Origin: Ignavibacteriales bacterium | GTDB taxonomy: Bacteria; Bacteroidota; Ignavibacteria; Ignavibacteriales; Ignavibacteriaceae | Length of the DNA stretch: 64,000 bases | Assembly: GCA_016707285.1 (NCBI GenBank) | Contig: JADJIA010000006.1 | Span: 8,268-72,267, forward strand | Direction of reading: 5' to 3' | In this document: piece after piece, positions 1-64,000 of the stretch | Layout: each line of letters begins with the position of its first letter | Position numbering within the stretch: position 1 is the stretch's first letter | Made by a program: the position numbers and the translations under genes | Notes under the pieces: generated by a model | Database searches by the model: none | What the model saw: only the letters and a program-made list of their open reading frames with translations | What the model was told of the DNA's origin: nothing

Positions 1-1
1 G

Positions 2-529
2 GCTGGAATTACTGAACCAAATGCAATGGTTCTCTCTACTGTATCCTCCGATGGTGCTCCTGCTTCAAGAACTGTACTTCTTAAAGGAACCGACAAAAGA
101 TCATTTCATTTTTATACTAATTACAACAGTGAAAAAGGAACACATATTAGCGAGAATAATAATGTGAGTCTGCTTTTCCTTTGGCTTGATCTTGAAAGAC
201 AAGTCAGAATTACCGGTGAAGCATACATGTTATCAAATGAAGAATCTCTAAACTATTTTCGAAGCCGACCGCTGGATTCTCAAATAGGAGCATGGGCATC
301 AGATCAAAGCATGGTGATCCCTTCACGACAGTTTCTTGAAGAGAAGTTTTCAGAAATGAAAAAGAAATTTAAGGACAACGCGATACCACTTCCCCTGTTT
401 TGGGGTGGTTACAAAGTGGTACCGTCAAAAATTGAATTTTGGCAAGGACGACCCAACCGGCTCCATGACAGATTCCGCTACACAAAACTCGACGAAAACA
501 ACTGGAAAATTGAAAGACTCTCACCGTAA
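2..529 (+). CDS. pdxH: Pyridoxamine/pyridoxine 5'-phosphate oxidase, 5' end cut by the window edge
   Basis: The frame is open to the window edge (AGITEPNAMVLSTV...). The C-terminal IEFWQGRPNRLHDRFRY is the classic PNP oxidase signature. Stop TAA at 527-529. Confidence 0.9.
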   Translation, partial: AGITEPNAMVLSTVSSDGAPASRTVLLKGTDKRSFHFYTNYNSEKGTHISENNNVSLLFLWLDLERQVRITGEAYMLSNEESLNYFRSRPLDSQIGAWASDQSMVIPSRQFLEEKFSEMKKKFKDNAIPLPLFWGGYKVVPSKIEFWQGRPNRLHDRFRYTKLDENNWKIERLSP

Positions 530-544
530 GCTCAGCAGTGTAAA

Positions 545-705
545 AGGGTACGCGGATACACGCAGATTAGACAGATTCTCGCAGATAGCGATTATTATTC
601 TTATCCTCCCCTCTACTTTTAGGAGAGGGGTCGGGGGTGAGGTCCATTAAGTGGTTTCCCTCAATCCCCCCTTTGCGTCCTTAGCGGCCTTTGCGGTTTA
701 ACTTT
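545..705 (-). repeat. Composite intergenic repeat, copy A (inverted relative to copy B)
   Basis: The reverse complement of 546-584 is CTGCGAGAATCTGTCTAATCTGCGTGTATCCGCGTACCC, which aligns with 24746-24783. The reverse complement of 670-700 is AAACCGCAAAGGCCGCTAAGGACGCAAAGG, which matches the AACCGCAAAGG...ACGCAAAGG units at 24532-24565. It fills the gap between the convergent pdxH and EamA genes. Confidence 0.7.
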
Positions 706-713
706 GAAATCCC

Positions 714-1646
714 CTATCCAATCACAAACTTCCGTCGTCGTCGTCTCTCAACCATCACCGTTCTAAGGGCAATTGCAGCAACTATTATCACTCCTCCTGC
801 TATCGCAAATGTCGATGGCGTTTCCCCGTAACCAATCAACACCCATACCGGATTAAGGACCGGTTCAATCATTGCGAGAAGTGAAGCCTCAATTGCTTCC
901 ACTTTGTTAATGCCGTAACTAAAAATTACATAAGCAACCCCTATCTGGAAAATACCAAGATAGCCAACCATCAGCAGGTCGGAAGAGCTTAAAGTCGTAA
1001 TTTCAAACATCGAAAATGAAGTGAACAGCGCAACAAACAGATTTCCATAAAAAATGGTACTCCATTTAAAGTCTTCCCCCGATTTTCTCATTCCCAGGAA
1101 CATCCCGGTAAGGCACAAACCGGAGACAAGGGCAAATGAGTTCCCTTCAATATCGCCGGGTGACAGTTTTCCCACAAAAAAGAGAGCCATTCCAATAAAA
1201 CAAAAAACGATTGTAATCAGATTTACCCGTTCAAACTTCGTCTTTAACAGGAGCGGTTCAAGAATCAGCACATAAATAGGTGCTGTATACTGTAAAAAAA
1301 TCGCATTCGCAGCGGTTGTTAGTTTGGTCGCCATTACAAAAAATACAAGGACTCCTGCATAAAACAGCCCTGTCATTATCGACCATTTATTGAACTTTAA
1401 CGCATCCTTTCTGAACAAAGCAAGAATAACAAGACCCGCAAAAAGTGATCTAAAAAATGATAATTGTAATGAATTTAAGGTAATCAGTTTGATAAACAGC
1501 CCTCCGGTGCTCCAGAGGAGTGCTGCAATAACAACCGCCATGATACCTTTTTTGTGGTATGAACTGTCCAAGCTTTTCCTGAAAAAAAGAGAAAAATAAA
1601 CGATCAAATTTAACCTTTTACCCTTTGTTCTTGAGACAACTTTCAA
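714..1646 (-). CDS. EamA/DMT-family (drug/metabolite) transporter
   Basis: Highly hydrophobic ORF with about 10 helices arranged as two EamA-like halves (LLWSTGGLFIK..., GVAYVIFSYGINKVEAIEASLL). An alternative start at Met36 (1541) is possible. Confidence 0.8.
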   Translation of the reverse strand: MKVVSRTKGKRLNLIVYFSLFFRKSLDSSYHKKGIMAVVIAALLWSTGGLFIKLITLNSLQLSFFRSLFAGLVILALFRKDALKFNKWSIMTGLFYAGVLVFFVMATKLTTAANAIFLQYTAPIYVLILEPLLLKTKFERVNLITIVFCFIGMALFFVGKLSPGDIEGNSFALVSGLCLTGMFLGMRKSGEDFKWSTIFYGNLFVALFTSFSMFEITTLSSSDLLMVGYLGIFQIGVAYVIFSYGINKVEAIEASLLAMIEPVLNPVWVLIGYGETPSTFAIAGGVIIVAAIALRTVMVERRRRRKFVIG

Positions 1647-1671
1647 AATATATTTAAATAAATTAAAAATA

Positions 1672-1745
1672 ATGGAAACTAACTATTGCATATTTAGTTT
1701 CCATATGCTATTTTAGAAACCATAATATTAATTTTTAGTTTCCAT
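1672..1745. promoter_or_regulatory. Candidate TetR operator set in the divergent EamA/TetR intergenic region
   Basis: Perfect 11-bp inverted repeat ATGGAAACTAA (1672-1682) / TTAGTTTCCAT (1694-1704) with an 11-bp spacer. There is a degenerate half-site TTAGAAACCAT (1713-1723) and a third exact TTAGTTTCCAT (1735-1745) that overlaps the TetR ATG at 1744. Confidence 0.55.
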
Positions 1746-2376
1746 GACAAAACAAGAACAACAAAAACAAAAAATCGCCGAATTTGCTTTAAGTCATTAT
1801 CGACAACACGGATTTTCAAAAGTCCCAATGGATGATATTGCTTCAGGGCTTCGCATAAGCAAAAAAACGATTTATAAGTATTACAGTTCGAAAGAAGAAC
1901 TTGTTGAGGCTGCGTTTCGAACTTTTATGGTTTCAGCTTCAGGGTTCGTAACCGAGGTCTCATTAAGCGCAAATCCTTCTGTGGTTAAATTGGTTCTGAT
2001 TCTAAGGCATATGTTGAAGGAATCGTCGACTATCTCAAATCACTTCCTTATAGATCTTCAGAATGACTTGCCCGCTCTTTGGAAAGAATTTGACACCTTC
2101 AGAGGTGGAATGATGCGAAAGGTTGTTCCAAAAATATTCAAACAGGGAGTTGAGGAAGGTTATGTGAGGGATGCCCCTGTTGCGCTTGTCGTAACGATAT
2201 TCATCTCGGGTATCAGATCGATACTGAAAAAGGAGTTTCTTGATGAAACCGGTTTTACGATGAACCAGGCATTGGGCCACTTTTATAAATTTTTATTAGG
2301 TACCATTCTTACCGAAAAAGGTAAAGAAGAATTTTCAAATATGTTATATGGAGTATTTCAAAATGAGAAGTATTAA
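1744..2376 (+). CDS. TetR/AcrR-family transcriptional regulator
   Basis: N-terminal helix-turn-helix (FSKVPMDDIASGLRISKKTIYKYYSSKEEL) followed by a helical ligand-binding domain. It sits upstream of an efflux operon and divergent from a transporter gene. Confidence 0.9.
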   Translation: MTKQEQQKQKIAEFALSHYRQHGFSKVPMDDIASGLRISKKTIYKYYSSKEELVEAAFRTFMVSASGFVTEVSLSANPSVVKLVLILRHMLKESSTISNHFLIDLQNDLPALWKEFDTFRGGMMRKVVPKIFKQGVEEGYVRDAPVALVVTIFISGIRSILKKEFLDETGFTMNQALGHFYKFLLGTILTEKGKEEFSNMLYGVFQNEKY

Positions 2377-3332
2377 AATTCTCGTTCTATCCGGTCTTTT
2401 TTCACTGGTTATAAGCGGTTGTAAGGAGGAAGTGGATACAAAGAGTGTAAAAGTCTCAGGAAATCTGGAAGCAATCAGTGTCACTCTTGGTGCTCAAACG
2501 CCGGGTCTTGTTGTCAATTTTCCCTTCGAGGAGGGTGATGAGGTGAAGATGAACGATACAGTTGTAAAAATTGACGATTCCAATCTTCTGCTTCAACTCG
2601 AGAAAATGGGTGCTCTAATCGACGGAGCCGATGCACAATATTCTCTGCTTTTAAGCGGTGCCAGAAAAGAGGATATAAAACAAGCCGAGGAAATGAAATC
2701 ACAGTTGGAGACAAATTTGAAATTGGCTGAGTCTGATTATCAGAGAATTCTAAATCTGCATAACTCAGGTTCAGTAACAAAAAAACAACTCGATGATATC
2801 GATACAAAAGTGAAATTGCTGAAATCACAATTGAATGCTGCAAATGAGAATCTGCAAAAAGGTTAAAACAATTATCAGACCGGAAGAATTAAAATCTGCG
2901 CTGGCGAGAAAAAAGGAAGCTGCAGTTGGAGCCGATATCCTCAAAAACAGTATAGATAAGTGTTATATCATTTCACCCATCGCCGGTAGAGTTGTAAAAA
3001 AATACTTCAGAAAAGGAGAGATGGCGGGGGCAATGTCATCGTTGGTTAAAATTTCGGCAATAGAAGAACTGGATCTGATTGTATATCTCCAGGAAACAGA
3101 TCTTGGAAAGGTTAAAACCGGACAGGCGGTTGATGTAAAAATTGACAGCTATCCAACCAAATCATATTCGGGTAAAGTTATTTTTATCTCACCTGAAGCT
3201 GCATTTACACCCAAAAACATTCAGACTGAGGATGAGAGAACTCGCCTCGTTTACGAAATGAAAATTAGAGTGAAAAACCAGAACAACGAGCTTAAAGATG
3301 GTATGCCGGCAGATGCAACCATCAAATTTTGA
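2363..3332 (+). pseudogene. HlyD-family membrane-fusion (periplasmic adaptor) lipoprotein, split by a -1 frameshift (or sequencing error)
   Basis: Signal peptide with lipobox LVISGC, a coiled-coil segment, and ISPIAGRVV... and DGMPADATI in the C-terminal half. ORFs 2348-2866 and 2835-3332 are two halves in different frames. Adding one A to the A5 run at 2856-2860 gives a continuous ...NENLQKKVKTIIRPEEL... Confidence 0.75.
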
Positions 3333-3347
3333 TTTTTCGGAATATAG

Positions 3348-4295
3348 ATGACGACGCAAAATCAAATCAGTAAAGAATTAATTCCGGCGATAACTATTGA
3401 AGGACTTTCAAAGTTATTTGGTGAAACCGTTGCTATCAAAAAACTCTCACTGACGCTTTATAAAGGTGAAATGTTTGGACTTGTTGGTCCGGATGGTGCA
3501 GGTAAAACAACAACGATGCGGATTTTGTGTGCATTAACAAAACCCGAAGCAGGAAATGTCACTATTTTTGGAAAACCGATTGCACTTGCCAAAAGGGAAA
3601 TTCAGAACGGTGTTGGTTATCTGTCTCAAAAGTTTTCGCTCTATGGTGATCTGACGGTGGATGAGAATATCGAATTTTTTGCGAGGATTCATAATGTAAA
3701 AAACTTTGAGAAAAGAAGAGATGAACTTCTCGAATTGATGCGGCTGATAAAATTTCGCGATAGAGCTGCCGAAAAACTCTCCGGTGGAATGAAGCAGAAG
3801 CTTGCCCTCGCTTGCTCCCTTATCCATAAACCCGAAATTCTTTTTTTGGACGAACCAACTACCGGCGTTGACCCCGTTTCAAGAAGGGATTTTTGGAAAA
3901 TTCTTTCAACTTTACAGAGAGATGGGATAACCATACTACTGACCACCCCCTATCTCGATGAAGCTGAGAGATGTAACAGGATCGGTCTTATGAATCAAGG
4001 CGAACTGATTGCAACAGGAACTCCTGTTGAAGTTAAAAACTCGGTTAAAATGTCTGTCCTTGAAATCTATATTGAAAATGTAAGGAAAATCTCAAAATTT
4101 ATTAAAGAGGATTTAATGATTGAATCCCAGGCTTTTGGAGACAGAATTGCAATTGTCACTAATGAGCCGTTGGAAACATTACAAAAGATTGAAAAATCGC
4201 TTTCTGAGACAGGTTCGAAAATATCAGAGCACAGAATTAAGCCACCATCTCTTGAAAATATTTTTATTCACCTGGTAAGCAATAACTACAGGTAA
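3348..4295 (+). CDS. ABC transporter ATP-binding protein (ABC-2 exporter type)
   Basis: Walker A GPDGAGKTT, signature LSGGMKQKL, Walker B ILFLDEPTTGVD. Confidence 0.92.
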   Translation: MTTQNQISKELIPAITIEGLSKLFGETVAIKKLSLTLYKGEMFGLVGPDGAGKTTTMRILCALTKPEAGNVTIFGKPIALAKREIQNGVGYLSQKFSLYGDLTVDENIEFFARIHNVKNFEKRRDELLELMRLIKFRDRAAEKLSGGMKQKLALACSLIHKPEILFLDEPTTGVDPVSRRDFWKILSTLQRDGITILLTTPYLDEAERCNRIGLMNQGELIATGTPVEVKNSVKMSVLEIYIENVRKISKFIKEDLMIESQAFGDRIAIVTNEPLETLQKIEKSLSETGSKISEHRIKPPSLENIFIHLVSNNYR

Positions 4296-4299
4296 CCAA

Positions 4300-5622
4300 A
4301 TGACTTATAAAAACATAAAAACAATTTTTGCAATATTGATTGCAACTACAACACTCGTTAATGCTCAAAAAATGAGTCTTGAGGAGTGTATTAAAAGAGG
4401 TCTCGAAAATAGCAAATCGCTATCAATCAGCAACACAAACATCGCCCGAAATGAAGGATTGAATAATGAGATTTCAGCAGCTAAACTGCCTCAAGTCAAA
4501 CTATTTGCATCCTACTCGCGGCTTTCAGATGTGCCAAATTCTGAGATAAAACTACCGATAATGCCTAATCCCGTTGTTCTTCAAGAACCGATTCTGAACA
4601 GTTACAATCTTCGCCTGAATGTGACTCAACCTGTTTTTACCGGGAACAGAATTTCCTCTCAGGAAAAAGGGATCGAAAATCAGACAAAAAGTTAAAAGCC
4701 GATTATGAGATATTAAAAAAACGAAGAAACGATCAAAATAATCGCAGCTTATTATAGTCTTTCAGCAGCTATGGAACAACTGAAGCTTGTGAATGAAAAC
4801 ATTGCTATGATGCAAAAAAGACTTACTGATATAAATGATTTTCTTCAGAACGGGCTCGCAACAAAAAATGATGTTCTTAAAGTTGAAGTGCAGATTTCCA
4901 ATCTGATTTCAAAAAGAATAGATGCAGAGATCGCAATAAATTCCGCGAAAGCTCAATTGAATACAGTAATGGGGAGAGATATTAATACTCCTCTGGAAAT
5001 TGATGAATTCATTTTTCGCCCACTGGAATCAGCCGGAGAATTTGAGTGGATGAGAGATATGGCTAAAACAAAACGAGGTGAATTCAACTCCCTTGCACTT
5101 AAACAGGAGGTTTTGGAAGAGAATCTTAATGTTGCCCGCTCGGGATATCTCCCCGATCTCTTTTTGAGTTCAAATCTCTATTATTCTAATCCAACACAAA
5201 GAATATTTCCGCAAAAGGATGAATTCCGTGCAACCTGGGATGTTTCCTTAAATCTCCAATGGACCGTTCTCGATTGGGGTTCAACATCAGCCAAGGTTGA
5301 ACAGGTTAATCAATCGATTAAAGGTTTGCAGACCTCCAAAAAACAGATTGAAGATGCTATTGACAATGAGGTATATCAAAATTATATACTCTTGAATGGG
5401 GCAAAAGAAAAACTGTTGAATTTGGAGAAAACACTCGAACAGGCAGAAGAAAACTATCGTGTGACACTCGAAAACTATAAAGCACAGAACGCAACTGCTG
5501 CTGATCTTCTGGATGCAGACACTCTTCTCTTTGCGGCAAAAATAAATCTCCAGCTTGCGAAAATTAATCTGGTTGTGTCAGACTATAAACTTAAAAAATC
5601 GACAGGAAGGCCTCTTTTCTGA
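4300..5622 (+). pseudogene. TolC-family outer-membrane efflux protein, interrupted by two compensating indels
   Basis: The N-terminal part (4300-4695) and C-terminal part (4771-5622) are in the same frame. In between, frame 1 has stops at 4693 and 4714, while another frame reads KKLKADYEILKK. Repair at the A5 run (4686-4690) and A7 run (4715-4721) gives ...ENQTKKLKADYEILKNEETIKIIAAYYSLSAAMEQLKL..., a typical TolC helical repeat. Confidence 0.75.
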
Positions 5623-6548
5623 TGAGTGCAATTGAAGTGATTAAATTGACCAAAAAATTTGGGGATTTTGTCTCAGTTGATGAAGTAAGTTTTTCAATAG
5701 CGCAAGGTGAAATTTTTGGATTTCTGGGGGCAAACGGTGCAGGTAAATCAACTACCATAAAGATGCTTTGTGGACTGCTTGAACCAACTTCAGGAGACGC
5801 CAGGGTTGGAGGTTACAGCATCATCAGTGACCCTGAAAAGGTTAAAGCCAATATTGGATACATGTCACAGAAATTCAGCCTCTATAATGATTTATCCGTT
5901 GAAGAGAATATCAACTTTTTTGGCGGAGTTTATGGCCTTAACAAAAAAGAACTTGAAGAACGAAAAAAATGGGCAATGCAAGTCTCCTTCCTTGAAGGAA
6001 AAGAAAAAACTTTAACCGGCAGCCTTCCCGGGGGAATAAAACAGAGGCTTGCTCTGGCAACAGCAGTTATCCACCGACCCGGAATAGTATTCCTTGATGA
6101 ACCAACCAGTGGAGTTGACCCAATATCCCGCAGAGCATTCTGGGAATTGATTAATTCCCTTTCAGAAGAGGGAATTACAGTTTTTGTAACCACTCATTAC
6201 CTCGAAGAAGCTGAATATTGTGCAAATATCATTTTGATTAATGCAGGGAAAATTATTGCCGAAGGCACCCCGACAGCTTTAAAACAAAACTATATAAAGT
6301 CGAAAGTTCTTGAAATAGAAGCAAAAGACAGCATAGAGTTGATGAGTCTGATCGAATCTTCCCAACTTAAAGGCGAGATCTCAATTTTTGGTGAAAAGAT
6401 TCACTTCATACCTGAGAGCAACACTGTTTCTTCTAATCAAATAATCGCCTGGTTGCTTGCAACTTATAAAGATTATGACCTCAAAATCACGGAAATTGTC
6501 CCTTCGTTGGAAGATGTTTTTATCCATCTAATCGAAAAGAAGTACTAA
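5622..6548 (+). CDS. ABC transporter ATP-binding protein (second ATPase of the system)
   Basis: Walker A GANGAGKST, signature LPGGIKQRL, Walker B IVFLDEPTSGVD. Its start overlaps the TolC stop (ATGA-type junction at 5619-5624). Confidence 0.92.
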   Translation: MSAIEVIKLTKKFGDFVSVDEVSFSIAQGEIFGFLGANGAGKSTTIKMLCGLLEPTSGDARVGGYSIISDPEKVKANIGYMSQKFSLYNDLSVEENINFFGGVYGLNKKELEERKKWAMQVSFLEGKEKTLTGSLPGGIKQRLALATAVIHRPGIVFLDEPTSGVDPISRRAFWELINSLSEEGITVFVTTHYLEEAEYCANIILINAGKIIAEGTPTALKQNYIKSKVLEIEAKDSIELMSLIESSQLKGEISIFGEKIHFIPESNTVSSNQIIAWLLATYKDYDLKITEIVPSLEDVFIHLIEKKY

Positions 6549-6549
6549 G

Positions 6550-7683
6550 ATGTTGAACACGACAATTGCAATAGCAAAAAAGGAATTTAAACATCTCGTA
6601 AGAGACAAACGACTTTTTGGAATACTTATCTTTTTCCCGGTATTTTTGTTGGCATTTTTTGGATACGCTGTTGATTTTGATGTAACCAATATCAAACTCG
6701 CTGTACTGGATCTCGATAATTCACCACTGAGCAGAAAATTTATCAGCGAAACTACTTCTTCGGATTATTTTGGTGATCCACTCTATCTGAATAGTTCCAA
6801 CGAAATTAAAAGTCTGTTGGATCGAGGGACAGTACAAGTGGCAATAACAATCCCCGAGAATTTTGACTTTGAACTTCAAAATGGGAACAAGACAGCTATT
6901 CAATATTTGGTGGATGGGGTAAATGCAAACTCTGCAATAGTGATCGCAAATTATCTTGAGGCCGCAATAGCCACATTTAACGGGAAGTTCAGAGCGGATA
7001 AGTTAAAGATGAGTGGTGTCAATCTTACACCACCGGTAACCCTCACCCCCAAATTCCTCTACAACCCTGAGCTTAGAAGTACTCTGTTTTTTATTCCGGG
7101 GTTAATCTCGATGATTCTTATAATTACTGCTGTGGTTAGTGTATCACTTTCATTGGTTAGAGAGAATGAAAGAAACACAATTGAACAGATCAGGGTATCA
7201 CCTGTCTCCACCATGTCGCTACTGGTGGGTAAGATTCTCCCTTATCTTGGGGTTGCTTACTTGAACGCGGCGATGATTCTTATTGTGGGTTATTTTCTTT
7301 TTGGGGTGGAGACGATGGGGAGTTATTTTGATTTAATTTATACAACTCTGATCTTTTTGTTTGCATGTACATCTTTGGGCTATCTGGTATCGGTAATTTC
7401 GCCCAATACTCAGATTGCTTTTACGCTGGGAACATTTATTTCGCTGTTGCCTGCACTGATTCTTTCAGGATTTATTTTTCAAATTGAAAGTATGCCTCCC
7501 ATTATTCAGATTATGACAAATATTACACCTACAAAGTTCTTTAACAATATAATGCGGTCAATTATTCTTAGGGGCACAGGAGTTGAAACTTTTTATAAAG
7601 ATATTTTTTCTTTATTGGTGTACATCGCAGTAGTCTTGGCGCTCTCCGTTGGTATTACCAGGATTAAAGACAGGAAACTTTAA
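6550..7683 (+). CDS. ABC-2 family transporter permease
   Basis: N-terminal transmembrane helix, a large periplasmic loop, and a C-terminal bundle of 5 helices. The VRENERNTIEQIRVSPVS motif is typical of YbhR/YbhS-like permeases. Confidence 0.88.
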   Translation: MLNTTIAIAKKEFKHLVRDKRLFGILIFFPVFLLAFFGYAVDFDVTNIKLAVLDLDNSPLSRKFISETTSSDYFGDPLYLNSSNEIKSLLDRGTVQVAITIPENFDFELQNGNKTAIQYLVDGVNANSAIVIANYLEAAIATFNGKFRADKLKMSGVNLTPPVTLTPKFLYNPELRSTLFFIPGLISMILIITAVVSVSLSLVRENERNTIEQIRVSPVSTMSLLVGKILPYLGVAYLNAAMILIVGYFLFGVETMGSYFDLIYTTLIFLFACTSLGYLVSVISPNTQIAFTLGTFISLLPALILSGFIFQIESMPPIIQIMTNITPTKFFNNIMRSIILRGTGVETFYKDIFSLLVYIAVVLALSVGITRIKDRKL

Positions 7684-7685
7684 TT

Positions 7686-8823
7686 ATGAACATCATCCTT
7701 CGGATAATCATAAAAGAATTCCAACAGTTCCGCCGTGATCCTAAAATGTTTGGAATTATCCTGATTTCACCGATCATTCAATTGGTACTGTTGGGTTATG
7801 CCGCCACACTGGATCTTAATGTTGTTCATGCTGTGGTTTTGGATTTGGATAAAACAGAAACAAGTCGGGAATTGATTCGTGAATTTTCAGGATCCACTTA
7901 TTTTAGTATCGACAAATATTGCACTACCTACGATGAAGTATATAACGAAATTGACAATGGAAAAATTCTGGCAGCTGTGGTTATTCCACGCGATTTTGAA
8001 AAGGATATCAACAGGAATGAGACGGCAGTGGTTCAGGGGATTTTTAACGGAAGTGATGGTAACTCAGCATCAATAGCTTCAGGGTATGTCTCGAAAATAT
8101 TGATTAAGTTCACCGGTGATCTCGCCACGGAAAGAATCAAGTTGAGAGGTATCCAACGAATCCCTGCAGGAGAGGTTACTTCACAGTCCAGAATTTGGTT
8201 TAATCCGGCACTTCAATCTCAGATTTTTATGGTACCGGCAATTGTAGGGTTGTTATTGAGCCTTATTACTTTACTTTTAACTTCCCTTGCTATCGTTAAA
8301 GGAAAAGGAGATTGGTACCCTGGAGCAACTCATTGTTACCCCCGTTAAATCTTATCAACTTATCGCCGGTAAATTAATTCCATTTGCAATACTCGGTTTT
8401 ATTTCTGTTGTGATAGTCCTTACCGGAATGAAATTTATTTTTGAGATTGATGTAAAAGGTGAGGTTTCGTTTCTTTTTGTAAGTTCATTTATTTACATTT
8501 TGTCAACTCTTGGACTGGGATTATTAGTCTCTACTTTTTCAAAAACACAGCAACAAGCAATGATGCTTGCGGTTTTTGCGATTATGTTACCCCTGGTCTT
8601 TTTGTCCGGATTTGCTTTTCCAGTCGAAAACATGCCCGAAATATTTCAGGATATAAGCGTAATTATTCCACTCAAATATTTCCTCCTAATTATCAGAGGA
8701 GTGATTCTAAAAGGAGCGGGTTTTGCAGAGCACTGGCAAGATGGACTCGCGATGTTTGTTATCGGAGTTGTAATTCTGGGAATAAGCATCCTCCGTTTTA
8801 AAAAATTGAGTAAACGGAATTAG
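7686..8823 (+). pseudogene. ABC-2 family transporter permease (paralog of the previous gene), split by a +1 frameshift
   Basis: ORFs 7686-8348 and 8287-8823 are in different frames. Removing one base at about 8301 (GTT AAA [G] GAA AAG GAG) gives LAIVKEKEIGTLEQLIVTPV, which parallels VRENERNTIEQIRVSPV in the paralog. Confidence 0.75.
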
Positions 8824-8861
8824 ATTAAATATTAAATATTATTTTGCGAAGTTCTTCCAAT

Positions 8862-8900
8862 AAAAAAAGCCCGTTAGGTATTCTAAACGGGCTTTATAAT
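8862..8900. terminator. Bidirectional hairpin terminator between convergent operons
   Basis: Stem AGCCCGTT (8868-8875) / AACGGGCT (8886-8893), flanked by an A-run upstream and a T-rich tract downstream. Confidence 0.7.
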
Positions 8901-8936
8901 TTATCACTCAGTAAAATGTTTCACAACAAATTAATC

Positions 8937-9932
8937 CTAATAAATAAAAAAAAACTTAATTTTCCTATTTTGAACATATCTTGAGTCCATTTCAACCTGA
9001 TATAAAGAGGTGAAATATGTACCAAAAACACCAAACCCGCCCGTGATGTTCGAGAAAACCTGTTCATCAAGTCTCAGACTAAAATTATCAAGAAATCCGT
9101 TAACACTTGAATAATAATTTGATAAAGGTGCATCATATTCTGTTGCCTCAAATATCACATGCAACACCCGAAACAACGATTTATCAGGCTCCCCTTCCGA
9201 AATTTTATTCATTGCCCAGTCGAACGATGCCAGATCATAATTGGCTTCTTCGTCCCGGTTGGCAACAGGGTAAATAGGGGTTGGAACTCCATTTCTGTCA
9301 ATTACTTTTAAAGGAATTTCAATACTTTTGGAGACTTCCCTGTTCCCTTCTTTTTTTGTATAATAAAGTTTCATCTTTGGGAAGCAAAGGTTAAGTTCCT
9401 GTGAAGCCCAATAGAGGCTCCATGTTTTTCCGTATTTGTACACATCCACATCTGTTGTAAATCCGCGGGGGAAAATAATGGATGATTCGTAGTATAGATA
9501 TTTTGGCACTCTGGTACCTGATGTCAACAGAACACCATTTGAAAGTCTTGCAGTTATCGTAATGGTATCACCCGAATACAGAGGAATTGCCTTTCCAAAA
9601 TAAAACTTTACTGGATCATTATATCTTGACGAGTCTTCCCTGTCAACAGTTGAATCTTTCAATAGATAGGTATCGCCTCTGAATTTTATTTCAACTCTTG
9701 CTCCGGCTATCTCAGGTGCTTCAGTGTTCAAATACGGGTCAGTTCCCGGAACATCATATACTCTTGCAAGAATCACTTTTGGCACAACAAGTTCCCCTAT
9801 TTCCTGTCCGGCAGTGATTGAAAAAAGGACATACCCTTCCTTAAACTCCGATCTTGGAGTAAAACTGTCCTCACAGCCTGTGGCAGAGAATAGAAATAAC
9901 ATTAGAATGATTGAAGAAAAAAACGCTTTCAT
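8937..9932 (-). CDS. Hypothetical lipoprotein co-transcribed with a TonB-dependent receptor (DUF4249-like by context only)
   Basis: Signal peptide with lipobox (LFSATGC). Its start is 1 nt from the stop of the upstream receptor gene. No recognisable catalytic motif. Confidence 0.6.
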   Translation of the reverse strand: MKAFFSSIILMLFLFSATGCEDSFTPRSEFKEGYVLFSITAGQEIGELVVPKVILARVYDVPGTDPYLNTEAPEIAGARVEIKFRGDTYLLKDSTVDREDSSRYNDPVKFYFGKAIPLYSGDTITITARLSNGVLLTSGTRVPKYLYYESSIIFPRGFTTDVDVYKYGKTWSLYWASQELNLCFPKMKLYYTKKEGNREVSKSIEIPLKVIDRNGVPTPIYPVANRDEEANYDLASFDWAMNKISEGEPDKSLFRVLHVIFEATEYDAPLSNYYSSVNGFLDNFSLRLDEQVFSNITGGFGVFGTYFTSLYQVEMDSRYVQNRKIKFFFIY

Positions 9933-9933
9933 G

Positions 9934-12198
9934 TTAAAACTCCGCTTTCACAAACAATGCAGGGAGAATTGGCAGTTGGTTTACCCTCTTTCCTGTTTTT
10001 TTATCAAAATAGTAAATATTGGCTCTGTTATAAAGATTCAAAACACTCGCACCGATGGTAAAATCCGCAAATCCCGTTTTGAACTTCTTTGTCACCGAGA
10101 GGTCAAGTCTGTGGTAAGATGGAAGTCTGCCTGAGTTTTTGATGTCGTAGATAAATTGAGGTTCATAACCATTAAATATGTTGATGGGGGTTGTTCCATC
10201 CAACAACAATTTATCAAAGAAACCGGAAATTGGGGTAAACGGCATACCGGAATTAAGCATCCAGTTTGCTGTGAATTGCCAATTGCCACCCGGACTGAAA
10301 CCCGCAAGCAAACTGAGCGAATGTCGAACATCATATCGTGGTGCATAAGTTAAATCCTTCGCCTGTTTCTCTGCCCAACCAAGGGCATAAGTGGCTCTAC
10401 CGTAAAACAGACTCCCCTCAAACTTTAGCGAAGTTTCAACTCCATAGGAAACTCCGTCGATATTCTTAAAATCGAATTGTACTGAAGTAAATTTTTTCTC
10501 ATTAACTTCCATCAGATTCGACATTATTTTATAATACGCCTCAATCTCAAGAACAACTTTGTCTGTAAAATAAGATGTAAATCCCGCAATAAAATGAGTA
10601 GCCTCGGCTGCTGTGATATTGTTTGGAATGATTATCCAGGGTTCAAAAACCGAGATCAATTCATCCTCGTTTGCGAGAGAAACCAACTCTTGTGAATACC
10701 GCCCAAAGGCAAATTTGAAGATCATCAATCTGTTTAATAAATAAGTGATGCTTATTCTTGGCTCAAAAAGAAATGGCCTCTTGTCAGCCATCGACAAGAG
10801 ATTAAATCTCATTCCAAGATCGAGCCCTACATCATCCCATCTAAAAAATTTATAATTCAGATATGCTGCAAGTGCACTTTTGTTTACAGTGTAATCCATT
10901 TCCCGTTCGAGTTGATTTTCCTGTTTCAGGGCAGTGGTAATATATTTATTCTGAACACCAAAAAGGAGTTGATCCTTGCTGTCATAAATATATGCAAAAT
11001 CAGCATTTACTGTGAAATCTTTAACATTGTTTTCCCTTGGCTTTGAACCACTGAAGTTTGGTTCAACCTTTGCCATATAATGTGAATATGAAAATATCAC
11101 ATCAGAAACGAGTGGTGAGCCATTCCATATTTTACTCCATTTGAATCCGCCGATATTATTTCTGATATCGTAATCCTCCAATAGCGGATCGTGATTTATA
11201 ACCTGATCACTGCTTAAAAATGTATGTGCGCTAAATTTGCTGTTCTCATCGATAGATGGTGAAGAAAAATTCACTTTGAGTGAAAGATCATAAAAATCGA
11301 AAGGAGTATCTTTTTCATTCAGGTATTTTCTTAGAATGCCCGAATAATAACTTTTTCTTCCGGTCATCAGGAAAGAACCTCCGGGAATTGGTCCTTCAAC
11401 CGCAACTTTGCCGGATAAAAGCCCTGCTTGCAGTGTCCCTTGATAAAAATTCTTGTTTCCATCCCTGGTTATTATATTAAGAATAGACGAGAGTCGGTCA
11501 CCTGAAGAAGGAGTAAATCCCCCTTTATAAAATTCAAGTGACGAAATAATTTCAGGATCTATTACGCTAAAAATTCCCAATGCGTGAAATGGATTATAAA
11601 CCGTGGCTCCGTTTAAGAGAACCAGATTCTGATCACTCCCTCCCCCACGGACATAATATTTTGATGTGGCATCCCCCGTGGTATTTACTCCGGGATTATT
11701 TTGAATTACCCGAAAGATATCCATCTCTGCACCTACAGGTTGCAATTCTATATCTTTTACTGAAATTTTTTCAAGTCCAAGATCTGTTTCATTTTCCCTG
11801 GCATTTCGTTCCCCGACGATTGTCACCTCATCTATATCCACTGAAATTCGAGTCAGTTTGATGTTTAGATCATTAATTACGCCCGGTTTTATGTTAATCT
11901 CAACCTTGTTTGTCTGATACCCGATACAAGAGAATTTAACCACCCTTTGCCCTACAGGAATTGATGGGATAAAATAATATCCCGAACTGTTGGAGGAAGC
12001 TCCAAATTTTGTTGTTTCAATAACAATATTTGCATATGGTATGATTTCACCCGTTAATGAATCGGAAACTATGCCTCGAAGATTACCTGTGGTCTGGGCT
12101 TCAACAGAGGTGTAGAAACCGGTCAAAAGTAAAATCGTTAGAATATATGTAAATAATGATGTGTTTGTTTTGGAAAGAAAAAATGGAGATAATAACAC
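9934..12198 (-). CDS. TonB-dependent receptor with an N-terminal carboxypeptidase-regulatory-like domain
   Basis: GNLRGIVSDSLTGEIIPYANIVI...GYYFIPSIPVG matches the CarboxypepD_reg fold. A plug region follows (DIFRVIQNNPGVNTTGD...YVRGGGSDQNLVLLNG), then a long beta-barrel ending in aromatic ...LFVKAEF. Apparent GTG start. Confidence 0.88.
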   Translation of the reverse strand: MLLSPFFLSKTNTSLFTYILTILLLTGFYTSVEAQTTGNLRGIVSDSLTGEIIPYANIVIETTKFGASSNSSGYYFIPSIPVGQRVVKFSCIGYQTNKVEINIKPGVINDLNIKLTRISVDIDEVTIVGERNARENETDLGLEKISVKDIELQPVGAEMDIFRVIQNNPGVNTTGDATSKYYVRGGGSDQNLVLLNGATVYNPFHALGIFSVIDPEIISSLEFYKGGFTPSSGDRLSSILNIITRDGNKNFYQGTLQAGLLSGKVAVEGPIPGGSFLMTGRKSYYSGILRKYLNEKDTPFDFYDLSLKVNFSSPSIDENSKFSAHTFLSSDQVINHDPLLEDYDIRNNIGGFKWSKIWNGSPLVSDVIFSYSHYMAKVEPNFSGSKPRENNVKDFTVNADFAYIYDSKDQLLFGVQNKYITTALKQENQLEREMDYTVNKSALAAYLNYKFFRWDDVGLDLGMRFNLLSMADKRPFLFEPRISITYLLNRLMIFKFAFGRYSQELVSLANEDELISVFEPWIIIPNNITAAEATHFIAGFTSYFTDKVVLEIEAYYKIMSNLMEVNEKKFTSVQFDFKNIDGVSYGVETSLKFEGSLFYGRATYALGWAEKQAKDLTYAPRYDVRHSLSLLAGFSPGGNWQFTANWMLNSGMPFTPISGFFDKLLLDGTTPINIFNGYEPQFIYDIKNSGRLPSYHRLDLSVTKKFKTGFADFTIGASVLNLYNRANIYYFDKKTGKRVNQLPILPALFVKAEF

Positions 12199-12225
12199 AG
12201 TGAATTTTCTTTAAATATTTTGATA

Positions 12226-12262
12226 AAATAAAAAGGCTGCCGTCTCCAGCAGCCTTTCTTTT
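12226..12262 (-). terminator. Rho-independent terminator after the 12323-21152 operon
   Basis: Stem GGCTGC (12235-12240) / GCAGCC (12249-12254). On the minus strand it is followed by TTTTATTTT. Confidence 0.8.
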
Positions 12263-12322
12263 AAAGTATCAGGTATTAAGTATCAGGTATCAATTCTAAT
12301 GCTTTAGACCTCAACTTCAATC

Positions 12323-13621
12323 TTATTTCATGAGAAGCATTTTGTTTGTAAGTCTTACATTGTTCGAAACCACTTCGTAGATGTAAGTACCTGAAGCCAA
12401 TTTTGAAGCATCAAATGAATAAGCATAAACGCCTGATCCAAGATTTTCACTAACGAGAGTAGCTACTTCTTTACCAAGAATATCATAAACCTTCAGGGTT
12501 GTGAAACCGGCTGACTTCAATGAGAATTTAATTTCAGTTGAAGGGTTGAATGGGTTAGGATAGTTCTGGAAAAGTTTAAAGTCATCGGCTACCATACCGA
12601 GATCTTTAATACTTGATGGGTTTGGATTGATGAATCTTTCAACCGGTGGATAGTTTGAAGCACCAAATGCGATAACATAAGCTGTATCTCCTGATGGTGA
12701 AAAAGCTATACCGCGAGGTCTTGCATCAGCTGTTCCTGGATATGTATTCCAGATTAAGCTATCGGTGATCTCACCAGTTTCGGTGTTCATTGCATACCAT
12801 GCTCTTGAAGTCCAGAAAGTTGTTGCACCTGGATATCTGTTTGGAAGATCATTGTTTGATCCGGCAGATGCCCAAAGACGATTGTATTTTCTGTTCCAAG
12901 CCATTGATTCTGAATCAAATCCTTTAAATACTGTATCAGTTACAGTAAATGGTGAGAATTCATCAGGTCTGGTATATTTTAATACTGCATGGTTGGTATA
13001 ACCAGCCCAGTATATTGTATTACCATCGGCACCAACTTCAAATGATCTTGAAAATCCAACTGACGAATCAACTGCGTTTCCAAGGAAATTAAAAGTAGGA
13101 TCCCAGATTTTGATTGGGTTTCCACCAACTACGTTTGCAGTGAAGATGTTACCATTGGCATCTGAAGCAGCAGCTACGCCTGAAGCACCAAGAACATTTC
13201 TCATAACACCTTTTGATAAGCCGGTTTTGTAGTCAACCTTCTGAACAAAATCAAAGTGTGTTGCAAGAATATCACCATCGTAGTGAGCTTTCATACCTCT
13301 ACCTGTGTTTCCAACCAGGGAATCAACAAATGTTGGTCCAACGAACACTTTAATTGGTGAGAAAGATGCCTGGGTTCCGTCAGGATTAAAGCAAAAGAGC
13401 GCACCTGTTTTTACCCATGCGTTACCATTCCAGATTGAATCTACAGCAGAACTGTAAAGATGTATCCAGACTCTTCCGTATGGATCGCAAGCGACGCCAT
13501 GACCGCCTGAACCGAAGCGAAGGCTTGTAGTATCCGGGAAATATCCGTCAAAGGTCCATCCTTGAGCGAAAACCCCGCTTGTCAGCAACACAAACATAAA
13601 TAGTGCAGCTAATTTTTTCAT
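12323..13621 (-). CDS. Secreted beta-propeller-like protein with a T9SS type-A C-terminal sorting domain
   Basis: Signal peptide (FVLLTSGVFAQG). Repetitive beta-rich body. C-terminal FQNYPNPFNPSTEIKFSL...GTYIYEVVSNN...KMLLMK is a canonical Por secretion tail. Confidence 0.85.
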   Translation of the reverse strand: MKKLAALFMFVLLTSGVFAQGWTFDGYFPDTTSLRFGSGGHGVACDPYGRVWIHLYSSAVDSIWNGNAWVKTGALFCFNPDGTQASFSPIKVFVGPTFVDSLVGNTGRGMKAHYDGDILATHFDFVQKVDYKTGLSKGVMRNVLGASGVAAASDANGNIFTANVVGGNPIKIWDPTFNFLGNAVDSSVGFSRSFEVGADGNTIYWAGYTNHAVLKYTRPDEFSPFTVTDTVFKGFDSESMAWNRKYNRLWASAGSNNDLPNRYPGATTFWTSRAWYAMNTETGEITDSLIWNTYPGTADARPRGIAFSPSGDTAYVIAFGASNYPPVERFINPNPSSIKDLGMVADDFKLFQNYPNPFNPSTEIKFSLKSAGFTTLKVYDILGKEVATLVSENLGSGVYAYSFDASKLASGTYIYEVVSNNVRLTNKMLLMK

Positions 13622-13689
13622 TTTGTATCTCCTATGTGAGTTGATTATGAGCTATAAAAATAGTAAACTATTTCCGAATAAAAAGTGAA

Positions 13690-14943
13690 TTATTTTCTAC
13701 CTGAATAAGCTGCACCTTGCACGCCCATCAGGACTTTTACGATTGTTTGGTCGTTTGTTTTTCCAGAAACCAGACCTGAAGCTCTTGTGTAATAGAGGTT
13801 CGAGCTGTTATCCCATGTAAGATACATGGCGTTTAATGGAAGAAATACTCCCGGGTAATGAACTGAAACAACTCCTGCCGGAGTAACCTTCAGAATTGGT
13901 TCAACATTGTTTGTCGCCAGGAAAATATTCCCGTTGATGTCCATCGTAAATTGATTGATATAAACATTAAATCCGACCGATGCACTGAGATTGGCAACAG
14001 TCTGTGCATTTGCAGGGTCTATATCACCGTTTACATCCAATGGGAATCTGTAGAGAATACCGGCGGAATCCTTTTTAACAGCAACATATACTGCGTTGTT
14101 ATAGACTCTGATGGCAGAGGCAGTAGCAACAAAGGGATATGATTTCAGAACTTTTGTGGGACTCACTCTAAACAGGGATGCATTATCACCACAAGCCCAG
14201 ATATTTCCCGCTTCATCAAAATCGATATCAGCTATTTTTACTGTATTTGGAGTGATTGCAAACCATGAAGCGATTGCCGCACCTTCCGTCATTCTAAAAA
14301 TGGCACGAAGTGAATTTCTTACACCATAAAGAGCACCGTCAGGTCCCATTTTGAGGCTTGTGAAGACATATCCACCACCGATTGAAGGTGTAAAGTTAGA
14401 CTTAACTCCTGCCGGAGTAACTTTAACGATATTATTAGTTACTCCACTTGTAAGGAGTGAATAGTACATGTTACCGTTTTTGTCAAATTCGAGTGCTGAG
14501 GGCAACTCAAAACTTTGAAACGCAAATGGAAACTCCGCTGCCTGTATCAGTTTAACAGTTACAGTATTGCTGAAAGCAAGTGCACCTTTTACTCTGATTT
14601 TTACAAGTGCAGTTGCACCGGCTGCTGAGACAACTCCTGCCCTTACTTTTATCATGGTTGGAGAAGCCTCAAGAACAGTTCCAATCGACTGATTGAAATA
14701 AACTGTATTCTCTGTGAGTACACTTGAGAAGTTTGTGCCTGTGATTGTCAACTCGGTTATTCCACTTAATCCACTGTCAGGGGTCACTGTTGAGATAACA
14801 GGATCCGGCTTAACAGCAACATTGGGGTCAAACAGAGTGGTTGTTGTGTCGTTACCACACCCGGAGAAGAGTATCATCGTCGATATCAGAAGATATACCG
14901 GGAGCAGAACATTTTTAATTTTATTCATAAAAATAGCTTTCAT
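13690..14943 (-). CDS. IPT/TIG-domain plus beta-propeller (NHL-like) lipoprotein
   Basis: Lipobox ILFSGC. VISTVTPDSGLSGITELTITGTNFSS...TVYFN is an IPT/TIG-type Ig fold. Propeller-like repeats follow (GNMYYS, GALYGV, GNIWAC, GNIFLA). Confidence 0.8.
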   Translation of the reverse strand: MKAIFMNKIKNVLLPVYLLISTMILFSGCGNDTTTTLFDPNVAVKPDPVISTVTPDSGLSGITELTITGTNFSSVLTENTVYFNQSIGTVLEASPTMIKVRAGVVSAAGATALVKIRVKGALAFSNTVTVKLIQAAEFPFAFQSFELPSALEFDKNGNMYYSLLTSGVTNNIVKVTPAGVKSNFTPSIGGGYVFTSLKMGPDGALYGVRNSLRAIFRMTEGAAIASWFAITPNTVKIADIDFDEAGNIWACGDNASLFRVSPTKVLKSYPFVATASAIRVYNNAVYVAVKKDSAGILYRFPLDVNGDIDPANAQTVANLSASVGFNVYINQFTMDINGNIFLATNNVEPILKVTPAGVVSVHYPGVFLPLNAMYLTWDNSSNLYYTRASGLVSGKTNDQTIVKVLMGVQGAAYSGRK

Positions 14944-14963
14944 TTTTTAACCCGTCTGATAAA

Positions 14964-15980
14964 TTAATACTCAAATCTGACAGTGAAGTTGTGAACTGAG
15001 CTGAAGATTCCAAATGGTGTATAAGCATAATCAACAGCCATTTTGATACCATCCAGTTCAGGACGAATACCAAAGCCGAGGTTGTACTCTTTTTCATCAT
15101 TAGGGAACGAAACTCCGCCACGCAGGTAAACCCACTTCATAAAATTATACTCGCCACCGATATATAATTGCTCGGGATAATCTCTCGGGTGAGAAACATC
15201 AACAGCAAGAAGGAAGGAGTGTTGATTAGCAAGACTTGGGAAAAAGTCCATCAGATTCATTGCCACACCTATCTTAAAGTTCAACGGAAGCTGGAAACCA
15301 TCCTCTTTATACTTTATTTCGGTTGAGAAATTCCTTACACTCATTCCAAAATTAAGGCTCTTGAATCCGGTTTTATAGAAAATACCAAAATCGTAAGCAA
15401 GTGTAGTGAGTGAATTTTCTTCAGTTAGCATTTTACCTGTGTTGTCAAAAGAAATCGGGCTGACACCCAGATTCTGGCGGACATATTTAACCTGTCCACC
15501 GACACTGAATTTTTCAGACAGAGCGTTGGCATATCCAACACCTATTGCAATAGCAGTTGGTGTGAATGTTCCAACATCCCTGTAACCTCTCTCCGTGGTT
15601 CCATCAACTACGGTCATCAAGAGATCACCATAATTAACAGCCATCACTGAAGCACCAAACTTACCCCATGAAGGGTCAGCCGGTTGAAGTGAAAAACTCG
15701 AATATACATAATTGATATCTGCGATCCATTTGTTAACACCTGCGGAAACATCACCGCGGGTATCACCAAATGCCATTGTGGCAGGATTGTAGAACAGTGC
15801 TGCAGACCCGCTTTCTATAGCTGTGAAGGTCTCTCCCATACCTGTTGCTCGCGCATCGGTTGGAACACTTAAAAATTTCATACCTGCCTGCGCTAACTTC
15901 GTCCGCTGTGCGAGAGTGTCAGGCTGGAGAAAGCTTACGGCAAGGAACATCGTCGCCGTAATTAATAAATACTTTTTCAT
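14964..15980 (-). CDS. PorV/PorQ-family outer-membrane beta-barrel (T9SS cargo shuttle paralog)
   Basis: Signal peptide, then AGMKFLSVPTDARATGMGETFTAIESGSAALFYNPATMAF. This matches the FL.I.PDARA.GMG....A......A.FWNPA..AF N-terminal signature of PorV proteins. Alternating beta-strand pattern ending in ...FTVRFEY. Confidence 0.75.
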   Translation of the reverse strand: MKKYLLITATMFLAVSFLQPDTLAQRTKLAQAGMKFLSVPTDARATGMGETFTAIESGSAALFYNPATMAFGDTRGDVSAGVNKWIADINYVYSSFSLQPADPSWGKFGASVMAVNYGDLLMTVVDGTTERGYRDVGTFTPTAIAIGVGYANALSEKFSVGGQVKYVRQNLGVSPISFDNTGKMLTEENSLTTLAYDFGIFYKTGFKSLNFGMSVRNFSTEIKYKEDGFQLPLNFKIGVAMNLMDFFPSLANQHSFLLAVDVSHPRDYPEQLYIGGEYNFMKWVYLRGGVSFPNDEKEYNLGFGIRPELDGIKMAVDYAYTPFGIFSSVHNFTVRFEY

Positions 15981-16002
15981 AATCTTTTCAGTCCCGGTTA
16001 AG

Positions 16003-18057
16003 TTAGCGAATAATTACAAATTTAACCGTGTGTTTTTCACCGGTCTTTGTGTCTGTAATAACACCAATATATACACCACTAACAACAATCTGACCTGATG
16101 AGGTAACCTGGTTCCAGAACTCATCGCCCGATCCGTCGTTGTGCTCGATAGTTTTGATCAATTCACCCATTTCGGTGTAGATCTTTATCGTGCATTCTCC
16201 GGGTATATCATAAAATGCTATTCTGTCGCCTGCCGCACCACCCGGGAAGCGCACCTGATCGGGCACAGAACTCGAGTTATACGGATTCGGAACAACTCTA
16301 ATTTGATTTAGCGCAGTACCGGCTTTTCTTTTTAGTCTTGCAGGATCATACGATTGTGAATAATATCTTGAGCTTTTCGCTCCACCGGCACCAACTGCAG
16401 AAACATAATAGTAATAATCGAATCCTCTTGAAAGTGAGGTATCGTTATATGATGTGGTTCCGGCAGGAAGTGTCTGAATCAGATGATATGTTGAGTCAAC
16501 ATTTGCAGAAGCTCTCCAGATCTCGTAACCCGATGGATTTTCACCATCATAAAGTGACCAGGAAAGAGTAATTCTGTCGCCACCTGATTTGATATCAAGA
16601 ATCTTTGGTGGTTTTGGTGGATTCGGAATGGTTGCCCAGTTGGCATCATAAGCATCTTTGATTTTTTTGAAAGTTGCCATAAGGGAATCTTTTCCCTTCA
16701 TAACTTCCTGATTTTTTTGCAACGCTGTTATTGTTCCATTCTTAAATCTTTTACCAACTTCAAGTCCGGCTTCATAACCCATACCTGCAACAGCTTCTGC
16801 CCAAACGATGGTAACAGAATCACCGGGTGCTAAAGTGTAAGGACCATATCCATTAACTGCCGAAGTTCCACCGGTACCGGTTCCGTAAGGAGCAGCGGTT
16901 TGAGCGGCATAATTACCATCAGGTTGAACAGATTTAGCATGTCTTGGTGATTTGTGACCTGCTGACATAAGGGTATATTCACCCTGCATTCTGTTCACGT
17001 TGAATGCGTTGTTTCCGGCAAGGAATTCGTTTCTGTCAGAATCTTCCCATCCGGTGGTGGATGGCTGACTCGGATCATCAGATTTGTCGGTTGCTGATTT
17101 ATCTGCATGAAGTGTAATGTTACCAACAAACTGCCATGCAGCGAGACGACCTACTGTGTCACCTTTGTCAAGATATCTTGCAGCATTGGAGTTAATCGAC
17201 CATATCGGTCCTCCAATATTGTCATAAGTTACTTCTTTTGCCGGGTGATATCCGTGCCATGAGAACTGGCATCTGAACTGTTCACCAACAGGGTCAACTT
17301 CAACGCCATCACCTCTGGTATCCACCATGGTATTAATACCCCATCCGGACGAGTTACCGATAACATACCGGGCTTGTTTATTGATGGAATATCTAAATGT
17401 ATAGTAGAGATAAACACCTGTTAAAGTGTTGTTTGGAAGTTCGATAGTTGTTGGATCAGCGTCAGTGTTTCCGGTGTTTTTATATGTATATTCATACACA
17501 ATAAAATTGTCATATCCGGGTGCACTGAACTGATAAATTTTTCTGTTCATGGTTAAACCCAGCTGGGTGTGTACCACATTATCCAACATTCTGTCTGCTT
17601 TAAGTGTAGGATCTATTCTGTCGATCGAAACATCTTTCTCATACGAGATATTCCCGTCAACATTAACAATCGGAGCATCATATTTGGATATGAGTTCAAA
17701 TTTTTCAGGGAAAGCAGCCCAGAATTGTGGGTTTCTTGGTCCAATTGACACAACCTTCACGGGATAAAAATCACCTTTTGCGTCGGTGAAGTTGGCAGCG
17801 CCAATCCAGTGACCTTTCATGGCAACATTATCCTGATAACGGTAGATGGCAGGATAAGCGAGCCCTTCTTGCTGGGTTTTTACAAATCCCTGCTCTTCAA
17901 GCTCACTTCCAATTTCTGAATACCAGCTGTGCAATGAGCCAACTGACATCCATTTATTCTTAAACTGTGCATTCACATCCATTGAACCAAGTATCAACAG
18001 CAGAGTAAAGACAGTTAAGAACGACTTTGAAAATTTAATTACAATTTCTTTTTTCAT
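16003..18057 (-). CDS. Secreted protein of unknown function with an Fn3-like module and a CTD-like C-terminal beta-sandwich
   Basis: The likely start is ATG 18057 (MKKEIVIKF..., GAGGA 6 nt upstream). The longest ORF reaches 18099 and overlaps the receptor stop (TAATG). Signal peptide ...MDVNAQ. An Fn3-like segment (PPKILDIKSGGDRITLSWS...YEIWRA). The tail VVPNPYNSSS...IKIYTEMGELIKTIEH...SGVYIGVITD...VKFVIIR resembles a T9SS/FlgD-Ig sorting domain. Confidence 0.75.
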   Translation of the reverse strand: MKKEIVIKFSKSFLTVFTLLLILGSMDVNAQFKNKWMSVGSLHSWYSEIGSELEEQGFVKTQQEGLAYPAIYRYQDNVAMKGHWIGAANFTDAKGDFYPVKVVSIGPRNPQFWAAFPEKFELISKYDAPIVNVDGNISYEKDVSIDRIDPTLKADRMLDNVVHTQLGLTMNRKIYQFSAPGYDNFIVYEYTYKNTGNTDADPTTIELPNNTLTGVYLYYTFRYSINKQARYVIGNSSGWGINTMVDTRGDGVEVDPVGEQFRCQFSWHGYHPAKEVTYDNIGGPIWSINSNAARYLDKGDTVGRLAAWQFVGNITLHADKSATDKSDDPSQPSTTGWEDSDRNEFLAGNNAFNVNRMQGEYTLMSAGHKSPRHAKSVQPDGNYAAQTAAPYGTGTGGTSAVNGYGPYTLAPGDSVTIVWAEAVAGMGYEAGLEVGKRFKNGTITALQKNQEVMKGKDSLMATFKKIKDAYDANWATIPNPPKPPKILDIKSGGDRITLSWSLYDGENPSGYEIWRASANVDSTYHLIQTLPAGTTSYNDTSLSRGFDYYYYVSAVGAGGAKSSRYYSQSYDPARLKRKAGTALNQIRVVPNPYNSSSVPDQVRFPGGAAGDRIAFYDIPGECTIKIYTEMGELIKTIEHNDGSGDEFWNQVTSSGQIVVSGVYIGVITDTKTGEKHTVKFVIIR

Positions 18058-18098
18058 TATTTCCTCAGATTTATATTCCATTCCTGGTTCACTGATCA

Positions 18099-21000
18099 TT
18101 ACTTAAGTTCAACCATTATTCTCAAACCCCAATAGATTGCTCTTGGGTTTAAGAAAGCTGTGTAAGCAAGGTTTGGCATATCAATGTATGATTTGTTTTT
18201 ACGCCATTCTTCTTTTTGAGATTCGCTGGCATTATCATCCCAAGGAATGTACTCTCCGGTTCTTACATCTCCGGGTTTGTCTTCTCCAACTATATTTTTA
18301 TATCCAAATTGACTGAATTCAGATGCAAGATGGAGTGACTGCATATAAGCATCATAATCTTTTGCATCAACAAAGCCGGCTCTGTAATCGAGGTACTTTA
18401 TGTTGAAAAGATTGGATATATCAGCAAACATCTCAAGTCCTACAGGTCCAAGTCTGAAGGTTTTCGAAATTCTCATGTCAAAATTGTAAAAATCTTTCCA
18501 TTGAATGTTATTCGAGAAACCGGGTCTTGTGCCGCCGGGGCCTGTCCATGCAAAATATGTTCCCGATGACCAGGTTGCAAGAAGATTGATTCTGATATCC
18601 TCGAGCAAATAAATGCCACCAATTTCAGGACCAAATTGCATTGGTGTAAAGATGTCGATGTTGGCTCTGCCATAAGGCTGAGGAACAGGTTTCACCTGAT
18701 CAAAAAGTGCTGTATTTCTTTCAGATTCTCTTTGAAGAGCAGGGTTTTCGTAATAGGTTGGAAGTCCAAAATAGCCGTAGGAAGCAACCATGTATGTGTA
18801 GTTAACAAAACCGGTTATCCATTCACCTCTGTTTTTAGTAAGTGTAACTTCAAACCCGCGGATATCACGGTACATGTTTGGTTCAGGAACACTGTATGAA
18901 ACCGAGTTGTCGCGGCTGATATAACCTACAAGTCTTGACTCGTCACTAACATCTTTGTAGTAACCCGCAAGTCTAAGAAGGAACATATCACCAAGATTGT
19001 GCTCATAACCCAACTCATAAGCCACTGTTTTTGGAAGTGGATTGTTTGGATTTGCAAGTCTGGTAACTGCATTGTTTGTAGTATTTCTTCTAAGAAGGTA
19101 AAGATTCTCAGGAGCAGGCATCGATCTGAAGTGACCATAGTTGAAAAACAACTTGCTGTTCACTGTAATAGGAAATGCCACGCCCAATCTTGGACTTAAA
19201 CTTAGTATTTTCTCGGTGGATTCTTTCATCAACAGATTGTCGATGTCTGAAGAATATGCACCTGAAAAAGCTTTGTTGTATGCATCATAAAGATACCACT
19301 CTCCACCTGCGTGTGAATAATCGAGACGAAGTCCGATATTGGCTATCATTCCTTCAAACTCAAGTTTTGTCTGACCATAAATGGCTCCCCTTACAGGGAA
19401 TGTGTGCCATTTGGAGGTAGAGTTACTTGTTGGGAGTGAAGGCTCAATAAGAGCGTAGTTAACATTGTTATCGGTGTAGATGAATTCAACACCTGCTTTA
19501 ACCGCCATAATTTTGTTGAGCTGGCTTGAAAAATCAAACCTGCTGCTCCAGGTATAAACCTTTGAACTGTCTCTGGAGTTTGAATACCCCAAGCCCATGT
19601 TCATCGAGCTTCCGATACCTGACGAAAATCCGCTAAATACACCAAATGGTGATTCATCATAAAAATTGTTACCAATTTTCACAACATTACCGGTGTTTCT
19701 TGGGCTGCCCGGATTGGTGCTGTATTCAGAACCAACAACATTTAATTGAACTTCATAAAAAGTTGATGGTGAAAGAACATGCACAAACTTTGCGCCCAAC
19801 ATTTTTCTGTCAACTTTTGTTGGTGCCCAATAATCCGTTGCAAAAGCTCTTGCATCAGAATAACTTGCTCCTGAACGAATGTCCATATCTGAGACAATCG
19901 AATATGCGGAACGGAAAATACCGGGTCCACCACTTCTTGAACTGCTGGTGCCAGTCTGTAATCCGAGTAAACCTTCAATAGTAAATTTCATTCCTTGTGC
20001 GATGTCAGAAGTAATCTTTACGTGAGTACTCCAATCATGATAGGAATTTGTTGAAAGTGGAATTACATACATTTCGCGGCTGGTTCTGTAGGAGGCGAGG
20101 AATCTAAGATCACCAAGACTTGAACTTACAACGGGAACTGGTCCACTAATGCTAAAGTCCATATCATAGTCGGGTTGAGTGATTCCCATCGGTTTTCTGT
20201 GCTGCCACAAAAACAATTGCTGAGCAGCTTCAGGTGTAAGATCGTTAGAAGGATCTTCATCGGATAAAAGTTCCTGAGAAACTTTATCCCATCCTCTAAA
20301 TTCATGGTATTGAGCCATTGTATAAGCATCCCAGGCTCCGCTTTTTGTACCTGCGAATGCTACTGCGGGATCAACATAAGGTCTGATGTAGTAGGCATTG
20401 TAGTCATTTGGTTGCTCACCCCAGTTTTTTGCACCTGCGGGTCTGTATCTGCCAAGAAATACTACATTATATTTATCTCTTTTTCCTTCAGTGGTAACCA
20501 CATTCACGAGACCGGAACGGATATTACCATATTCGGCGTTAAAACCACCGGTTTGAATCTGAATTTCTTCAACAGAGGTAAAACTGATTCCTGTATAAGA
20601 AGAGTTATCTCTTTCATCTCTAAAAGTGATACCATTGATCATAAATGCAGTCTGATCTGAGCCACCACCTCTTACGGTCAAGCCCTGAACACCTGCTTGC
20701 AAGCCAATAACACTTGCAACGCTTACTATCGGAAGATTTGCTACATCTTCCATTGAAATGTTAACAACGCTGGAAGAAACATCTTTCTCGATCACGGGTT
20801 GAGTAGCGATGATAACTACTTCCTCTGTGGTCATCGATTCATCAGCCAAAGTAAAATCCACTGTTGTGGTCTGGTTGATGTTTACCTTAACTTCCTGGTA
20901 TGATTTTGATCCGTACCCGATCATCGATGCTTTAACTGTGTAGCTGCCCGGTGATATGTTCAGGATAACAAAATATCCTTCAAAATCCGTTTTTGCTCCC

Positions 21001-21152
21001 AGCTTTGTGCCTTCAATGATGATCGTGGCACCAATCAGAGTCTCTCCTGTTTTCTGATCTTTGACAACTCCGGTCATTTTTCCCGTCTGCGCAAAGAGCG
21101 GATAACTGAGAAGGAGAAAGGTTATACATAAAATTGTATGCCTAAACCGCAT
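18099..21152 (-). CDS. Large TonB-dependent receptor with a carboxypeptidase-regulatory-like domain (SusC-like architecture, no SusD partner seen)
   Basis: ATG 21152 is preceded by AGGAG (the longest ORF, to 21185, starts at TTG). Signal peptide ...PLFAQ. GKMTGVVKDQKTGETLIGATIIIEGTKLGAKTDFEGYFVILNISPGSYTVKASMIGY is the CarboxypepD_reg domain. The plug region is SVIGLQAGVQGLTVRGGGSDQTAFMINGI, followed by a barrel of about 750 aa. Confidence 0.88.
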   Translation of the reverse strand: MRFRHTILCITFLLLSYPLFAQTGKMTGVVKDQKTGETLIGATIIIEGTKLGAKTDFEGYFVILNISPGSYTVKASMIGYGSKSYQEVKVNINQTTTVDFTLADESMTTEEVVIIATQPVIEKDVSSSVVNISMEDVANLPIVSVASVIGLQAGVQGLTVRGGGSDQTAFMINGITFRDERDNSSYTGISFTSVEEIQIQTGGFNAEYGNIRSGLVNVVTTEGKRDKYNVVFLGRYRPAGAKNWGEQPNDYNAYYIRPYVDPAVAFAGTKSGAWDAYTMAQYHEFRGWDKVSQELLSDEDPSNDLTPEAAQQLFLWQHRKPMGITQPDYDMDFSISGPVPVVSSSLGDLRFLASYRTSREMYVIPLSTNSYHDWSTHVKITSDIAQGMKFTIEGLLGLQTGTSSSRSGGPGIFRSAYSIVSDMDIRSGASYSDARAFATDYWAPTKVDRKMLGAKFVHVLSPSTFYEVQLNVVGSEYSTNPGSPRNTGNVVKIGNNFYDESPFGVFSGFSSGIGSSMNMGLGYSNSRDSSKVYTWSSRFDFSSQLNKIMAVKAGVEFIYTDNNVNYALIEPSLPTSNSTSKWHTFPVRGAIYGQTKLEFEGMIANIGLRLDYSHAGGEWYLYDAYNKAFSGAYSSDIDNLLMKESTEKILSLSPRLGVAFPITVNSKLFFNYGHFRSMPAPENLYLLRRNTTNNAVTRLANPNNPLPKTVAYELGYEHNLGDMFLLRLAGYYKDVSDESRLVGYISRDNSVSYSVPEPNMYRDIRGFEVTLTKNRGEWITGFVNYTYMVASYGYFGLPTYYENPALQRESERNTALFDQVKPVPQPYGRANIDIFTPMQFGPEIGGIYLLEDIRINLLATWSSGTYFAWTGPGGTRPGFSNNIQWKDFYNFDMRISKTFRLGPVGLEMFADISNLFNIKYLDYRAGFVDAKDYDAYMQSLHLASEFSQFGYKNIVGEDKPGDVRTGEYIPWDDNASESQKEEWRKNKSYIDMPNLAYTAFLNPRAIYWGLRIMVELK

Positions 21153-21377
21153 ATTACTGACTCCTGTGTGTGTATCTTTTAACAAAATTATATAAGCAAT
21201 GCCGCTTTGATGTTAGTAAATCTGTGTAAGTGAGTTTGATGACTGATCTCTATTGATTATTACAACCATAATAATTAAAGGTTGCCCCCTTTCTATGTTT
21301 TTATAGAAATCATTCTACCAAAACTAAAGAAAAAAAACGATATAAGGAATAGAGACCCGCTTTTTTATCACTTTTTT

Positions 21378-23597
21378 CTACTTTTTATGCAATTGTTCTT
21401 CAAAAAAGCCGAGCATCGAGTTAAACAAGTGCATTGTTGTCCCCTTACCTTCAGAGATTCCGTGTGATCTGTTTGGATAAGGCATGTATCTGAACTGTTT
21501 TCCGGCGGCAACAAGTTTGTTTACGAGGTATTCAGCATTCTGGAAATGGACATTGTCATCACCAGTTCCATGGATAAGAAATAAATTTCCTTCAAGATTT
21601 CCGGCATAGGTTACGGGTGAACATTCCTTGTAAGCTTCAGGGCTGTCCTGCGGAAGTCCCATATATCTTTCTTCATAAATTGTGTCATAAAACCTGAGAT
21701 CGGTAACAGGTGCAACAGAAACCCCAAAATGATAAGACTTCGGATGTCTGAACATCATGTTAAGAGTCATGGAACCACCACCGCTCCAACCCCAAACGCC
21801 AACCTTTGTAGCATCCAGGTATGGTCTCTCATCAAGGAGAGTCTGAAGTGCTCCGGCCTGATCCTCCGTAGAAACAACACCAATTTTTTGATAAATAGAT
21901 TTTCTCCACTCTCTTCCCTTTGGAGCGGGTGTCCCTCTTCCATCAACACTCATCACAACATATCCTTTATCTGCGATTATTTTGTGATATAAGCCCATAA
22001 AGCCATCATATTTGTCGAGAACAGTCTGACTTGAAGGTTCATTGTAAACATAAAAAAGTACAGGATATTTTTTGGCAGGATCAAAATCAGATGGTTTTAC
22101 GCACCAGCCATCAACTTCCACTCCACCGGGGGTTTTTACCGTGAACAACTCGTAATTATAATCAACACTTTTCAGTTTCGCCTTGAGTGTTTCATTGGTG
22201 ATCTCAGTTCTGATGATATTGTGTTTTGGTAAATCGATAAAATATACCGATGCAGGTGAGTTAATGTTGTAATGTACATGATACGCAAACAACCCGTCAC
22301 CCGATATGGAATATGTGTTATATCCCGTAAATTTATCGGGTGTGAGCCTCCTGGGTTCAAATTTACCATTGAGACTTGCTTCATAAAGATATCTTTGTGT
22401 TCCGCTGTTGGGGGAAGCATAATAATAAACTGTGCCGCTGTTCTCAACAAACCTTACCAGTTCCATAACATCGTGATTGGTGTTCATTATATTCCTTGCC
22501 TCACCTGTCTTCAAGGAAACGAGGTACATCTGAGCATACCCGCTTTTGTCACTTATCCAAAACATCTCTTGATCGTTATTTATGAATCTCCAATCGTCAA
22601 CCACTTCGGTCCAGGCATTTTGTTTCTCGTTATAAAGCTTTTTTACTTCACCTGTTGCCGGATCACCCAGATACACTGTCATTTCATTTTGTAATCTGTT
22701 TAAATGTTGAAATGCGAGTTTACCTGTGTTACCTGCCCACTCCATTCTCGGAATGTAGTTGTTGGCAGGATCATCCCCCACATTCATCCAAACAGTTTTT
22801 CCGGTTTTTATATCAACAGTTCCGACTATACATTCGCTGTTTTTCTCCCCTGCTTTGGGATACTGAACCGGTATGGTATAGGAATAAAGTGAGTCGGTGT
22901 TATTGATCATTAAAAAATCTTTGATGTTTTTAGCATCCAATCTCCAGAATGCTATTCTGCTGCCATCAGGACTCCATCTAAATCCATCACGGATGCCAAA
23001 CTCCTCTTCGTAAACCCAATCAAAAGTGCCGTTGATTATGGTTCTGCTTCCATCAGTGGTTAACGCTTTAATTGTTCCCGATTCAAGATCTTCAAGATAT
23101 AAATTGTGTTCTCTTACATAAGCAGCATATTTTTCTGTCGGATCGATTTTTGCGAATTGAAGGGTAGATGGTTTTGCATCACTTCCGCCTAATTGTCGCA
23201 ATTTTTTTGATTCGGTATTGTAAACCCAATAATCCCCCTTTGAATTTACTCGCCAGACTCTTTTGGTATTGGTATAGATCAGGATGTATTTCCCTGATTT
23301 GCTGAATTTAAAGTCATTTAACCCAAGTGGAGTGTTTTTCCCTTCCGGAACAAAATCTTTCGTCTCTGCAAGCAGGGTTTTATTACCTGTTGAAATGTCA
23401 ACTTTAAAAATCTGAGAGCCATCGGTTCCATCTTCCATCTTATAGTAAGTGTGCCCGCTTTCTGTCCAACTTACACTTTTAAAAAACTCTCCTGAAAATT
23501 CCCCGCGGAAAAGTTTTTCAATTGTCACTTTCTCCTGCGCTGATGCAGAAAATAATATCAAAACTATAAATAGTGAAATTTTCTTCATGTTAAACAT
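21378..23597 (-). CDS. Dipeptidyl-peptidase IV (S9B prolyl oligopeptidase family)
   Basis: DPP-IV N-terminal propeller (DWVYEEEFG), catalytic GWSGGGSM, and LIHGTGDDNVHFQN containing the Asp. The alternative start Met4 (23588) gives a standard signal peptide. Confidence 0.92.
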   Translation of the reverse strand: MFNMKKISLFIVLILFSASAQEKVTIEKLFRGEFSGEFFKSVSWTESGHTYYKMEDGTDGSQIFKVDISTGNKTLLAETKDFVPEGKNTPLGLNDFKFSKSGKYILIYTNTKRVWRVNSKGDYWVYNTESKKLRQLGGSDAKPSTLQFAKIDPTEKYAAYVREHNLYLEDLESGTIKALTTDGSRTIINGTFDWVYEEEFGIRDGFRWSPDGSRIAFWRLDAKNIKDFLMINNTDSLYSYTIPVQYPKAGEKNSECIVGTVDIKTGKTVWMNVGDDPANNYIPRMEWAGNTGKLAFQHLNRLQNEMTVYLGDPATGEVKKLYNEKQNAWTEVVDDWRFINNDQEMFWISDKSGYAQMYLVSLKTGEARNIMNTNHDVMELVRFVENSGTVYYYASPNSGTQRYLYEASLNGKFEPRRLTPDKFTGYNTYSISGDGLFAYHVHYNINSPASVYFIDLPKHNIIRTEITNETLKAKLKSVDYNYELFTVKTPGGVEVDGWCVKPSDFDPAKKYPVLFYVYNEPSSQTVLDKYDGFMGLYHKIIADKGYVVMSVDGRGTPAPKGREWRKSIYQKIGVVSTEDQAGALQTLLDERPYLDATKVGVWGWSGGGSMTLNMMFRHPKSYHFGVSVAPVTDLRFYDTIYEERYMGLPQDSPEAYKECSPVTYAGNLEGNLFLIHGTGDDNVHFQNAEYLVNKLVAAGKQFRYMPYPNRSHGISEGKGTTMHLFNSMLGFFEEQLHKK

Positions 23598-23614
23598 ATC
23601 GTAACCTGTTTTAA

Positions 23615-24148
23615 TTAATTGATCTCTTTAAATTGTTTTATTTCTTCCATGGTGAAGAGTGGAATGAGCCCAAGCCCCTTTTCCCCAAGGTTTTCATAAG
23701 CTTTTGGCTCTCTTAAAATCACACAAAGCACCGAAGCAACAACAGCACCCTCATCTCTAAGATCAACAGCGCTCAGATTGATTTGTCCACCTGTGGTTAC
23801 AACATCTTCTATTATACAAACTTTTTTCCCTGCAAATTCTCCACCCTCCGCAACTTTACAGGTACCATATTTTTTTGCCTCTTTGCGAACAAATATTACG
23901 GGTAAACCGGTTTTCAAAGAAAGCACGGTTGCAAGCGGAATGCCCCCCATCTCAAGTCCCGCCAATACTTCTGTTCCTTCGGGAATAAGATTTACCATCT
24001 GCTCGGCGATTGCATCCAACAACACAGGATCAGCTTCAAATCTGTATTTATCAAAATACTCATTGGATATTTTCCCTGATCTTAACAGGAATTGCCCGGT
24101 AAGATGCGCTGTATCAAAAATTTTTATTGCGAGTTCATTTTTGTTCAT
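23615..24148 (-). CDS. pyrE: Orotate phosphoribosyltransferase
   Basis: The 177-aa short-form OPRTase. PRPP-binding loop KVCIIEDVVTTGGQ. N-terminal FLLRSGKISNEYFD. Confidence 0.88.
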   Translation of the reverse strand: MNKNELAIKIFDTAHLTGQFLLRSGKISNEYFDKYRFEADPVLLDAIAEQMVNLIPEGTEVLAGLEMGGIPLATVLSLKTGLPVIFVRKEAKKYGTCKVAEGGEFAGKKVCIIEDVVTTGGQINLSAVDLRDEGAVVASVLCVILREPKAYENLGEKGLGLIPLFTMEEIKQFKEIN

Positions 24149-24235
24149 ATTCTTATTATCTTTTTTTTACTATTCGATTGTTTTTACTGTCTGCAATTGT
24201 TAAAATCCTGATCGACGACACATCCTCCTGCTCCC

Positions 24236-24475
24236 TCAAGGAACGGGATCATAACCACTGCCACCCCATGGGTTACATCTTAAGATGCGCCAGATTCCAA
24301 GGCGTAAACCCTTAAATGGACCATGTTTATGCAACGCTTCGATCATATAGTTTGAACATGTCGGATAAAACCGACAACTGGGAGGGAAAAGGGGTGAGAT
24401 CAATAATTGATAGCCACGGACTATCGCTACAAGCAGATATGACACGGCGTTTGCCATAAATCTGATAAATTTCAT
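24236..24475 (-). CDS. yidD: Membrane protein insertion efficiency factor YidD
   Basis: [58 protein letters not shown] is a near-consensus YidD sequence. Confidence 0.93.
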
Positions 24476-24529
24476 CTAATACCAATCGTCCAAAATATCT
24501 CTCATTCAATTCACAATTTAAGGGTTTTA

Positions 24530-24786
24530 GGTTTAACCGCAAAGGACACAGAGAACGCAAAGGATGATTTTAAACCGCAGAGCACACAGAGCACACGGAG
24601 GAATTTTGAATTTAACCGCCAAGTACGCCAAGAACGCAAAGGATAATTTTTAAAAACCACAAAGCACACAGAGGGCATTACTCAAAATGACCCTCCGTGA
24701 AAATCCGTGTGAAATCCGTAAAATCCGTGGAACTATTCTCTTCCTCTGCGAAAATCTGTTTATCTGCGTGTATCTGCGTCCCCTTC
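24530..24786 (+). repeat. Composite intergenic repeat, copy B (largest copy)
   Basis: Four degenerate units of about 39-40 bp, each beginning TT(T)AAACCGC/AAAACCAC (starts near 24532, 24571, 24611, 24650) and rich in CGCAAAGGA / CACAGAG. Next come three units of 9-12 bp, AAATCCGTG (24699-24730). The terminal module is CTGCGAAAATCTGTTTATCTGCGTGTATCTGCGTCCCC (24746-24783). Confidence 0.75.
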
Positions 24787-24806
24787 CTACGACAATCCAC
24801 CATCCC

Positions 24807-27650
24807 CTACCTCAGTAGCACCATCTTTTTCATTGATCGGAAGTCACCTGCGCGGAGTTCACAAAAATAGACTCCACTCGTTAATCCCGAAGCATCAAAC
24901 TCAACTTTATGTTCTCCGGCGGTCATATTACCATTTATCAATACAGCAACTTTTTCTCCCAGTGTGTTAAACACATTAAGTGTCACCATTCCCGACACGG
25001 GCATCGAAAACCGGATAACAGTTGACGGGTTAAATGGATTTGGATAGTTGTCAAATAGCTTATAAGCAGATATTGTTGAAGCATCACCAGCTTCATTAAT
25101 TGAATTGATAACACCCGGATAATAAGCTGCAGAAACCAAACCAATCAGTCCCGTTGAACCGATAACAGTCCCGTTTCCGCTCGATTTTTCGATTGCTGTA
25201 AACTCACCACTTACAGATGCCACACCGGTAAAACCAAATAAATTTGCCGATTCATCAAAAAACAGAGACCTGACGGGTTTGTTATTTCCCAGATTACCAA
25301 TTCTGATTGTGTCGCCGGTTCCTTGCACAATTCGCAAAATCTTGTCTTTGTCGGCACCAAGTGGTTTATAAATGGAAGCAAAAAGCCGGTTGTTTAACGG
25401 TTCAAATGCAATAGCAGAAACAGTACACTTCACCGAATCAGTTCTGAGTACTGAATTTTCAGTTTCGTTGTATTTATATAAAATGTTCCTTTTTGATACC
25501 AGATAAAGAGTCCCTGAAGTATCAAATGCACTACTCGTAACATCTGCCAGATCGAGGGTGGTTCGGGAGTAGAGTTTACCGCTGTTTGCGTCCATTTTAT
25601 GGAGAAGCGTTTGTCCCCCGTTCGCTCTGAATCCATATATCACACCAGTTTTTGGATTTGCCGAGATCGAGCTAAAGGTGGTGCCTCCCGCAGGTCCAAG
25701 AAGTGTTGACTCACCGGTTGACTTGTTAATCAAGAAGGTTCCACCACTATTTGTGGAATTTGTAACCACAAGAATTTTTTGAGGAGCAACCGGATTGAGA
25801 TCAAAAGATTCCACTCTTACAGGGATTCTGTTTTCAACCGGGTCGTTATCAACCAAAACCAAAGTATCGTACAACATTCCTGCTGTCTGTGGATCGCAAA
25901 CCATGCTGATTGAAAGGCTGTCAAAAGAGTTTATTGTAAGTGGATATTGCAACTGACCCACCAGACTAAATGCCGGATTTGACAAACCTGCCGAGTTAAT
26001 TATCAACTGTTGTGAACCTACATTTATCATCTGAAAGGTGATAGTGTCTTTCTCTTTTCCCCTCTCCATCTCCAAAAAGTCTATCTTTGGAATATCTGTA
26101 AGCAACGAAGCACCTGTAACAGGCATCATTCTTACTTCACCCACCCGGTTGCTCCATACACTTGGAGCTGCAACATATTCACTCATCATCCAAAATGTTT
26201 CACCTGAAGGATCAAGTGAAATTCCAAGATAGTCACCCCACCTGTTTCTGCCACTCCCGTAGTCTTTTTGATATTGCCCTCTCCCGGACATCAGAAGATA
26301 AGGTTGTGTAAAAGTGGTTGATCCATTCTGTTTTCCAACATAGTAGGCACTTACATATTCAGTTGGACTTGAGCGACTTACTGTGAAAACCATATTTCCT
26401 GCCTTGTCGATCATGATGGCAGGGTAAAAATACCAGGTTGAAGGTGTCCCAAAAGTTAACTGTTCTATCGGCTGTGATGTGAGAGGATTTAGTCGTGCCA
26501 CTCTAACTGCGGAGAATGAACCATTCGCCGGATTTCTTGTTGAATGTGTTAGCCAAATTGACCCGTCTCTGTAAACAGGTTCGTTGGTAAGTTCAGGACC
26601 ACTCGATTCCAATGCCACCCCGCCCGGTTGCGATGCCTGTGGTGGATCACTATAAGCTGTAACCGGAACAGCGCTTCCACTAAGAGCCGGGATACCATTT
26701 ACATCGTAAGTAACTCTGTAGATTACATAAGCATTTGAAGAATAATATGGCACATGCACAAAATATGAGGTATCAGAAGGTGTAAAGTGAATTACAGGCC
26801 TGATATTAAAAACACTTTGACTGTTCCCCGGATACTTAATGTTCCAGAAGTCATACCATTTACATGTGTCTGTTGAATTATTGTAAATCTCAGATTTTTT
26901 AATCACCCTGATCTTTGCATAATCAAAGTAACCACCAAAATTGAATTGATTTGATGTGATTAGAAAATTTTCTTCATCGAACCCGACTCCCTGATAATCT
27001 CCCCAGTTGGATGTAGTGGTTGCACCATTAATATTTGACGGCATCAACCAGTTTCGCCATGTTCCCAAAGGATTTGAGTCATCAGAAACAGAAATCATGA
27101 TATACCCTCTTTGCGGGGAATCTCTTTGATCGAGCCATACCATCACCCATCGTTGAGCAAAATGATCATAAACAACTTTTGGATCAAACGGGTCAACACC
27201 AAAACTTGAATACCAGTTGCCGGCATCAATTCTTTTTAACAGATTACCATTTTTGTCCCAAATTGCAAAATCGGAGTTAACAGTTCCTACAACATGATCC
27301 GGACCCACTGCCACATGAGGATCGGGAGGGATCGAATTCGACTCTGTGTTTCCTTCAAAACTTTTTATCAATGCCACTCCCCCTGCTTCGGTTGAGACAC
27401 CACCCTCATTATAAATATCAAGTTCGCCCGGCAACTTCTCATTATGTTCTATACTGAACGCAAATCCTTTAAATCTTATTTTATTTCGAACAGTCTCAAA
27501 TTTTGGAGATTTGCTGACAGGTTGATTTGTGAACGAATTTGTGGTTACATAAACGCCGCTTGCATAACTCCCAAGCGCAGGTCCCTGATGACTCTGGGAA
27601 AAAACACTGTTTGCGATTAATAGAGTTGTAAGAATGAGGATTTGCCTCAT
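24807..27650 (-). CDS. Large secreted protein of unknown function with a T9SS type-A C-terminal sorting domain
   Basis: Signal peptide (LLIANSVFSQ). An N-terminal region of about 500 aa has no motif I recognise. A central Ig-like segment (DTITFQMINVGSQQLIINSAGLSNPAFSL). The C-terminus is FDNYPNPFNPSTVIRFSMP...GVYFCELRAGDFRSMKKMVLLR. Confidence 0.8.
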   Translation of the reverse strand: MRQILILTTLLIANSVFSQSHQGPALGSYASGVYVTTNSFTNQPVSKSPKFETVRNKIRFKGFAFSIEHNEKLPGELDIYNEGGVSTEAGGVALIKSFEGNTESNSIPPDPHVAVGPDHVVGTVNSDFAIWDKNGNLLKRIDAGNWYSSFGVDPFDPKVVYDHFAQRWVMVWLDQRDSPQRGYIMISVSDDSNPLGTWRNWLMPSNINGATTTSNWGDYQGVGFDEENFLITSNQFNFGGYFDYAKIRVIKKSEIYNNSTDTCKWYDFWNIKYPGNSQSVFNIRPVIHFTPSDTSYFVHVPYYSSNAYVIYRVTYDVNGIPALSGSAVPVTAYSDPPQASQPGGVALESSGPELTNEPVYRDGSIWLTHSTRNPANGSFSAVRVARLNPLTSQPIEQLTFGTPSTWYFYPAIMIDKAGNMVFTVSRSSPTEYVSAYYVGKQNGSTTFTQPYLLMSGRGQYQKDYGSGRNRWGDYLGISLDPSGETFWMMSEYVAAPSVWSNRVGEVRMMPVTGASLLTDIPKIDFLEMERGKEKDTITFQMINVGSQQLIINSAGLSNPAFSLVGQLQYPLTINSFDSLSISMVCDPQTAGMLYDTLVLVDNDPVENRIPVRVESFDLNPVAPQKILVVTNSTNSGGTFLINKSTGESTLLGPAGGTTFSSISANPKTGVIYGFRANGGQTLLHKMDANSGKLYSRTTLDLADVTSSAFDTSGTLYLVSKRNILYKYNETENSVLRTDSVKCTVSAIAFEPLNNRLFASIYKPLGADKDKILRIVQGTGDTIRIGNLGNNKPVRSLFFDESANLFGFTGVASVSGEFTAIEKSSGNGTVIGSTGLIGLVSAAYYPGVINSINEAGDASTISAYKLFDNYPNPFNPSTVIRFSMPVSGMVTLNVFNTLGEKVAVLINGNMTAGEHKVEFDASGLTSGVYFCELRAGDFRSMKKMVLLR

Positions 27651-27786
27651 GGTGCCTCGAATAATTAAATATGAATGGAATTGGGGGAAAATTGAAGTGG
27701 AAATTAACTATTTTTGAGTTTATGTTTTACATCAATTTTAATGGTCAAGATTAGTCACCGTTATCAACCATAAACCGGATATCAAT

Positions 27787-28980
27787 ATGACACAAGAAAA
27801 AATTAACAAATTACAAAACCTGATCAAAAAAAACGGCTTGGATGGCTGGTTATTCTACGATTTTAGAGGATCAAACGATCTTGCTCTTAGCGTTCTCGAA
27901 TTCCCTGCCAAAGCACACCTTACAAGAAGATTCTTCTATTTTATCCCGGCTGAAGGGATACCACAAAAGGTTGCAATGGCAATCGAACTCCATAATCTTG
28001 CCCATCTTCCGGGAGATATGCACCCTTACAGTGATTATAACTCACTAAACAAAATAATGGCAACACTGTTAAAAGGGGTTAAAAAAGTTGCTATGGAATA
28101 TTCCCCTAAAAATGCAATCCCCTATCTTTCAAAACTTGACGCCGGAACTTATGAATATTTGAAAGATTTTGGTATTGAGATCGTTTCGAGCGGCGATTTG
28201 TTAACCGAGTTCACTGCTGTTTGGACAAAAGAACAGTATGAAGACAATATCCCTGTTGCTCATGCTCTAACTGATATAGTTAACCTTTGCTGGAAATTTA
28301 TCAAAGAAAAAATTGAATCAACGGGTGAGACAACAGAGTATGAAGTTCAAAAATTGATAATGGATGAAATCGAAAAGCGTGGATTTGAAACGGATCATGA
28401 AGTAATCGTTGGTGTAAACGGCAATGGTGCCAATCCTCACTATTCCCCGACTCCTGAAGTGTGGGAAAAAATCCATAAGGATGATTTTGTGTTAATCGAC
28501 CTTTGGGCTAAACCAAAAAAGGATAACGGCGTTTGGGCTGATATCACCTGGGTTGGTTATGTTGGAACGGAAGTACCTGAAAGATATATCAAAATATTTA
28601 ATATCGTTAAGGATGCTCGCGAAGCAGCATTTAATCTTGTTAGTGAACGGTTTAAAAACAGTCAGGAAGTTAGAGGATGGGAAGTTGATGATGCCTCTCG
28701 CAAAGTGATCGCGGATGCAGGGTATGCTGAATATTTTGTTCACAGAACGGGTCATTCCATCACAACAAACCTTCACGGAACCGGACCTCACAATGATAAT
28801 TTTGAAACTCAGGATATGCGCCTGATACTTCCCGGAACTTCTTTCTCAATCGAACCCGGAATCTACCTCAAAGGTGATTTTGGTGTTCGCTCAGAGATTG
28901 ATGTTTATATCCATGCAGATGGAAGAGTTGAACAAACCGGTGGTGAAAGACAGTGGTCGGTTGTCCCGATCTTAAAATAA
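27787..28980 (+). CDS. M24-family metallopeptidase (Xaa-Pro aminopeptidase/prolidase-like)
   Basis: Creatinase/prolidase-like N-domain plus a pita-bread domain with metal ligands in DLWA...DITW, HRTGHSI, FSIEPGIY, VRSEIDV. Confidence 0.88.
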   Translation: MTQEKINKLQNLIKKNGLDGWLFYDFRGSNDLALSVLEFPAKAHLTRRFFYFIPAEGIPQKVAMAIELHNLAHLPGDMHPYSDYNSLNKIMATLLKGVKKVAMEYSPKNAIPYLSKLDAGTYEYLKDFGIEIVSSGDLLTEFTAVWTKEQYEDNIPVAHALTDIVNLCWKFIKEKIESTGETTEYEVQKLIMDEIEKRGFETDHEVIVGVNGNGANPHYSPTPEVWEKIHKDDFVLIDLWAKPKKDNGVWADITWVGYVGTEVPERYIKIFNIVKDAREAAFNLVSERFKNSQEVRGWEVDDASRKVIADAGYAEYFVHRTGHSITTNLHGTGPHNDNFETQDMRLILPGTSFSIEPGIYLKGDFGVRSEIDVYIHADGRVEQTGGERQWSVVPILK

Positions 28981-29002
28981 TTGATCTTGTATGATTAAAA
29001 TG

Positions 29003-29036
29003 AAAAAGGCTGATCCTCACGAGTCAGCCTTTTTTG
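29003..29036. terminator. Bidirectional hairpin terminator
   Basis: AAAAAGGCTGA (29003-29013) / TCAGCCTTTTT (29024-29034), with a 10-nt loop, between convergent genes. Confidence 0.8.
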
Positions 29037-29066
29037 TAAAAATTTTAACGGTCCGGGATAACTTAA

Positions 29067-29876
29067 TCAGGTAAAAAGCAGTGTTACCACCGTCCCGGCA
29101 TATTTTTCGGACTTTATCGACAGGTCGATATTGTTGATATCACTAAAACCTTTTACCGCGGCTAAACCGAGACCAATCCCTTCATACTTTCGTGAATAAC
29201 CCTGGGATTCCTGTGAAAACAGACTAAAAACCTGCTGAAGATATTCCTCGTCCATTCCAATTCCTGTGTCGATGATCGAGATTTGTAATCTTCCATCAGG
29301 AGTACGCGTTATGTCTATTTCAATAATTCCTTTTTCAGTATAAGCAATGGAATTATCGATGAGATTGGAACAAATCTGAATAGTTGAATATTTGTCGGCA
29401 GTAATCTCACAGTTTAAAGTGGTCGAATTAATAATAAATCGTACCCCCCTTTTTTCGACCAGTGACTTTTTCACTGCAATCATCGGGGCGAGAACTTCAT
29501 GAAAAATATCAAATCTTTCAGGCTTTGGAGTGTATGTTCCACTTTGTAATTGTGAAACCTGCACCATCAGATCAATAGTTCGGGAAAGCCGGTCGCTGTC
29601 CTCCACCATAATGGAAGTCAGTTTTGAAATATCTTTATTATTAAAAAAACCAAGATCAGCCTGGAGCTGTTTGGCGGCCTGCTGAAGAGAATTCACCGGG
29701 GTTCTAATCTCATGAGAAATCATCGCGAGGAATTTACCAACCATTCCAAGGTTATCTGCACACTGTCTTGAAACGAATTCCAACTTTTCGAGAAGTTCCT
29801 GATTCTTCTCTTTTTCTCTTCTCAATTCCTCAAGCAGTTTTTCATTCATTTCAGCTTCATCCTTTGCAAGGATCAT
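29067..29876 (-). CDS. Soluble histidine kinase (coiled-coil + HisKA + HATPase_c, no sensor or transmembrane domain)
   Basis: H-box MISHEIRTPVNSL, N-box NLIDNSIAYT, G-boxes IIDTGIGMD and GIGLGLAAVK. No hydrophobic segments. The ATG at 29876-29874 overlaps the TGA (29875-29873) of the upstream amylase gene. Confidence 0.88.
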   Translation of the reverse strand: MILAKDEAEMNEKLLEELRREKEKNQELLEKLEFVSRQCADNLGMVGKFLAMISHEIRTPVNSLQQAAKQLQADLGFFNNKDISKLTSIMVEDSDRLSRTIDLMVQVSQLQSGTYTPKPERFDIFHEVLAPMIAVKKSLVEKRGVRFIINSTTLNCEITADKYSTIQICSNLIDNSIAYTEKGIIEIDITRTPDGRLQISIIDTGIGMDEEYLQQVFSLFSQESQGYSRKYEGIGLGLAAVKGFSDINNIDLSIKSEKYAGTVVTLLFT

Positions 29877-32800
29877 TTGACCAAAATCATCTTACGCACT
29901 TCAGAAAACTTCGGCGTAACAAGTTGATAAAAATAAATTCCGCTCGAAAATTGTGTCATTTCTGCATTTACGGAATATTGACCCGGAACAAGTTCTTCAT
30001 CCACAAGCACTAAAAGTTCTCTTCCAAGCACATCATAAATCCGTAATTTCACAACACTTCGCTCCGGCAATGAAAACTGAATCCTCGTTGAAGGATTAAA
30101 AGGATTTGGGAAATTCTGAGAAAGTGAAAACTCCTTCGGCAACAAATTGTCTTTTGACTCCTGAATATCAGAAATAAACAGCGTTGGATCAGGGAATCCG
30201 TCGCCGTTTTTATCAGGTTCAATCATCGCAAGGTTGATTAAAGAATCGGGACCCGCATTTCCATCCACATCGGGATTGTCGGGAGCAGCATCACCGGCAC
30301 CATAATTAAACCCACCCGCAACAAGTGCAACAAATTTGAGTTTTACACCAACGGGTAACTGCCCTACACCAAGTTCATATAAATCGTTCCATGCAACAGC
30401 AACTTCTGCGCCCATTGCATTAACACCTCTTTGAGCGTTTACTTTTGTAGTCATATCAACACTTGAACTGTCAACTACTTTATACATCCCGGGTTTTGTA
30501 ATATGATAGGTTGGTATAAAAAAGTCGATGGCATCCTGCGGCCGGAATCTGAAATTTTTTGCATAATCACCGTAATAACCTTGTTGACTGTTGAAGTTGG
30601 TCTCTCCACCGGGCAATCCGGCATCAAGATATACCATCATCGTGTTATAGGTGTCAAAAAGTTTGTAATCGATTCCGATATAAAGTGAGTCGGCATCCCA
30701 GGTTGAATAAACTCCAAGCAGTTCATTATTCATCGTATCAACAGGACTCCAATAACTGTCAGTGTCTGAATCAGCTACAAGAAGCCATTCAGGTCGCCAG
30801 TCATCCAAACCTTTTATTATGTTGCCATCAATTAATGGTTTACCATAAGTGGCAATTACTGTATCAAGATTTGCTTTTACAATCAGGTTATAATTTGCGG
30901 CACCAAACGCCCCTTTTCCATCCGTCACTCTTAATTGGACAGCATAATTACCTGTGTCTGAAATTGCCGGATTTCCAACAATTTTACCTGTAATTACATC
31001 CACATTAAGGAAATTTGGAGCCTGGGCAAAAAAGTACCTTAATGAATCACTGTCAGGATCGGTGGCAGATGGTTGATATTCATATCTGACCGTTGCTTTT
31101 ATTGTAGTATCGGGTATTGCCGAAATTACAGGAGGCAGGTTCCTGAAAATCGAAAGTGCAAATGTATCTTTAACAGATAATCCACGCGGATCAGCTACGG
31201 TAATTATTATGTTTGTTCTGCCTGTATCTGAGAATGTTGGGGTACCGCTCAACAACCCCTTATTATTAACACTTAACCAACCCGGATTCGCCTGCAGCGA
31301 AAATGTTAACGCAGTATCGTTGACATCAGATGCTGAAAGCTGAAGCTTAAATTCTGAGTTTGTGTAACCAATCTGATCGGCGACGGATAACAACACAGGA
31401 TAATTGTTAATACTTCGTGTGGTATCCGGAATATAAATTGTATAACTTCTTGGTGGAGCCCAAAGTTTAATTCTGTTTGGTGGATTTCCTCCAACTCCGC
31501 CAACCACTTGTTTATTTACATCGTGACCGGTAAAATCTTTATACCAGGTTCCAACCGGTTTGTCGGTATCAACCCAAACATCAATCCATTGGGTAGGGTT
31601 GTCATTCATTACGATATATCCTCCCGGTTGCTCTCCAAATCCATTTCTTTTGGCAACATATATGTCGTTTGAAAGCTCTCCCTGATTTGTATTTCCATCC
31701 TGACGGATATAATACGGGTTTAAACCTGATCTTTTTGTGGTTCCACCACCCAGAAAATTTTGACGAATCCAGATGAGTGTGTCAATTTTACCACTTAAAC
31801 CAAAATCGATGTAATCCTTGAAAAAGACCGATGGTCTTCCTTCAGCAAATATTATATATGCGTAACCCAAATCTTTGTTGTAGATAACAGGATCATGCCC
31901 CGTGTCGATAGTGCCATCCCATCCTTGTCTGTCAAAATCATGATTCTCAAGAAATGTGGAAACATCAAAACCTGAAAATCCTGCATTTACAAGTCCTGCA
32001 CCATCAAGGTTGTTCATGTTAAAACCGCCGTTGGTGGTGTTGCACATATCGCTTAGATGATATCTAAGAGGAAAATCGAACATCGCAACATTTGCACCAT
32101 TTTGATATTTGGCAACTTGAAGCCAGTTCCCTATTTCTGAAGTACTTCCCCACAATTCAGCAACTGCATAACCCCCGGGATTTGAGCCATTTATCCACTG
32201 AGCCATGAAAGCGGGATTTATCGATTTTACCGCATCAAGTCTAAAACCATCATAACCAAGTTCGTTGCGAAGATAATTTCCCCAGGCAATAAGACTGTCT
32301 TTAACATCCTGTTTGTTGTGGTCGAGCCACTCTCCAAATCTAAAAATAGGGTCAGTCTGAACAAATAGAGGGTCAACCCAACAATTCACCGAATTTGGAT
32401 AAAAGGAAGCCGCCGTTTTTTTGAACCTTCCCGATCCGGAAGGGTATTGGAAAAGCATATATGCTGAATCAGGAACGATGTAGTTTCCATTGTGAAGAGG
32501 GCGACATTCATAAGGTACTTTCTGTTCGCCACCCATCATGTGCCTTACAACAGCATCAGCAAAAACCAACATCCCCACATCATGAAAGGCATCAATTGCC
32601 CCCTTTAGCTCCGTTTTGCTCCCAAATCTTGTTTCTCTACTCCCCTTCTGATTGTAATCTCCAAAATCGTAATGATCATACGGGTCATAACCCATCGAAA
32701 AGCCACCGCCTGCCCCTTTCGAGGAAGAAGGGAACCAGATGGCACTAAATCCTGCGGATGCAAGTCTTGTTGATAGAGCTTTTAATGAATCCCACCAGAT

Positions 32801-32944
32801 CCCACCCGGAGGTGAATTCCAGTAAAATCCTTGCATAAAAACATCCGATTTGGGTGAATTTAATAAGAGATTTTTATCCTGTGCGTGTAAAAGTGCAGGG
32901 ATTAATAAAAAAGAAAAGAGGAAAAGTTTGGAAACAATCTTCAT
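29873..32944 (-). CDS. GH13 alpha-amylase-family glycoside hydrolase with cadherin/Ig-like modules and a T9SS C-terminal sorting domain
   Basis: GH13 conserved regions DAVVRHM, GFRLDAVKS, AELWG and FLENHDFDR. Repeated Ig/cadherin-like segments (LSGTPTFSDTGRTNIIITVAD, GKIVGNPAISDTGNYAVQLRVTD). The C-terminus is SQNFPNPFNPSTRIQFSLP. The likely start is MKIVSKLF (32944); the longest ORF reaches 32974. Confidence 0.88.
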   Translation of the reverse strand: MKIVSKLFLFSFLLIPALLHAQDKNLLLNSPKSDVFMQGFYWNSPPGGIWWDSLKALSTRLASAGFSAIWFPSSSKGAGGGFSMGYDPYDHYDFGDYNQKGSRETRFGSKTELKGAIDAFHDVGMLVFADAVVRHMMGGEQKVPYECRPLHNGNYIVPDSAYMLFQYPSGSGRFKKTAASFYPNSVNCWVDPLFVQTDPIFRFGEWLDHNKQDVKDSLIAWGNYLRNELGYDGFRLDAVKSINPAFMAQWINGSNPGGYAVAELWGSTSEIGNWLQVAKYQNGANVAMFDFPLRYHLSDMCNTTNGGFNMNNLDGAGLVNAGFSGFDVSTFLENHDFDRQGWDGTIDTGHDPVIYNKDLGYAYIIFAEGRPSVFFKDYIDFGLSGKIDTLIWIRQNFLGGGTTKRSGLNPYYIRQDGNTNQGELSNDIYVAKRNGFGEQPGGYIVMNDNPTQWIDVWVDTDKPVGTWYKDFTGHDVNKQVVGGVGGNPPNRIKLWAPPRSYTIYIPDTTRSINNYPVLLSVADQIGYTNSEFKLQLSASDVNDTALTFSLQANPGWLSVNNKGLLSGTPTFSDTGRTNIIITVADPRGLSVKDTFALSIFRNLPPVISAIPDTTIKATVRYEYQPSATDPDSDSLRYFFAQAPNFLNVDVITGKIVGNPAISDTGNYAVQLRVTDGKGAFGAANYNLIVKANLDTVIATYGKPLIDGNIIKGLDDWRPEWLLVADSDTDSYWSPVDTMNNELLGVYSTWDADSLYIGIDYKLFDTYNTMMVYLDAGLPGGETNFNSQQGYYGDYAKNFRFRPQDAIDFFIPTYHITKPGMYKVVDSSSVDMTTKVNAQRGVNAMGAEVAVAWNDLYELGVGQLPVGVKLKFVALVAGGFNYGAGDAAPDNPDVDGNAGPDSLINLAMIEPDKNGDGFPDPTLFISDIQESKDNLLPKEFSLSQNFPNPFNPSTRIQFSLPERSVVKLRIYDVLGRELLVLVDEELVPGQYSVNAEMTQFSSGIYFYQLVTPKFSEVRKMILVK

Positions 32945-33150
32945 TTTTTGGTCCGAAGTTGCATGTGAAAACAATGGTTCTCAGATTAAAAAAAACATAA
33001 TTGAAAATTTACTTAAATTGAGAATATAAATTAATAAAATATTTCAGGGTGATGTATATTTTTATGTCACAGAATAGTTAAAAAAAATATCTGTACCTTT
33101 TGCTCTTAAATTTTTCAATTTCAGAGTTTAAACCCCGCGAGGAAATAAAT

Positions 33151-33765
33151 ATGTCTTCAAAAAAACTTTATATGGTTGTGTTAGTAAGTTTCACATTACT
33201 CTTTGCAGGATGTGGAATCGTACAAAGCTTTTTAAACCTCTCCCGCTTACAATTTAAGCTTCAGGGTGTAACCTCAATTTCAGTGGCCGGTGTTCAAATT
33301 CTCGGGAAAAGAAGTATTTCTGACCTGAATGTTTTCGAAATTGCGCAAATTACGCAATCCTTTTTTCAGGGTTCGATGCCACTTACATTCACACTCAACC
33401 TTGCAGCTCTTAATCCAAATGACGGAACGGGTGGTTATCAGAGAACCGATGCTCAATTAACTTCTCTTCCTTTTAGATTGGTAGTTGACAGCAAAGAGTT
33501 GATTCAAGGGAACATAGCAAATGCTGTTTCCATTCCCGGCACCGGTGAGGTTGAAAATATTCCGATCAATTTAAGTATTGATTTGGCTAAAGTGATAAAA
33601 GATCAGGGATATGAAAGTCTGTTGAACCTGGCAATGCAAGTAAGCGGAGTTGGAAGCGGTTCAAGCAATGTACAACTTTACGCAAGACCTGTAGTCTCAA
33701 CAACTCTGGGAAATATTTCATACCCGAGTGAAATAAAAATTGTGGATGCAACTTTTTCGAAATAA
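33151..33765 (+). CDS. Hypothetical lipoprotein
   Basis: ATG 33151 is preceded by GAGGAAA. Signal peptide with lipobox LLFAGC. Beta-rich body with no catalytic motif recognised. Confidence 0.65.
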   Translation: MSSKKLYMVVLVSFTLLFAGCGIVQSFLNLSRLQFKLQGVTSISVAGVQILGKRSISDLNVFEIAQITQSFFQGSMPLTFTLNLAALNPNDGTGGYQRTDAQLTSLPFRLVVDSKELIQGNIANAVSIPGTGEVENIPINLSIDLAKVIKDQGYESLLNLAMQVSGVGSGSSNVQLYARPVVSTTLGNISYPSEIKIVDATFSK

Positions 33766-33800
33766 AATTTAACAAAATTTGTTTTTTTTGTTTGTGGTTC

Positions 33801-33829
33801 TTGCATAATACTTGTAAAACCGTTATATT
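33801..33829 (+). promoter_or_regulatory. Sigma70-like promoter for tRNA-Thr
   Basis: TTGCAT (33801-33806), a 17-nt spacer, then TATATT (33824-33829), about 20 nt upstream of the tRNA 5' end. Confidence 0.45.
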
Positions 33830-33850
33830 TGGAATCTAATTATTTTGATT

Positions 33851-33923
33851 GCTGGTGTAGCTCAGCTGGTAGAGCAGCTGATTTGTAATCAGCCGGTCGG
33901 GGGTTCAAATCCCTTCACCAGCT
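33851..33923 (+). tRNA. tRNA-Thr (anticodon TGT)
   Basis: Manual cloverleaf: acceptor GCTGGTG/CACCAGC, D-arm GCTC-AGCTGGTA-GAGC, anticodon arm GCTGA-TTTGTAA-TCAGC, T-loop TTCAAAT. 73 nt, no encoded CCA. Confidence 0.92.
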
Positions 33924-33932
33924 CTCATATTA

Positions 33933-33970
33933 AGCCTTGTAAATTAACCTTTGCAAGGCTTTTTTATTTT
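33933..33970 (+). terminator. Rho-independent terminator after tRNA-Thr
   Basis: An 11-bp stem AGCCTTGTAAA / TTTGCAAGGCT (one G-U pair) with loop TTAACC, followed by TTTTTATTTT. Confidence 0.85.
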
Positions 33971-33997
33971 AAAGGTTGACAAAGGGATAATGCGCTA

Positions 33998-35245
33998 TTA
34001 TTTTAGAAGCACCATCTTCCTTGTGATTGTTTTTCCACCCGCACTTAGACAGTAAAAATAAACTCCTGAATTAAGTGAATACTTAGCGGCATCAATCATT
34101 AAGGAGTGGTGTCCTGCCTCCCTGTATTCATCCAATATTGTTGCCACTTCTCTCCCTTGTATGTCATAAATCCTGAAAAATATATTTCCTCCCTCAGCCA
34201 ATGAGTAATTTATAACCGTTGAGGGATTAAAAGGGTTTGGGTAATTTTGACCAACTTCAATAGTTTCCGGTGTTGATTCAGGATCATCAATCGAAGTCAG
34301 GTAATTATCGCATGTTATGAAGTGGGGTGAACCGCCATATTCATTCCGCCAGATGGAATCTTTTTCGCCTACTGTACCCCAAACAATTTTACCACTCTGC
34401 GCCAAAACATTAAGAGAATCGATTAGACTGCTTATTTTTTGGATGTATTCTGTGCTGAAATCCCTCTGATTAAACATTATCGTTGCAGTATAAAAATTAC
34501 CTGCCGGCAACCTGCCGCTCGAGATGGCATCCAACATTTCATTAAGAGTATTTAAGTTATCAGTTATCTCTGTTGAATCAGTTACTTGATTATGGCATGC
34601 ATTTCCGTGCAAACGAACTCTTTTTGAAGGATCATGTGTCATCATATTCCATGCCCCTGCCGGTCTCCATGAACCAAAAGCATTTAGATCTCCATTGTGG
34701 AACATCCCTTTTGTGGCTGAACCCCAAACAATATCCGGTTTCCAGATTTTGAGTGGGAATTTTTCCCCTCTCATGCCATTCTCAAAAAGTAACCAGCTTT
34801 TTAAACCCAAAGTGTCATTCCACAAAAACCCACCAACAATTTTTGAATCACTCACTCCACAATTTGAAATAAGTTGCGCTACATCGGCATAATTATATCC
34901 GTTTGACTGATGAGAATGAGCATCCACCTGTATTTTCTTTTGACTATCCTCCGATAACCATTTAAGTACATTTTTACCGTTAGTCGAAGGGTCATTTCCT
35001 TTATCAAAATTTATAACTCCCTGCAGGAACCGCCAATCAGCTTGAAAATTATATTTTGCATTTTTGGAAACTACGATATTAGCCAATTCGATTAAATAAC
35101 TCCTGCTTTGCATGAAGCCAACACTATCTGTATCGTAAAGAATCGGGTCTGTTACTTCATTGTGAGAGCCAAGATTTATATAAACAGGTGTTTGTGCATT
35201 CAGTGACACTACAATTATTATTAAAGCTGAAAAATATCTAAACAT
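33998..35245 (-). CDS. Secreted protein of unknown function with a T9SS C-terminal sorting domain
   Basis: Signal peptide. The body has His-rich motifs (INLGSHNE, VDAHSHQS) but no family I can name. The C-terminus is GQNYPNPFNPSTVINYSL...GVYFYCLSAGGKTITRKMVLLK. Confidence 0.8.
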   Translation of the reverse strand: MFRYFSALIIIVVSLNAQTPVYINLGSHNEVTDPILYDTDSVGFMQSRSYLIELANIVVSKNAKYNFQADWRFLQGVINFDKGNDPSTNGKNVLKWLSEDSQKKIQVDAHSHQSNGYNYADVAQLISNCGVSDSKIVGGFLWNDTLGLKSWLLFENGMRGEKFPLKIWKPDIVWGSATKGMFHNGDLNAFGSWRPAGAWNMMTHDPSKRVRLHGNACHNQVTDSTEITDNLNTLNEMLDAISSGRLPAGNFYTATIMFNQRDFSTEYIQKISSLIDSLNVLAQSGKIVWGTVGEKDSIWRNEYGGSPHFITCDNYLTSIDDPESTPETIEVGQNYPNPFNPSTVINYSLAEGGNIFFRIYDIQGREVATILDEYREAGHHSLMIDAAKYSLNSGVYFYCLSAGGKTITRKMVLLK

Positions 35246-35256
35246 TGTTTACTCCT

Positions 35257-37164
35257 CTATTTGATTAAAATTGCTTTTTTGACAATTACATTGTTATTAG
35301 ATGAAAATTTGAAAAAATATACACCTGATGCCATCTCCCCACCGTTAAAATTATAAACCAATTCAGAACCATCCGTCGTAAGTATTTCGCTGTGAATCTG
35401 TTTACCGGAGATATCATAGATTTTAACATCACAAACTCCTGCTCCCAACAAATTTATCTTAAAGCTTGTTGAGGGATTAAAAGGATTTGGGAAGTTTTGC
35501 GACACCTTAAACTCATCCGGAATTGAGGGGTCTTCATCTTCAACACTTGTAACACTTATTCTTCTTGCTGGTTTTTCACTCCATTTTGAAGGATTTTGAA
35601 AAATTGGTTTATTTGTATAAGAGATGCTCTTTGGTGTAATCGAACCTATACTTCCCGTCTCATATATATTTTTTAATGCAGAAGCAGCAACGAATAGAAA
35701 CTCCAAAGGATTGGCAGAAGGAAATCCGTTCGTAATAACACTTGAAGGTATTCGAGACAGAAACTTGTTATTTGAGGCATAATAGTTAAAAAGTGAATCG
35801 TTGAACTCCACAGCTTTTTTAACTGATAATGAATCAAGTGGTAAAAGTGAGGAAAGATTTACTACTGTTGTATCAAATGGACCATTGATATCAACTGTAG
35901 TTATACTCCCCGGAAGAGACCCCGTTGCTAAATACTCGGATAACGATTTTGTTAAGGTGTAATACGCGTCGGCAATTGAAAAGTAATCTCCGGCAATAGT
36001 AAAAAACCTTGGTGGAAAATTGTTGGGATTAGACGAAGTAATTGTGTTTGCAATATTGTAAACCTGGTTTATTGAAACACTCCTTTCAATATCAGAGGAA
36101 ATTATCGACTTCAAGTCTTTCATTATATATGTTTTAATGTTTGGATTTGATGCTGCATAAGCGGCGAGGGAATCGTAATAACTCCAAAGTCTTTCCTCCT
36201 GTTGTTCCGAATTTGTCCTTATCCAGAAATTGGTCCGTGAAGTATCAAATGGTGCTTGTAATGGTACAGTTGACATCGAGTCGGAGTAGTAACAAGCACG
36301 CCATGGTGGCAGATTATAATGGAAGTCGGTTTCATGAATTATTGCATTTGCGAAGTTCAACTGATTATTGTTGATTGTGTTCATTTTTGAAGCAAGATAA
36401 CGAGCCGGAGCATATTCTGTCTCATCAGGTGTTCCAATCATCTCCCACCAGAATTCATCATCCGGCTGTGAACCCGCAGTCCACCGTGTAATACTAAAAT
36501 CCACAGGACGCAATAACATCCCCTGTGAATAAAATAACGGGTAATCAGGGTCTGAACCCTCCTCGTGGAAGAGAAGAAGTCCTTCAGCACCCATACTTTT
36601 ACACGCAATAATATCTGCCCTGCCCATGTTTGATGTAGGCCCACTCTCCCCTGTCGATACAGTAAAAGGTGCCTCATTAAATACTTCTTTTACATATTTA
36701 TAGCCACCTGTGTACGACGAGTTATATCCACCCGTAACGAGATCAAGACGATATTTTTCATAAGAATCAAGCACATATACTAATGTATCAAGCGGTTTCT
36801 TGGCTAAATTGTTGATGTACGACGACTTAAAAGAAAGAATGTGTGGCGCCCGATGGTGCAGATTTATTCCCATCCCGAGGGTTTTTAGGGAATCAGGGAA
36901 CCAGGGATAAAATTGTACAATGTTGGTTATTAGCTGTTCAACAAAATAAAAATCAGCTTTGACTCCGTGATTATTAAAGATGTGTGCAGCTCTCATCAGA
37001 GTTTTGCAGGCTTGTGCCGGTTCCGTAAAATCGTGAGCATTAACCACAAAATTCAGGTAGAGGTATCTCTCCCCGTCCTTTTCTCTTTGGTTAATTATTG
37101 TCTGTGGAAATACCGGATTAAAGATTAAAATGTTGAGTAAAAAAATTATTAAAAAACGATTCAT
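35257..37164 (-). CDS. Secreted protein of unknown function with a T9SS C-terminal sorting domain
   Basis: Signal peptide (FNPVFPQ). The N-terminal LNFVVNAHDF...INLHHRAPH hints at a deacetylase or glycosidase-like barrel, which is unverified. The C-terminus is SQNFPNPFNPSTSFKINL...GVYFFKFSSNNNVIVKKAILIK. Confidence 0.8.
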   Translation of the reverse strand: MNRFLIIFLLNILIFNPVFPQTIINQREKDGERYLYLNFVVNAHDFTEPAQACKTLMRAAHIFNNHGVKADFYFVEQLITNIVQFYPWFPDSLKTLGMGINLHHRAPHILSFKSSYINNLAKKPLDTLVYVLDSYEKYRLDLVTGGYNSSYTGGYKYVKEVFNEAPFTVSTGESGPTSNMGRADIIACKSMGAEGLLLFHEEGSDPDYPLFYSQGMLLRPVDFSITRWTAGSQPDDEFWWEMIGTPDETEYAPARYLASKMNTINNNQLNFANAIIHETDFHYNLPPWRACYYSDSMSTVPLQAPFDTSRTNFWIRTNSEQQEERLWSYYDSLAAYAASNPNIKTYIMKDLKSIISSDIERSVSINQVYNIANTITSSNPNNFPPRFFTIAGDYFSIADAYYTLTKSLSEYLATGSLPGSITTVDINGPFDTTVVNLSSLLPLDSLSVKKAVEFNDSLFNYYASNNKFLSRIPSSVITNGFPSANPLEFLFVAASALKNIYETGSIGSITPKSISYTNKPIFQNPSKWSEKPARRISVTSVEDEDPSIPDEFKVSQNFPNPFNPSTSFKINLLGAGVCDVKIYDISGKQIHSEILTTDGSELVYNFNGGEMASGVYFFKFSSNNNVIVKKAILIK

Positions 37165-37263
37165 AAGGTTCTCCTTTTTTGGATATAGGACACCTTAAAT
37201 TCATTAATGGTTTAATGGTAAGTGGTGATTCAGGTCACAACGGTACAAAATCACAAAGGAAAT

Positions 37264-38463
37264 TTAGAGTTTACTTCCCCTCAATCCCCAACCAATCCCC
37301 TCAGGGACCGTAATCTCACCATTTTCATAAACAGGTGATTCTGCAATATCCTCTTTGAAGTAGGGAGCCTGTGATACATGATCCCCCGGTAAATTAACTT
37401 CTATTCTGGATGAAAAATGGACATTGGCAGTTTTCCCAAGTGCCGATTCATACATCCCGCCACACCACACCGAAACACCATTGTTGGAACAAAGTTGTGC
37501 AATTTTTAATGATTCCAGAAAACCCCCAACTCTGGGTGGTTTTATATTTATTATCAATTTTTTGGTGTCTGAAGATTGTTCCCAAAGTTCAATTGCCTGT
37601 CGTGTATGAACAACATTTAAGATGCTTTCATCGAGACAAATTGGAGTTGTAAGCCCGGCTAATTGTCGTGAATGATCCATTATGTCGTCATTCCTGCCGG
37701 GTTGTTCAATCATGGTTAAATTATAATTGTCAAGTTCCTTAAGGAGAGCGATATCCGTCGGTTTAAATAAATCATAAGCAGCGTTTGCATCCACTTGTAA
37801 CAAAATTTCCGGATATTTTTTCCTGACTGCTTCAATATAATTAATATCCTTTCCCGGTTTTATCTTCATCTTGATTCTGGCAACTTTCATCCCCTCAACC
37901 GCATGTTCTATTTTTTTCATAAATAAATCAATTGTCGATTCAAGACCAACACTTGTTCCCGCCAAAACTTTCTTTTTTGTACCACCAAACAGTGTTGAAA
38001 CAGGAACAGAATTCATCTGAGCGATTGCATCCCAATAAGCGCCTTCAACTCCTGCTTTTGCAATTTCATGTCCAACGATCCATCTATACTTATTTATAAA
38101 AGAATAAATATCAGTTACCGGTGAATTACCCGGAGCTACAATTCCATCATTTAAATCAACAGGCTTTCCTGTGAGGGATGAAGATATATAACCTAACGCT
38201 ACCTCCACCGTCCTGTGACATTCGTAATTATACCATGGTGCATCAAGAGGTGGGCATTCCCCTGTTCCCGTAAAAACATCTCCTTGCTCAGTTTCAAAAT
38301 CTATAACAGGAAAAAGCCGGGATAGTGAAGAAAACCTTCCAAAGGAGGTTTCAAACGGGATGGTCATTTCCATCCGCTTTTTGACCACTCTTACCTTGCG
38401 GATAAACAGTGGTTTATTATTGATGAATATGCCCGGATTCTCCGGTATAATCAAATTTGACAT
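37264..38463 (-). CDS. Enolase-superfamily enzyme, o-succinylbenzoate synthase / N-acylamino-acid racemase-like (MR/MLE family)
   Basis: MKIKPGKDINYIEAVRKKYPEILLQVDANAAYD, LTMIEQP and ICLDESI supply the KxK, D, E, D metal and catalytic motifs. Start chosen at MSNLIIP (38463). The longest ORF (to 38535) would add a hydrophobic extension of 24 aa. Confidence 0.8.
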   Translation of the reverse strand: MSNLIIPENPGIFINNKPLFIRKVRVVKKRMEMTIPFETSFGRFSSLSRLFPVIDFETEQGDVFTGTGECPPLDAPWYNYECHRTVEVALGYISSSLTGKPVDLNDGIVAPGNSPVTDIYSFINKYRWIVGHEIAKAGVEGAYWDAIAQMNSVPVSTLFGGTKKKVLAGTSVGLESTIDLFMKKIEHAVEGMKVARIKMKIKPGKDINYIEAVRKKYPEILLQVDANAAYDLFKPTDIALLKELDNYNLTMIEQPGRNDDIMDHSRQLAGLTTPICLDESILNVVHTRQAIELWEQSSDTKKLIINIKPPRVGGFLESLKIAQLCSNNGVSVWCGGMYESALGKTANVHFSSRIEVNLPGDHVSQAPYFKEDIAESPVYENGEITVPEGIGWGLRGSKL

Positions 38464-38708
38464 TCCGATTCCTGTAACTATCAGTAAAAAACAGAAGATA
38501 AAAAAATATAAAACTTCACAGACCATTTCTGTCAATGAAGAAATTTAAATTCGCTGAGACAATTTAAGAATTCGAAAGGTAAGATAATGCAGACCGGGAT
38601 AAAATACACACTTTTTCAAAAACAGGTCTCCCTCACATCCATTATTTAATATTTTTGCGTAAATTCACTTTTAATTTCTTAAACAATCAACAACCGGTTT
38701 AATCAATT

Positions 38709-40727
38709 ATGTTAGAAAATAATCAATTGACAAAAAGGCACCTTACGGGGCTTGCTTCCATCTTTTTATTGCTGATTGTTTCTGTTGTTACCACAAGCTA
38801 TTATTATTATCATCAAACAAGGGAAAACCTGGTAAATGAAAAATATGAGGAGATTAAAACCCTTACCGTTCAGAAAGCAAACAGAGTTTCTTATTGGATT
38901 GATGAAAGAAAAGCCGAAGGAACTTATCTTGCTACCAATAATGTGTTGCTCGAATCCCTGAATAATTACTCATTTATCGATGACATTCAGGCGAGGCACA
39001 GGATAGATGAACTGTTTGAACAATTGCGCGTGAATCATGACTACTCAACAATTGCATTCCTCGATACAAACGGAATTCCTCTTCTTACTACCGGACTTCC
39101 GGTGGAAACCGGCGTAAACAATAAATATCTCCTCATTGCTGATACATCACGAAAACCGATTCTGCTACAGGACGAACTTGATGCAATAATTCCTTCGCCT
39201 GTGATTCTTACAGCTGTTTTCTTAAAAAACAAGACGAGAATGGGTTATATCTATCAGAAAATAGATATAAGAACCGATATCCGTCCTGTGGTTCAGAGTG
39301 AACTGACAGGAAAAGCTGATTTTAAAATTAATCTGATTTTTCTTAAAGATGAACAGTTCTATTTTATTCTTGATACCAATGGTGTCCCCTATTTAAGGGA
39401 TAAAAATTCTGATGGGACCATAGCCGATCAAATAATAAGTCTTGTAGCAAGCAAAAAAGATGGTAAACTTGGAGGCACAGGGTTTGACAAAAAAACAAAA
39501 ATTGGCTACCTGGCAAGAGTGAATGGTTACAATCTATTTATTTACACAAGCGCCACACTCAACAGAATTGAAGAACCCCTTACTCCTATCTTTATCCTTC
39601 TCACGATTATTATCATAATCACTATCGCTATCTCGTCTCTTGGTGCTGTTTTGGTGGTTAAAAACCGGGAATCAAAATATATAGGTAAAATTGCTGAATC
39701 GGAGGCTTTTCTCGAGAGTATTAGAGAAGGGATGTCTGATGGTTTTATCGTTTTTGATGAAGATATGAAGGTAATTGCCGCCAACACAAAAGCTATTTCG
39801 CTATTTGGTAAAAGCAGAGAATCTTTCACGGGAATCATGGCATCAGAATTTATTCCCCGGCTTGAAACTACATCGTTTTATCAAAATTTTGTTGATGTGA
39901 GAAGACTGAAAAAACCAATAAAGAGTGTCGATTATATCCAACAGTGGGACACTTATTTTCAGAATAAATTTTTTCCGGTACATAACGGAATCGCCCTCTT
40001 CTTCTCTGATATTACCGAGGAAATAAAATTAAAAGAAGCACTTCATATTACAAACAAACAACTTGAAAGTCTGAATCTCCACCTTCAAGTGGTGACTGAA
40101 AATGAAAGGGAGGCAATTGCCAGGGAAATCCACGATGAGCTGGGGCAGGCTCTCACCTCTCTAAAAATGAATCTCGCAATGATCCGAAATTCGATAAATG
40201 CAACTCCAAACAATGTCGATTCAAGTTTCATCCTCGATGAAATGGCTACGATGGGAAAACAGATTGATGATACAGTAAAAAGGATTCGCAGGATTATCAC
40301 CGAGTTGAGACCCGAAGTTCTCGACCATCTCGGGCTTGTTGCTGCCATCGAATGGCTCGTTGACGACAGTCAGGTAAAAAGTCCTGTCAAATATAAAGTA
40401 ATAAAAAATGTTGAAGATATCGACCTCGACAAGGTGGTGGCAACCGCTCTGTTCAGAATTGTTCAGGAGACTGTTACAAACATTAACAGGCACTCTAAAG
40501 CAACCAACGCAGAAATTTTAATCAATTATGATGACCCGGGATTAACCATCGCAGTCTCCGACAACGGGGTGGGCTTCAGTCAAAAAGGAGATACTCCGGT
40601 TACTTCTTTTGGATTACTCGGAATGAGAGAGCGGGCTAAACTGATTAATGCACATTTGAATATAAATTCTGTCGTGAAATCGGGTACAACTGTTACAATA
40701 AAAGTTGATAATCTAAAAAACTTTTAA
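38709..40727 (+). CDS. Membrane sensor histidine kinase (periplasmic Cache-like domain, PAS, HisKA_3, HATPase_c)
   Basis: Two transmembrane segments flank an extracytoplasmic domain of about 260 aa. A PAS-like region (GMSDGFIVFDEDMKVIAAN). HisKA_3 H-box REIHDELGQALTSLK. N-box ETVTNINRHSKA. G-boxes DNGVGF and GLLGMRERA. Confidence 0.9.
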   Translation: MLENNQLTKRHLTGLASIFLLLIVSVVTTSYYYYHQTRENLVNEKYEEIKTLTVQKANRVSYWIDERKAEGTYLATNNVLLESLNNYSFIDDIQARHRIDELFEQLRVNHDYSTIAFLDTNGIPLLTTGLPVETGVNNKYLLIADTSRKPILLQDELDAIIPSPVILTAVFLKNKTRMGYIYQKIDIRTDIRPVVQSELTGKADFKINLIFLKDEQFYFILDTNGVPYLRDKNSDGTIADQIISLVASKKDGKLGGTGFDKKTKIGYLARVNGYNLFIYTSATLNRIEEPLTPIFILLTIIIIITIAISSLGAVLVVKNRESKYIGKIAESEAFLESIREGMSDGFIVFDEDMKVIAANTKAISLFGKSRESFTGIMASEFIPRLETTSFYQNFVDVRRLKKPIKSVDYIQQWDTYFQNKFFPVHNGIALFFSDITEEIKLKEALHITNKQLESLNLHLQVVTENEREAIAREIHDELGQALTSLKMNLAMIRNSINATPNNVDSSFILDEMATMGKQIDDTVKRIRRIITELRPEVLDHLGLVAAIEWLVDDSQVKSPVKYKVIKNVEDIDLDKVVATALFRIVQETVTNINRHSKATNAEILINYDDPGLTIAVSDNGVGFSQKGDTPVTSFGLLGMRERAKLINAHLNINSVVKSGTTVTIKVDNLKNF

Positions 40728-40802
40728 CTCTGTATTGTTTCTTAATGTCAAATTGTTTAATATTTGATCCGATAACTTATAAAATCTTTAATCCAAAAAT
40801 AT

Positions 40803-41435
40803 ATGATCAAAATTTTTCTTGCCGACGACCATATCCTTATCCGTGAAGGACTTAAGCGGCTCATTAATATAGAACCCGACATCCGTGTGATTGGCGAATC
40901 TGCTGATCCGGTTGAGATATTAAAAGCCACAAAAGAAGGTGATTATGATATTTTGATTCTTGATATTACGCTGCCACAAAAAAGTGGATTGGAAATTCTT
41001 AAGGAAGTGAAAGCAATGGATCCCTCTGCTAAAGTACTGATCCTTAGTATGCACCCCGAAGAGAGGTTTGCCATTCGTTCTTTAAAAGCTGGTGCCTATG
41101 GTTATTTAACAAAAGAAAGTGCCGGCGACGACATCATCCTCGCAATTAAAAAAATTGCCTCCGGTAGAAGATACCTCAGTGAGAGCCTTGCCGAAAAGCT
41201 TGCCGGTGGGCTTGAACTGGCAAAAAACAAACTTCCACACGAAATACTCTCGGATCGTGAATTTGAAATCCTCCGGTATATTGCCCAGGGCAAAGCACTA
41301 ACGGAGATTGGCGAAGAACTGAATATCAGTGTAAGTACTGTTGGTACCTACAGAAGCAGGATTCTCGACAAACTGAAACTCTCTAATAATGCTGAACTTA
41401 TTTTATATGTCCTCGAGAACCACCTGATCGACTAA
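40803..41435 (+). CDS. NarL/FixJ-family response regulator (REC + LuxR-type helix-turn-helix)
   Basis: REC motifs (FLADDH, ILILDITLP, SMH..., K). HTH region LSDREFEILRYIAQGKALTEIGEELNISVSTVGTYRSRIL. Confidence 0.92.
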   Translation: MIKIFLADDHILIREGLKRLINIEPDIRVIGESADPVEILKATKEGDYDILILDITLPQKSGLEILKEVKAMDPSAKVLILSMHPEERFAIRSLKAGAYGYLTKESAGDDIILAIKKIASGRRYLSESLAEKLAGGLELAKNKLPHEILSDREFEILRYIAQGKALTEIGEELNISVSTVGTYRSRILDKLKLSNNAELILYVLENHLID

Positions 41436-41494
41436 CCCCCTGTCGAAATATTCCTACACACAGAATCAAGAATTTCCTATAATACCCTTAATTC

Positions 41495-41531
41495 ATTTCG
41501 CTTAATTTTGAACAGTTTATTTAAGCGAAAT
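41495..41531. promoter_or_regulatory. Perfect 11-bp inverted repeat immediately upstream of the single-domain response regulator gene
   Basis: ATTTCGCTTAA (41495-41505) / TTAAGCGAAAT (41521-41531) with a 15-nt spacer. A TATAAT hexamer lies at 41478-41483. The right arm ends 4 nt before the ATG at 41536. Confidence 0.35.
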
Positions 41532-41535
41532 ATTG

Positions 41536-41901
41536 ATGAATATTCTAATTGTTGATGATGCTGAGAATGTAAGGCACAATATCCTTAGGTTACTCGTTCA
41601 GGAATCAGGAATGAACACTTTCCGTCAGGCAGCTTCCTGTTCTGAGGCAATGGTTTGCCTTGAAACTGAAGTTCCGGCTATCCTGATCGTAGATCTTAAA
41701 CTGCCCGATGGTAGTGGTTTTGAAATTATCGAGAAAGCTTCTCAATTAACACCAAAACCGCTTATTATTGTTCTGTCAAATTTTGGACTGACAAAATTCA
41801 GGGAAAGAGCATTGTCGCTCGGCGCATCATATTTTTTTGATAAAACTGAAGAATTTGACAAGCTGATTGGCCTGGCGAAAAACAATTTCGCTTTTGTGTA
41901 G
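41536..41901 (+). CDS. Single-domain (CheY-like) response regulator
   Basis: REC domain only: ILIVDDAENV, ILIVDLKLPDGSG, VLSNFG, K in ...ASYFFDK. An alternative TTG start lies at 41533. Confidence 0.88.
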   Translation: MNILIVDDAENVRHNILRLLVQESGMNTFRQAASCSEAMVCLETEVPAILIVDLKLPDGSGFEIIEKASQLTPKPLIIVLSNFGLTKFRERALSLGASYFFDKTEEFDKLIGLAKNNFAFV

Positions 41902-42011
41902 AACTGTTACGACAAATCCATAATTGATATTCTACTTCAAAATCAACATATTACTATAATTTACCGTTTCAGGGAAAGTTAAATTGCATAAGAGAATTTT
42001 AGGAATATGTT

Positions 42012-42371
42012 ATGACTGATTATAAAGCCGATAAAGAACCCGGGGGTTTGGACAATCAAGATCTGCAAAACAACCTCCAGAGTGATCTTTGCCACGAGCT
42101 CAGGACACCGCTAATCGGAATACTTGGATTTTCCGAACTTTTGATGGAAGAAAAAAGTGTTGACGATGTAACTGTGATGGCTGAAAAGATTAACAATTGT
42201 GGGACGAGATTACTTCAGTTTATTGACAAATTATTAACCACTCCCGTGGATGGCCAGTTTGAAACTGACAAAAATATAAATCCGGATATGGCTTATAGTG
42301 AAGAGGAACTTAGAATATTTAGAATTGAGTTACTAAACAGATTTAAGAAATTAGCTGCAACCGGAGATTAA
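42012..42371 (+). CDS. Stand-alone HisKA (DHp) domain protein lacking an ATPase domain
   Basis: A 119-aa ORF. H-box LCHELRTPLIGILGFSELL is followed by a second helix (INNCGTRLLQFIDKLL). No N, G1, F or G2 boxes. Only about 210 nt remain before the next convergent gene, so no catalytic domain can be encoded downstream. Confidence 0.65.
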   Translation: MTDYKADKEPGGLDNQDLQNNLQSDLCHELRTPLIGILGFSELLMEEKSVDDVTVMAEKINNCGTRLLQFIDKLLTTPVDGQFETDKNINPDMAYSEEELRIFRIELLNRFKKLAATGD

Positions 42372-42531
42372 GCAGAATGAAAGCAAAGATATTTTTTATG
42401 ATATACACAACCCACTCAATAACCGGCGATGGTACTGAAGAGTGCAACTATCAGATCTTTGCAATTTTAATTTACTGCTAATAAGTTTGATGATGATGAG
42501 TACCCGATGATGGTTATGTATCGCAAGATAC

Positions 42532-42570
42532 AAAAAAAAAGGCTGCCTCCCCGGCAGCCTTTCTCATTTT
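42532..42570. terminator. Bidirectional hairpin terminator
   Basis: An A9 run, stem GGCTGCC (42541-42547) / GGCAGCC (42553-42559), then TTTCTCATTTT. Confidence 0.8.
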
Positions 42571-42584
42571 AAATAGAATCTCTT

Positions 42585-44933
42585 CTACTTTAGCAGAATA
42601 ATTTTCCTTGTTGCAGAAAACTTGCCTGCGGTCAGTCTTACAAGATAAGTTCCCGATGAAAGTCCTGAACCGTTGATCTGATAAGAATGTCTTCCGGCCG
42701 GTTTGGTTTCATTCATCAAAGTTTTAATCTTTGTTCCTTGTACATCAAAAAGCTCAAGAAGAACAGAGCCTGCATCAGCAATAGAAAATTGAAGAATTGA
42801 GACAGGATTAAATGGATTTGGATAGTTTTGATCGAGCGAATAATTAAACACAGGATTAACATCCACCTCTACCACATTGAATATGGTTACACTTCCGTCG
42901 AAGTCGGTTTGTTTTAATCTGTATGTCAAAACACCCGATCCTGCATTTTTGTCGGTAAATGAATAAGCCACCTGCGAAGTTGAGTTTCCGGTGCCTTTTA
43001 CAAAACCTATCGAACTAAATTCTCCAGAACTGTTCATTTTCTCAACATCAAAGCCGTAATTATTGGTCTCTGTTGCAGTGGTCCATTCAAGATTTACCAC
43101 ATCATTATTTGCCGTGGCAGTAAATGACATTAACTCAACCGGAACAGCAGTATATTTGAATATCTGGATATCATCCACATAAAATCCATCTGCAGTTTGT
43201 GAACCATCCGATTTGAAAAGGAACCGCAACATAATATTCTGCCCGGTGTAAGCGGAAAGATCAACAAATTCATTTTGCCAGGTGGTCTTTGTTCCATTAT
43301 ATAATGGTTGACCATTTGGTTGAAAACTTCCTGATCCAAGAATCATGCCCTGCGCCCTGAGCGGAGTCCAAACAGTTCCATTATTGGTCGAAATCAAAAG
43401 CTGAACATAATCCCAACCTGATTCAAGATCCCATTGAGCCGAGTAACTAAGTCCAGCTCCTAAAGCTGTTCCAAGTTCAACTGCGGTAGTTTTTGACATG
43501 GTTGCAGTTATATTGTTCCCGTATTGTCCCGTTGGAGATTCTGAAAACGATGTTGGCGGAGATACTGATTTTGTTGTGCTCAATCCCCAATTATTCGAAA
43601 TTGTCCAGCCGTTTGTTGAATTTGCATTATCCAACATTACCACATCGGTCTGTGCAACATAAAAACGATGGAATGATTGTGGAGGAGTTGACCCGGGAGG
43701 ATTAACTCCTGATCCACCCATCGGTGAGGTAACAACTATACTTCCTGAAACATCCTGAGCGGCAATATAATACTCAACTGCTGTACCCATTGCCTGTTGA
43801 GGTATTTCGAAATTATAGAGACCTCCTGATCTGCCTGCCGGGGTTCCGGTAACAGAAGAAAACTGGGAATATATTCCACCACCTGACGAGGTTCTGTAAT
43901 ATAATCTTGGTGCAGCAGTTCCCGAGCCCACATCAAGCCCTGTCTGAAGGTCTGCGGCAGCAACAATCGGTGCAGCATATGCGGCTGTTGGAACAGGAGT
44001 GTGAACAATCTTCAAATTCAAATTTAGAGCAAAATTGGCAAAAGTTCCGATTGCCAGCTTTGACATTTTGAGGAAATATGGCTGATTAAAATGGTCAATC
44101 TTATCATTCACTGTATGATAATAAGCGTTAAAATCGTTGTCATCATCCTCGATCAATAAAATTGCACTATAACCTTTGCTCCAAAATGAAGCATGGTCAC
44201 TTGCTGTAGAGCCGGGAGTTTTTTGAACTGTGACGATTCCAATTCCAAGTGATAAATTTATCTCTACCATTTTGTTGTAAAGATCCATCGACTGTGCAGT
44301 TGCTCTTACATGAAGATTTGCTTTGTTGTCATTGTTTGCATCATAGGCTATCATATCCATGTTCACAACACCAAGAATAGAATCACCTGCTGCTGATGCC
44401 TGATTTGCATAGTATGCTGATCCTATCAGCCCCTGCTCTTCTTCATCCCAGAGTGCAAAAACTATCGTATAAGGGAAATCATATTGAGAAAGGATTCTTG
44501 CTGCTTCAATAACTGCCGCAGTTCCACTTCCATTGTCATCTGCTCCGGGAGCAATCGATCCCGAAGGCATGTCGTCAAAATGGGCACAAATAATGTATTT
44601 TTGATTGGGGAATTGTGTCCCGGTCTTTACTCCGATTACATTTTTTCCTGTTGTGCTAAAACTTTGAAGAGTTGCTGTTAAACCGTATCGCTGAAGAGAC
44701 TGCTGAATATACTCGGCAGCTTTGTCGTTTGATGCATTGTTTTTATGTCTTGATACTATTGTGTATGGTTGACCGCTTATAGTTACAGGAAGAACACCTG
44801 AAAGTTCTTTTACAAACTTCATTAAAGTGTCTTGATTCACCTGATTTACTATGTTTTGTACACTCGTTTGAGGGAATATGGCAGTAGATAATAGAATCAC
44901 TGTCAGACAAATAAAACTGTAGTATTTACGCAT
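42585..44933 (-). CDS. M28-family aminopeptidase with additional beta-sandwich modules and a T9SS C-terminal sorting domain
   Basis: M28 zinc-ligand motifs ICAHFDDMP, GADDNGSGTAAVIEAARIL, LWDEEEQGLIGS. The C-terminus is DQNYPNPFNPVSILQFSI...GTYLVRLTAGKFSATRKIILLK. Confidence 0.88.
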   Translation of the reverse strand: MRKYYSFICLTVILLSTAIFPQTSVQNIVNQVNQDTLMKFVKELSGVLPVTISGQPYTIVSRHKNNASNDKAAEYIQQSLQRYGLTATLQSFSTTGKNVIGVKTGTQFPNQKYIICAHFDDMPSGSIAPGADDNGSGTAAVIEAARILSQYDFPYTIVFALWDEEEQGLIGSAYYANQASAAGDSILGVVNMDMIAYDANNDNKANLHVRATAQSMDLYNKMVEINLSLGIGIVTVQKTPGSTASDHASFWSKGYSAILLIEDDDNDFNAYYHTVNDKIDHFNQPYFLKMSKLAIGTFANFALNLNLKIVHTPVPTAAYAAPIVAAADLQTGLDVGSGTAAPRLYYRTSSGGGIYSQFSSVTGTPAGRSGGLYNFEIPQQAMGTAVEYYIAAQDVSGSIVVTSPMGGSGVNPPGSTPPQSFHRFYVAQTDVVMLDNANSTNGWTISNNWGLSTTKSVSPPTSFSESPTGQYGNNITATMSKTTAVELGTALGAGLSYSAQWDLESGWDYVQLLISTNNGTVWTPLRAQGMILGSGSFQPNGQPLYNGTKTTWQNEFVDLSAYTGQNIMLRFLFKSDGSQTADGFYVDDIQIFKYTAVPVELMSFTATANNDVVNLEWTTATETNNYGFDVEKMNSSGEFSSIGFVKGTGNSTSQVAYSFTDKNAGSGVLTYRLKQTDFDGSVTIFNVVEVDVNPVFNYSLDQNYPNPFNPVSILQFSIADAGSVLLELFDVQGTKIKTLMNETKPAGRHSYQINGSGLSSGTYLVRLTAGKFSATRKIILLK

Positions 44934-45118
44934 TTTTATCCAGTTTGGTATAAATTATGTATCCATGGAAAGAAAAGTTTCCTGACATTTAAATTACATA
45001 TTTTTTCCCATATGGTTATGCAAAAAAAGACTGTCTAATAATCCCGGTTCGGACACTCTTTTCGTGACAAATTTGTATATTTGTTGTTGTGATATAAAAA
45101 GTTTTATATCATAATTAT

Positions 45119-46509
<1,391 letters not shown>

Positions 46510-46525
46510 TTCTCTCCTTTTTACA

Positions 46526-46572
46526 GGTGTGAGTTATAATGCCCCGGCATAATACTCACACCTTTTATATTT
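46526..46572 (+). terminator. Rho-independent terminator after eno
   Basis: Stem GGTGTGAGT (46526-46534) / ACTCACACC (46554-46562) with additional inner pairing, followed by TTTTATATTTT. Confidence 0.8.
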
Positions 46573-46669
46573 TAAAAACAGTTTACTCTCTTTTAACCCT
46601 TTTTTATTGTACCTCATATCACATTTCCACCGAATAAATCATTTTAAATTCAAAAAAAATATGTTTTTA

Positions 46670-46698
46670 TTGACATTAATTATTAATTGTGTTATATT
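46670..46698 (+). promoter_or_regulatory. Consensus-like sigma70 promoter
   Basis: TTGACA (46670-46675), a 17-nt spacer, then TATATT (46693-46698), 33 nt upstream of ATG 46731. Confidence 0.5.
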
Positions 46699-46730
46699 CA
46701 CTTAATCGTTTCATTAATCTTAGAGATACT

Positions 46731-47246
46731 ATGAAAGTTATATTGGCAACTCTCTTACTGGTTGGAGTGGTTTTTTTTACATTTAATGGATGTAAATCAG
46801 ATGATTCACCAACCAACCCGGCAACCCCGTCCACAAAAACCATGATCATGGGCCATTTTGGCGTGGATTTTTCAGAGGGTAAAGTCGGAGACCCTGAAAC
46901 AGCATTACCTAATGAAAAAATTGACGGTGAAACAATTGCCTGGTGCCCAAACGGTTCGGGTGGTGGATGGATGACCGGAATTTGGTTCAGATCCAGAGAA
47001 GATAAACTCTATCGGATTGGACCCGGCGATCTTGCTACAATTACTGCAATAGATACAACCAAATGGTCGGCGGATGTTTGTGCCACCGCTCTTAAACCCG
47101 GTGACATCTGGGCAGCGAAAGCACTTGATGGATATGTAGTCTTTAAGGTTACTGCCGTCGCAACCGATTCTGCCGGAATTGCCAACGGTGTAAACTGGCC
47201 TGCCACAGTGGAATATAAATTCTCAACAACTACTAAATTTAACTGA
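46731..47246 (+). CDS. Hypothetical lipoprotein
   Basis: MKVILATLLLVGVVFFTFNGC lipoprotein signal. A small beta-rich body with no known motif. The longest ORF starts at GTG 46689, inside the predicted promoter. Confidence 0.65.
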   Translation: MKVILATLLLVGVVFFTFNGCKSDDSPTNPATPSTKTMIMGHFGVDFSEGKVGDPETALPNEKIDGETIAWCPNGSGGGWMTGIWFRSREDKLYRIGPGDLATITAIDTTKWSADVCATALKPGDIWAAKALDGYVVFKVTAVATDSAGIANGVNWPATVEYKFSTTTKFN

Positions 47247-47250
47247 AATC

Positions 47251-47275
47251 AGGCTGCTCCGGCAGCCTTTTTTTT
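47251..47275. terminator. Bidirectional hairpin terminator shared with uvrA
   Basis: Stem AGGCTGC (47251-47257) / GCAGCCT (47262-47268), then a T8 run. The uvrA stop codon (47274-47276) lies in the T-run. Confidence 0.75.
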
Positions 47276-50081
47276 AGAGAAACTTTCCCGTTACACTCTT
47301 TTTGTTTAATTTTATCTCCTCCGGAGTGCCTTCTGCAACTATCCTCCCTCCCGAGTCACCTCCACCGGGGCCCAAATCGATAACCCAATCAGCTGCATTC
47401 ACAACATCAAGATTATGCTCCACTACAACTACCGTGTTCCCTTTGTCAACAAGTTTGTTAATCACTTTAAGTAACACTTTTACATCTTCAAAGTGGAGTC
47501 CGGTTGTTGGTTCATCCATAAAATAGATTGTTTTCCCTGTGGAAATTTTACTCAGTTCTGTCGCCAGTTTTACCCGTTGAGCCTCACCCCCCGAAAGAGT
47601 GGTTGCTTGTTGACCAAGCCTTAGGTAACCCAGACCAACATCATAAATCGATTGTATTTTTCTCTTTATCCTTGGCATGTCTTCAAAAAAATCGAGAGCT
47701 TCAGTTACTGTCATTTCGAGTACATCATCAATGGATTTTGTTTTGTAAAGCACTTCAAGTGTCTCACGGTTATATCTCCTTCCATGGCAGACATCACATT
47801 TTACATATACATCGGGAAGAAAATTCATTTCAATTTTTTTTAACCCGTCTCCACCGCAAGCTTCACATCTTCCACCGGTAACATTAAAGCTGAATCTGCC
47901 GGGTGCATATCCCCTCATTTTGGATTCGGGAAGTTGCGTAAAAAGGTCCCTAATGTAGGTGAATAATCCTGTATAAGTGGCGGGATTCGACCTGGGGGTT
48001 CTGCCGATTGGTGATTGATCAACTTCGATAACTTTGTCAACAAATTTGAGTCCTTCAACTGAATCATACGGAAGTGGAACATCTTTTGTTTTGTAGATGT
48101 CAATCATCAGAATTTTTACAAGTGTCTCATTTATCAATGAGGATTTCCCGGAACCGCTTACTCCGGTTATCGCAACAAATTTGCCGAGAGGAAGATTCAG
48201 GTCAACCGATTTAAGATTATTTCCCTTCGCTCCTTTTAATGCAAGCTGTTGTCCGCTCCCCTCTCTTCTGGTTTTAGGTGTTGAGACAAATCGTCTGTTC
48301 TGAAGATAATCGAGAGTTAATGACCCCTGAAAATTTTTATCCTTTAACAATTTGTCAGTTTCACCCATAGCCACCACTACCCCACCATGTTCACCGGCCG
48401 CAGGGCCAAGATCAATCAGATAATCGGAGCTCTCAATCGTTTCTTTATCGTGCTCAACTACAATTATAGTATTGTCGAGATCTCGAAGCATTTTAAGTGA
48501 ATTTATCAGTCTTACATTGTCTCTCTGATGTAACCCGATAGATGGCTCATCAAGAACATATAAAACTCCGGCAAGTTGAGTACCAATCTGAGTCGCCAAA
48601 CGAATTCTTTGCGATTCGCCACCGGAGAGACTTCTTGCACTTCTTCCAAGGGTAAGGTAGTCGAGCCCGACATTCAACAGGAATTCAAGCCTCGATTTAA
48701 TTTCTTTCAGAATTGGATTTGCAATAATCTCATCTCTGCCAAAAAGTTTGGTCTCCGTGAAAAAATCGCGACAGTCTTTTATTGATAAAGCAGTAATCTC
48801 ACTGATGTTTTTACCCCCAAACAAAACAGCAAGTGACTCTTTTTTTAGTCTGCCCCCGTTGCATGAGTTGCATTTACCAATATTCATGTATGATTCAACC
48901 CATTCTCTAATTTTTGCGGAAGAGGTTGAATTAAAATAGTTTTGTAAATAGCCCAAAACACCTGAAAATCTGTGTTTATAAGCCACTTCTTTTTTGCCGC
49001 CGTAGCTGTAGAAAAACTCATATTTCTCTTTTGAACCATGGAGTACAATATCACGGGCTTCTTTGGAGAGATCTTTTAACGGGGTGTCAAAGGTGAATCC
49101 AAATTTCTTGGATAATGTTTCGAGTTGGTTAAAAATATAAATTGAACGGGGTTTCCCGAGAGCCGCTATCCCCTCTTCATTTATCGATTTATTCCAGTCG
49201 GGGATGATCAATTTTAAGTCAAATTCTTTTTTTTCGCCCAATCCATCACAGTCGGGACAAGCTCCAAAATTAGAATTAAAAGAAAACGAATTTGGAGCAA
49301 GATCCTGGTAGCCTGTTCCACAAGATGGACAACTTAAGTGACGGCTAAAAAGGTGGTCAATCTTTCCATCATTCACCATCATTACACCATTCCCGTAATT
49401 CAAAGCCACATCAACCGAGGATTCAAGTCGCTCTGTAACTTCATCCTTTACGATAAACCGGTCGATCATAATGTCGATATTATGAATTTTGTACCGGTCA
49501 AGTTGTAACCCTTTTTCAATTTCCTTCAACTCACCGTCAACTCTCACTTTAAGGAAACCATCTTTGGCGGTATCTTCAAAAAGTTCTCTGTAGTGACCTT
49601 TTCGTCCTCTTATAACGGGTGCAAAGATTGAAATCTTTTTGCCGGAAAATTCCCTTCCAATCTTCTCTAATATTTGCCCGGGATTTTGTTTCTGCACCGG
49701 AGTGCCACAATTGTAACAATTTATTACACCAAGTCGCGCATAAAGCAATCTAAGATAATCATAGATTTCAGTAACAGTCCCAACTGTTGATCGTGGGTTA
49801 CCCGAGGTTACTTTTTGTTCAATTGATATTGCAGGACTTAATCCTTCTATCAAATCAACATCCGGTTTTTCGAGCATGTCGAGGAATTGCCGTGCGTAAG
49901 CTGAAAGACACTCAATGTATCTCCGCTGACCTTCTGCATATATGGTATCAAATGCCAGCGAAGATTTACCTGAACCGGAAAGTCCGGTTATTACAGTAAA
50001 TGAGTTGCGGGGGATTTCAATGTCAATGTTTTTAAGGTTGTGTTCGCGGGCGCCTTTTACAATAATCTTATCTTGAAACAA
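47274..50081 (-). CDS. uvrA: Excinuclease ABC subunit A
   Basis: [23 protein letters not shown], zinc-finger cysteines, a second Walker [11 protein letters not shown], and LSGGEAQR signatures. Apparent TTG start. Confidence 0.96.
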
Positions 50082-50154
50082 TTTACTTCCGGGTTAAAAA
50101 AACCAAAATCTATATATATATTTAAAACAAACTTTTTGTGAATTAAATTTCATC

Positions 50155-50787
50155 ATGGCAGACAAAATTCAATCATACACTACTATTAAATCAAAATCAG
50201 AATCGAAATATAAAGAGAAGGGATCAATCTTTCTTGCATTTGCACACCCCATAAATTCAATTTTCGATTTTGATGAAATCCTCCACGCTTATCGTAAACA
50301 ATTTTATGACGCCGTTCACCACTGTTCGGCTTACAAACTGATCGATGGTTCTTTCAAATATTCCGACGATGGTGAACCCGGTGGAACCGCCGGTTTGCGA
50401 ATTTTTAGCGCAATCGAACGTGCCGGACTTAACAACTGTGCTGTTATCGTGGTCAGATATTTTGGAGGGGTAAAATTAGGAACCGGTCCGCTGGGAAAAG
50501 CCTACTACGAAACGGCAAACGAAGCACTCTCAAATGCAGAAAAAATCTTTTTCCATCGATTCGACAGGTATGGTTTTTCTGCCCCTTATGAATTATCATC
50601 GTTTTTATATCGACACTTAACAAACGATTATGTAAAAATCAACAGTTCCGATTATGCAACCGGAATAAACCTTGATACATTCCTCAGAAGTGATTCTGCT
50701 TCTAAAATAATAGAAGAAATTATCGCAGGGGCAAACGGGCAGGTGGAAATTATCGATAAAAAGGAGGAGAGATTCTTTGAACTTTAG
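50155..50787 (+). CDS. yigZ: YigZ/IMPACT-family (UPF0029) protein
   Basis: KGSIFLAFAHP..., DDGEPGGTAGLRI, AVIVVRYFGGVKLG are typical of the family. Confidence 0.85.
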   Translation: MADKIQSYTTIKSKSESKYKEKGSIFLAFAHPINSIFDFDEILHAYRKQFYDAVHHCSAYKLIDGSFKYSDDGEPGGTAGLRIFSAIERAGLNNCAVIVVRYFGGVKLGTGPLGKAYYETANEALSNAEKIFFHRFDRYGFSAPYELSSFLYRHLTNDYVKINSSDYATGINLDTFLRSDSASKIIEEIIAGANGQVEIIDKKEERFFEL

Positions 50788-50880
50788 AACCTCGGAACTT
50801 CAGAACCTCGGAACTTCAGAACTTCAGAACCTCGGAACCTCGGAACCTCGGAACCTCGGAACCTCGGAACTTCAGAACCA
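50779..50880 (+). repeat. 8-bp tandem repeat array (GAACCTCG / GAACTTCA), about 12.75 units
   Basis: Unit order: GAACTTTA, CCTCG, TTCA, CCTCG, TTCA, TTCA, CCTCG x5, TTCA, then a partial GAACCA. The first unit contains the yigZ stop TAG (50785-50787). Confidence 0.95.
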
Positions 50881-51004
50881 AACAATTCTATCCGCGTTCA
50901 TCCGCCTCATCCGTTTCATTCGCGTTCTATTAAAAATTCCGCTCTGCGTAACTCTGTTTAATCTGCGAGTATCTCCCGAAGGGATGCCTTCGGCATGCAG
51001 TCCC
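50881..51004 (+). repeat. Composite intergenic repeat, copy C (3' modules)
   Basis: ATCCGC-type units of about 10 bp (TATCCGCGTTCATCCGCCTCATCCGTTTCATTCGCG). The terminal module is CTGCGTAACTCTGTTTAATCTGCGAGTATCTCCC (50944-50977). A 7-bp hairpin CCGAAGG/CCTTCGG (50976-50993) follows, and the copy ends TCCCC at the stop of the converging gene. Confidence 0.7.
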
Positions 51005-51595
51005 CTAAAATCTCTCTGCTTGTAGGAAAGTCTGTTGTAGTAGAGTCATTATTTTATTTTCAACGGTTTTGCCGTCGGGTGGGAGTTTTCCATATGACCA
51101 TTTGTTTTCAAACGGGTTGAATGAGAATCTAATAGCTACATCTCTTTTATTATCATAGTGATAAACATTAATCCAATTTAATTTTACAAAAGACACAAAT
51201 CCCAGTATTATCGGCTCGTTTTCCGATAACATCACATATCGTTCTTTTCCATGTTTTGCTTTGTTTCGTAACAATAACAGTATTATCGGATGGAGTGGAA
51301 GTTCGGCTAATTTTGTTGCAGTATGTTTGCTTACAAACCGGATTTCCATCGACTTCATGAAATCTCCATGATTCTGCAAAAAATCGCTGCAATTACATTC
51401 AATCCTGGTGATTTTATTTAAAGTTGAAGCGTCCAACTTTACACCATAACCCAAAACCGGTTTAAAGTAAAAGTTCCGATTGTGCTCCTCCATGCTGCTA
51501 ATCGCATCCCGAAGATCATCAAATTCACGCAGTCCTTTTTTGAGCGGTCTTTTAATCTTTTTATCTGATATTTCGATTTTATCTTCTTTTTTCAT
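51005..51595 (-). CDS. Hypothetical protein
   Basis: A 196-aa ORF with a basic N-terminus and no signal peptide. The only motif noted is CNCSDFLQNH, a weak and incomplete resemblance to a SWIM CxC...H finger. Confidence 0.6.
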   Translation of the reverse strand: MKKEDKIEISDKKIKRPLKKGLREFDDLRDAISSMEEHNRNFYFKPVLGYGVKLDASTLNKITRIECNCSDFLQNHGDFMKSMEIRFVSKHTATKLAELPLHPIILLLLRNKAKHGKERYVMLSENEPIILGFVSFVKLNWINVYHYDNKRDVAIRFSFNPFENKWSYGKLPPDGKTVENKIMTLLQQTFLQAERF

Positions 51596-51724
51596 CGGAT
51601 TCCGGCGGGTTGGCTAAATTATCGTCCAAAATGAATTACATTCAAAACATCAAATTTACCCAAAATTTAATAATTGAATATCTTTACATTTGGTTAAGAT
51701 TTTTAAACATTTTTTGATATTGCT

Positions 51725-52891
51725 TTGAAACGACCTCTGCTCCTGCTCCCTGTATTATTAATCTCATACCTTATTCTCGTTCTTCCGGGTTGCTCTCTCG
51801 GAAGCAATTATATAAAAAAAGGTGAATCGTTTAAGCCAACGGCTGAAAAAAATGCCATTTACACACTCTATCTGATCGGCGATGCCGGAAAAACCCTGAG
51901 TGATGACCCTGAACCTGCGCTTATTTCTCTAAGTAGTGAAATCTTAAAATCGAACCCTGATTCTACACTTGTTGTTTTTCTCGGCGATAACATCTATGAC
52001 CACGGTCTCCCTGATGAAAATCACCCTGACAGATCGAAGGCTGAGAACTATATAAAAGACCAGATTAATGCCCTTGGCGCAAATCATCGGGCACTTTTTA
52101 TCGCCGGCAATCATGATTGGGACAACAATTCACCCATGGGAAATAAACTGATGAAAAATCAGGAGTTGTTTATTCGAAAATACAGCTCAGCACGAGCACA
52201 ACTTCTTCCGGAAAATGGATGCCAGGGTCCTGATTTTCTCGATATAAATGAAAACCTGCGCCTGATCTATTTCGACAGTCAACGGCTTTTCAGAGATTGG
52301 TTGGATATCCCCGATTCATCGGAGTGTAAACCAATCGATTTGAATTCATTTTTTAACAATCTCGAATTGATATTAAAAAACTCAAATGGAAGAAAGTGTA
52401 TTCTATTGCACCACCATCCTTTCATAACCTACGGGGAACATGGTGGAAAATTTGATTGGAAAAAACACATCTTCCCTCTCACTGCTTTCAACAAATATTT
52501 TCTTCTACCGCTGCCTGTTGTCGGTTCTCTCTACCCGATTCTCAGGAGTAATGGAATCACTCCACAGGATATGTCAAATGATGTTTATGGCAACTACACT
52601 GCCAAAATGCGTGAAATTTCCAAAAAGTACAATCCCGTCTTTTCAGCCTCGGGGCATGAACATTCTCTCCAGGTAATCAGAGACCCTGTCAGTAATACCA
52701 TTCAGATTATTTCAGGGAAAGGAACCCGCCTGACAGATGGAACAGTTTCCACCGGCGAAGGCACAATTTTCGCCTCTCCCTTCTCCGGTTTTATGAAATA
52801 TGAAATTTATGCTGATGGAACCTCCCTTCTCACCGTAATTGTGCCTGATGACGAAGGAAAAGCCGCAGAAGTTTTTTATTTTCCATTGTAA
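51725..52891 (+). CDS. Calcineurin-like metallophosphoesterase lipoprotein
   Basis: Lipobox VLPGCS. Metallophosphoesterase motifs LIGDAG, FLGDNIYD, AGNHDW, HHHP, SGHEHS. Apparent TTG start. Confidence 0.85.
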   Translation: MKRPLLLLPVLLISYLILVLPGCSLGSNYIKKGESFKPTAEKNAIYTLYLIGDAGKTLSDDPEPALISLSSEILKSNPDSTLVVFLGDNIYDHGLPDENHPDRSKAENYIKDQINALGANHRALFIAGNHDWDNNSPMGNKLMKNQELFIRKYSSARAQLLPENGCQGPDFLDINENLRLIYFDSQRLFRDWLDIPDSSECKPIDLNSFFNNLELILKNSNGRKCILLHHHPFITYGEHGGKFDWKKHIFPLTAFNKYFLLPLPVVGSLYPILRSNGITPQDMSNDVYGNYTAKMREISKKYNPVFSASGHEHSLQVIRDPVSNTIQIISGKGTRLTDGTVSTGEGTIFASPFSGFMKYEIYADGTSLLTVIVPDDEGKAAEVFYFPL

Positions 52892-52902
52892 AAAGAGAAA
52901 AA

Positions 52903-52948
52903 TTTGTAAATGACCCTTTTAGAAGTTTGTAAATGACCCACTCAGAAG
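52903..52948 (+). repeat. 23-bp tandem duplication spanning the start codon of the next gene
   Basis: TTTGTAAATGACCCTTTTAGAAG (52903-52925) / TTTGTAAATGACCCACTCAGAAG (52926-52948), with 20 of 23 positions identical. Confidence 0.9.
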
Positions 52949-54423
52949 CTTGCGACATTTTAGGCATTAAAGAAGGTGCCGATCCCGATGTGGTTACTAA
53001 AGCTTTCAATAAGCTAAATAGTGACCTCACCCGTCAAATCGACAACTCAACTTCAAAATTTTTAAGGGAAACCCTCTTTAAAAATAAAAAAGCACTCGAA
53101 GAAGCTTATAAACTTTTGATTAAAGGTTCTGAAACGGAAGGATCAATCTCTTTTAGTGATGCATATGCATTATTGGTCGCTTCGGAAGATGACCCGCTGA
53201 GTATGATTGAAGCGAAATTTGTGAATCTTAAAGAAGAATATGGTTTTGGACTAAGGGCACCAAACAAAAAAATCAGAGAGATTGCAGCAGCAGATATTCA
53301 AATTCTCACCGGGGTTTTTGAACATATAATCAGCAATATCAAAAAGCCAAAGCTCGAAGATCTGCCCCAAAGTTTTGTGGAATCCATAAGAGATGAAGCA
53401 AGAAGTAAGTTAAAAGCCGATTTCGAGGTTACTCTCTCAGATTTGACGAAAACTCTGAACGAGACCACTGAAAAATATCAGGATGAAATTTCCAGTCTCG
53501 TCGCATCAAAGAAAAAGCTTCTGAATGATCTTCTCCAACTGTTTGATGATGTTTCAAAAAAAGATCACGAGTATTGCAGATTGTCGGCTGCAAAGCTTGA
53601 AGAAAAACATCAAATTGGTGGTCTGTTGTCAAAAATTGATGCAATTTTTGAATCAGGAATAAAAACACTCCCAAAAGGGAGTCAAATAGTCCAGGAGCTT
53701 AAAAACGAACCTGACAAAACAGGTTTTGGTATTGAAAATGTAAATATCGAAATCGCAGATGAAAACATCGATAAATTTATCCTCAAACAGAGTAAGATGT
53801 TTGACCCAAAACCGACTCCGCAATTTCAACAAATGTCTGAACAGGAAGAATCAATAGATTCAAAAACAGTGGCTGAAAAACTTTTTAGTGAAGGAAGATA
53901 TCAGGATGCTCTTTTCTATTTTAAGGAAGCAAAATCTGATCAACCACTCGACTATTCCCTCGAAGTTTATATCCAGGAACTTGAACATCTCGTAAACCAA
54001 CCCGTTGACGATGAGTCCGCTACAAACAATAAAGGATTTGAGAATTATGAACTTGAAGCTTATGAGGAGGTATTAAGAGACGCTAATAATCTAAGGTCGG
54101 TAAAAAACTTCCCGGCAGCATTGGAAATTTATAATACTTTGTTGGTAAGTGACCCGGAAAACCCCTATCTGCTTTATTGCAAAACCGAGTGTGAAGACGG
54201 AATTAAAAGATCGGGTGAGAAGAAACCTGCTGCAGCTGCCAATGTAAGGCAAACCACTACAGAGATGTTGACACTAAAAAGAACAGGTGACGAGTTTTTT
54301 AATCAAAAGAAATTTAATGAAGCGCTTGGCTATTATCGCCAGGCTCTAAAACTTAACCCTGATGATATTTATCTTCAGATTATTATCGACCAGTGCACTA
54401 AAGCAATCACCAATGAAAACTAA
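52933..54423 (+). CDS. J-like domain / TPR-repeat protein
   Basis: The N-terminal ACDILGIKEGADPDVVTKAFNKLNSDL resembles J-domain helices I-II but lacks HPD. C-terminal TPR-like repeats (GRYQDALFYFKEA, FPAALEIYNTLLVSDPENP, FNEALGYYRQALKLNPDD). Confidence 0.7.
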   Translation: MTHSEACDILGIKEGADPDVVTKAFNKLNSDLTRQIDNSTSKFLRETLFKNKKALEEAYKLLIKGSETEGSISFSDAYALLVASEDDPLSMIEAKFVNLKEEYGFGLRAPNKKIREIAAADIQILTGVFEHIISNIKKPKLEDLPQSFVESIRDEARSKLKADFEVTLSDLTKTLNETTEKYQDEISSLVASKKKLLNDLLQLFDDVSKKDHEYCRLSAAKLEEKHQIGGLLSKIDAIFESGIKTLPKGSQIVQELKNEPDKTGFGIENVNIEIADENIDKFILKQSKMFDPKPTPQFQQMSEQEESIDSKTVAEKLFSEGRYQDALFYFKEAKSDQPLDYSLEVYIQELEHLVNQPVDDESATNNKGFENYELEAYEEVLRDANNLRSVKNFPAALEIYNTLLVSDPENPYLLYCKTECEDGIKRSGEKKPAAAANVRQTTTEMLTLKRTGDEFFNQKKFNEALGYYRQALKLNPDDIYLQIIIDQCTKAITNEN

Positions 54424-54770
54424 GGCTTATTGGTAACACTGTCTTTAAGTGACACTATTCTCTCCTCCATGAGTAACATAAAATCTTTATAATCTTCAGG
54501 ATTTTTCATGTAAAAATCGACTGTTTTATCATATAGATTTCTGTTCACTCCATTCCTTTTCAGAATTTCTTCAAGTGCCGGTTTCATAAACATGGCTGAA
54601 GTGCCAAGACTGTCTTGAGCCTTTAGCACTTCTAAATAGATCGTGACAAATTTTTCTTCCGGTATTATTTCCACTTCCTTTTTGCTGCAAGAAAAAAACA
54701 AAAAGGGAATTGAAAACAGAAACAGGAAAAAGAGAAGTTTCTCCCTTCTTCCCAAAAAAAACTTAATCAC
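54420..54770 (-). CDS. Small lipoprotein (DUF4296-like)
   Basis: A GTG start at 54770 gives (M)IKFFLGRREKLLFFLFLFSIPFLFFSC, a lipoprotein signal. The longest ORF (to 54848) would overlap the rhomboid gene by 86 nt. The family assignment is tentative. Confidence 0.55.
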   Translation of the reverse strand: MIKFFLGRREKLLFFLFLFSIPFLFFSCSKKEVEIIPEEKFVTIYLEVLKAQDSLGTSAMFMKPALEEILKRNGVNRNLYDKTVDFYMKNPEDYKDFMLLMEERIVSLKDSVTNKP

Positions 54771-55728
54771 CCTTTTTCGACATCCTGTTGCTCGCCTCAA
54801 AAAGTATTTTTTTCTCTTTTTCTGAAAGGTTTTTGTAACCTGACACACTTATTTTATCAAGAATCCTGTCAATCTCTTCCTGAGTTATTGAGTCATCAGA
54901 TACATCCTTAAACTTTGCATCAACTACTCTGTCACTCCCCTTTTTTGTTCCAAATCCAAAATTAAAACCCTGTTTTGGCTTCTGAGTGGTTGTGGGACCT
55001 CCTGAGAAGTGGTCATCATCGTCATCGTCTCGATTGTAAGGATATCCTGACGAAAATTGATTTGGTCCTCTTCCGCCTTTAAGTCTCGTCTTAAACGGAA
55101 AATAAACTGCCGGATCAAAAAAGAGGAAGAGAAATCCGGTTATCGCTCCACCGATATGAGCGAGATGTGCAACATTTGAATTTGCGTTTCCAAACATAAA
55201 AAGATCGAGAAGGATCATAAATCCTATCAAATACTTCGCTTTTACCGGGAGAAGGAAATAGATATAAATGTACCTGTCAGGGTTGAAAAGTGCAAACGCA
55301 ATCATCACTCCATAAAGGGAACCTGAAGCTCCAACAGTGATTGCCGGATCAACTCCCAATAATGGTGTTGCCAAATGAAGCAGACCGGCGCCAACCCCGG
55401 AAGCAAGATAAAAAATTAGAAACTTCTTCGAACCAAGGGTATATTCAACCTCGGTGCCAAACATCCAAAGTGCAAAAAGATTAAAAAAGATGTGGCTAAA
55501 ATTGGCATGCATAAATTGATAAGTAAACAATTGCCACGGAAGAAACCCATCGCCAACAGGGAAAAGTGCAAAAAATCGAGTGAACATTGAGCTAAGAGGC
55601 TCACCCCCTGACCTGATTCCCTCAGTCATCATTTCAATAAAAAACACTGCAACATTTGCAATGAGAAGACTTTTAATTACAGGGGAAATAAATCCAAAAC
55701 CGACCGGGCGGTAGTTTCCGTTTGACAT
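54763..55728 (-). CDS. Rhomboid-family intramembrane serine protease with a long C-terminal cytoplasmic tail
   Basis: HANFSHIFFNLFALW, catalytic GASGSLYG, and AHLAHIGGAITG. A tail of about 110 aa contains DDDDDD and EEIDRILDKISVSGYKNLSEKEKKIL. Confidence 0.88.
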   Translation of the reverse strand: MSNGNYRPVGFGFISPVIKSLLIANVAVFFIEMMTEGIRSGGEPLSSMFTRFFALFPVGDGFLPWQLFTYQFMHANFSHIFFNLFALWMFGTEVEYTLGSKKFLIFYLASGVGAGLLHLATPLLGVDPAITVGASGSLYGVMIAFALFNPDRYIYIYFLLPVKAKYLIGFMILLDLFMFGNANSNVAHLAHIGGAITGFLFLFFDPAVYFPFKTRLKGGRGPNQFSSGYPYNRDDDDDDHFSGGPTTTQKPKQGFNFGFGTKKGSDRVVDAKFKDVSDDSITQEEIDRILDKISVSGYKNLSEKEKKILFEASNRMSKKGD

Positions 55729-55740
55729 CTGATTCCTTCA

Positions 55741-55775
55741 ATTTAAGAAAGGAGTTGCCCCTTCAGGGCAACTCC
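55741..55775 (-). terminator. Rho-independent terminator after pgk
   Basis: A 10-bp stem GGAGTTGCCC (55751-55760) / GGGCAACTCC (55766-55775). On the minus strand it is followed by TTTCTTAAATT. Confidence 0.75.
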
Positions 55776-55784
55776 ATCCAAATA

Positions 55785-56981
55785 TTAAGCATTATTAAGA
55801 ACATCTACTCCGGGTAGAACTTTCCCTTCCAAAAATTCGAGGGAAGCTCCTCCGCCTGTAGAGACATGAGTAACTTTATCTTTTAATCCGGCCTTTGCGA
55901 TTGCCGCAGCAGAGTCGCCTCCACCAACAACCGTAACTGAGCCGGCGGCTGTTGCCTCAACAAGCGCTTGTGAAATTGCATCAGTTCCGAGAGCATAGTT
56001 ATCAAATTCAAAAACACCCATCGGACCATTCCAGACAACAGTTTTTGATTTTTTGATAGCTTCTGAAAACAATTTAATTGTTTCAGGTCCAATATCCAAA
56101 CCCATCTTGTCAGACGGCATTTTATCTACTTGAACAGTCTCAGCGGGTGATTCATTACTAAACTCTGCTGTAACTCTAACATCAATCGTAAGCAAAAAGT
56201 TTAATCCCCTGCCTTTTATTTTTTCGAGGAGCTCTTTTGCCAGGTCAACTTTCTCAGCTTCGAGTAGTGAAGTACCAATTTCATAACCCATTGCCTTAAA
56301 GAATGTATAAGCCATTCCACCACCGATTATGAGGGTGTCCACTTTGTCGAGAATGTTGTTGATAACATCAATTTTACCCGATATCTTTGCTCCGCCCAAG
56401 ATCGCACAATAAGGACGAACAGGTACGGAAAGGGCACTGCCAAGATAGTCAAGTTCTTTTTGCATCAGATAACCTGAAACTGCCGATTTAACAAATTTGG
56501 TGACACCTTCCGTTGAGGCATGTGCGCGATGAGCGCTTCCAAATGCATCATTAACATAAATATCCGCAACTTTGGAGAGTTTTTCAGCGAAAACCGGATC
56601 ATTGGCTTCCTCTTCCGGATGGAATCGAAGATTTTCCAATAATAAAACTTCGCCGGCTTTCAGATTATTGGCAAGTTTTTCAACTTCTTCTCCAATACAA
56701 TCTGGCGCAAACTTTACTTCCTGACCAATCAATTGTGCCAATCTCTCAGCAACGGGTTGCAGGGTGTATTTAGGATTAACTTTCCCTTTGGGTCTTCCAA
56801 GATGACTCATTAAAATTGTTTTACCACCATCTGCAATTATTTTTTTAATTGTGGGCAGAGATTCAATTATTCTGTTGTCATCGGTTACATTTAAGTTTTC
56901 ATCAAGGGGGACATTAAAATCGACCCTCACAAGTATTTTTTTATCTTTTAATTCAACATTATCTATTGTCAATTTTTTCAT
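55785..56981 (-). CDS. pgk: Phosphoglycerate kinase
   Basis: [18 protein letters not shown], and GGGDSAAA near the C-terminus. Confidence 0.96.
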
Positions 56982-57007
56982 TTTATTGCCGTGTTTAAGT
57001 TACACCA

Positions 57008-57036
57008 TAAAAAAAAGACGCAGCCGAAACTGCGTC
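57008..57036 (-). terminator. Rho-independent terminator between gap and pgk
   Basis: Stem GACGCAG (57017-57023) / CTGCGTC (57030-57036). On the minus strand it is followed by T8 (the A-run at 57009-57016). Confidence 0.8.
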
Positions 57037-57055
57037 GTAGAAAATAATTACTGAA

Positions 57056-58048
57056 TTAAGCGATCTTTTTTAACAGATCGATAACTCTGCATGAATATCC
57101 CCACTCGTTATCATACCAGCCGACAACTTTAACAAGTGTTCCGCTAACCATTGTTGAGAGGGAATCAAAGATACATGAACTTGGATTATGAACGATATCA
57201 GAGGAAACGATTGGATCTTCTGTATATTCAAGAACGCCTTTCATTGGACCTTCGGCAGCTTTTTTCATTGCTGCGTTTATTTCTTCAATTGTTGCTTCTT
57301 TTGAAAGTATTCCAACAAAATCAGTGATCGAACCGTCAGGTGTAGGAACTCTTAGTGAGAATCCATCAAGTTTACCTTTTAATTCAGGGATAACTTTTCC
57401 GACTGTTTTAGCAGCACCTGTGGTGGTAGGGATGATGTTTGTTGCTGCTGTTCTTGCTCTTCTGAGATCGCTGTGTGGGAAATCAAGAACTCTTTGGTCA
57501 TTTGTGTATGAATGAACCGTTGTCATGAAACCTTTTTCAAGACCAAATGAATCATTTAATACTTTTGCCATTGGAGCGAGACAGTTTGTTGTACATGAAG
57601 CATTGGAGATAACCACTTCTTCACCTGTTAAGATATCATCATTTACACCCATTACGATGGTTGCATCGATATCACCTTTTGCAGGTACTGTAAGGATAAC
57701 CTTTTTCGCACCGGCTGCGATGTGTGGCATACATTTTTCTTTTGTGGCAAAAACTCCGGTGGCTTCGATTACATATTCAGCGCCGAATTCTTTCCACTTC
57801 AGATTTGCAGGGTCTCTTTCTGCTGTGATCTCGATCCTTTTACCGTTTACGATCAGGGCATTGCCTTCTACTACAACTGTGCCGTTAAATTTGCCGTGAA
57901 CTGAGTCATATTTTAAAAGATGACCAAGTGTGCGGGCATCTGTAAGGTCGTTAATAGCAACTATATCTATTCCACCAACATCAAGTGCTCTTCTGAATAC
58001 TAATCTTCCGATTCTTCCGAATCCATTTATTCCAACTTTTAGTGACAT
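57056..58048 (-). CDS. gap: Glyceraldehyde-3-phosphate dehydrogenase, type I
   Basis: INGFGRIGR, the active site [12 protein letters not shown], and WYDNEWGYS. Confidence 0.96.
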
Positions 58049-58224
58049 GTTTTCTCCTCATCATTAAAGAATTATTTAGACTTTCAAATTTACCGATCTT
58101 TGAGATATTTATCAATGCAATTATTCGTTTTCACATAAGGTAAATTATTATTTATACAGATTTTTACATAAATGGCAATTTTTAGACGAAATGTTACCGT
58201 TACAGAAATTATTTAATTTGATAT

Positions 58225-58240
58225 TGTGATAAATCTCACT
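58225..58240. promoter_or_regulatory. CRP-type palindromic box TGTGA-N6-TCACT
   Basis: TGTGATAAATCTCACT matches 9 of 10 positions of the TGTGA-N6-TCACA consensus. It lies 30 nt upstream of the Crp/Fnr-family gene, in the divergent gap/crp intergenic region. Confidence 0.45.
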
Positions 58241-58269
58241 AAATTGGGTAAAAAAAAAAGGAACTTTTA

Positions 58270-58950
58270 ATGGACAACCTGGACTTTCCAAAATTTGTAC
58301 CTCTCTTCGAGAATCTTGAGGATGAAACTATCCTCAAAATCTCTGAATTGGGTAAAATGAAATCTTTTGTTAAAGACGCCGTAGTCCTGCTCGAACATGA
58401 AACCGGCAACGCTCTCTTTGTGATCGTCTCCGGCAAAGTTAAAGTAAGTCGCGAAAGCGACGATGGAAGAGAAGTCATTCTGACCTACTTGAATCCAAAC
58501 GACTTTTTTGGTGAAATGGCTTTACTCGATGGGCTTGCAAGATCTGCTACTGTTACAGCAATTGAAGATACTGAATTATTCATTATCGAAAGAGCTGATT
58601 TCCTCGATCTTCTTTATAGTCACCCCGAGGTTTCTATCAGTTTGCTCCAGGAACTGACCAAGAGACTTCGCGCTGCCGACATGAAGATCAAATCACTCTC
58701 CTTAAAGGATGCTGAAGGTAAAGTTGCCACTGTAATTCTTCAGATAGCTGACGATGTTGGCAAAATCAGACAAGGTGTAGTGGAAATCGAGAAACTCCCC
58801 TATCAACACGATCTCGCAAATATGGCAGGAACTTCAAGGGAAACGATTTCAAGAACCCTTCACAATTTTGTTAAAAAAGGTCTTATTGAACTTGACGGTA
58901 ATAAACTCAGAATTCCCAATTATGAAGAATTCAGGAAGTTCTTTTCCTGA
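58270..58950 (+). CDS. Crp/Fnr-family transcriptional regulator
   Basis: cNMP-binding fold (FGEMALLDGLARSATVTA). C-terminal helix-turn-helix (LANMAGTSRETISRTLHNF). No N-terminal Fnr cysteine cluster. Confidence 0.9.
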   Translation: MDNLDFPKFVPLFENLEDETILKISELGKMKSFVKDAVVLLEHETGNALFVIVSGKVKVSRESDDGREVILTYLNPNDFFGEMALLDGLARSATVTAIEDTELFIIERADFLDLLYSHPEVSISLLQELTKRLRAADMKIKSLSLKDAEGKVATVILQIADDVGKIRQGVVEIEKLPYQHDLANMAGTSRETISRTLHNFVKKGLIELDGNKLRIPNYEEFRKFFS

Positions 58951-58953
58951 ATA

Positions 58954-59775
58954 ATGGGTTTTAAAGCCGATCTACACACACATACCACTCATTCAGATGG
59001 GTGGTTGAGCGTGGAAAGTCTCCTCAGAAGAGCTATCCTGCAGCAAGTTGATGTTTTGTCAATTACTGATCACGACACAGTTTCCGGTTTTATTGAAGCC
59101 GAAAAAGTTAATACCAAATATGGGCTGAAACTTGTTCCGGGGATCGAATTGAGTGCCCAATACATTGAATTCGAAGTTCATGTGCTTGGTTACTATTTTG
59201 ATACAAACAATAAACAGATAACGGAATACACCGAAACTTTAAAGATTGACAGACTTCAGAGATGTAATCGAATTGTTGACAAACTTAAAGCCGAAGGCGT
59301 GGATATTTCGCTCGATGAGGTAAAAGCTGAATGCAAAGGGGAAATTATTGGCAGACCACACATTGCAAAAGCATTGATCAAGAAAAAAATTGCCAAAAAT
59401 TTTTCGCATGCTTTCAGAAGTTTCCTTGGCAATAATGCCGCATCTTATGAAAAAAAATATTTTATCTCCCCTACAGATGCTGTAAAAATGATACATGATG
59501 CCGGTGGAATTGCAGTTCTTGCTCACCCGGGCAATTTTGATGATAACACCCTTTCTATTATTCTTCAAGAAAATTTTGATGCCATCGAAGCAATACACCC
59601 TTCTCACTCCACTCCACAGCAGCAAAAACTTATCAATATCTGCAAAGAAAAGGGAATTCCTTATTCCGGCGGTTCCGATTTTCATGGTGGAAATGCAACC
59701 GACCGGGGATATATCGGTCTCTATTTCCTGAATAAAAAAGAGTTCTCAGATATAGAATCTCTTAAAAAGATGTAA
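58954..59775 (+). CDS. PHP-domain phosphoesterase (TrpH/YciV-like)
   Basis: [22 protein letters not shown] and GSDFHG metal-binding motifs. Confidence 0.88.
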
Positions 59776-59845
59776 ATTATTCAGTTTTTTTATATTTACT
59801 CATTCTTTATGTTTCCTGAACCTATTTTTGATTTTGAGGATTGTT

Positions 59846-60316
59846 ATGAAAGAAATAAACGGATTATTACAAGCCGATGGACTAAAGTTTGCAATTGTTG
59901 TGAGCAGGTTCAACGATTTTATTACAAATAAACTTCTCGAAGGAGCCATTGACTGTTTGGTAAGGCATGGCGCTGAAGATGAGAACATTACTGTCGTTCG
60001 TGTTCCCGGAGCATTTGAGATTCCTTTTATAGCAAAAGCTGTTGCAGAAAAAAAAGAATACAATTCAGTAATTTGCCTCGGTGCTGTGATTAGAGGGGCA
60101 ACCCCCCATTTCGATTTTGTTGCTTCCGAATCTGCCAAAGGTGTTGCACAGGCATCTATGTCAACCGGTGTTCCCGTTATCTATGGTGTTCTTACAACTG
60201 ATACAATTGAACAGGCAGTTGAAAGAGCCGGAACCAAAGCAGGTAATAAAGGCTGGGATGCCGCTTTAACCGCAATAGAAACCGCAAATCTTCTAAATGA
60301 ATTGAATAAAAAGTAG
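59846..60316 (+). CDS. ribH: 6,7-dimethyl-8-ribityllumazine synthase
   Basis: [41 protein letters not shown] 59846 is preferred over the upstream TTG at 59828. Confidence 0.95.
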
Positions 60317-60324
60317 CCTGATAA

Positions 60325-62580
60325 ATGCTGAAAACGATTTTCGCCCTCCTTTTAATGATTTTTACAGGGAATATTTTTGCTCAGGAAGCCTATGACTGGC
60401 GTATTTATTCCAACAAAAAGAATCTCTCTGCAATCCACTTTGATGGTGTATCCATCTGGGCAGGATCTGATGGCGGTGCTTATCGTTTTACCCTCCAGGA
60501 TTCTTCATTTACTGAGTTTACAAAAGCGGCAGGTCTAAATGGTTCTGCTGTTACTGCCATAATAATCGATAATCAGAATAAAGTCTGGTTTGGAAGTAAA
60601 AATGGTATAATCGATGTTTATGAACAGGAAACCGGCACTTTTAAAAGAATTATGGCGATTTCAAATTCAGGAAAACCACAAAAAGGAATTAATAATTTTG
60701 TCCTTTATGGTGACACCGTTGTGGTTTCTACCGATTTTGGAGTCTCTTTAATCAACAGCAAAACCCTCAATTTTTACGACTCTTTCATAAAATTTGGAAA
60801 TATTGCAGCAAATACCAAAGTAAACTCTGTATATCGTGATTCGAGATTTTATGTTGCCACTCAAGGGGGGCTTGCAGTGCAAAAGGTGGGTACTACCAAT
60901 CTAAACGATCCCGAAGCATGGGATGTTTACCAGAGCATACCCTCTGTCGGAACAGTTTCATTCCAACTTGTAACTGCTGACAATGGAATATATCTGGCTG
61001 GAACAAATAAGGGCCTTTACTCTTTCAGTAACGGAGTGTTCACACTTTTTAGTGCTGATCTCAATAACAAAACAATTAAAAAATTCGCCAAAGCTGGTTC
61101 AAACTCCTATTTCCTCTCAGATTATTCGATTCCAGGGGGTAGCAGGAGTTCGATCGATGTTTTTAACGGCACAACCAAAATCAAATCTGTTACTGACCTT
61201 CCAACAACCGTTGACCTGATTCCCGAATTGAACTCGTTCCTTTATGCTGCTTCCACAGAGGGACTTTTGAAAATTAACGATGTCGGGATTACAGGAGCGA
61301 TTCAACCTAATGCACCTTCAGCAAACATCTTTAGTGGAATAACAGTTGACCTTAACGGAAATCTCTATTCCGCGAGCGGACGGGATGTCTCGGGTAAGGG
61401 TTTTTACAAATATGACGGGAACAGTTGGACCAATTATGATGTGGTCTCCACTCCCCTCTTACCCACGAATGCATATTATAATGCATCAACCACTCCCGAT
61501 GGTTCTGTGTACCTTGGAAGTTATGGAAGAGGTTTACTACGAATAAAACCTGATGGCAGCCTGATACCTTATACCACACAAAACACTCCTCTCGTGGGAA
61601 TTAGTACCGATCCTTCATTTCTCGTTGTTGCTGCAGTAAAATCTGACTCCAAAGGTAACCTCTGGATATTAAATTTTGACGCAGGAAACAGAAAAACCCT
61701 TAATATGCTGACAACTGACAGCACCTGGTATGGTTTTGAAAATAGTTTTGGAATCGGCTTAACAAACTATTCAACGCTTGAAATCGATCAAAACGATGTG
61801 AAGTGGTTTACTACTCCATTAAGGAACTCACTTTTCTACTATTCAGAAAAAGGAACCCCGGCAAATACTGCGGATGACATCTCGGGACAACTTAATGAAA
61901 GTAATGGTATGAACGGTCAAAAAATCAATGCATTGGCACTTGATAAAAGAGGTGACCTCTGGGTTGGTACCGATCTCGGAGTTCAGATTATTACTTCCTT
62001 AAGCACCGTCCTTCAAAACAGTTCCACGGCAAAACCTCGCGTTTCAACTGTTTTTTCGCTCAGACAACAAAGGATTAACTCAATAGTGGTTGATCCTGTA
62101 AACAGAAAATGGGTAGGCACTGATGCCGGCTTGTTTCTTGTTTCATCCGATGGAACAAGTCTCATAGCATTCTACGATGTGACCAACAGTCCACTCCTGG
62201 CGAACGAGATCACGATCATGGGAAGTGATCCAAAAGAGGGAAAAATATTTATTGGACAGACAGGCGGGTTAATTTCGTTTAAAACTCAGGCACCTTCCCC
62301 AAATACCGATTATTCAAATTTATATACCTATCCAAGTCCTTTCAGACCATCAAATGGTTCAATGATGACAATCGACGGACTAATCAAAGAATCTGACATT
62401 ATCATTCTTGATATTGCCGGAAACAAGGTTAAGTCGTTCTCTTCTCCCGGTGGAAGAGTTGCAAACTGGGATGGCAGGGATGACAACGGAAATGTAGTTT
62501 CAACCGGTGTTTATATTCTCGTTGCTTCTGATAAAGAAGGGAACACCGTTTCAAAAATAAAATTTTCCGTCGTCCGATAA
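60325..62580 (+). CDS. Secreted multi-blade beta-propeller protein (two-component-regulator-propeller-like repeats) with a CTD-like C-terminal beta-sandwich and no kinase module
   Basis: Signal peptide (FTGNIFAQE). Many repeats of the IWAGSDGG / VWFGSKNG / LWVGTDLG / KWVGTDAG type. The tail YTYPSPFRPSNG...IIILDIAGNKVKSF...WDGRDDNGNVVSTGVYILVASDKEG...KFSVVR. Confidence 0.8.
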   Translation: MLKTIFALLLMIFTGNIFAQEAYDWRIYSNKKNLSAIHFDGVSIWAGSDGGAYRFTLQDSSFTEFTKAAGLNGSAVTAIIIDNQNKVWFGSKNGIIDVYEQETGTFKRIMAISNSGKPQKGINNFVLYGDTVVVSTDFGVSLINSKTLNFYDSFIKFGNIAANTKVNSVYRDSRFYVATQGGLAVQKVGTTNLNDPEAWDVYQSIPSVGTVSFQLVTADNGIYLAGTNKGLYSFSNGVFTLFSADLNNKTIKKFAKAGSNSYFLSDYSIPGGSRSSIDVFNGTTKIKSVTDLPTTVDLIPELNSFLYAASTEGLLKINDVGITGAIQPNAPSANIFSGITVDLNGNLYSASGRDVSGKGFYKYDGNSWTNYDVVSTPLLPTNAYYNASTTPDGSVYLGSYGRGLLRIKPDGSLIPYTTQNTPLVGISTDPSFLVVAAVKSDSKGNLWILNFDAGNRKTLNMLTTDSTWYGFENSFGIGLTNYSTLEIDQNDVKWFTTPLRNSLFYYSEKGTPANTADDISGQLNESNGMNGQKINALALDKRGDLWVGTDLGVQIITSLSTVLQNSSTAKPRVSTVFSLRQQRINSIVVDPVNRKWVGTDAGLFLVSSDGTSLIAFYDVTNSPLLANEITIMGSDPKEGKIFIGQTGGLISFKTQAPSPNTDYSNLYTYPSPFRPSNGSMMTIDGLIKESDIIILDIAGNKVKSFSSPGGRVANWDGRDDNGNVVSTGVYILVASDKEGNTVSKIKFSVVR

Positions 62581-62581
62581 T

Positions 62582-63154
62582 TTAATTCATATATAATATC
62601 CAGAAGATTACAGGTATTAGAATACCTGCGGCAACAATCCATTTGCCCCGTCCAACTATTCCATTTTTGCCTCTGACCATAAAGATGCCCGACCCTGCAA
62701 GAAAAATTAGCAGTACGGCAAAAACATCTGCAACATAAGTCCACACCTTCTTGGGTTTATTCAGATGAAGAAAGTTCACTTCTTTAAGTACAGGTTTTCC
62801 ACTTGTGGTCTCAATTGTTAATTCACCTGTCGCCATATTAAAATCCACTTCTTTCCCCTCAAAAAAAAGTTTTATTTGCTCGTCAGATTCCTGAAAGATA
62901 TCTTTTAATTCACCTTCAAGTTTAAGATGTTTCATCACAATATTACCAAGATTTTCCGACTCCCAAAATTCTTTTGACAATGTATCTGCTTTGAACATCT
63001 CTTTGGTTATTGTATAGCTGGGATTCCAGTCATCTATATGGTTAACTGCCACTCCTGAAATTGAATATATTATCGTTAGACCTGCAATAAAATAGCCGAT
63101 ATCCCGGTGCCATTTGCGTAAAAATATCCTTGTTTTTTTCTCTCTCTCAGTCAT
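62582..63154 (-). CDS. PepSY-associated transmembrane-helix protein
   Basis: LRKWHRDIGYFIAGLTIIYSISGVAVNH N-terminal helix motif, a central soluble segment, and two C-terminal transmembrane helices. Confidence 0.7.
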   Translation of the reverse strand: MTEREKKTRIFLRKWHRDIGYFIAGLTIIYSISGVAVNHIDDWNPSYTITKEMFKADTLSKEFWESENLGNIVMKHLKLEGELKDIFQESDEQIKLFFEGKEVDFNMATGELTIETTSGKPVLKEVNFLHLNKPKKVWTYVADVFAVLLIFLAGSGIFMVRGKNGIVGRGKWIVAAGILIPVIFWILYMN

Positions 63155-63171
63155 GTTTTGTCCATTTTGTT

Positions 63172-63212
63172 ACAAAAAAAAGGTCTTAAAACACAATTGG
63201 TAATAAGACCTT
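63172..63212 (-). terminator. Rho-independent terminator after the DUF4920-like gene
   Basis: Stem AGGTCTTA (63181-63188) / TAAGACCT (63204-63211). On the minus strand it is followed by T8. Confidence 0.75.
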
Positions 63213-63233
63213 TAAAATAATTATACCACAGTG

Positions 63234-63698
63234 CTAAAAGATTTTAGCACCACTCCCTTTTATTCTGTAAACGGTTTTACCCGATTTAATAGTGGAGGCA
63301 TCAAACTTGGTGCCCTGCTCTTCAGCTTTATGTTTTTCAGCTTCGATAAGTTCTTCCTTGGTATATACCAGTTCCTCAACAACGCCCTCAACCAAAGCTT
63401 TATGACCTTTTTTGCTTACAGGGAAAACTATTACACCATCATCAACTTTAACTTTTATTTTTTGTCCTTTTTTGTCGCCTGAAATTTCCATCCAACAACC
63501 TCTTTTTTCACAAACATCGATGATTGTTCCCTCAACAAGCACTGTTTTACCAACAAAGTTTTTGGGTGTTGTAAAAATAGAAGAGACTTTTGTCTTTTTT
63601 GTTAGTGTTACGCCTTTGCCATAATTATCACCCTTTTGTCCGAATGAAACTCCGGAAAAAGTGAAAAGAATTACAGCTAATCCAAATAAATATTTCAT
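63234..63698 (-). CDS. DUF4920-like secreted protein
   Basis: Signal peptide, then GKTVLVEGTIIDVCEKRGCWMEI and KVDDGVIVFP, an OB-like small protein pattern seen in DUF4920 proteins (assigned from memory). Confidence 0.6.
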   Translation of the reverse strand: MKYLFGLAVILFTFSGVSFGQKGDNYGKGVTLTKKTKVSSIFTTPKNFVGKTVLVEGTIIDVCEKRGCWMEISGDKKGQKIKVKVDDGVIVFPVSKKGHKALVEGVVEELVYTKEELIEAEKHKAEEQGTKFDASTIKSGKTVYRIKGSGAKIF

Positions 63699-63795
63699 TT
63701 GTTATTCCTGTTTTGTTAAAAATACTGCCAATTAAAAAATTATAGAACCGTCAATGTTTGACCATTATCTGAGCAAAAAGGTTTAATACACACTA

Positions 63796-64000
63796 TTAAT
63801 GTTCTGCATTCTCGGGAAGAAGTAAATCTTTTATAAAATCGGTAAATTTTGAAATATCAAGAGGCTTTGTATAGAAAAAATCGAAACCTTCTTCCAAAAT
63901 CGCTTTTTTGTCAGAATTTAGAGTGTATCCGGTTACTGCAATAAACGGGATCAATTCATACCCGGGAAACGATCTTATTTTTTTCATGGTTTCCACTCCT
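63796..64000 (-). CDS. Response-regulator receiver domain protein, N-terminus beyond the window
   Basis: ...IPFIAVTGYTLNSDKKAILEEGFDFFYTKPLDISKF is the alpha4-beta5-alpha5 part of a REC domain. The frame stays open to the window end. Confidence 0.75.
   Translation of the reverse strand, partial: GVETMKKIRSFPGYELIPFIAVTGYTLNSDKKAILEEGFDFFYTKPLDISKFTDFIKDLLLPENAEH

Follow-up and report, generated by a model that had tools for sequence, protein, structure and literature searches.

Gene organization of the locus

ORF calling on the window (the whole 64,000-nucleotide stretch of DNA analysed here) revealed five co-directional genes on the minus strand at 12323-21152, which we designated G1 to G5. 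The intergenic gaps, in the order G1 to G5, are 41 nt (or a 1-nt overlap), 22, 20 and 68 nt, and all five ORFs were found where the initial annotation had placed them, in agreement with its proposal of a five-gene co-directional outer-membrane operon with very short gaps. A promoter-like site (CTAACA-18-TATAAT, 10/12; 21187..21216, minus strand) was detected 5' of G1 by a consensus scan and is a candidate only. Just downstream of it, the element TAATTTTG, read from the sequence, resembles the Bacteroidetes -7 motif. The gene upstream of G1 differs in distant relatives, and therefore the conserved unit begins at G1. At the other end, an intrinsic-terminator-like hairpin (12230..12259, minus strand) with a 13-bp stem, six GC pairs and a T-run lies 64 nt past the G5 stop codon. 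The other terminator-like sites found in a scan of 11800-21800 have at most 6 stem pairs compared to 13 in this hairpin, which is consistent with a single terminator closing the unit, as had been suggested.

Protein families encoded by the cassette

Based on its sequence, G1 (1017 aa, 18099..21152, minus strand) is a TonB-dependent receptor with a Plug domain, a TonB-box-like motif and a predicted large C-terminal barrel. It contains an SPI signal peptide with the cleavage site LFA/Q, a CarboxypepD_reg-like N-terminal domain (Pfam CarbopepD_reg_2, E 9e-19) and a Plug match (E 1e-6, 29.3 bits versus a cut-off of 23.9), as well as an OMP_b-brl_3 match under the gathering cut-off (E 2e-4, 21 versus 27 bits). 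The TonB-box-like motif EEVVIIAT precedes the plug, and the orthologs keep EEVV(I/V)(I/V)A. A sequence search for a close solved TonB-dependent receptor (TBDR) found none.

G2 (684 aa, 16003..18057, minus strand; start codon taken as the ATG with an SD-like GAGGA 5 nt upstream) has a cleavable SPI signal peptide (VNA/Q) without a lipobox, followed by a beta-rich N-domain of approximately 450 aa, long helices, an fn3 domain, a linker and a beta-sandwich at about residues 585-684. The Pfam fn3 match is weak (about residues 483-561), and no Pfam family covers the protein as a whole. The AF2 model of G2 (pLDDT 87, pTM 0.81) is mainly beta and comprises the N-domain, fn3 and the C-terminal beta-sandwich. 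A Foldseek search with the whole model returned tandem fn3 structures as its sole matches, whereas the N-domain alone (model pLDDT 67) matched the N-terminal super-sandwich domains of GH94, GH116 and GH65 (E ~1e-5, with a weak TMq of 0.30). As modelled, this domain is similar to super-sandwich domains found in carbohydrate-active enzymes.

The G2 tail aligned with type-A CTDs in hhalign (probability 88%, E 3e-6). Among named models, the C-terminal domain of PorZ (NF052228) fits it best (E 2.4e-6, 26 bits versus a cut-off of 260), and the PorZ chain in the PDB gave E 1.2. The tail scored under the type-A CTD cut-offs of Pfam and TIGRFAM, with no Por_Secre_tail match at E<=0.1. These comparisons point to a divergent CTD-like domain, a remote relative of the type-A and PorZ CTDs. 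Of the fn3-like module and CTD-like tail previously assigned to G2, the former was recovered as a weak match and the latter as a remote likeness that does not reach the curated CTD cut-offs. At E<=1e-30 the G2 family numbers 376 clusters (50% identity), and there are distant paralogs that bear a canonical Por_Secre_tail at the position of the G2 tail; a receptor or barrel gene beside these paralogs was absent in the four loci inspected.

G3 (338 aa, 14964..15980, minus strand) has an SPI signal peptide and the C-terminal end ...RFEY. It matches the PorV/PorQ family model NF033709 with 198.6 bits (cut-off 90) over model positions 2-325 of 326, Pfam PorV with 39.3 bits (cut-off 27), and Flavobacterium johnsoniae PorV (6h3i_F) with E 7.5e-8, which places this outer-membrane barrel in the family that had been anticipated. 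At the same time, G3 scored below both equivalog models, PorV (NF033710, 86.6 bits versus 250) and PorQ (NF033711, 88.2 bits versus 220), and shares 23% identity with the canonical PorV of an Ignavibacteriales genome. An HMM built from the cassette G3 proteins gave 389-539 bits for cassette barrels versus 100 for the canonical Ignavibacteriales PorV. By these sequence measures, G3 forms its own subfamily within the PorV/PorQ family and is neither PorV nor PorQ proper.

G4 (417 aa, 13690..14943, minus strand) is a lipoprotein with the lipobox LFSG/C, whose Cys is kept in the orthologs, and an IPT/TIG domain (residues 48-128, Pfam E 5e-8). G5 (432 aa, 12323..13621, minus strand) is a secreted protein with a canonical T9SS type-A CTD at residues 354-428, recognized by both Por_Secre_tail PF18962 (39.2 bits versus a cut-off of 27) and TIGR04183 (38.8 bits versus 23). 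A longer G5 form (~800 aa) with an inserted CBM20/CBM48-like module is present in seven loci. The TIG lipoprotein and the type-A CTD proposed earlier were recovered, whereas the beta-propeller label given to both proteins traces to sub-threshold matches alone (Vgb_lyase, Reg_prop, SBBP and SGL; for G4 Vgb_lyase, Reg_prop and Tachylectin in Pfam), from which beta-propellers are probable in G4 and G5.

Conservation and covariation

The synteny sample included 80 genome loci from Ignavibacteriota, KSB1 and Caldithrix, and four loci from a second lineage (Calditrichota, Marinimicrobia, WOR-3 and Delongbacteria) with the same architecture. The order G1-G2-G3-G4-G5 is retained in nearly all of the 80 loci and recurs in the second lineage, and therefore the arrangement is not due to chance; the conservation of gene order among relatives, on which the initial annotation depended, was thus confirmed. 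With both lineages taken together, the cassette order spans at least six phylum-level lineages, in which the genes to either side of it are altogether different. G1-G2-G3 represents the invariant core across phyla. G2 follows immediately after G1 in all complete loci except for L071 (gap of ~940 nt), and none of the complete loci has the G1-G2 pair without G3, which also holds for the tandem trios. The extra tandem copies hold this trio only, without their own G4 or G5, and G4 was found in 68 of the 80 loci. In 23 Ignavibacterium-type loci, and in all four loci of the second lineage, G2 and G3 are separated by an additional small lipoprotein gene.

The core proteins evolve equally slowly, with identities of 62% for G1 (mean pairwise, 41 loci), 62-69% for G2 and 59% for G3, whereas G4 and G5 are faster (40-44%), with G4 being the least conserved part (40%). 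In partial Mantel tests on 42 taxa, a method that readily yields false positives when the sequences are related or the proteins differ in rate, the G2 N-domain covaried with G1 when G3 was controlled (r 0.69, p 0.0005), the G2 C-terminus with G1 (r 0.48, p 0.0005), G4 with G3 when G1 was controlled (r 0.51, p 0.0005; the strongest covariation of G3), and the G5 CTD with G3 (r 0.36, p 0.002). The G2 C-terminus showed no covariation with G3 in the same tests (r 0.08, p 0.18), which leaves the pairing of a PorZ-like tail with a PorQ-like barrel unsupported by this analysis. By rate covariation, G2 thus belongs with the receptor, whereas G3 belongs with G4 and with the CTD of G5, which provides indirect support for a surface module.

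Comparison with known systems

The cassette shares several features with the SusC/SusD polysaccharide utilization loci (PULs) of Bacteroidota, including the peptide importer RagAB: a CarboxypepD_reg receptor gene with that of an extracellular partner immediately behind it, more surface proteins in the operon, several paralogous copies per genome and, in relatives, an adjoining secreted enzyme and Reg_prop/Y_Y_Y sensor. However, G1 fails the SusC/RagA model TIGR04056 (66.4 versus 368.25 bits, with only residues 25-445 aligned), and the cassette includes a PorV/PorQ-family barrel. SusD is a TPR helical protein, whereas G2, which holds the gene position of SusD, is beta-rich, is not a lipoprotein and bears a CTD-like tail. 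By definition, a SusC/SusD pair has a SusD-family gene immediately behind the receptor gene; G2, which stands at this place, gave no SusD-family Pfam match at E<=0.1, and assignment as such a pair was rejected. The presence of a SusCDE operon in Melioribacter roseus (PMC3534657) demonstrates that SusD occurs in this phylum. Accordingly, the earlier suggestion that the module functionally replaces SusD should be read as a proposed alternative non-SusD design, but not as a phylum-wide replacement.

In the T9SS attachment complex, PorZ-PorQ and PorU-PorV are pairs in which barrels hold surface proteins (PMC10202324), with the uncleaved CTD protein retained at the surface; the cassette likewise combines a barrel of the PorV/PorQ family with CTD proteins. 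In contrast, the cassette barrel falls under both equivalog cut-offs, and its gene is part of a receptor operon instead of lying with porU. G2 lacks the PorZ propellers, its tail does not covary with G3, and a separate PorZ-like gene is present at 60325-62580. This gene and at least five further type-A CTD proteins encoded in the window beyond the cassette indicate that the organism has a T9SS. PorP/SprF-like barrels (e.g. SprF-SprB) are similar in being cargo-specific PorV-like barrels encoded beside their T9SS cargo, but they take type-B CTD cargo, whereas the cassette combines a PorV/PorQ-family barrel with type-A-kind tails and is built around a TonB-dependent receptor. In BamG-BamH, a FadL-family 14-stranded barrel is the fixed anchor of a surface lipoprotein within a larger outer-membrane machine (PMC12578637, PMC12611786); that machine is the BAM complex of Bacteroidota, and BamG and G3 are compared at the level of their shared superfamily only.

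The Bacteroides vitamin B12 capture system BtuB-BtuG uses a surface beta-propeller lipoprotein to capture the ligand for a TonB-dependent receptor. The likeness of G4 to BtuG is tentative, and G4 has an added TIG domain. No cobalamin riboswitch was found in the window or in the eight loci searched.

A proposed TonB-dependent uptake complex with type IX secretion components

We propose, at about even confidence, that the operon encodes a TonB-powered outer-membrane uptake complex whose surface parts are delivered and held by type IX secretion components and not by the SusD lipoprotein route. G2 would be exported by the T9SS and would sit on the outward side of G1, either as a partner that binds the substrate or as a lid. 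By analogy to PorQ with its retained PorZ CTD and to BamG with BamH, G3 may serve as a fixed anchor holding G4 and/or the G5 CTD, and possibly the G2 CTD, beside the receptor, with G4 and G5 acting as auxiliary binding proteins. A literature search found no paper describing this cassette, in line with the earlier impression that the arrangement had no prior characterization. More tentatively, and with the balance of our judgement somewhat against it, the cassette could represent an unrecognized class of TonB uptake machines, ancient in the non-Bacteroidota FCB bacteria, in which a PorV/PorQ-like subunit is permanent and stoichiometric, docking T9SS-delivered and lipidated binding proteins next to the receptor, and G2 is a non-SusD lid. 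If true, nutrient transporters would be assembled by way of the T9SS, whose role would then go beyond secretion and attachment.

The same barrel could be a transient T9SS shuttle dedicated to its cargo, taking G2, G5 or both away from the SprA translocon as PorV does, without being a structural subunit; the cargo would then be released or LPS-attached, and the receptor would work with it loosely or not at all. We consider this role unlikely, since G3 is tied to G1-G2 in all complete loci including the trios without their own G4 and G5, its conservation equals that of the receptor, and the other CTD proteins of the window have no adjoining barrel gene. It draws on the description of PorV itself as a shuttle, in work cited in PMC12578637, and on the G5 type-A CTD, which is fully canonical, presumably cleavable and covaries with G3. 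In L058 and L074, a GHL10-CTD gene has a further PorV-like paralog as its neighbour, which suggests that cargo-specific barrels are common in these genomes.

A somewhat less probable possibility is that G3 has no CTD role and is either a FadL-type channel for a portion of the substrate that is hydrophobic or amphipathic, or a holder that clamps a lipidated N-terminus, that of G4 or that of the additional small lipoprotein, comparable to BamG/BamH. PorV-family proteins are FadL-like barrels, and G3 gave weak Toluene_X and TodX matches, but PorV/PorQ is by far its best family match. This reading is consistent with the strongest covariation of G3 being that with the lipoprotein G4, with the lipoprotein gene inserted between G2 and G3 and, as an analogy, with the BamG-BamH precedent, whereas the trios without their own G4 and the two CTD or CTD-like proteins of the operon argue against it. 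That the five proteins are simply co-regulated outer-membrane and surface proteins from an inherited old operon, with no common complex, is improbable: several TBDRs and many CTD proteins are scattered across the window, so that finding such genes side by side is not rare in this genome, but the order is kept in at least six phylum-level lineages with different flanks, the gaps are very short and the covariation follows specific modules.

Genomic context and putative substrate

For the proposed uptake complex, the neighbouring genes provide hints about the substrate. The absence of a glycoside hydrolase or regulator gene noted previously holds for the window, in which no enzyme or regulator adjoins the cassette, but not for its relatives: a GHL10-fn3-CTD gene adjoins the cassette on either side in 38 of the 80 loci, and a Reg_prop/Y_Y_Y kinase and a LuxR regulator are located directly upstream in approximately 12 of the 80. 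Therefore, the wider locus looks PUL-like. The most likely substrate is a glycan or glycan-peptide polymer, either an alpha-glucan-like glycan or cell-wall (peptidoglycan) fragments. That a genome carries several paralogous cassettes suggests that they differ in specificity, much as PULs do.

The substrate hints conflict: among the GHL10 members are both a lytic transglycosylase acting on peptidoglycan (PMC6016235) and an enzyme active on starch (PMC9967864), and further neighbours of the cassette encode peptidases, amidases and a conserved GT2 of doubtful relevance.

Organization of the operon

The five genes of the cassette (12323-21152) lie on the minus strand, and the positions of their open reading frames agree exactly with the initial annotation. 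The first gene, G1 (18099-21152, minus strand), encodes a 1017-aa TonB-dependent receptor in which a signal peptide precedes a CarboxypepD_reg-like domain (E 9e-19) and a Plug domain. It carries a TonB-box-like EEVVIIAT motif, which is kept among its orthologs. G1 does not reach membership of the SusC/RagA family (TIGR04056, 66 bits versus a cut-off of 368), and sequence searches found no close solved relative. G2 (16003-18057, minus strand) encodes a 684-aa protein with a signal peptidase I signal and no lipobox, and a Shine-Dalgarno-like GAGGA is located 5 nt ahead of its ATG.

With the model of the PorV/PorQ family, G3 (14964-15980, minus strand) reaches 198.6 bits against a cut-off of 90, bearing out the earlier assignment of this barrel to that family; it attains neither the PorV nor the PorQ equivalog cut-off. 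Among PDB entries it matches PorV of Flavobacterium johnsoniae (E 7.5e-8). A hidden Markov model built from cassette G3 sequences gave 389-539 bits for cassette barrels and 100 for a canonical PorV, which shares 23% identity with G3 and adjoins a large (>1085-residue) unannotated gene, probably porU. G4 (13690-14943, minus strand) encodes a lipoprotein with a TIG domain, and G5 (12323-13621, minus strand) a secreted protein with a canonical type-A C-terminal domain (CTD) of type IX secretion system (T9SS) cargo. These two assignments were upheld, whereas the β-propeller label previously attached to both proteins is backed by sub-threshold matches only. G4 and G5 were also considered as mutual paralogs or as kin of solved structures, and no significant similarity was found.

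The intergenic gaps from G1 to G5 are 41 (or -1), 22, 20 and 68 nt, and a terminator with a 13-bp stem is located directly 3' of G5. No riboswitch was found in the operon leader, and Rfam searches of the window and eight related loci returned tRNAs only. Riboswitch or cofactor control of the cassette was rejected on this basis, and nothing here points to a vitamin-type receptor.

Conservation across phyla

When one genome per species was scanned, 270 species were found to have a relative of G2, and the best 80 loci were examined. Their sources are Ignavibacteriaceae, Melioribacteraceae, Stygiobacter, KSB1/Zhuqueibacterota and Caldithrix, together with MAGs under various labels. Nearly all complete loci among these 80 have the order G1-G2-G3-G4-G5 on a single strand. 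One lipoprotein gene is added in 23 Ignavibacterium-type loci, nearly always between G2 and G3, and the KSB1 loci contain a tandem, divergent second G1-G2-G3 trio. Using the second G2 copy of this trio as a query revealed a second orthologous lineage (NCBI name 'fibronectin') in Marinimicrobia, WOR-3, Delongbacteria and Calditrichota. Its loci match the design of the cassette, with a receptor, a G2-like protein, a small lipoprotein and a PorV-like barrel. The TIG protein is also present in the WOR-3, Delongbacteria and Calditrichota loci, a propeller with a CTD in the Calditrichota locus, and an additional receptor-G2 pair downstream in Marinimicrobia and Calditrichota.

The conserved gene order anticipated for relatives is thus borne out in nearly all complete loci and in a second lineage spanning four phyla. 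Since the genes on either side are unrelated from one lineage to another while the design inside is the same, the invariant core of the cassette is G1-G2-G3, with G4 nearly always and G5 often present. Carriers include the genome of a cultured Stygiobacter electus strain, as well as MAGs placed in Ignavibacterium album and Caldithrix.

The G2 family

G2 has no Pfam family except for a weak fn3 match. Its final ~100 residues match the PorZ C-terminal domain (E 2.4e-6, far below the cut-off), and when its C-terminus was compared profile to profile with type-A CTDs taken from the window and related loci, the probability was 88% (E 3e-6). An AlphaFold2 model based on 61 homologs (pLDDT 87, pTM 0.81) predicts a β-rich N-domain (residues ~30-475) with long helices at its end, followed by an fn3 domain, a flexible linker and a C-terminal β-sandwich. 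Foldseek searches with the whole model retrieved tandem fn3 structures only. A separate model of the N-domain was poorer (pLDDT 67) and matched best the N-terminal super-sandwich domains found in GH94 phosphorylases, GH116 and GH65 (E ~1e-5, TMq only 0.30), hinting at a weak fold-level tie to carbohydrate-active proteins. G2 was rejected as a known enzyme or a SusD, as it has no Pfam or NCBIfam family and its N-domain no sequence relative in the PDB.

A word-index search with G2 produced 1428 matches, the best 120 of which share 52-97% identity, and at E<=1e-30 a representative library contains 376 clusters (50% identity). G2 therefore belongs to a large, well conserved and unnamed family present in several phyla. 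In its distant members the same N-domain is fused to BNR/Sortilin propellers or DUF1565 β-helices. Because six of the seven distant members examined end in a canonical Por_Secre_tail, the comparison supports the C-terminal position of G2 as that of a T9SS signal domain, which would since have diverged.

Co-variation of the cassette proteins

Mean pairwise identity, computed part by part over 41 loci, was 62% for G1, 62% for the G2 N-domain, 69% for the G2 C-terminus, 59% for G3, 40% for G4, 44% for the G5 body and 59% for the G5 CTD. Partial Mantel tests on 42 taxa, which are prone to false positives, associated G1 (controlling G3) with both the G2 N-domain (r 0.69, p 0.0005) and the G2 C-terminus (r 0.48, p 0.0005). 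With G1 controlled, G3 was associated with G4 (r 0.51, p 0.0005) and the G5 CTD (r 0.36, p 0.002). The G2 C-terminus showed no significant association with G3 when G1 was controlled (r 0.08, p 0.18), and neither did the G5 CTD with G1 when G3 was controlled (r -0.01). These sequence correlations suggest two modules, one comprising the receptor and G2 and the other the barrel, the lipoprotein and the G5 tail. Such an arrangement would fit the broad idea of the initial annotation, in which the barrel keeps CTD-bearing surface proteins near the receptor.

A PorZ-like tail of G2 held by a PorQ-like G3 was favoured at first from the domain matches and paralog contexts, but the partial Mantel results do not support it, and the paralog contexts do not discriminate between G2-G3 and G2-G1 pairing. 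None of the four examined BNR-fused G2 paralogs ending in a canonical CTD had a receptor or PorV-like gene nearby; receptor and barrel accompany the divergent-tail form of G2. A conserved ~325-aa gene 3' of the BNR-fused paralogs was considered as a PorV-like barrel and showed no similarity to G3. Its product (L081:13380-14357 and L084:10377-11360, in numbered loci of relatives) is a lipoprotein with no Pfam family.

Genomic neighbours and substrate

In the window, the cassette is preceded by genes for a DPP-IV peptidase and a phosphoribosyltransferase and followed by a separate receptor-DUF4249 pair, and none of these adjoining genes gives a clue to the substrate. The absence of glycoside hydrolase and regulator genes noted initially holds for the window but not for relatives. 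Among the 80 loci examined, a GHL10-fn3-CTD gene is adjacent and co-directional in 38. It lies upstream in Melioribacter-type loci and downstream in those of Ignavibacterium type, a linkage that has thus outlasted rearrangement. A Reg_prop/Y_Y_Y histidine kinase with a LuxR-type regulator, resembling the sensor of a polysaccharide utilization locus, lies 5' in ~12 loci. A longer form of G5 occurs in seven loci, and the one scanned with Pfam has a CBM20/CBM48-like module.

A soluble ~490-aa GT2 glycosyltransferase accompanies the cassette in 38 of the 80 loci, 11 of them also with DUF4922. It is absent from the window and is found downstream in Melioribacter-type and upstream in Ignavibacterium-type loci (L011:13972-15432 and L036:3126-4592; L010-L041 and L025-L066 type loci). 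Other recurrent neighbours are a secreted Amidase_3-Big_5 protein, whose single gene-called copy (L085) bears a T9SS CTD as well, a PD40/DPP-IV protein, peptidases of families M19 and M29 and an OPT transporter.

These signals are mixed. In the literature, GHL10 members are tied to peptidoglycan and starch alike: Cwp19 is a peptidoglycan lytic transglycosylase (PMC6016235) and DogH is starch-active (PMC9967864). Our best guess is a glycan or glycan-peptide polymer, either α-glucan-like or cell-wall debris. The presence of several paralogous cassettes per genome argues for uptake systems of differing specificity and against one housekeeping machine.

Relation to known systems

TonB-dependent receptors with surface partners are the polymer feeding route of Bacteroidota and their relatives, and the designs known to us all depend on lipoproteins such as SusD, BtuG and HmuY. 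The groups bearing the cassette reach high abundance in sediments, in bioreactors and in the ocean, and to our knowledge little has been reported on their substrate uptake. The nearest functional model is the SusCD-type locus, from which the cassette differs in having no SusD gene, a receptor that fails the SusC model and an added PorV/PorQ-family barrel. It had been proposed to replace SusD functionally. However, Melioribacter roseus possesses a true SusCDE operon (PMC3534657), which makes the cassette an alternative design rather than the phylum's stand-in for a missing SusD.

Uncleaved CTDs are known to be held by barrels, that of PorZ by PorQ and that of PorU by PorV (PMC10202324), and BamH is held by BamG (PMC12578637, PMC12611786). 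PorQ, PorV and BamG belong to the same superfamily as G3 and are precedents for keeping surface proteins in place. No description of the cassette was found in the mainly open-access literature, and an earlier account may exist. Apparently, the cassette is a receptor-centred surface capture system assembled with T9SS parts, near-unchanged across Ignavibacteriota, KSB1, Calditrichota, Marinimicrobia, WOR-3 and Delongbacteria. If its parts form one complex, the large unnamed G2 family would gain a function, PorV-type barrels would act beyond the secretion system proper, and a concrete, testable model of outer-membrane transport in these phyla would be available.

Type IX secretion context and other observations

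A 751-aa PorZ-like protein, also encoded in the window (60325-62580, plus strand), combines Reg_prop repeats with a PorZ N-terminal β-propeller domain (E 7e-14) and is probably the canonical PorZ belonging to the T9SS attachment complex. The presence of this gene indicates that the organism has T9SS attachment machinery. Five more type-A CTD proteins are encoded on the minus strand (24807-27650, 29873-32974, 33998-35245, 35257-37164 and 42585-44933), among them an α-amylase-like/He_PIG protein and an M28 peptidase that has a MAM-like domain; no PorV-like gene adjoins any of the five. A short histidine kinase (269 aa, HisKA and HATPase, without a sensor domain) shares 4 nt with the end of the amylase-like gene that bears the CTD, an unusual pairing of a cytoplasmic kinase with a secreted protein (29067-32974, minus strand). 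In two relatives, a distant PorV-like paralog (119-128 bits to G3) is located directly 5' of the GHL10-CTD gene (L058:202-3596 and L074:243-3633), a hint that PorV-like barrels dedicated to particular cargo may be frequent in such genomes.

Gln follows the predicted signal peptidase I site in G1 (LFA/Q), G2 (VNA/Q), G3 (TLA/Q) and G5 (VFA/Q), and that of G2 is invariant in 61 homologs (loci L006-L080). The 'Q-rule' has been described as Bacteroidetes-specific, not FCB-wide (PMC5837995).

The receptor-DUF4249 pair (8937-12198, minus strand), directly 3' of the cassette terminator, consists of a 754-aa CarboxypepD_reg/Plug TonB-dependent receptor (9934-12198) and a product with a weak, sub-threshold DUF4249 match (8937-9932, 21.6 bits versus a cut-off of 28.5). 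It is kept in the closest relatives (L001-L004) and not beyond, the DUF4249-like gene being cut off in L005. Finally, an ABC/HlyD/OEP efflux cluster (2348-3332 and 7686-8823, plus strand) contains two pairs of adjacent, overlapping ORFs (2348-2866/2835-3332 and 7686-8348/8287-8823), each pair resembling a single gene in two pieces. With one or both ORFs of a pair scanned, the only family matches were those of 2835-3332 to the HlyD barrel-sandwich domain and of 7686-8348 to the first half of ABC2_membrane_3; the splits may reflect a frameshift or an assembly error.

Follow-up and report, generated by a model that had tools for sequence, protein, structure and literature searches.

The repeat-rich element at positions 24530-24783 of the window, by which we mean the whole 64,000-nucleotide stretch of the Ignavibacteriales genome analyzed here, is probably the gene-less "shell" of a GxxExxY nuclease cassette, and this is the best explanation for the element as a whole. 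A complete cassette carries a gene for a GxxExxY / PDDEXK_3 nuclease-fold protein (PF13366 / TIGR04256) of about 125 aa between inverted arrays of short oligomers, in the form of heptamers at intervals of about one DNA turn or of 9-mer triplets. The arms of a cassette are polar. The outer end is TTTAACC in the 9-mer type and GCGTCCCC in the type that we call M1, and the AAGGA/GGAGG-like inner end of the upstream arm is probably the ribosome-binding site of the nuclease gene in complete cassettes. The window element consists of four upstream-type arms, a 20-nt centre, and two downstream-type arms.

The true downstream neighbor of the element is yidD, so the gap extends from 24476 to 24806. Its repeat tiers are four units of about 40 bp, followed by a module M2 and then M1. 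Each of the four units contains three 9-mers (CRCARAGNN; CGCAAAGGA, CACAGAGAA, CACGGAGGA, and similar), a TTTAAC end, and an AT spacer. A first-pass annotation of this DNA had described three tiers; its four units and its terminal module stand, and its middle tier, given as three copies of AAATCCGTG, is instead four heptamers spaced 9-11 bp apart plus GAACTAT. The terminal module M1 is itself made of four phased heptamers, of consensus ATCYGYG, plus TCCCC. The features of the gap and its flanking genes are as follows.

24236-24475, minus strand: yidD (79 aa; PF01809, E = 2.6e-31), kept in four close species
24530-24569, plus strand: unit 1, upstream-type ("L") arm with outer end GGTTTAACC, 9-mers CGCAAAGGA CACAGAGAA CGCAAAGGA, and AT spacer
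24570-24610, plus strand: unit 2, upstream-type arm of the CGCAGAG / CACAGAG / CACGGAGG type
24611-24649, plus strand: unit 3, upstream-type arm, CGCCAAGTA CGCCAAGAA CGCAAAGGA
24650-24675, plus strand: unit 4, shortened upstream-type arm, AAACCACAAAGCACACAGAGGG
24673-24693, no strand: shell centre, GGGCATTACTCAAAATGACCC, short and AT-rich, its ends partly complementary, where the gene would sit
24693-24736, plus strand: M2, downstream-type ("R") arm with ATCCGTG-type heptamers (in order CTCCGTG, ATCCGTG, ATCCGTA, ATCCGTG), then GAACTAT
24744-24783, plus strand: M1, "R" arm, CTCTGCG aaa ATCTGTT t ATCTGCG tgt ATCTGCG TCCCC, with CCCC as its outer terminus
24807-27650, minus strand: gene for a 947-aa type IX secretion (T9SS) C-terminal-domain protein, the stop codon of which faces M1

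Every arm in the list resembles an arm of a GxxExxY cassette. At locus L164 (genome G006), the arm upstream of the GxxExxY gene shares 34 of 38 positions with unit 1 and 33 of 40 with unit 3; at L165 (G003), an arm of such a gene shares 27 of 30 positions with unit 2 and 19 of 20 with unit 4. M2 matches the outer arm of the cassette at L170 (23/25), and its ATCCGTG-type heptamer also flanks the GxxExxY gene at L166. M1 matches the arm downstream of the GxxExxY gene at L171 in G003 (36/40). All 14 of the PF13366 genes in the genus are flanked by inverted oligomer arrays, several of which are window modules. Genes and arms stay paired: arm type follows the GxxExxY protein clade, and in one genome two cassettes of about 90% identity, bounded by GTCTGAATCAG...CTGATTCAGAC, lie at unrelated sites. 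In Anaerolineae, Ardenticatenales, and Stahlbacteria, too, GxxExxY genes are accompanied by such arrays.

The arms are also oriented as in a cassette. The study genome (G000) comprises 3.76 Mb and is 90% complete; its genes were called crudely, as the longest open reading frames of at least 80 aa, and repeat-bearing gaps were defined by an all-against-all blastn search of the intergenic regions. The core 12-mer of the repeat, TCTGCGTGTATC, occurs 46 times where less than one occurrence is expected. An nhmmer profile finds 57 copies of M1, and a blastn-short census about 72 M2-like copies. Where two modules are adjacent, 18 junctions genome-wide are left-then-right, with outer ends pointing outward, versus 1 right-then-left (p about 8e-5), and the outward junctions involve many different arm combinations. 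Centres of 16-25 nt, like that of the window element, occur at other left-right junctions. In 42 of 56 M1 copies, the distance from the outer end to the gene it faces is shorter than that from the inner end to the gene across the gap (p = 2e-4). In these letters the window element is LLLLRR, so its outer ends face the flanking genes; upstream-type arms stand to one side of the centre and downstream-type arms to the other, as they do in a cassette that has its gene. Together with arm identity, the orientation rule means that the element can be read as a cassette from which the gene is missing.

Hairpin formation cannot account for the orientation rule, because shells with two arms of different types often fold no better than shuffled sequence (z about 0). 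For this reason we do not describe the shells in general as "one long hairpin." The window element itself does fold more stably than shuffled versions, with z = -3.4 for the transcribed strand and -3.75 for the other.

Two further copies of the terminal module had been noted in the window, and the nhmmer profile confirms both (546-586, minus strand, and 50942-51005, plus strand). The earlier observation that the CCCC end of each copy lies near a facing stop codon also holds: the pdxH stop (527-529) is 16 nt away, that of the 947-aa gene (24807-24809) is 23 nt away, and there is a 1-nt overlap with the stop of a 196-aa gene (51005-51007). Both copies sit among other modules.

546-586, minus strand: second M1 copy, left orientation, outer end 16 nt past the pdxH stop
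604-645, no strand: hairpin module in the middle of the shell that contains this M1 copy, CCCCTCTac..GAGAGGGG then TCGGGGGTGAGGTC, found in many gaps
670-702, minus strand: 9-mer-triplet arm, right orientation, CCTTTGCGTCCTTAGCGGCCTTTGCGGTTTAAC; its outer end and the stop of the convergent gene (714-716) are 11 nt apart
50779-50880, plus strand: octamer array, GAACCTCG / GAACTTCA, beginning within the stop codon of a 210-aa gene
50890-50927, plus strand: ATCCGCG-type heptamer arm, right orientation
50942-51005, plus strand: third M1 copy, right orientation, its final C overlapping the stop of the 196-aa gene

The third M1 copy carries a 22-nt double mini-hairpin insert, TCCCGAAGGGATGCCTTCGGCA (50974-50995), between ATC and TGCAG of its last heptamer. 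Variation in this insert is confined to two loop triplets and thus holds no information on pairing. The octamers at 50779-50880 are of the arm type found around four-helix-bundle (PF05635) genes of the genus, and the same octamers flank such genes at L156, L162, and L152. An origin of the window element from PF05635 cassettes was considered and rejected: these cassettes account for the 8-mer arrays, yet none bears M1, M2, or 9-mer arms.

The element is subject to turnover between close species. The flanking protein is more than 90% identical among the species compared at the orthologous gap. In G007, only 34 nt separate the stop of the 947-aa gene from yidD and there is no element, and in G002 and G008 the gap holds other module sets and small inserts. 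The empty state of G007 cannot be polarized, because gene order differs in more distant species. A comparison of the empty G007 junction with the filled junctions of G002 and G000 reveals no clear target-site duplication, and the arms are only partly complementary. Of 56 genera compared within the family, this is the only one in which the M1 12-mer is amplified. The M1 core 21-mer occurs in at least eight other phyla, including Chloroflexota, Stahlbacteria, and Planctomycetota, where about 0.5 chance matches are expected, and outside the phylum it lies mostly within a palindrome of about 70 nt. A check for carriage by phages found the 21-mer in only one IMG/VR contig. That arm types are common to several phyla points to horizontal spread. 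One of the roles suggested in the first-pass annotation, a non-autonomous mobile or recombinogenic repeat, fits these results well, given a dispersed family, turnover at the orthologous gap, and modules that are the arms of GxxExxY cassettes in sister species.

Other suggested roles fare less well. One alternative is that the element acts at the RNA level on 3' ends, in the mRNA of the gene transcribed toward it, as an alternative terminator, a 3'-UTR stabilizer, or an RNase III processing site, and is kept for that reason. Repeats do favor 3' ends: they occur in 310 of 1654 gaps, which are 37% of convergent, 17% of co-directional, and 10% of divergent gaps. The conserved end had been said always to face a converging stop codon, and this is true as a tendency, since 39 of the 57 M1 copies do so (versus a 44% background), at a median distance of 61 nt from outer end to stop. 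It is not true as a rule, as 18 of the 57 face a start codon, and the bias in co-directional gaps (21 versus 11) is not significant (p = 0.11). The fold of the window element on its transcribed strand is consistent with a role in RNA, as is the cleavage by RNase III of similarly built intervening sequences in rRNA (PMC4990558). However, the element is missing from the G007 gap, arms bracket genes on both sides and in both orientations, and many shells fold no better than shuffles. There is also no U-run; as had been noted earlier, neither strand of 24530-24806 contains a hairpin/U-run terminator at the junction. With the element absent from G007 and its orientation to transcription not fixed, we consider a terminator or 3'-UTR function improbable.

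It is hardly credible that the element is a CsrA-type sponge, or some other regulatory small RNA, built on A(N)GGA motifs. The 4-5 AAGGA / GGAGGA motifs reported for the upstream units are indeed present, but the genome, at 90% completeness, has no match to csrA (PF02599), and the motifs are the inner ends of upstream arms, which in gene-bearing cassettes lie 6-7 nt ahead of the nuclease ATG. The absence of the element from G007 argues against this role as well. No Rfam family matches the element, either in a scan of the window at gathering thresholds, in which the only hits are two tRNAs, or in a permissive scan to E 10, and Rfam matches nothing at eight further loci with palindromic or gene-bearing forms.

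The modules may instead be conserved as protein-binding DNA. Heptamers one helical turn apart would be candidate sites for the GxxExxY nuclease, for another end-binding enzyme, or for a host nucleoid protein, with binding that conserves the sequence and drives its copying, as in the NTS-Ssn and REP-RAYT systems. The spacing of 9-11 bp, the exact 21-mer shared across phyla, the fit of all heptamer types to NTYYGYG, and the agreement of arm type with GxxExxY protein clade are in line with this idea, and small GIY-YIG nuclease genes between repeats that they cut provide a printed precedent (PMC11893778). Clade and arm type would also agree through co-inheritance, however, and related genomes are not independent samples; by sequence, the GxxExxY protein matches no solved structure. 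The abundance of M1 in the genus does not track the presence of GxxExxY genes. M1-armed GxxExxY genes occur within the genus only in G001, G003, and G006, and the species with such genes have the fewest M1 copies (6-15), whereas the most copies are in species without any GxxExxY gene (47 in G007 and 40 in G008). The single GxxExxY gene of G000 has ATCGTG-type arms, no M1-armed GxxExxY gene is present in G000, and the genes that flank the M1-armed cassette of G003 are not in the G000 assembly. A simple model in which a resident nuclease mobilizes its own arms does not fit this mismatch, which also counts against the cassette-shell reading that we favor. We regard protein binding as an unlikely explanation of the arrays.

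The nearest systems in print are the NTS/Ssn repeats, the REP/RAYT repeats, and the intervening sequences of 23S rRNA. NTS (dRS3) and SRM repeats are associated with the GIY-YIG nuclease Ssn, which is encoded by 81% of the genomes in which Ssn-related motifs are abundant (Chenal et al. 2025, PMC11893778). As in the cassettes described here, a small nuclease gene lies between short repeats that are also scattered without the gene, and the association extends across phyla. The GxxExxY protein differs in having a PD-(D/E)xK-like fold, its arms are arrays of three to four phased heptamers or 9-mers of many sequence types instead of one 20-50-nt hairpin, and repeat abundance does not follow the gene. 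A search of the study genome for GIY-YIG domains found only two large reading frames (588-647 aa), probably UvrC-like, and no small GIY-YIG gene.

With the REP/BIME and REPIN-RAYT repeats of Enterobacteria and Pseudomonas the modules share an extragenic location, high copy number, placement after stops and in convergent gaps (3'-end enrichment), a mosaic of several motifs, and a single-copy gene between inverted repeat copies. An ordinary REP/BIME family, moved by an IS200/RAYT-like tyrosine transposase of the genome, could produce this overall BIME-like mosaic. There is such a gene, a Y1 transposase at C1:655500-656075 (PF01797, E = 2e-29), flanked by inverted GGCCCCGGAnGGGG..TATGGGTAGA repeats that also form tandem arrays in gaps shared with M1 and M2. 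But M1, M2, and the 9-mer units do not lie beside the Y1 gene and have no sequence in common with its repeats; they flank GxxExxY genes instead. The Y1 protein scores 29.7 bits against the NCBIfam cut-off of 80 for REP-associated tyrosine transposases. The gene paired with the modules is thus not a Y1/HUH transposase, and the modules are phased oligomer arrays in which differing arm types share a shell, not one imperfect palindrome. We think it very improbable that Y1 moves them. The first-pass annotation had named a match to a REP, MITE, or BIME-type family as grounds for giving up its interpretation; in the strict sense there is none, as the modules have neither an Rfam family nor a RAYT association, in spite of the likenesses above.

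Intervening sequences of the 23S rRNA in Coxiella and Leptospira carry an S23p / four-helix-bundle ORF, and the Coxiella sequence has tandem GACAGAT heptamers, variable in number, just upstream of the ORF (PMC4990558). A small ORF between complementary termini is common to these and to the cassettes. In the genus, each of the 26 PF05635 copies examined (of 31 matches) lies between inverted 7-8-mer arrays. The elements differ from intervening sequences, which in the S23p type sit in helix 25 or 45 of the 23S rRNA and are excised by RNase III, in that they lie between protein-coding genes and not in rRNA, and the window modules match GxxExxY cassettes, not four-helix-bundle ones.

In MITEs and transposons with multiple subterminal repeats (Mu, Tn7, and IS21, and Ac and En/Spm in plants), the ends are phased, inverted copies of a short site, and gene-less derivatives outnumber complete copies. 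The cassettes differ from these in having no transposase-type gene and no target-site duplication that we could see. The modules also resemble the STRR repeats of heterocystous cyanobacteria, tandem heptamers that fill intergenic regions; STRR heptamers are contiguous, with a 7-bp period, and we know of no report that links them to a gene cassette. In the literature on GxxExxY, PDDEXK_3, PF05635, and four-helix-bundle genes, we found no description of cassettes with inverted arrays.

If the window element is a cassette shell, as we favor, the shells would be selfish or neutral DNA and not regulators of the host. Shells sit mostly just past stop codons, where insertion does little harm, and close species differ in them by the gain, loss, and rearrangement of individual modules. 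The shell is presumably co-transcribed in the message of the 947-aa gene and yidD, in which its partly complementary arms can fold, and the folded arms might be cut by RNase III, as happens in rRNA intervening sequences. The order of events could also be the reverse, with genes inserted into pre-existing palindromic repeats. A stronger proposal is that the GxxExxY nuclease and its phased-heptamer arms make up a new autonomous mobile element, in which the nuclease recognizes or cuts the arrays and the gene-less shells are non-autonomous derivatives that spread between phyla, settle at stops, and outlast the gene; for now we rate this proposal as unlikely.

The repeat kit occupies about one-fifth of the intergenic gaps of the study genome (about 300), and its arm sequences are common to several phyla. 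Reading the modules as cassette arms guards against labeling them wrongly as terminators, small RNAs, or CRISPR-like arrays, and accounts for the frequent use of array units as stop codons. It also provides a testable candidate substrate for GxxExxY, a protein family that is very common but has no assigned function. After REP/RAYT and NTS/Ssn, this would be the third case in which the gene for a small nucleic-acid enzyme is paired with a genome-wide repeat, and the repeat here thrives without the gene.

The genome is metagenome-assembled (3.76 Mb, 39% GC) and represents an uncultured Ignavibacteriaceae bacterium. The element under study occupies most of the gap between yidD and a type IX secretion gene, and combines four upstream-type units with two downstream-type heptamer modules, M2 and M1.

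Features of the window
24236-24475: yidD, a 79-aa ORF (YidD PF01809, E = 2.6e-31)
24476-24806: true gap, from the stop of the 947-aa gene to the yidD start
24530-24569: unit 1, a TTTAAC end, three 9-mers CRCARAGNN and an AT spacer
24570-24610: unit 2, same composition
24611-24649: unit 3, same composition
24650-24675: unit 4, same composition
21 nt between unit 4 and M2: element centre, GGGCATTACTCAAAATGACCC
24693-24736: M2, four ATCCGTG-type heptamers at 9-11 bp spacing, then GAACTAT
24744-24783: M1, CTCTGCG, ATCTGTT, ATCTGCG and ATCTGCG, then TCCCC
24807-27650, minus strand: gene for a 947-aa type IX secretion (T9SS) C-terminal-domain protein, whose stop codon borders the gap
546-586, minus strand: second M1 copy (nhmmer profile)
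50942-51005, plus strand: third M1 copy (nhmmer profile)

The three repeat tiers described in the first-pass annotation are real, and in each of them a short word comes back every 9 to 11 bases. Two functions proposed there fail: we found no terminator within the element, and no csrA in the genome (90% complete), which removes the suggested CsrA sponge. Rfam has no family that fits the element, its palindromic relatives or its gene-bearing relatives.

The genome has 46 occurrences of the M1 12-mer TCTGCGTGTATC, against fewer than 1 expected, and a profile search (nhmmer, E < 0.01) recovers 57 M1 copies. All-against-all blastn of intergenic regions places repeats in 310 of 1654 gaps (gaps of at least 40 nt with sequence common to at least three other gaps), totaling 33-55 kb. 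Repeats occupy 37% of convergent, 17% of co-directional and 10% of divergent gaps. Read through, the richest gaps contain a kit of M1, M2, an ATCCGCG variant, ATCGTG arrays, 9-mer triplets, several 8-mer arrays, a few hairpins and a ~57-bp GGCCCCGG...TATGGGTAGA unit. A further module of ~45 nt, M4 (TTTGCAGACGGCAATCGGGACGATTACCACTCC..., e.g., C9:55816-56038 and C8:18554-18968), has a hairpin with G-T as the third pair on one strand and C-A on the opposite one, a hint that only one strand folds. Window 50974-50995 has a double mini-hairpin of 22 nt, TCCCnnnGGGA TGCCnnnGGCA, with 23 sites genome-wide (e.g., C3:62297, C7:204677, C5:420831). It varies in its two loop triplets and recurs inside heptamers between ATC and YGYG (M1 units 2 and 4, ATCGTG arrays); it resembles a very small insert that favors one site.

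The CCCC end of M1 was earlier said always to face a stop codon. This holds for all three window copies (16, 23 and -1 nt from the facing stop), but genome-wide it is a tendency, not a rule: 39 of 57 copies face a stop, against a background of 44%, and in co-directional gaps the split is 21 facing versus 11 not (p = 0.11). A stronger regularity is proximity, as the CCCC end is nearer its faced gene than the opposite end is to its own gene in 42/56 copies (p = 2e-4).

We scanned the genome for small genes with inverted flanks. One match is an IS200-like Y1 transposase flanked by GGCCCCGG...TATGGGTAGA repeats of its own; it is rejected as owner of the element's repeats because its repeat is different. 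This gene (PF01797, E = 2e-29; C1:655500-656075, outside the window) sits between inverted GGCCCCGGAnGGGG..TATGGGTAGA repeats, and copies of its ~57-bp unit are arrayed in tandem elsewhere, in gaps such as C6:222142-222808. Transposase and ~57-bp repeats are probably a separate REP/RAYT-like system within the same mosaic kit.

The second match is a GxxExxY protein (PF13366, TIGR04256) encoded between ATCGTG arrays. Inverted oligomer arrays (arms) bracket all 14 PF13366 genes in the genus, forming cassettes, and several of the arrays are the window's modules.

Arms of GxxExxY cassettes, by locus
L164: upstream TTAACCGCAAAGGACGCAAAGAACGCAAAGG, downstream its complement
L165: CACAGAG-type arms
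L166: CACGGAT-type arms
L168, L170 and L171: upstream GGACGCAGATACAC..., downstream ATCCGCGAAAATCCGTTTAATCTGCGTGTATCCGCGTCC

Identity between window modules and cassette arms is 36/40 for M1, 34/38, 27/30, 33/40 and 19/20 for units 1 to 4, and 23/25 for M2. In gene-bearing copies the upstream arm's inner end (AAGGA, GGAGG) lies 6-7 nt ahead of the nuclease gene ATG, so the A(N)GGA motifs once read as CsrA sites are instead the inner ends of upstream arms. The same kind of flanks surrounds GxxExxY genes in Anaerolineae, Ardenticatenales and Stahlbacteria genomes. One sister species (G006) has two ~90% identical cassettes at unrelated sites, L174 (G006:C193) and L177 (G006:C158), both bounded by GTCTGAATCAG...CTGATTCAGAC. 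Each directly follows a T-run, which at L174 is part of a terminator-like hairpin. Arm types match GxxExxY protein clades, a match that co-inheritance alone would also produce.

Arms were labeled L (outer end left) or R (outer end right), with orientation taken from gene-bearing copies. Junctions between adjacent modules in the genome number 32 LL, 21 RR, 18 LR and 1 RL (p about 8e-5), and the sole RL junction adjoins the genome's real GxxExxY gene. The LR junctions have AT-rich centers of 16-25 nt and pair many arm types (M2-9mer, M1-9mer, 9mer-M2, M1-M1, M1-ATCGTG and others). The window element reads LLLLRR. At 546-702 the order is L-hairpin-R, the two outer ends lying 11-16 nt from two convergent stop codons. 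Under this outer-ends-outward rule, a shell resembles a cassette that lacks its gene, and does so even where its two sides are of different types. The window element folds better than its shuffles do (z = -3.4 and -3.75), because CACAGAG and CACGGAG words pair with CTCCGTG and CTCTGCG. Among shells whose arms differ in type, several fold no better than shuffles (z about 0), and complementarity between arms is rejected as the cause of the rule.

A second cassette type has a four-helix-bundle gene (PF05635). The genome has one, at C13:2100-2405, between inverted GTCACAGA / GTCACGAA arrays. Among 31 matches in the genus, with loci L135-L163 in sister species, 26 copies were examined; inverted 7-8-mer arrays bracket all 26, and none carries M1, M2 or 9-mer arms. 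Arms of the PF05635 type do account for the GAACCTCG / GAACTTCA array at window 50779-50880. The array word differs from copy to copy, with some words recurring at orthologous sites, and the array usually starts at or inside the stop codon of the upstream gene. Each unit has a stop triplet on one strand, so that a few units close all three reading frames. One locus gives a clean pair of states: L141 (G004:C11:16803-17099) holds a cassette, and the matching site in this genome (C8:22230-22250) is uninterrupted. In G004 the insertion is 5 codons ahead of the stop that the host gene originally used. The last residues of the host protein are replaced by array sequence, which also provides a fresh stop, and the former tail persists beyond the cassette.

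Orthologues of the 947-aa gene in G002, G007 and G008 (90-93% identity) are each followed by yidD. In G007, 34 nt separate the TGA stop from the yidD ATG and the element is absent. The TAG stop in G002 overlaps the M1 end (TAGGGGACGCAGAT), M2 is absent, and a TTCCGACTTGTCGGAA hairpin occurs twice, once within a 9-mer unit; a TTCCGACAAGTCGGAA hairpin is inserted within a 9-mer unit of this gap. G008 has a decayed M2 outside M1. In both G002 (L017) and G008 (L018), M1 has a 17-18-nt insert, CCACCACTGCTGACAGG[T], between two heptamers. No clear target-site duplication was seen when the empty junction of G007 was set against the filled ones of G002 and this genome. Since the gap differs among such close species, the element is dispensable and changes module by module; either the filled or the empty state may be ancestral. 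In more distant species, four-helix-bundle genes adjoin the 947-aa orthologue at L024 (G001:C19:50694-50978) and L157 (G009:C2:578591-578884), one of them broken by three stop codons, and orthologues also precede other arrays (CTATGA, GGTATTA, GTGTAGAG). The neighborhood of this gene draws such cassettes repeatedly.

Of the 10 other species in the genus, 9 have DNA that matches the window element. Within the family, the M1 12-mer has multiplied in this genus; the 55 further genera sampled have 0-1 copy, as chance predicts.

M1 12-mer copies and PF13366 genes in this genome (G000) and the other species of the genus
G007: 47 copies, 0 genes
G000: 46 copies, 1 gene (other arm type)
G008: 40 copies, 0 genes
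G002: 24 copies, 0 genes
G004: 24 copies, 2 genes
G006: 15 copies, 4 genes
G009: 13 copies, 1 gene
G003: 12 copies, 3 genes
G005: 10 copies, 0 genes
G001: 6 copies, 3 genes
G010: 1 copy, 0 genes

Arm abundance is uncorrelated with gene presence, and M1-armed genes are confined to G001, G003 and G006, all among the genomes poorest in M1. A simple model in which the nuclease drives the arms does not fit these numbers.

Farther afield, more than 104 stretches of the species collection contain the 21-mer AATCTGCGTGTATCYGCGTCC, against about 0.5 expected by chance in 596 Gb; among viral contigs, only one has it. The phyla include Chloroflexota, Ratteibacteria, WOR-3, TA06, Stahlbacteria, Planctomycetota, Thermodesulfobacteriota, Acidobacteriota, Verrucomicrobiota and Proteobacteria, where in most cases the 21-mer makes up the right arm of a palindrome of ~70 nt, GGACGCAGATnnACGCnGAT...ATCTGCGnnAATCTGCGTGTATCTGCGTCC. 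Mis-binning is unlikely because the flanks there are GC-rich, unlike Ignavibacteria.

Neither GxxExxY cassettes nor their arms are described in any paper that we found. In a survey of PD-(D/E)xK proteins, PF13366 figures as a family of unknown function that has undergone multiple transfers (PMC3424549). The nearest published systems include REP/RAYT, NTS/SRM repeats with the Ssn nuclease (PMC11893778), and the intervening sequences of 23S rRNA, which have an S23p ORF, complementary termini and variable tandem heptamers and are excised by RNase III (PMC4990558). The non-autonomous repeat among the first-pass proposals is borne out: the element appears to be a gene-less stack of GxxExxY cassette arms, part of a genus-wide mosaic kit.
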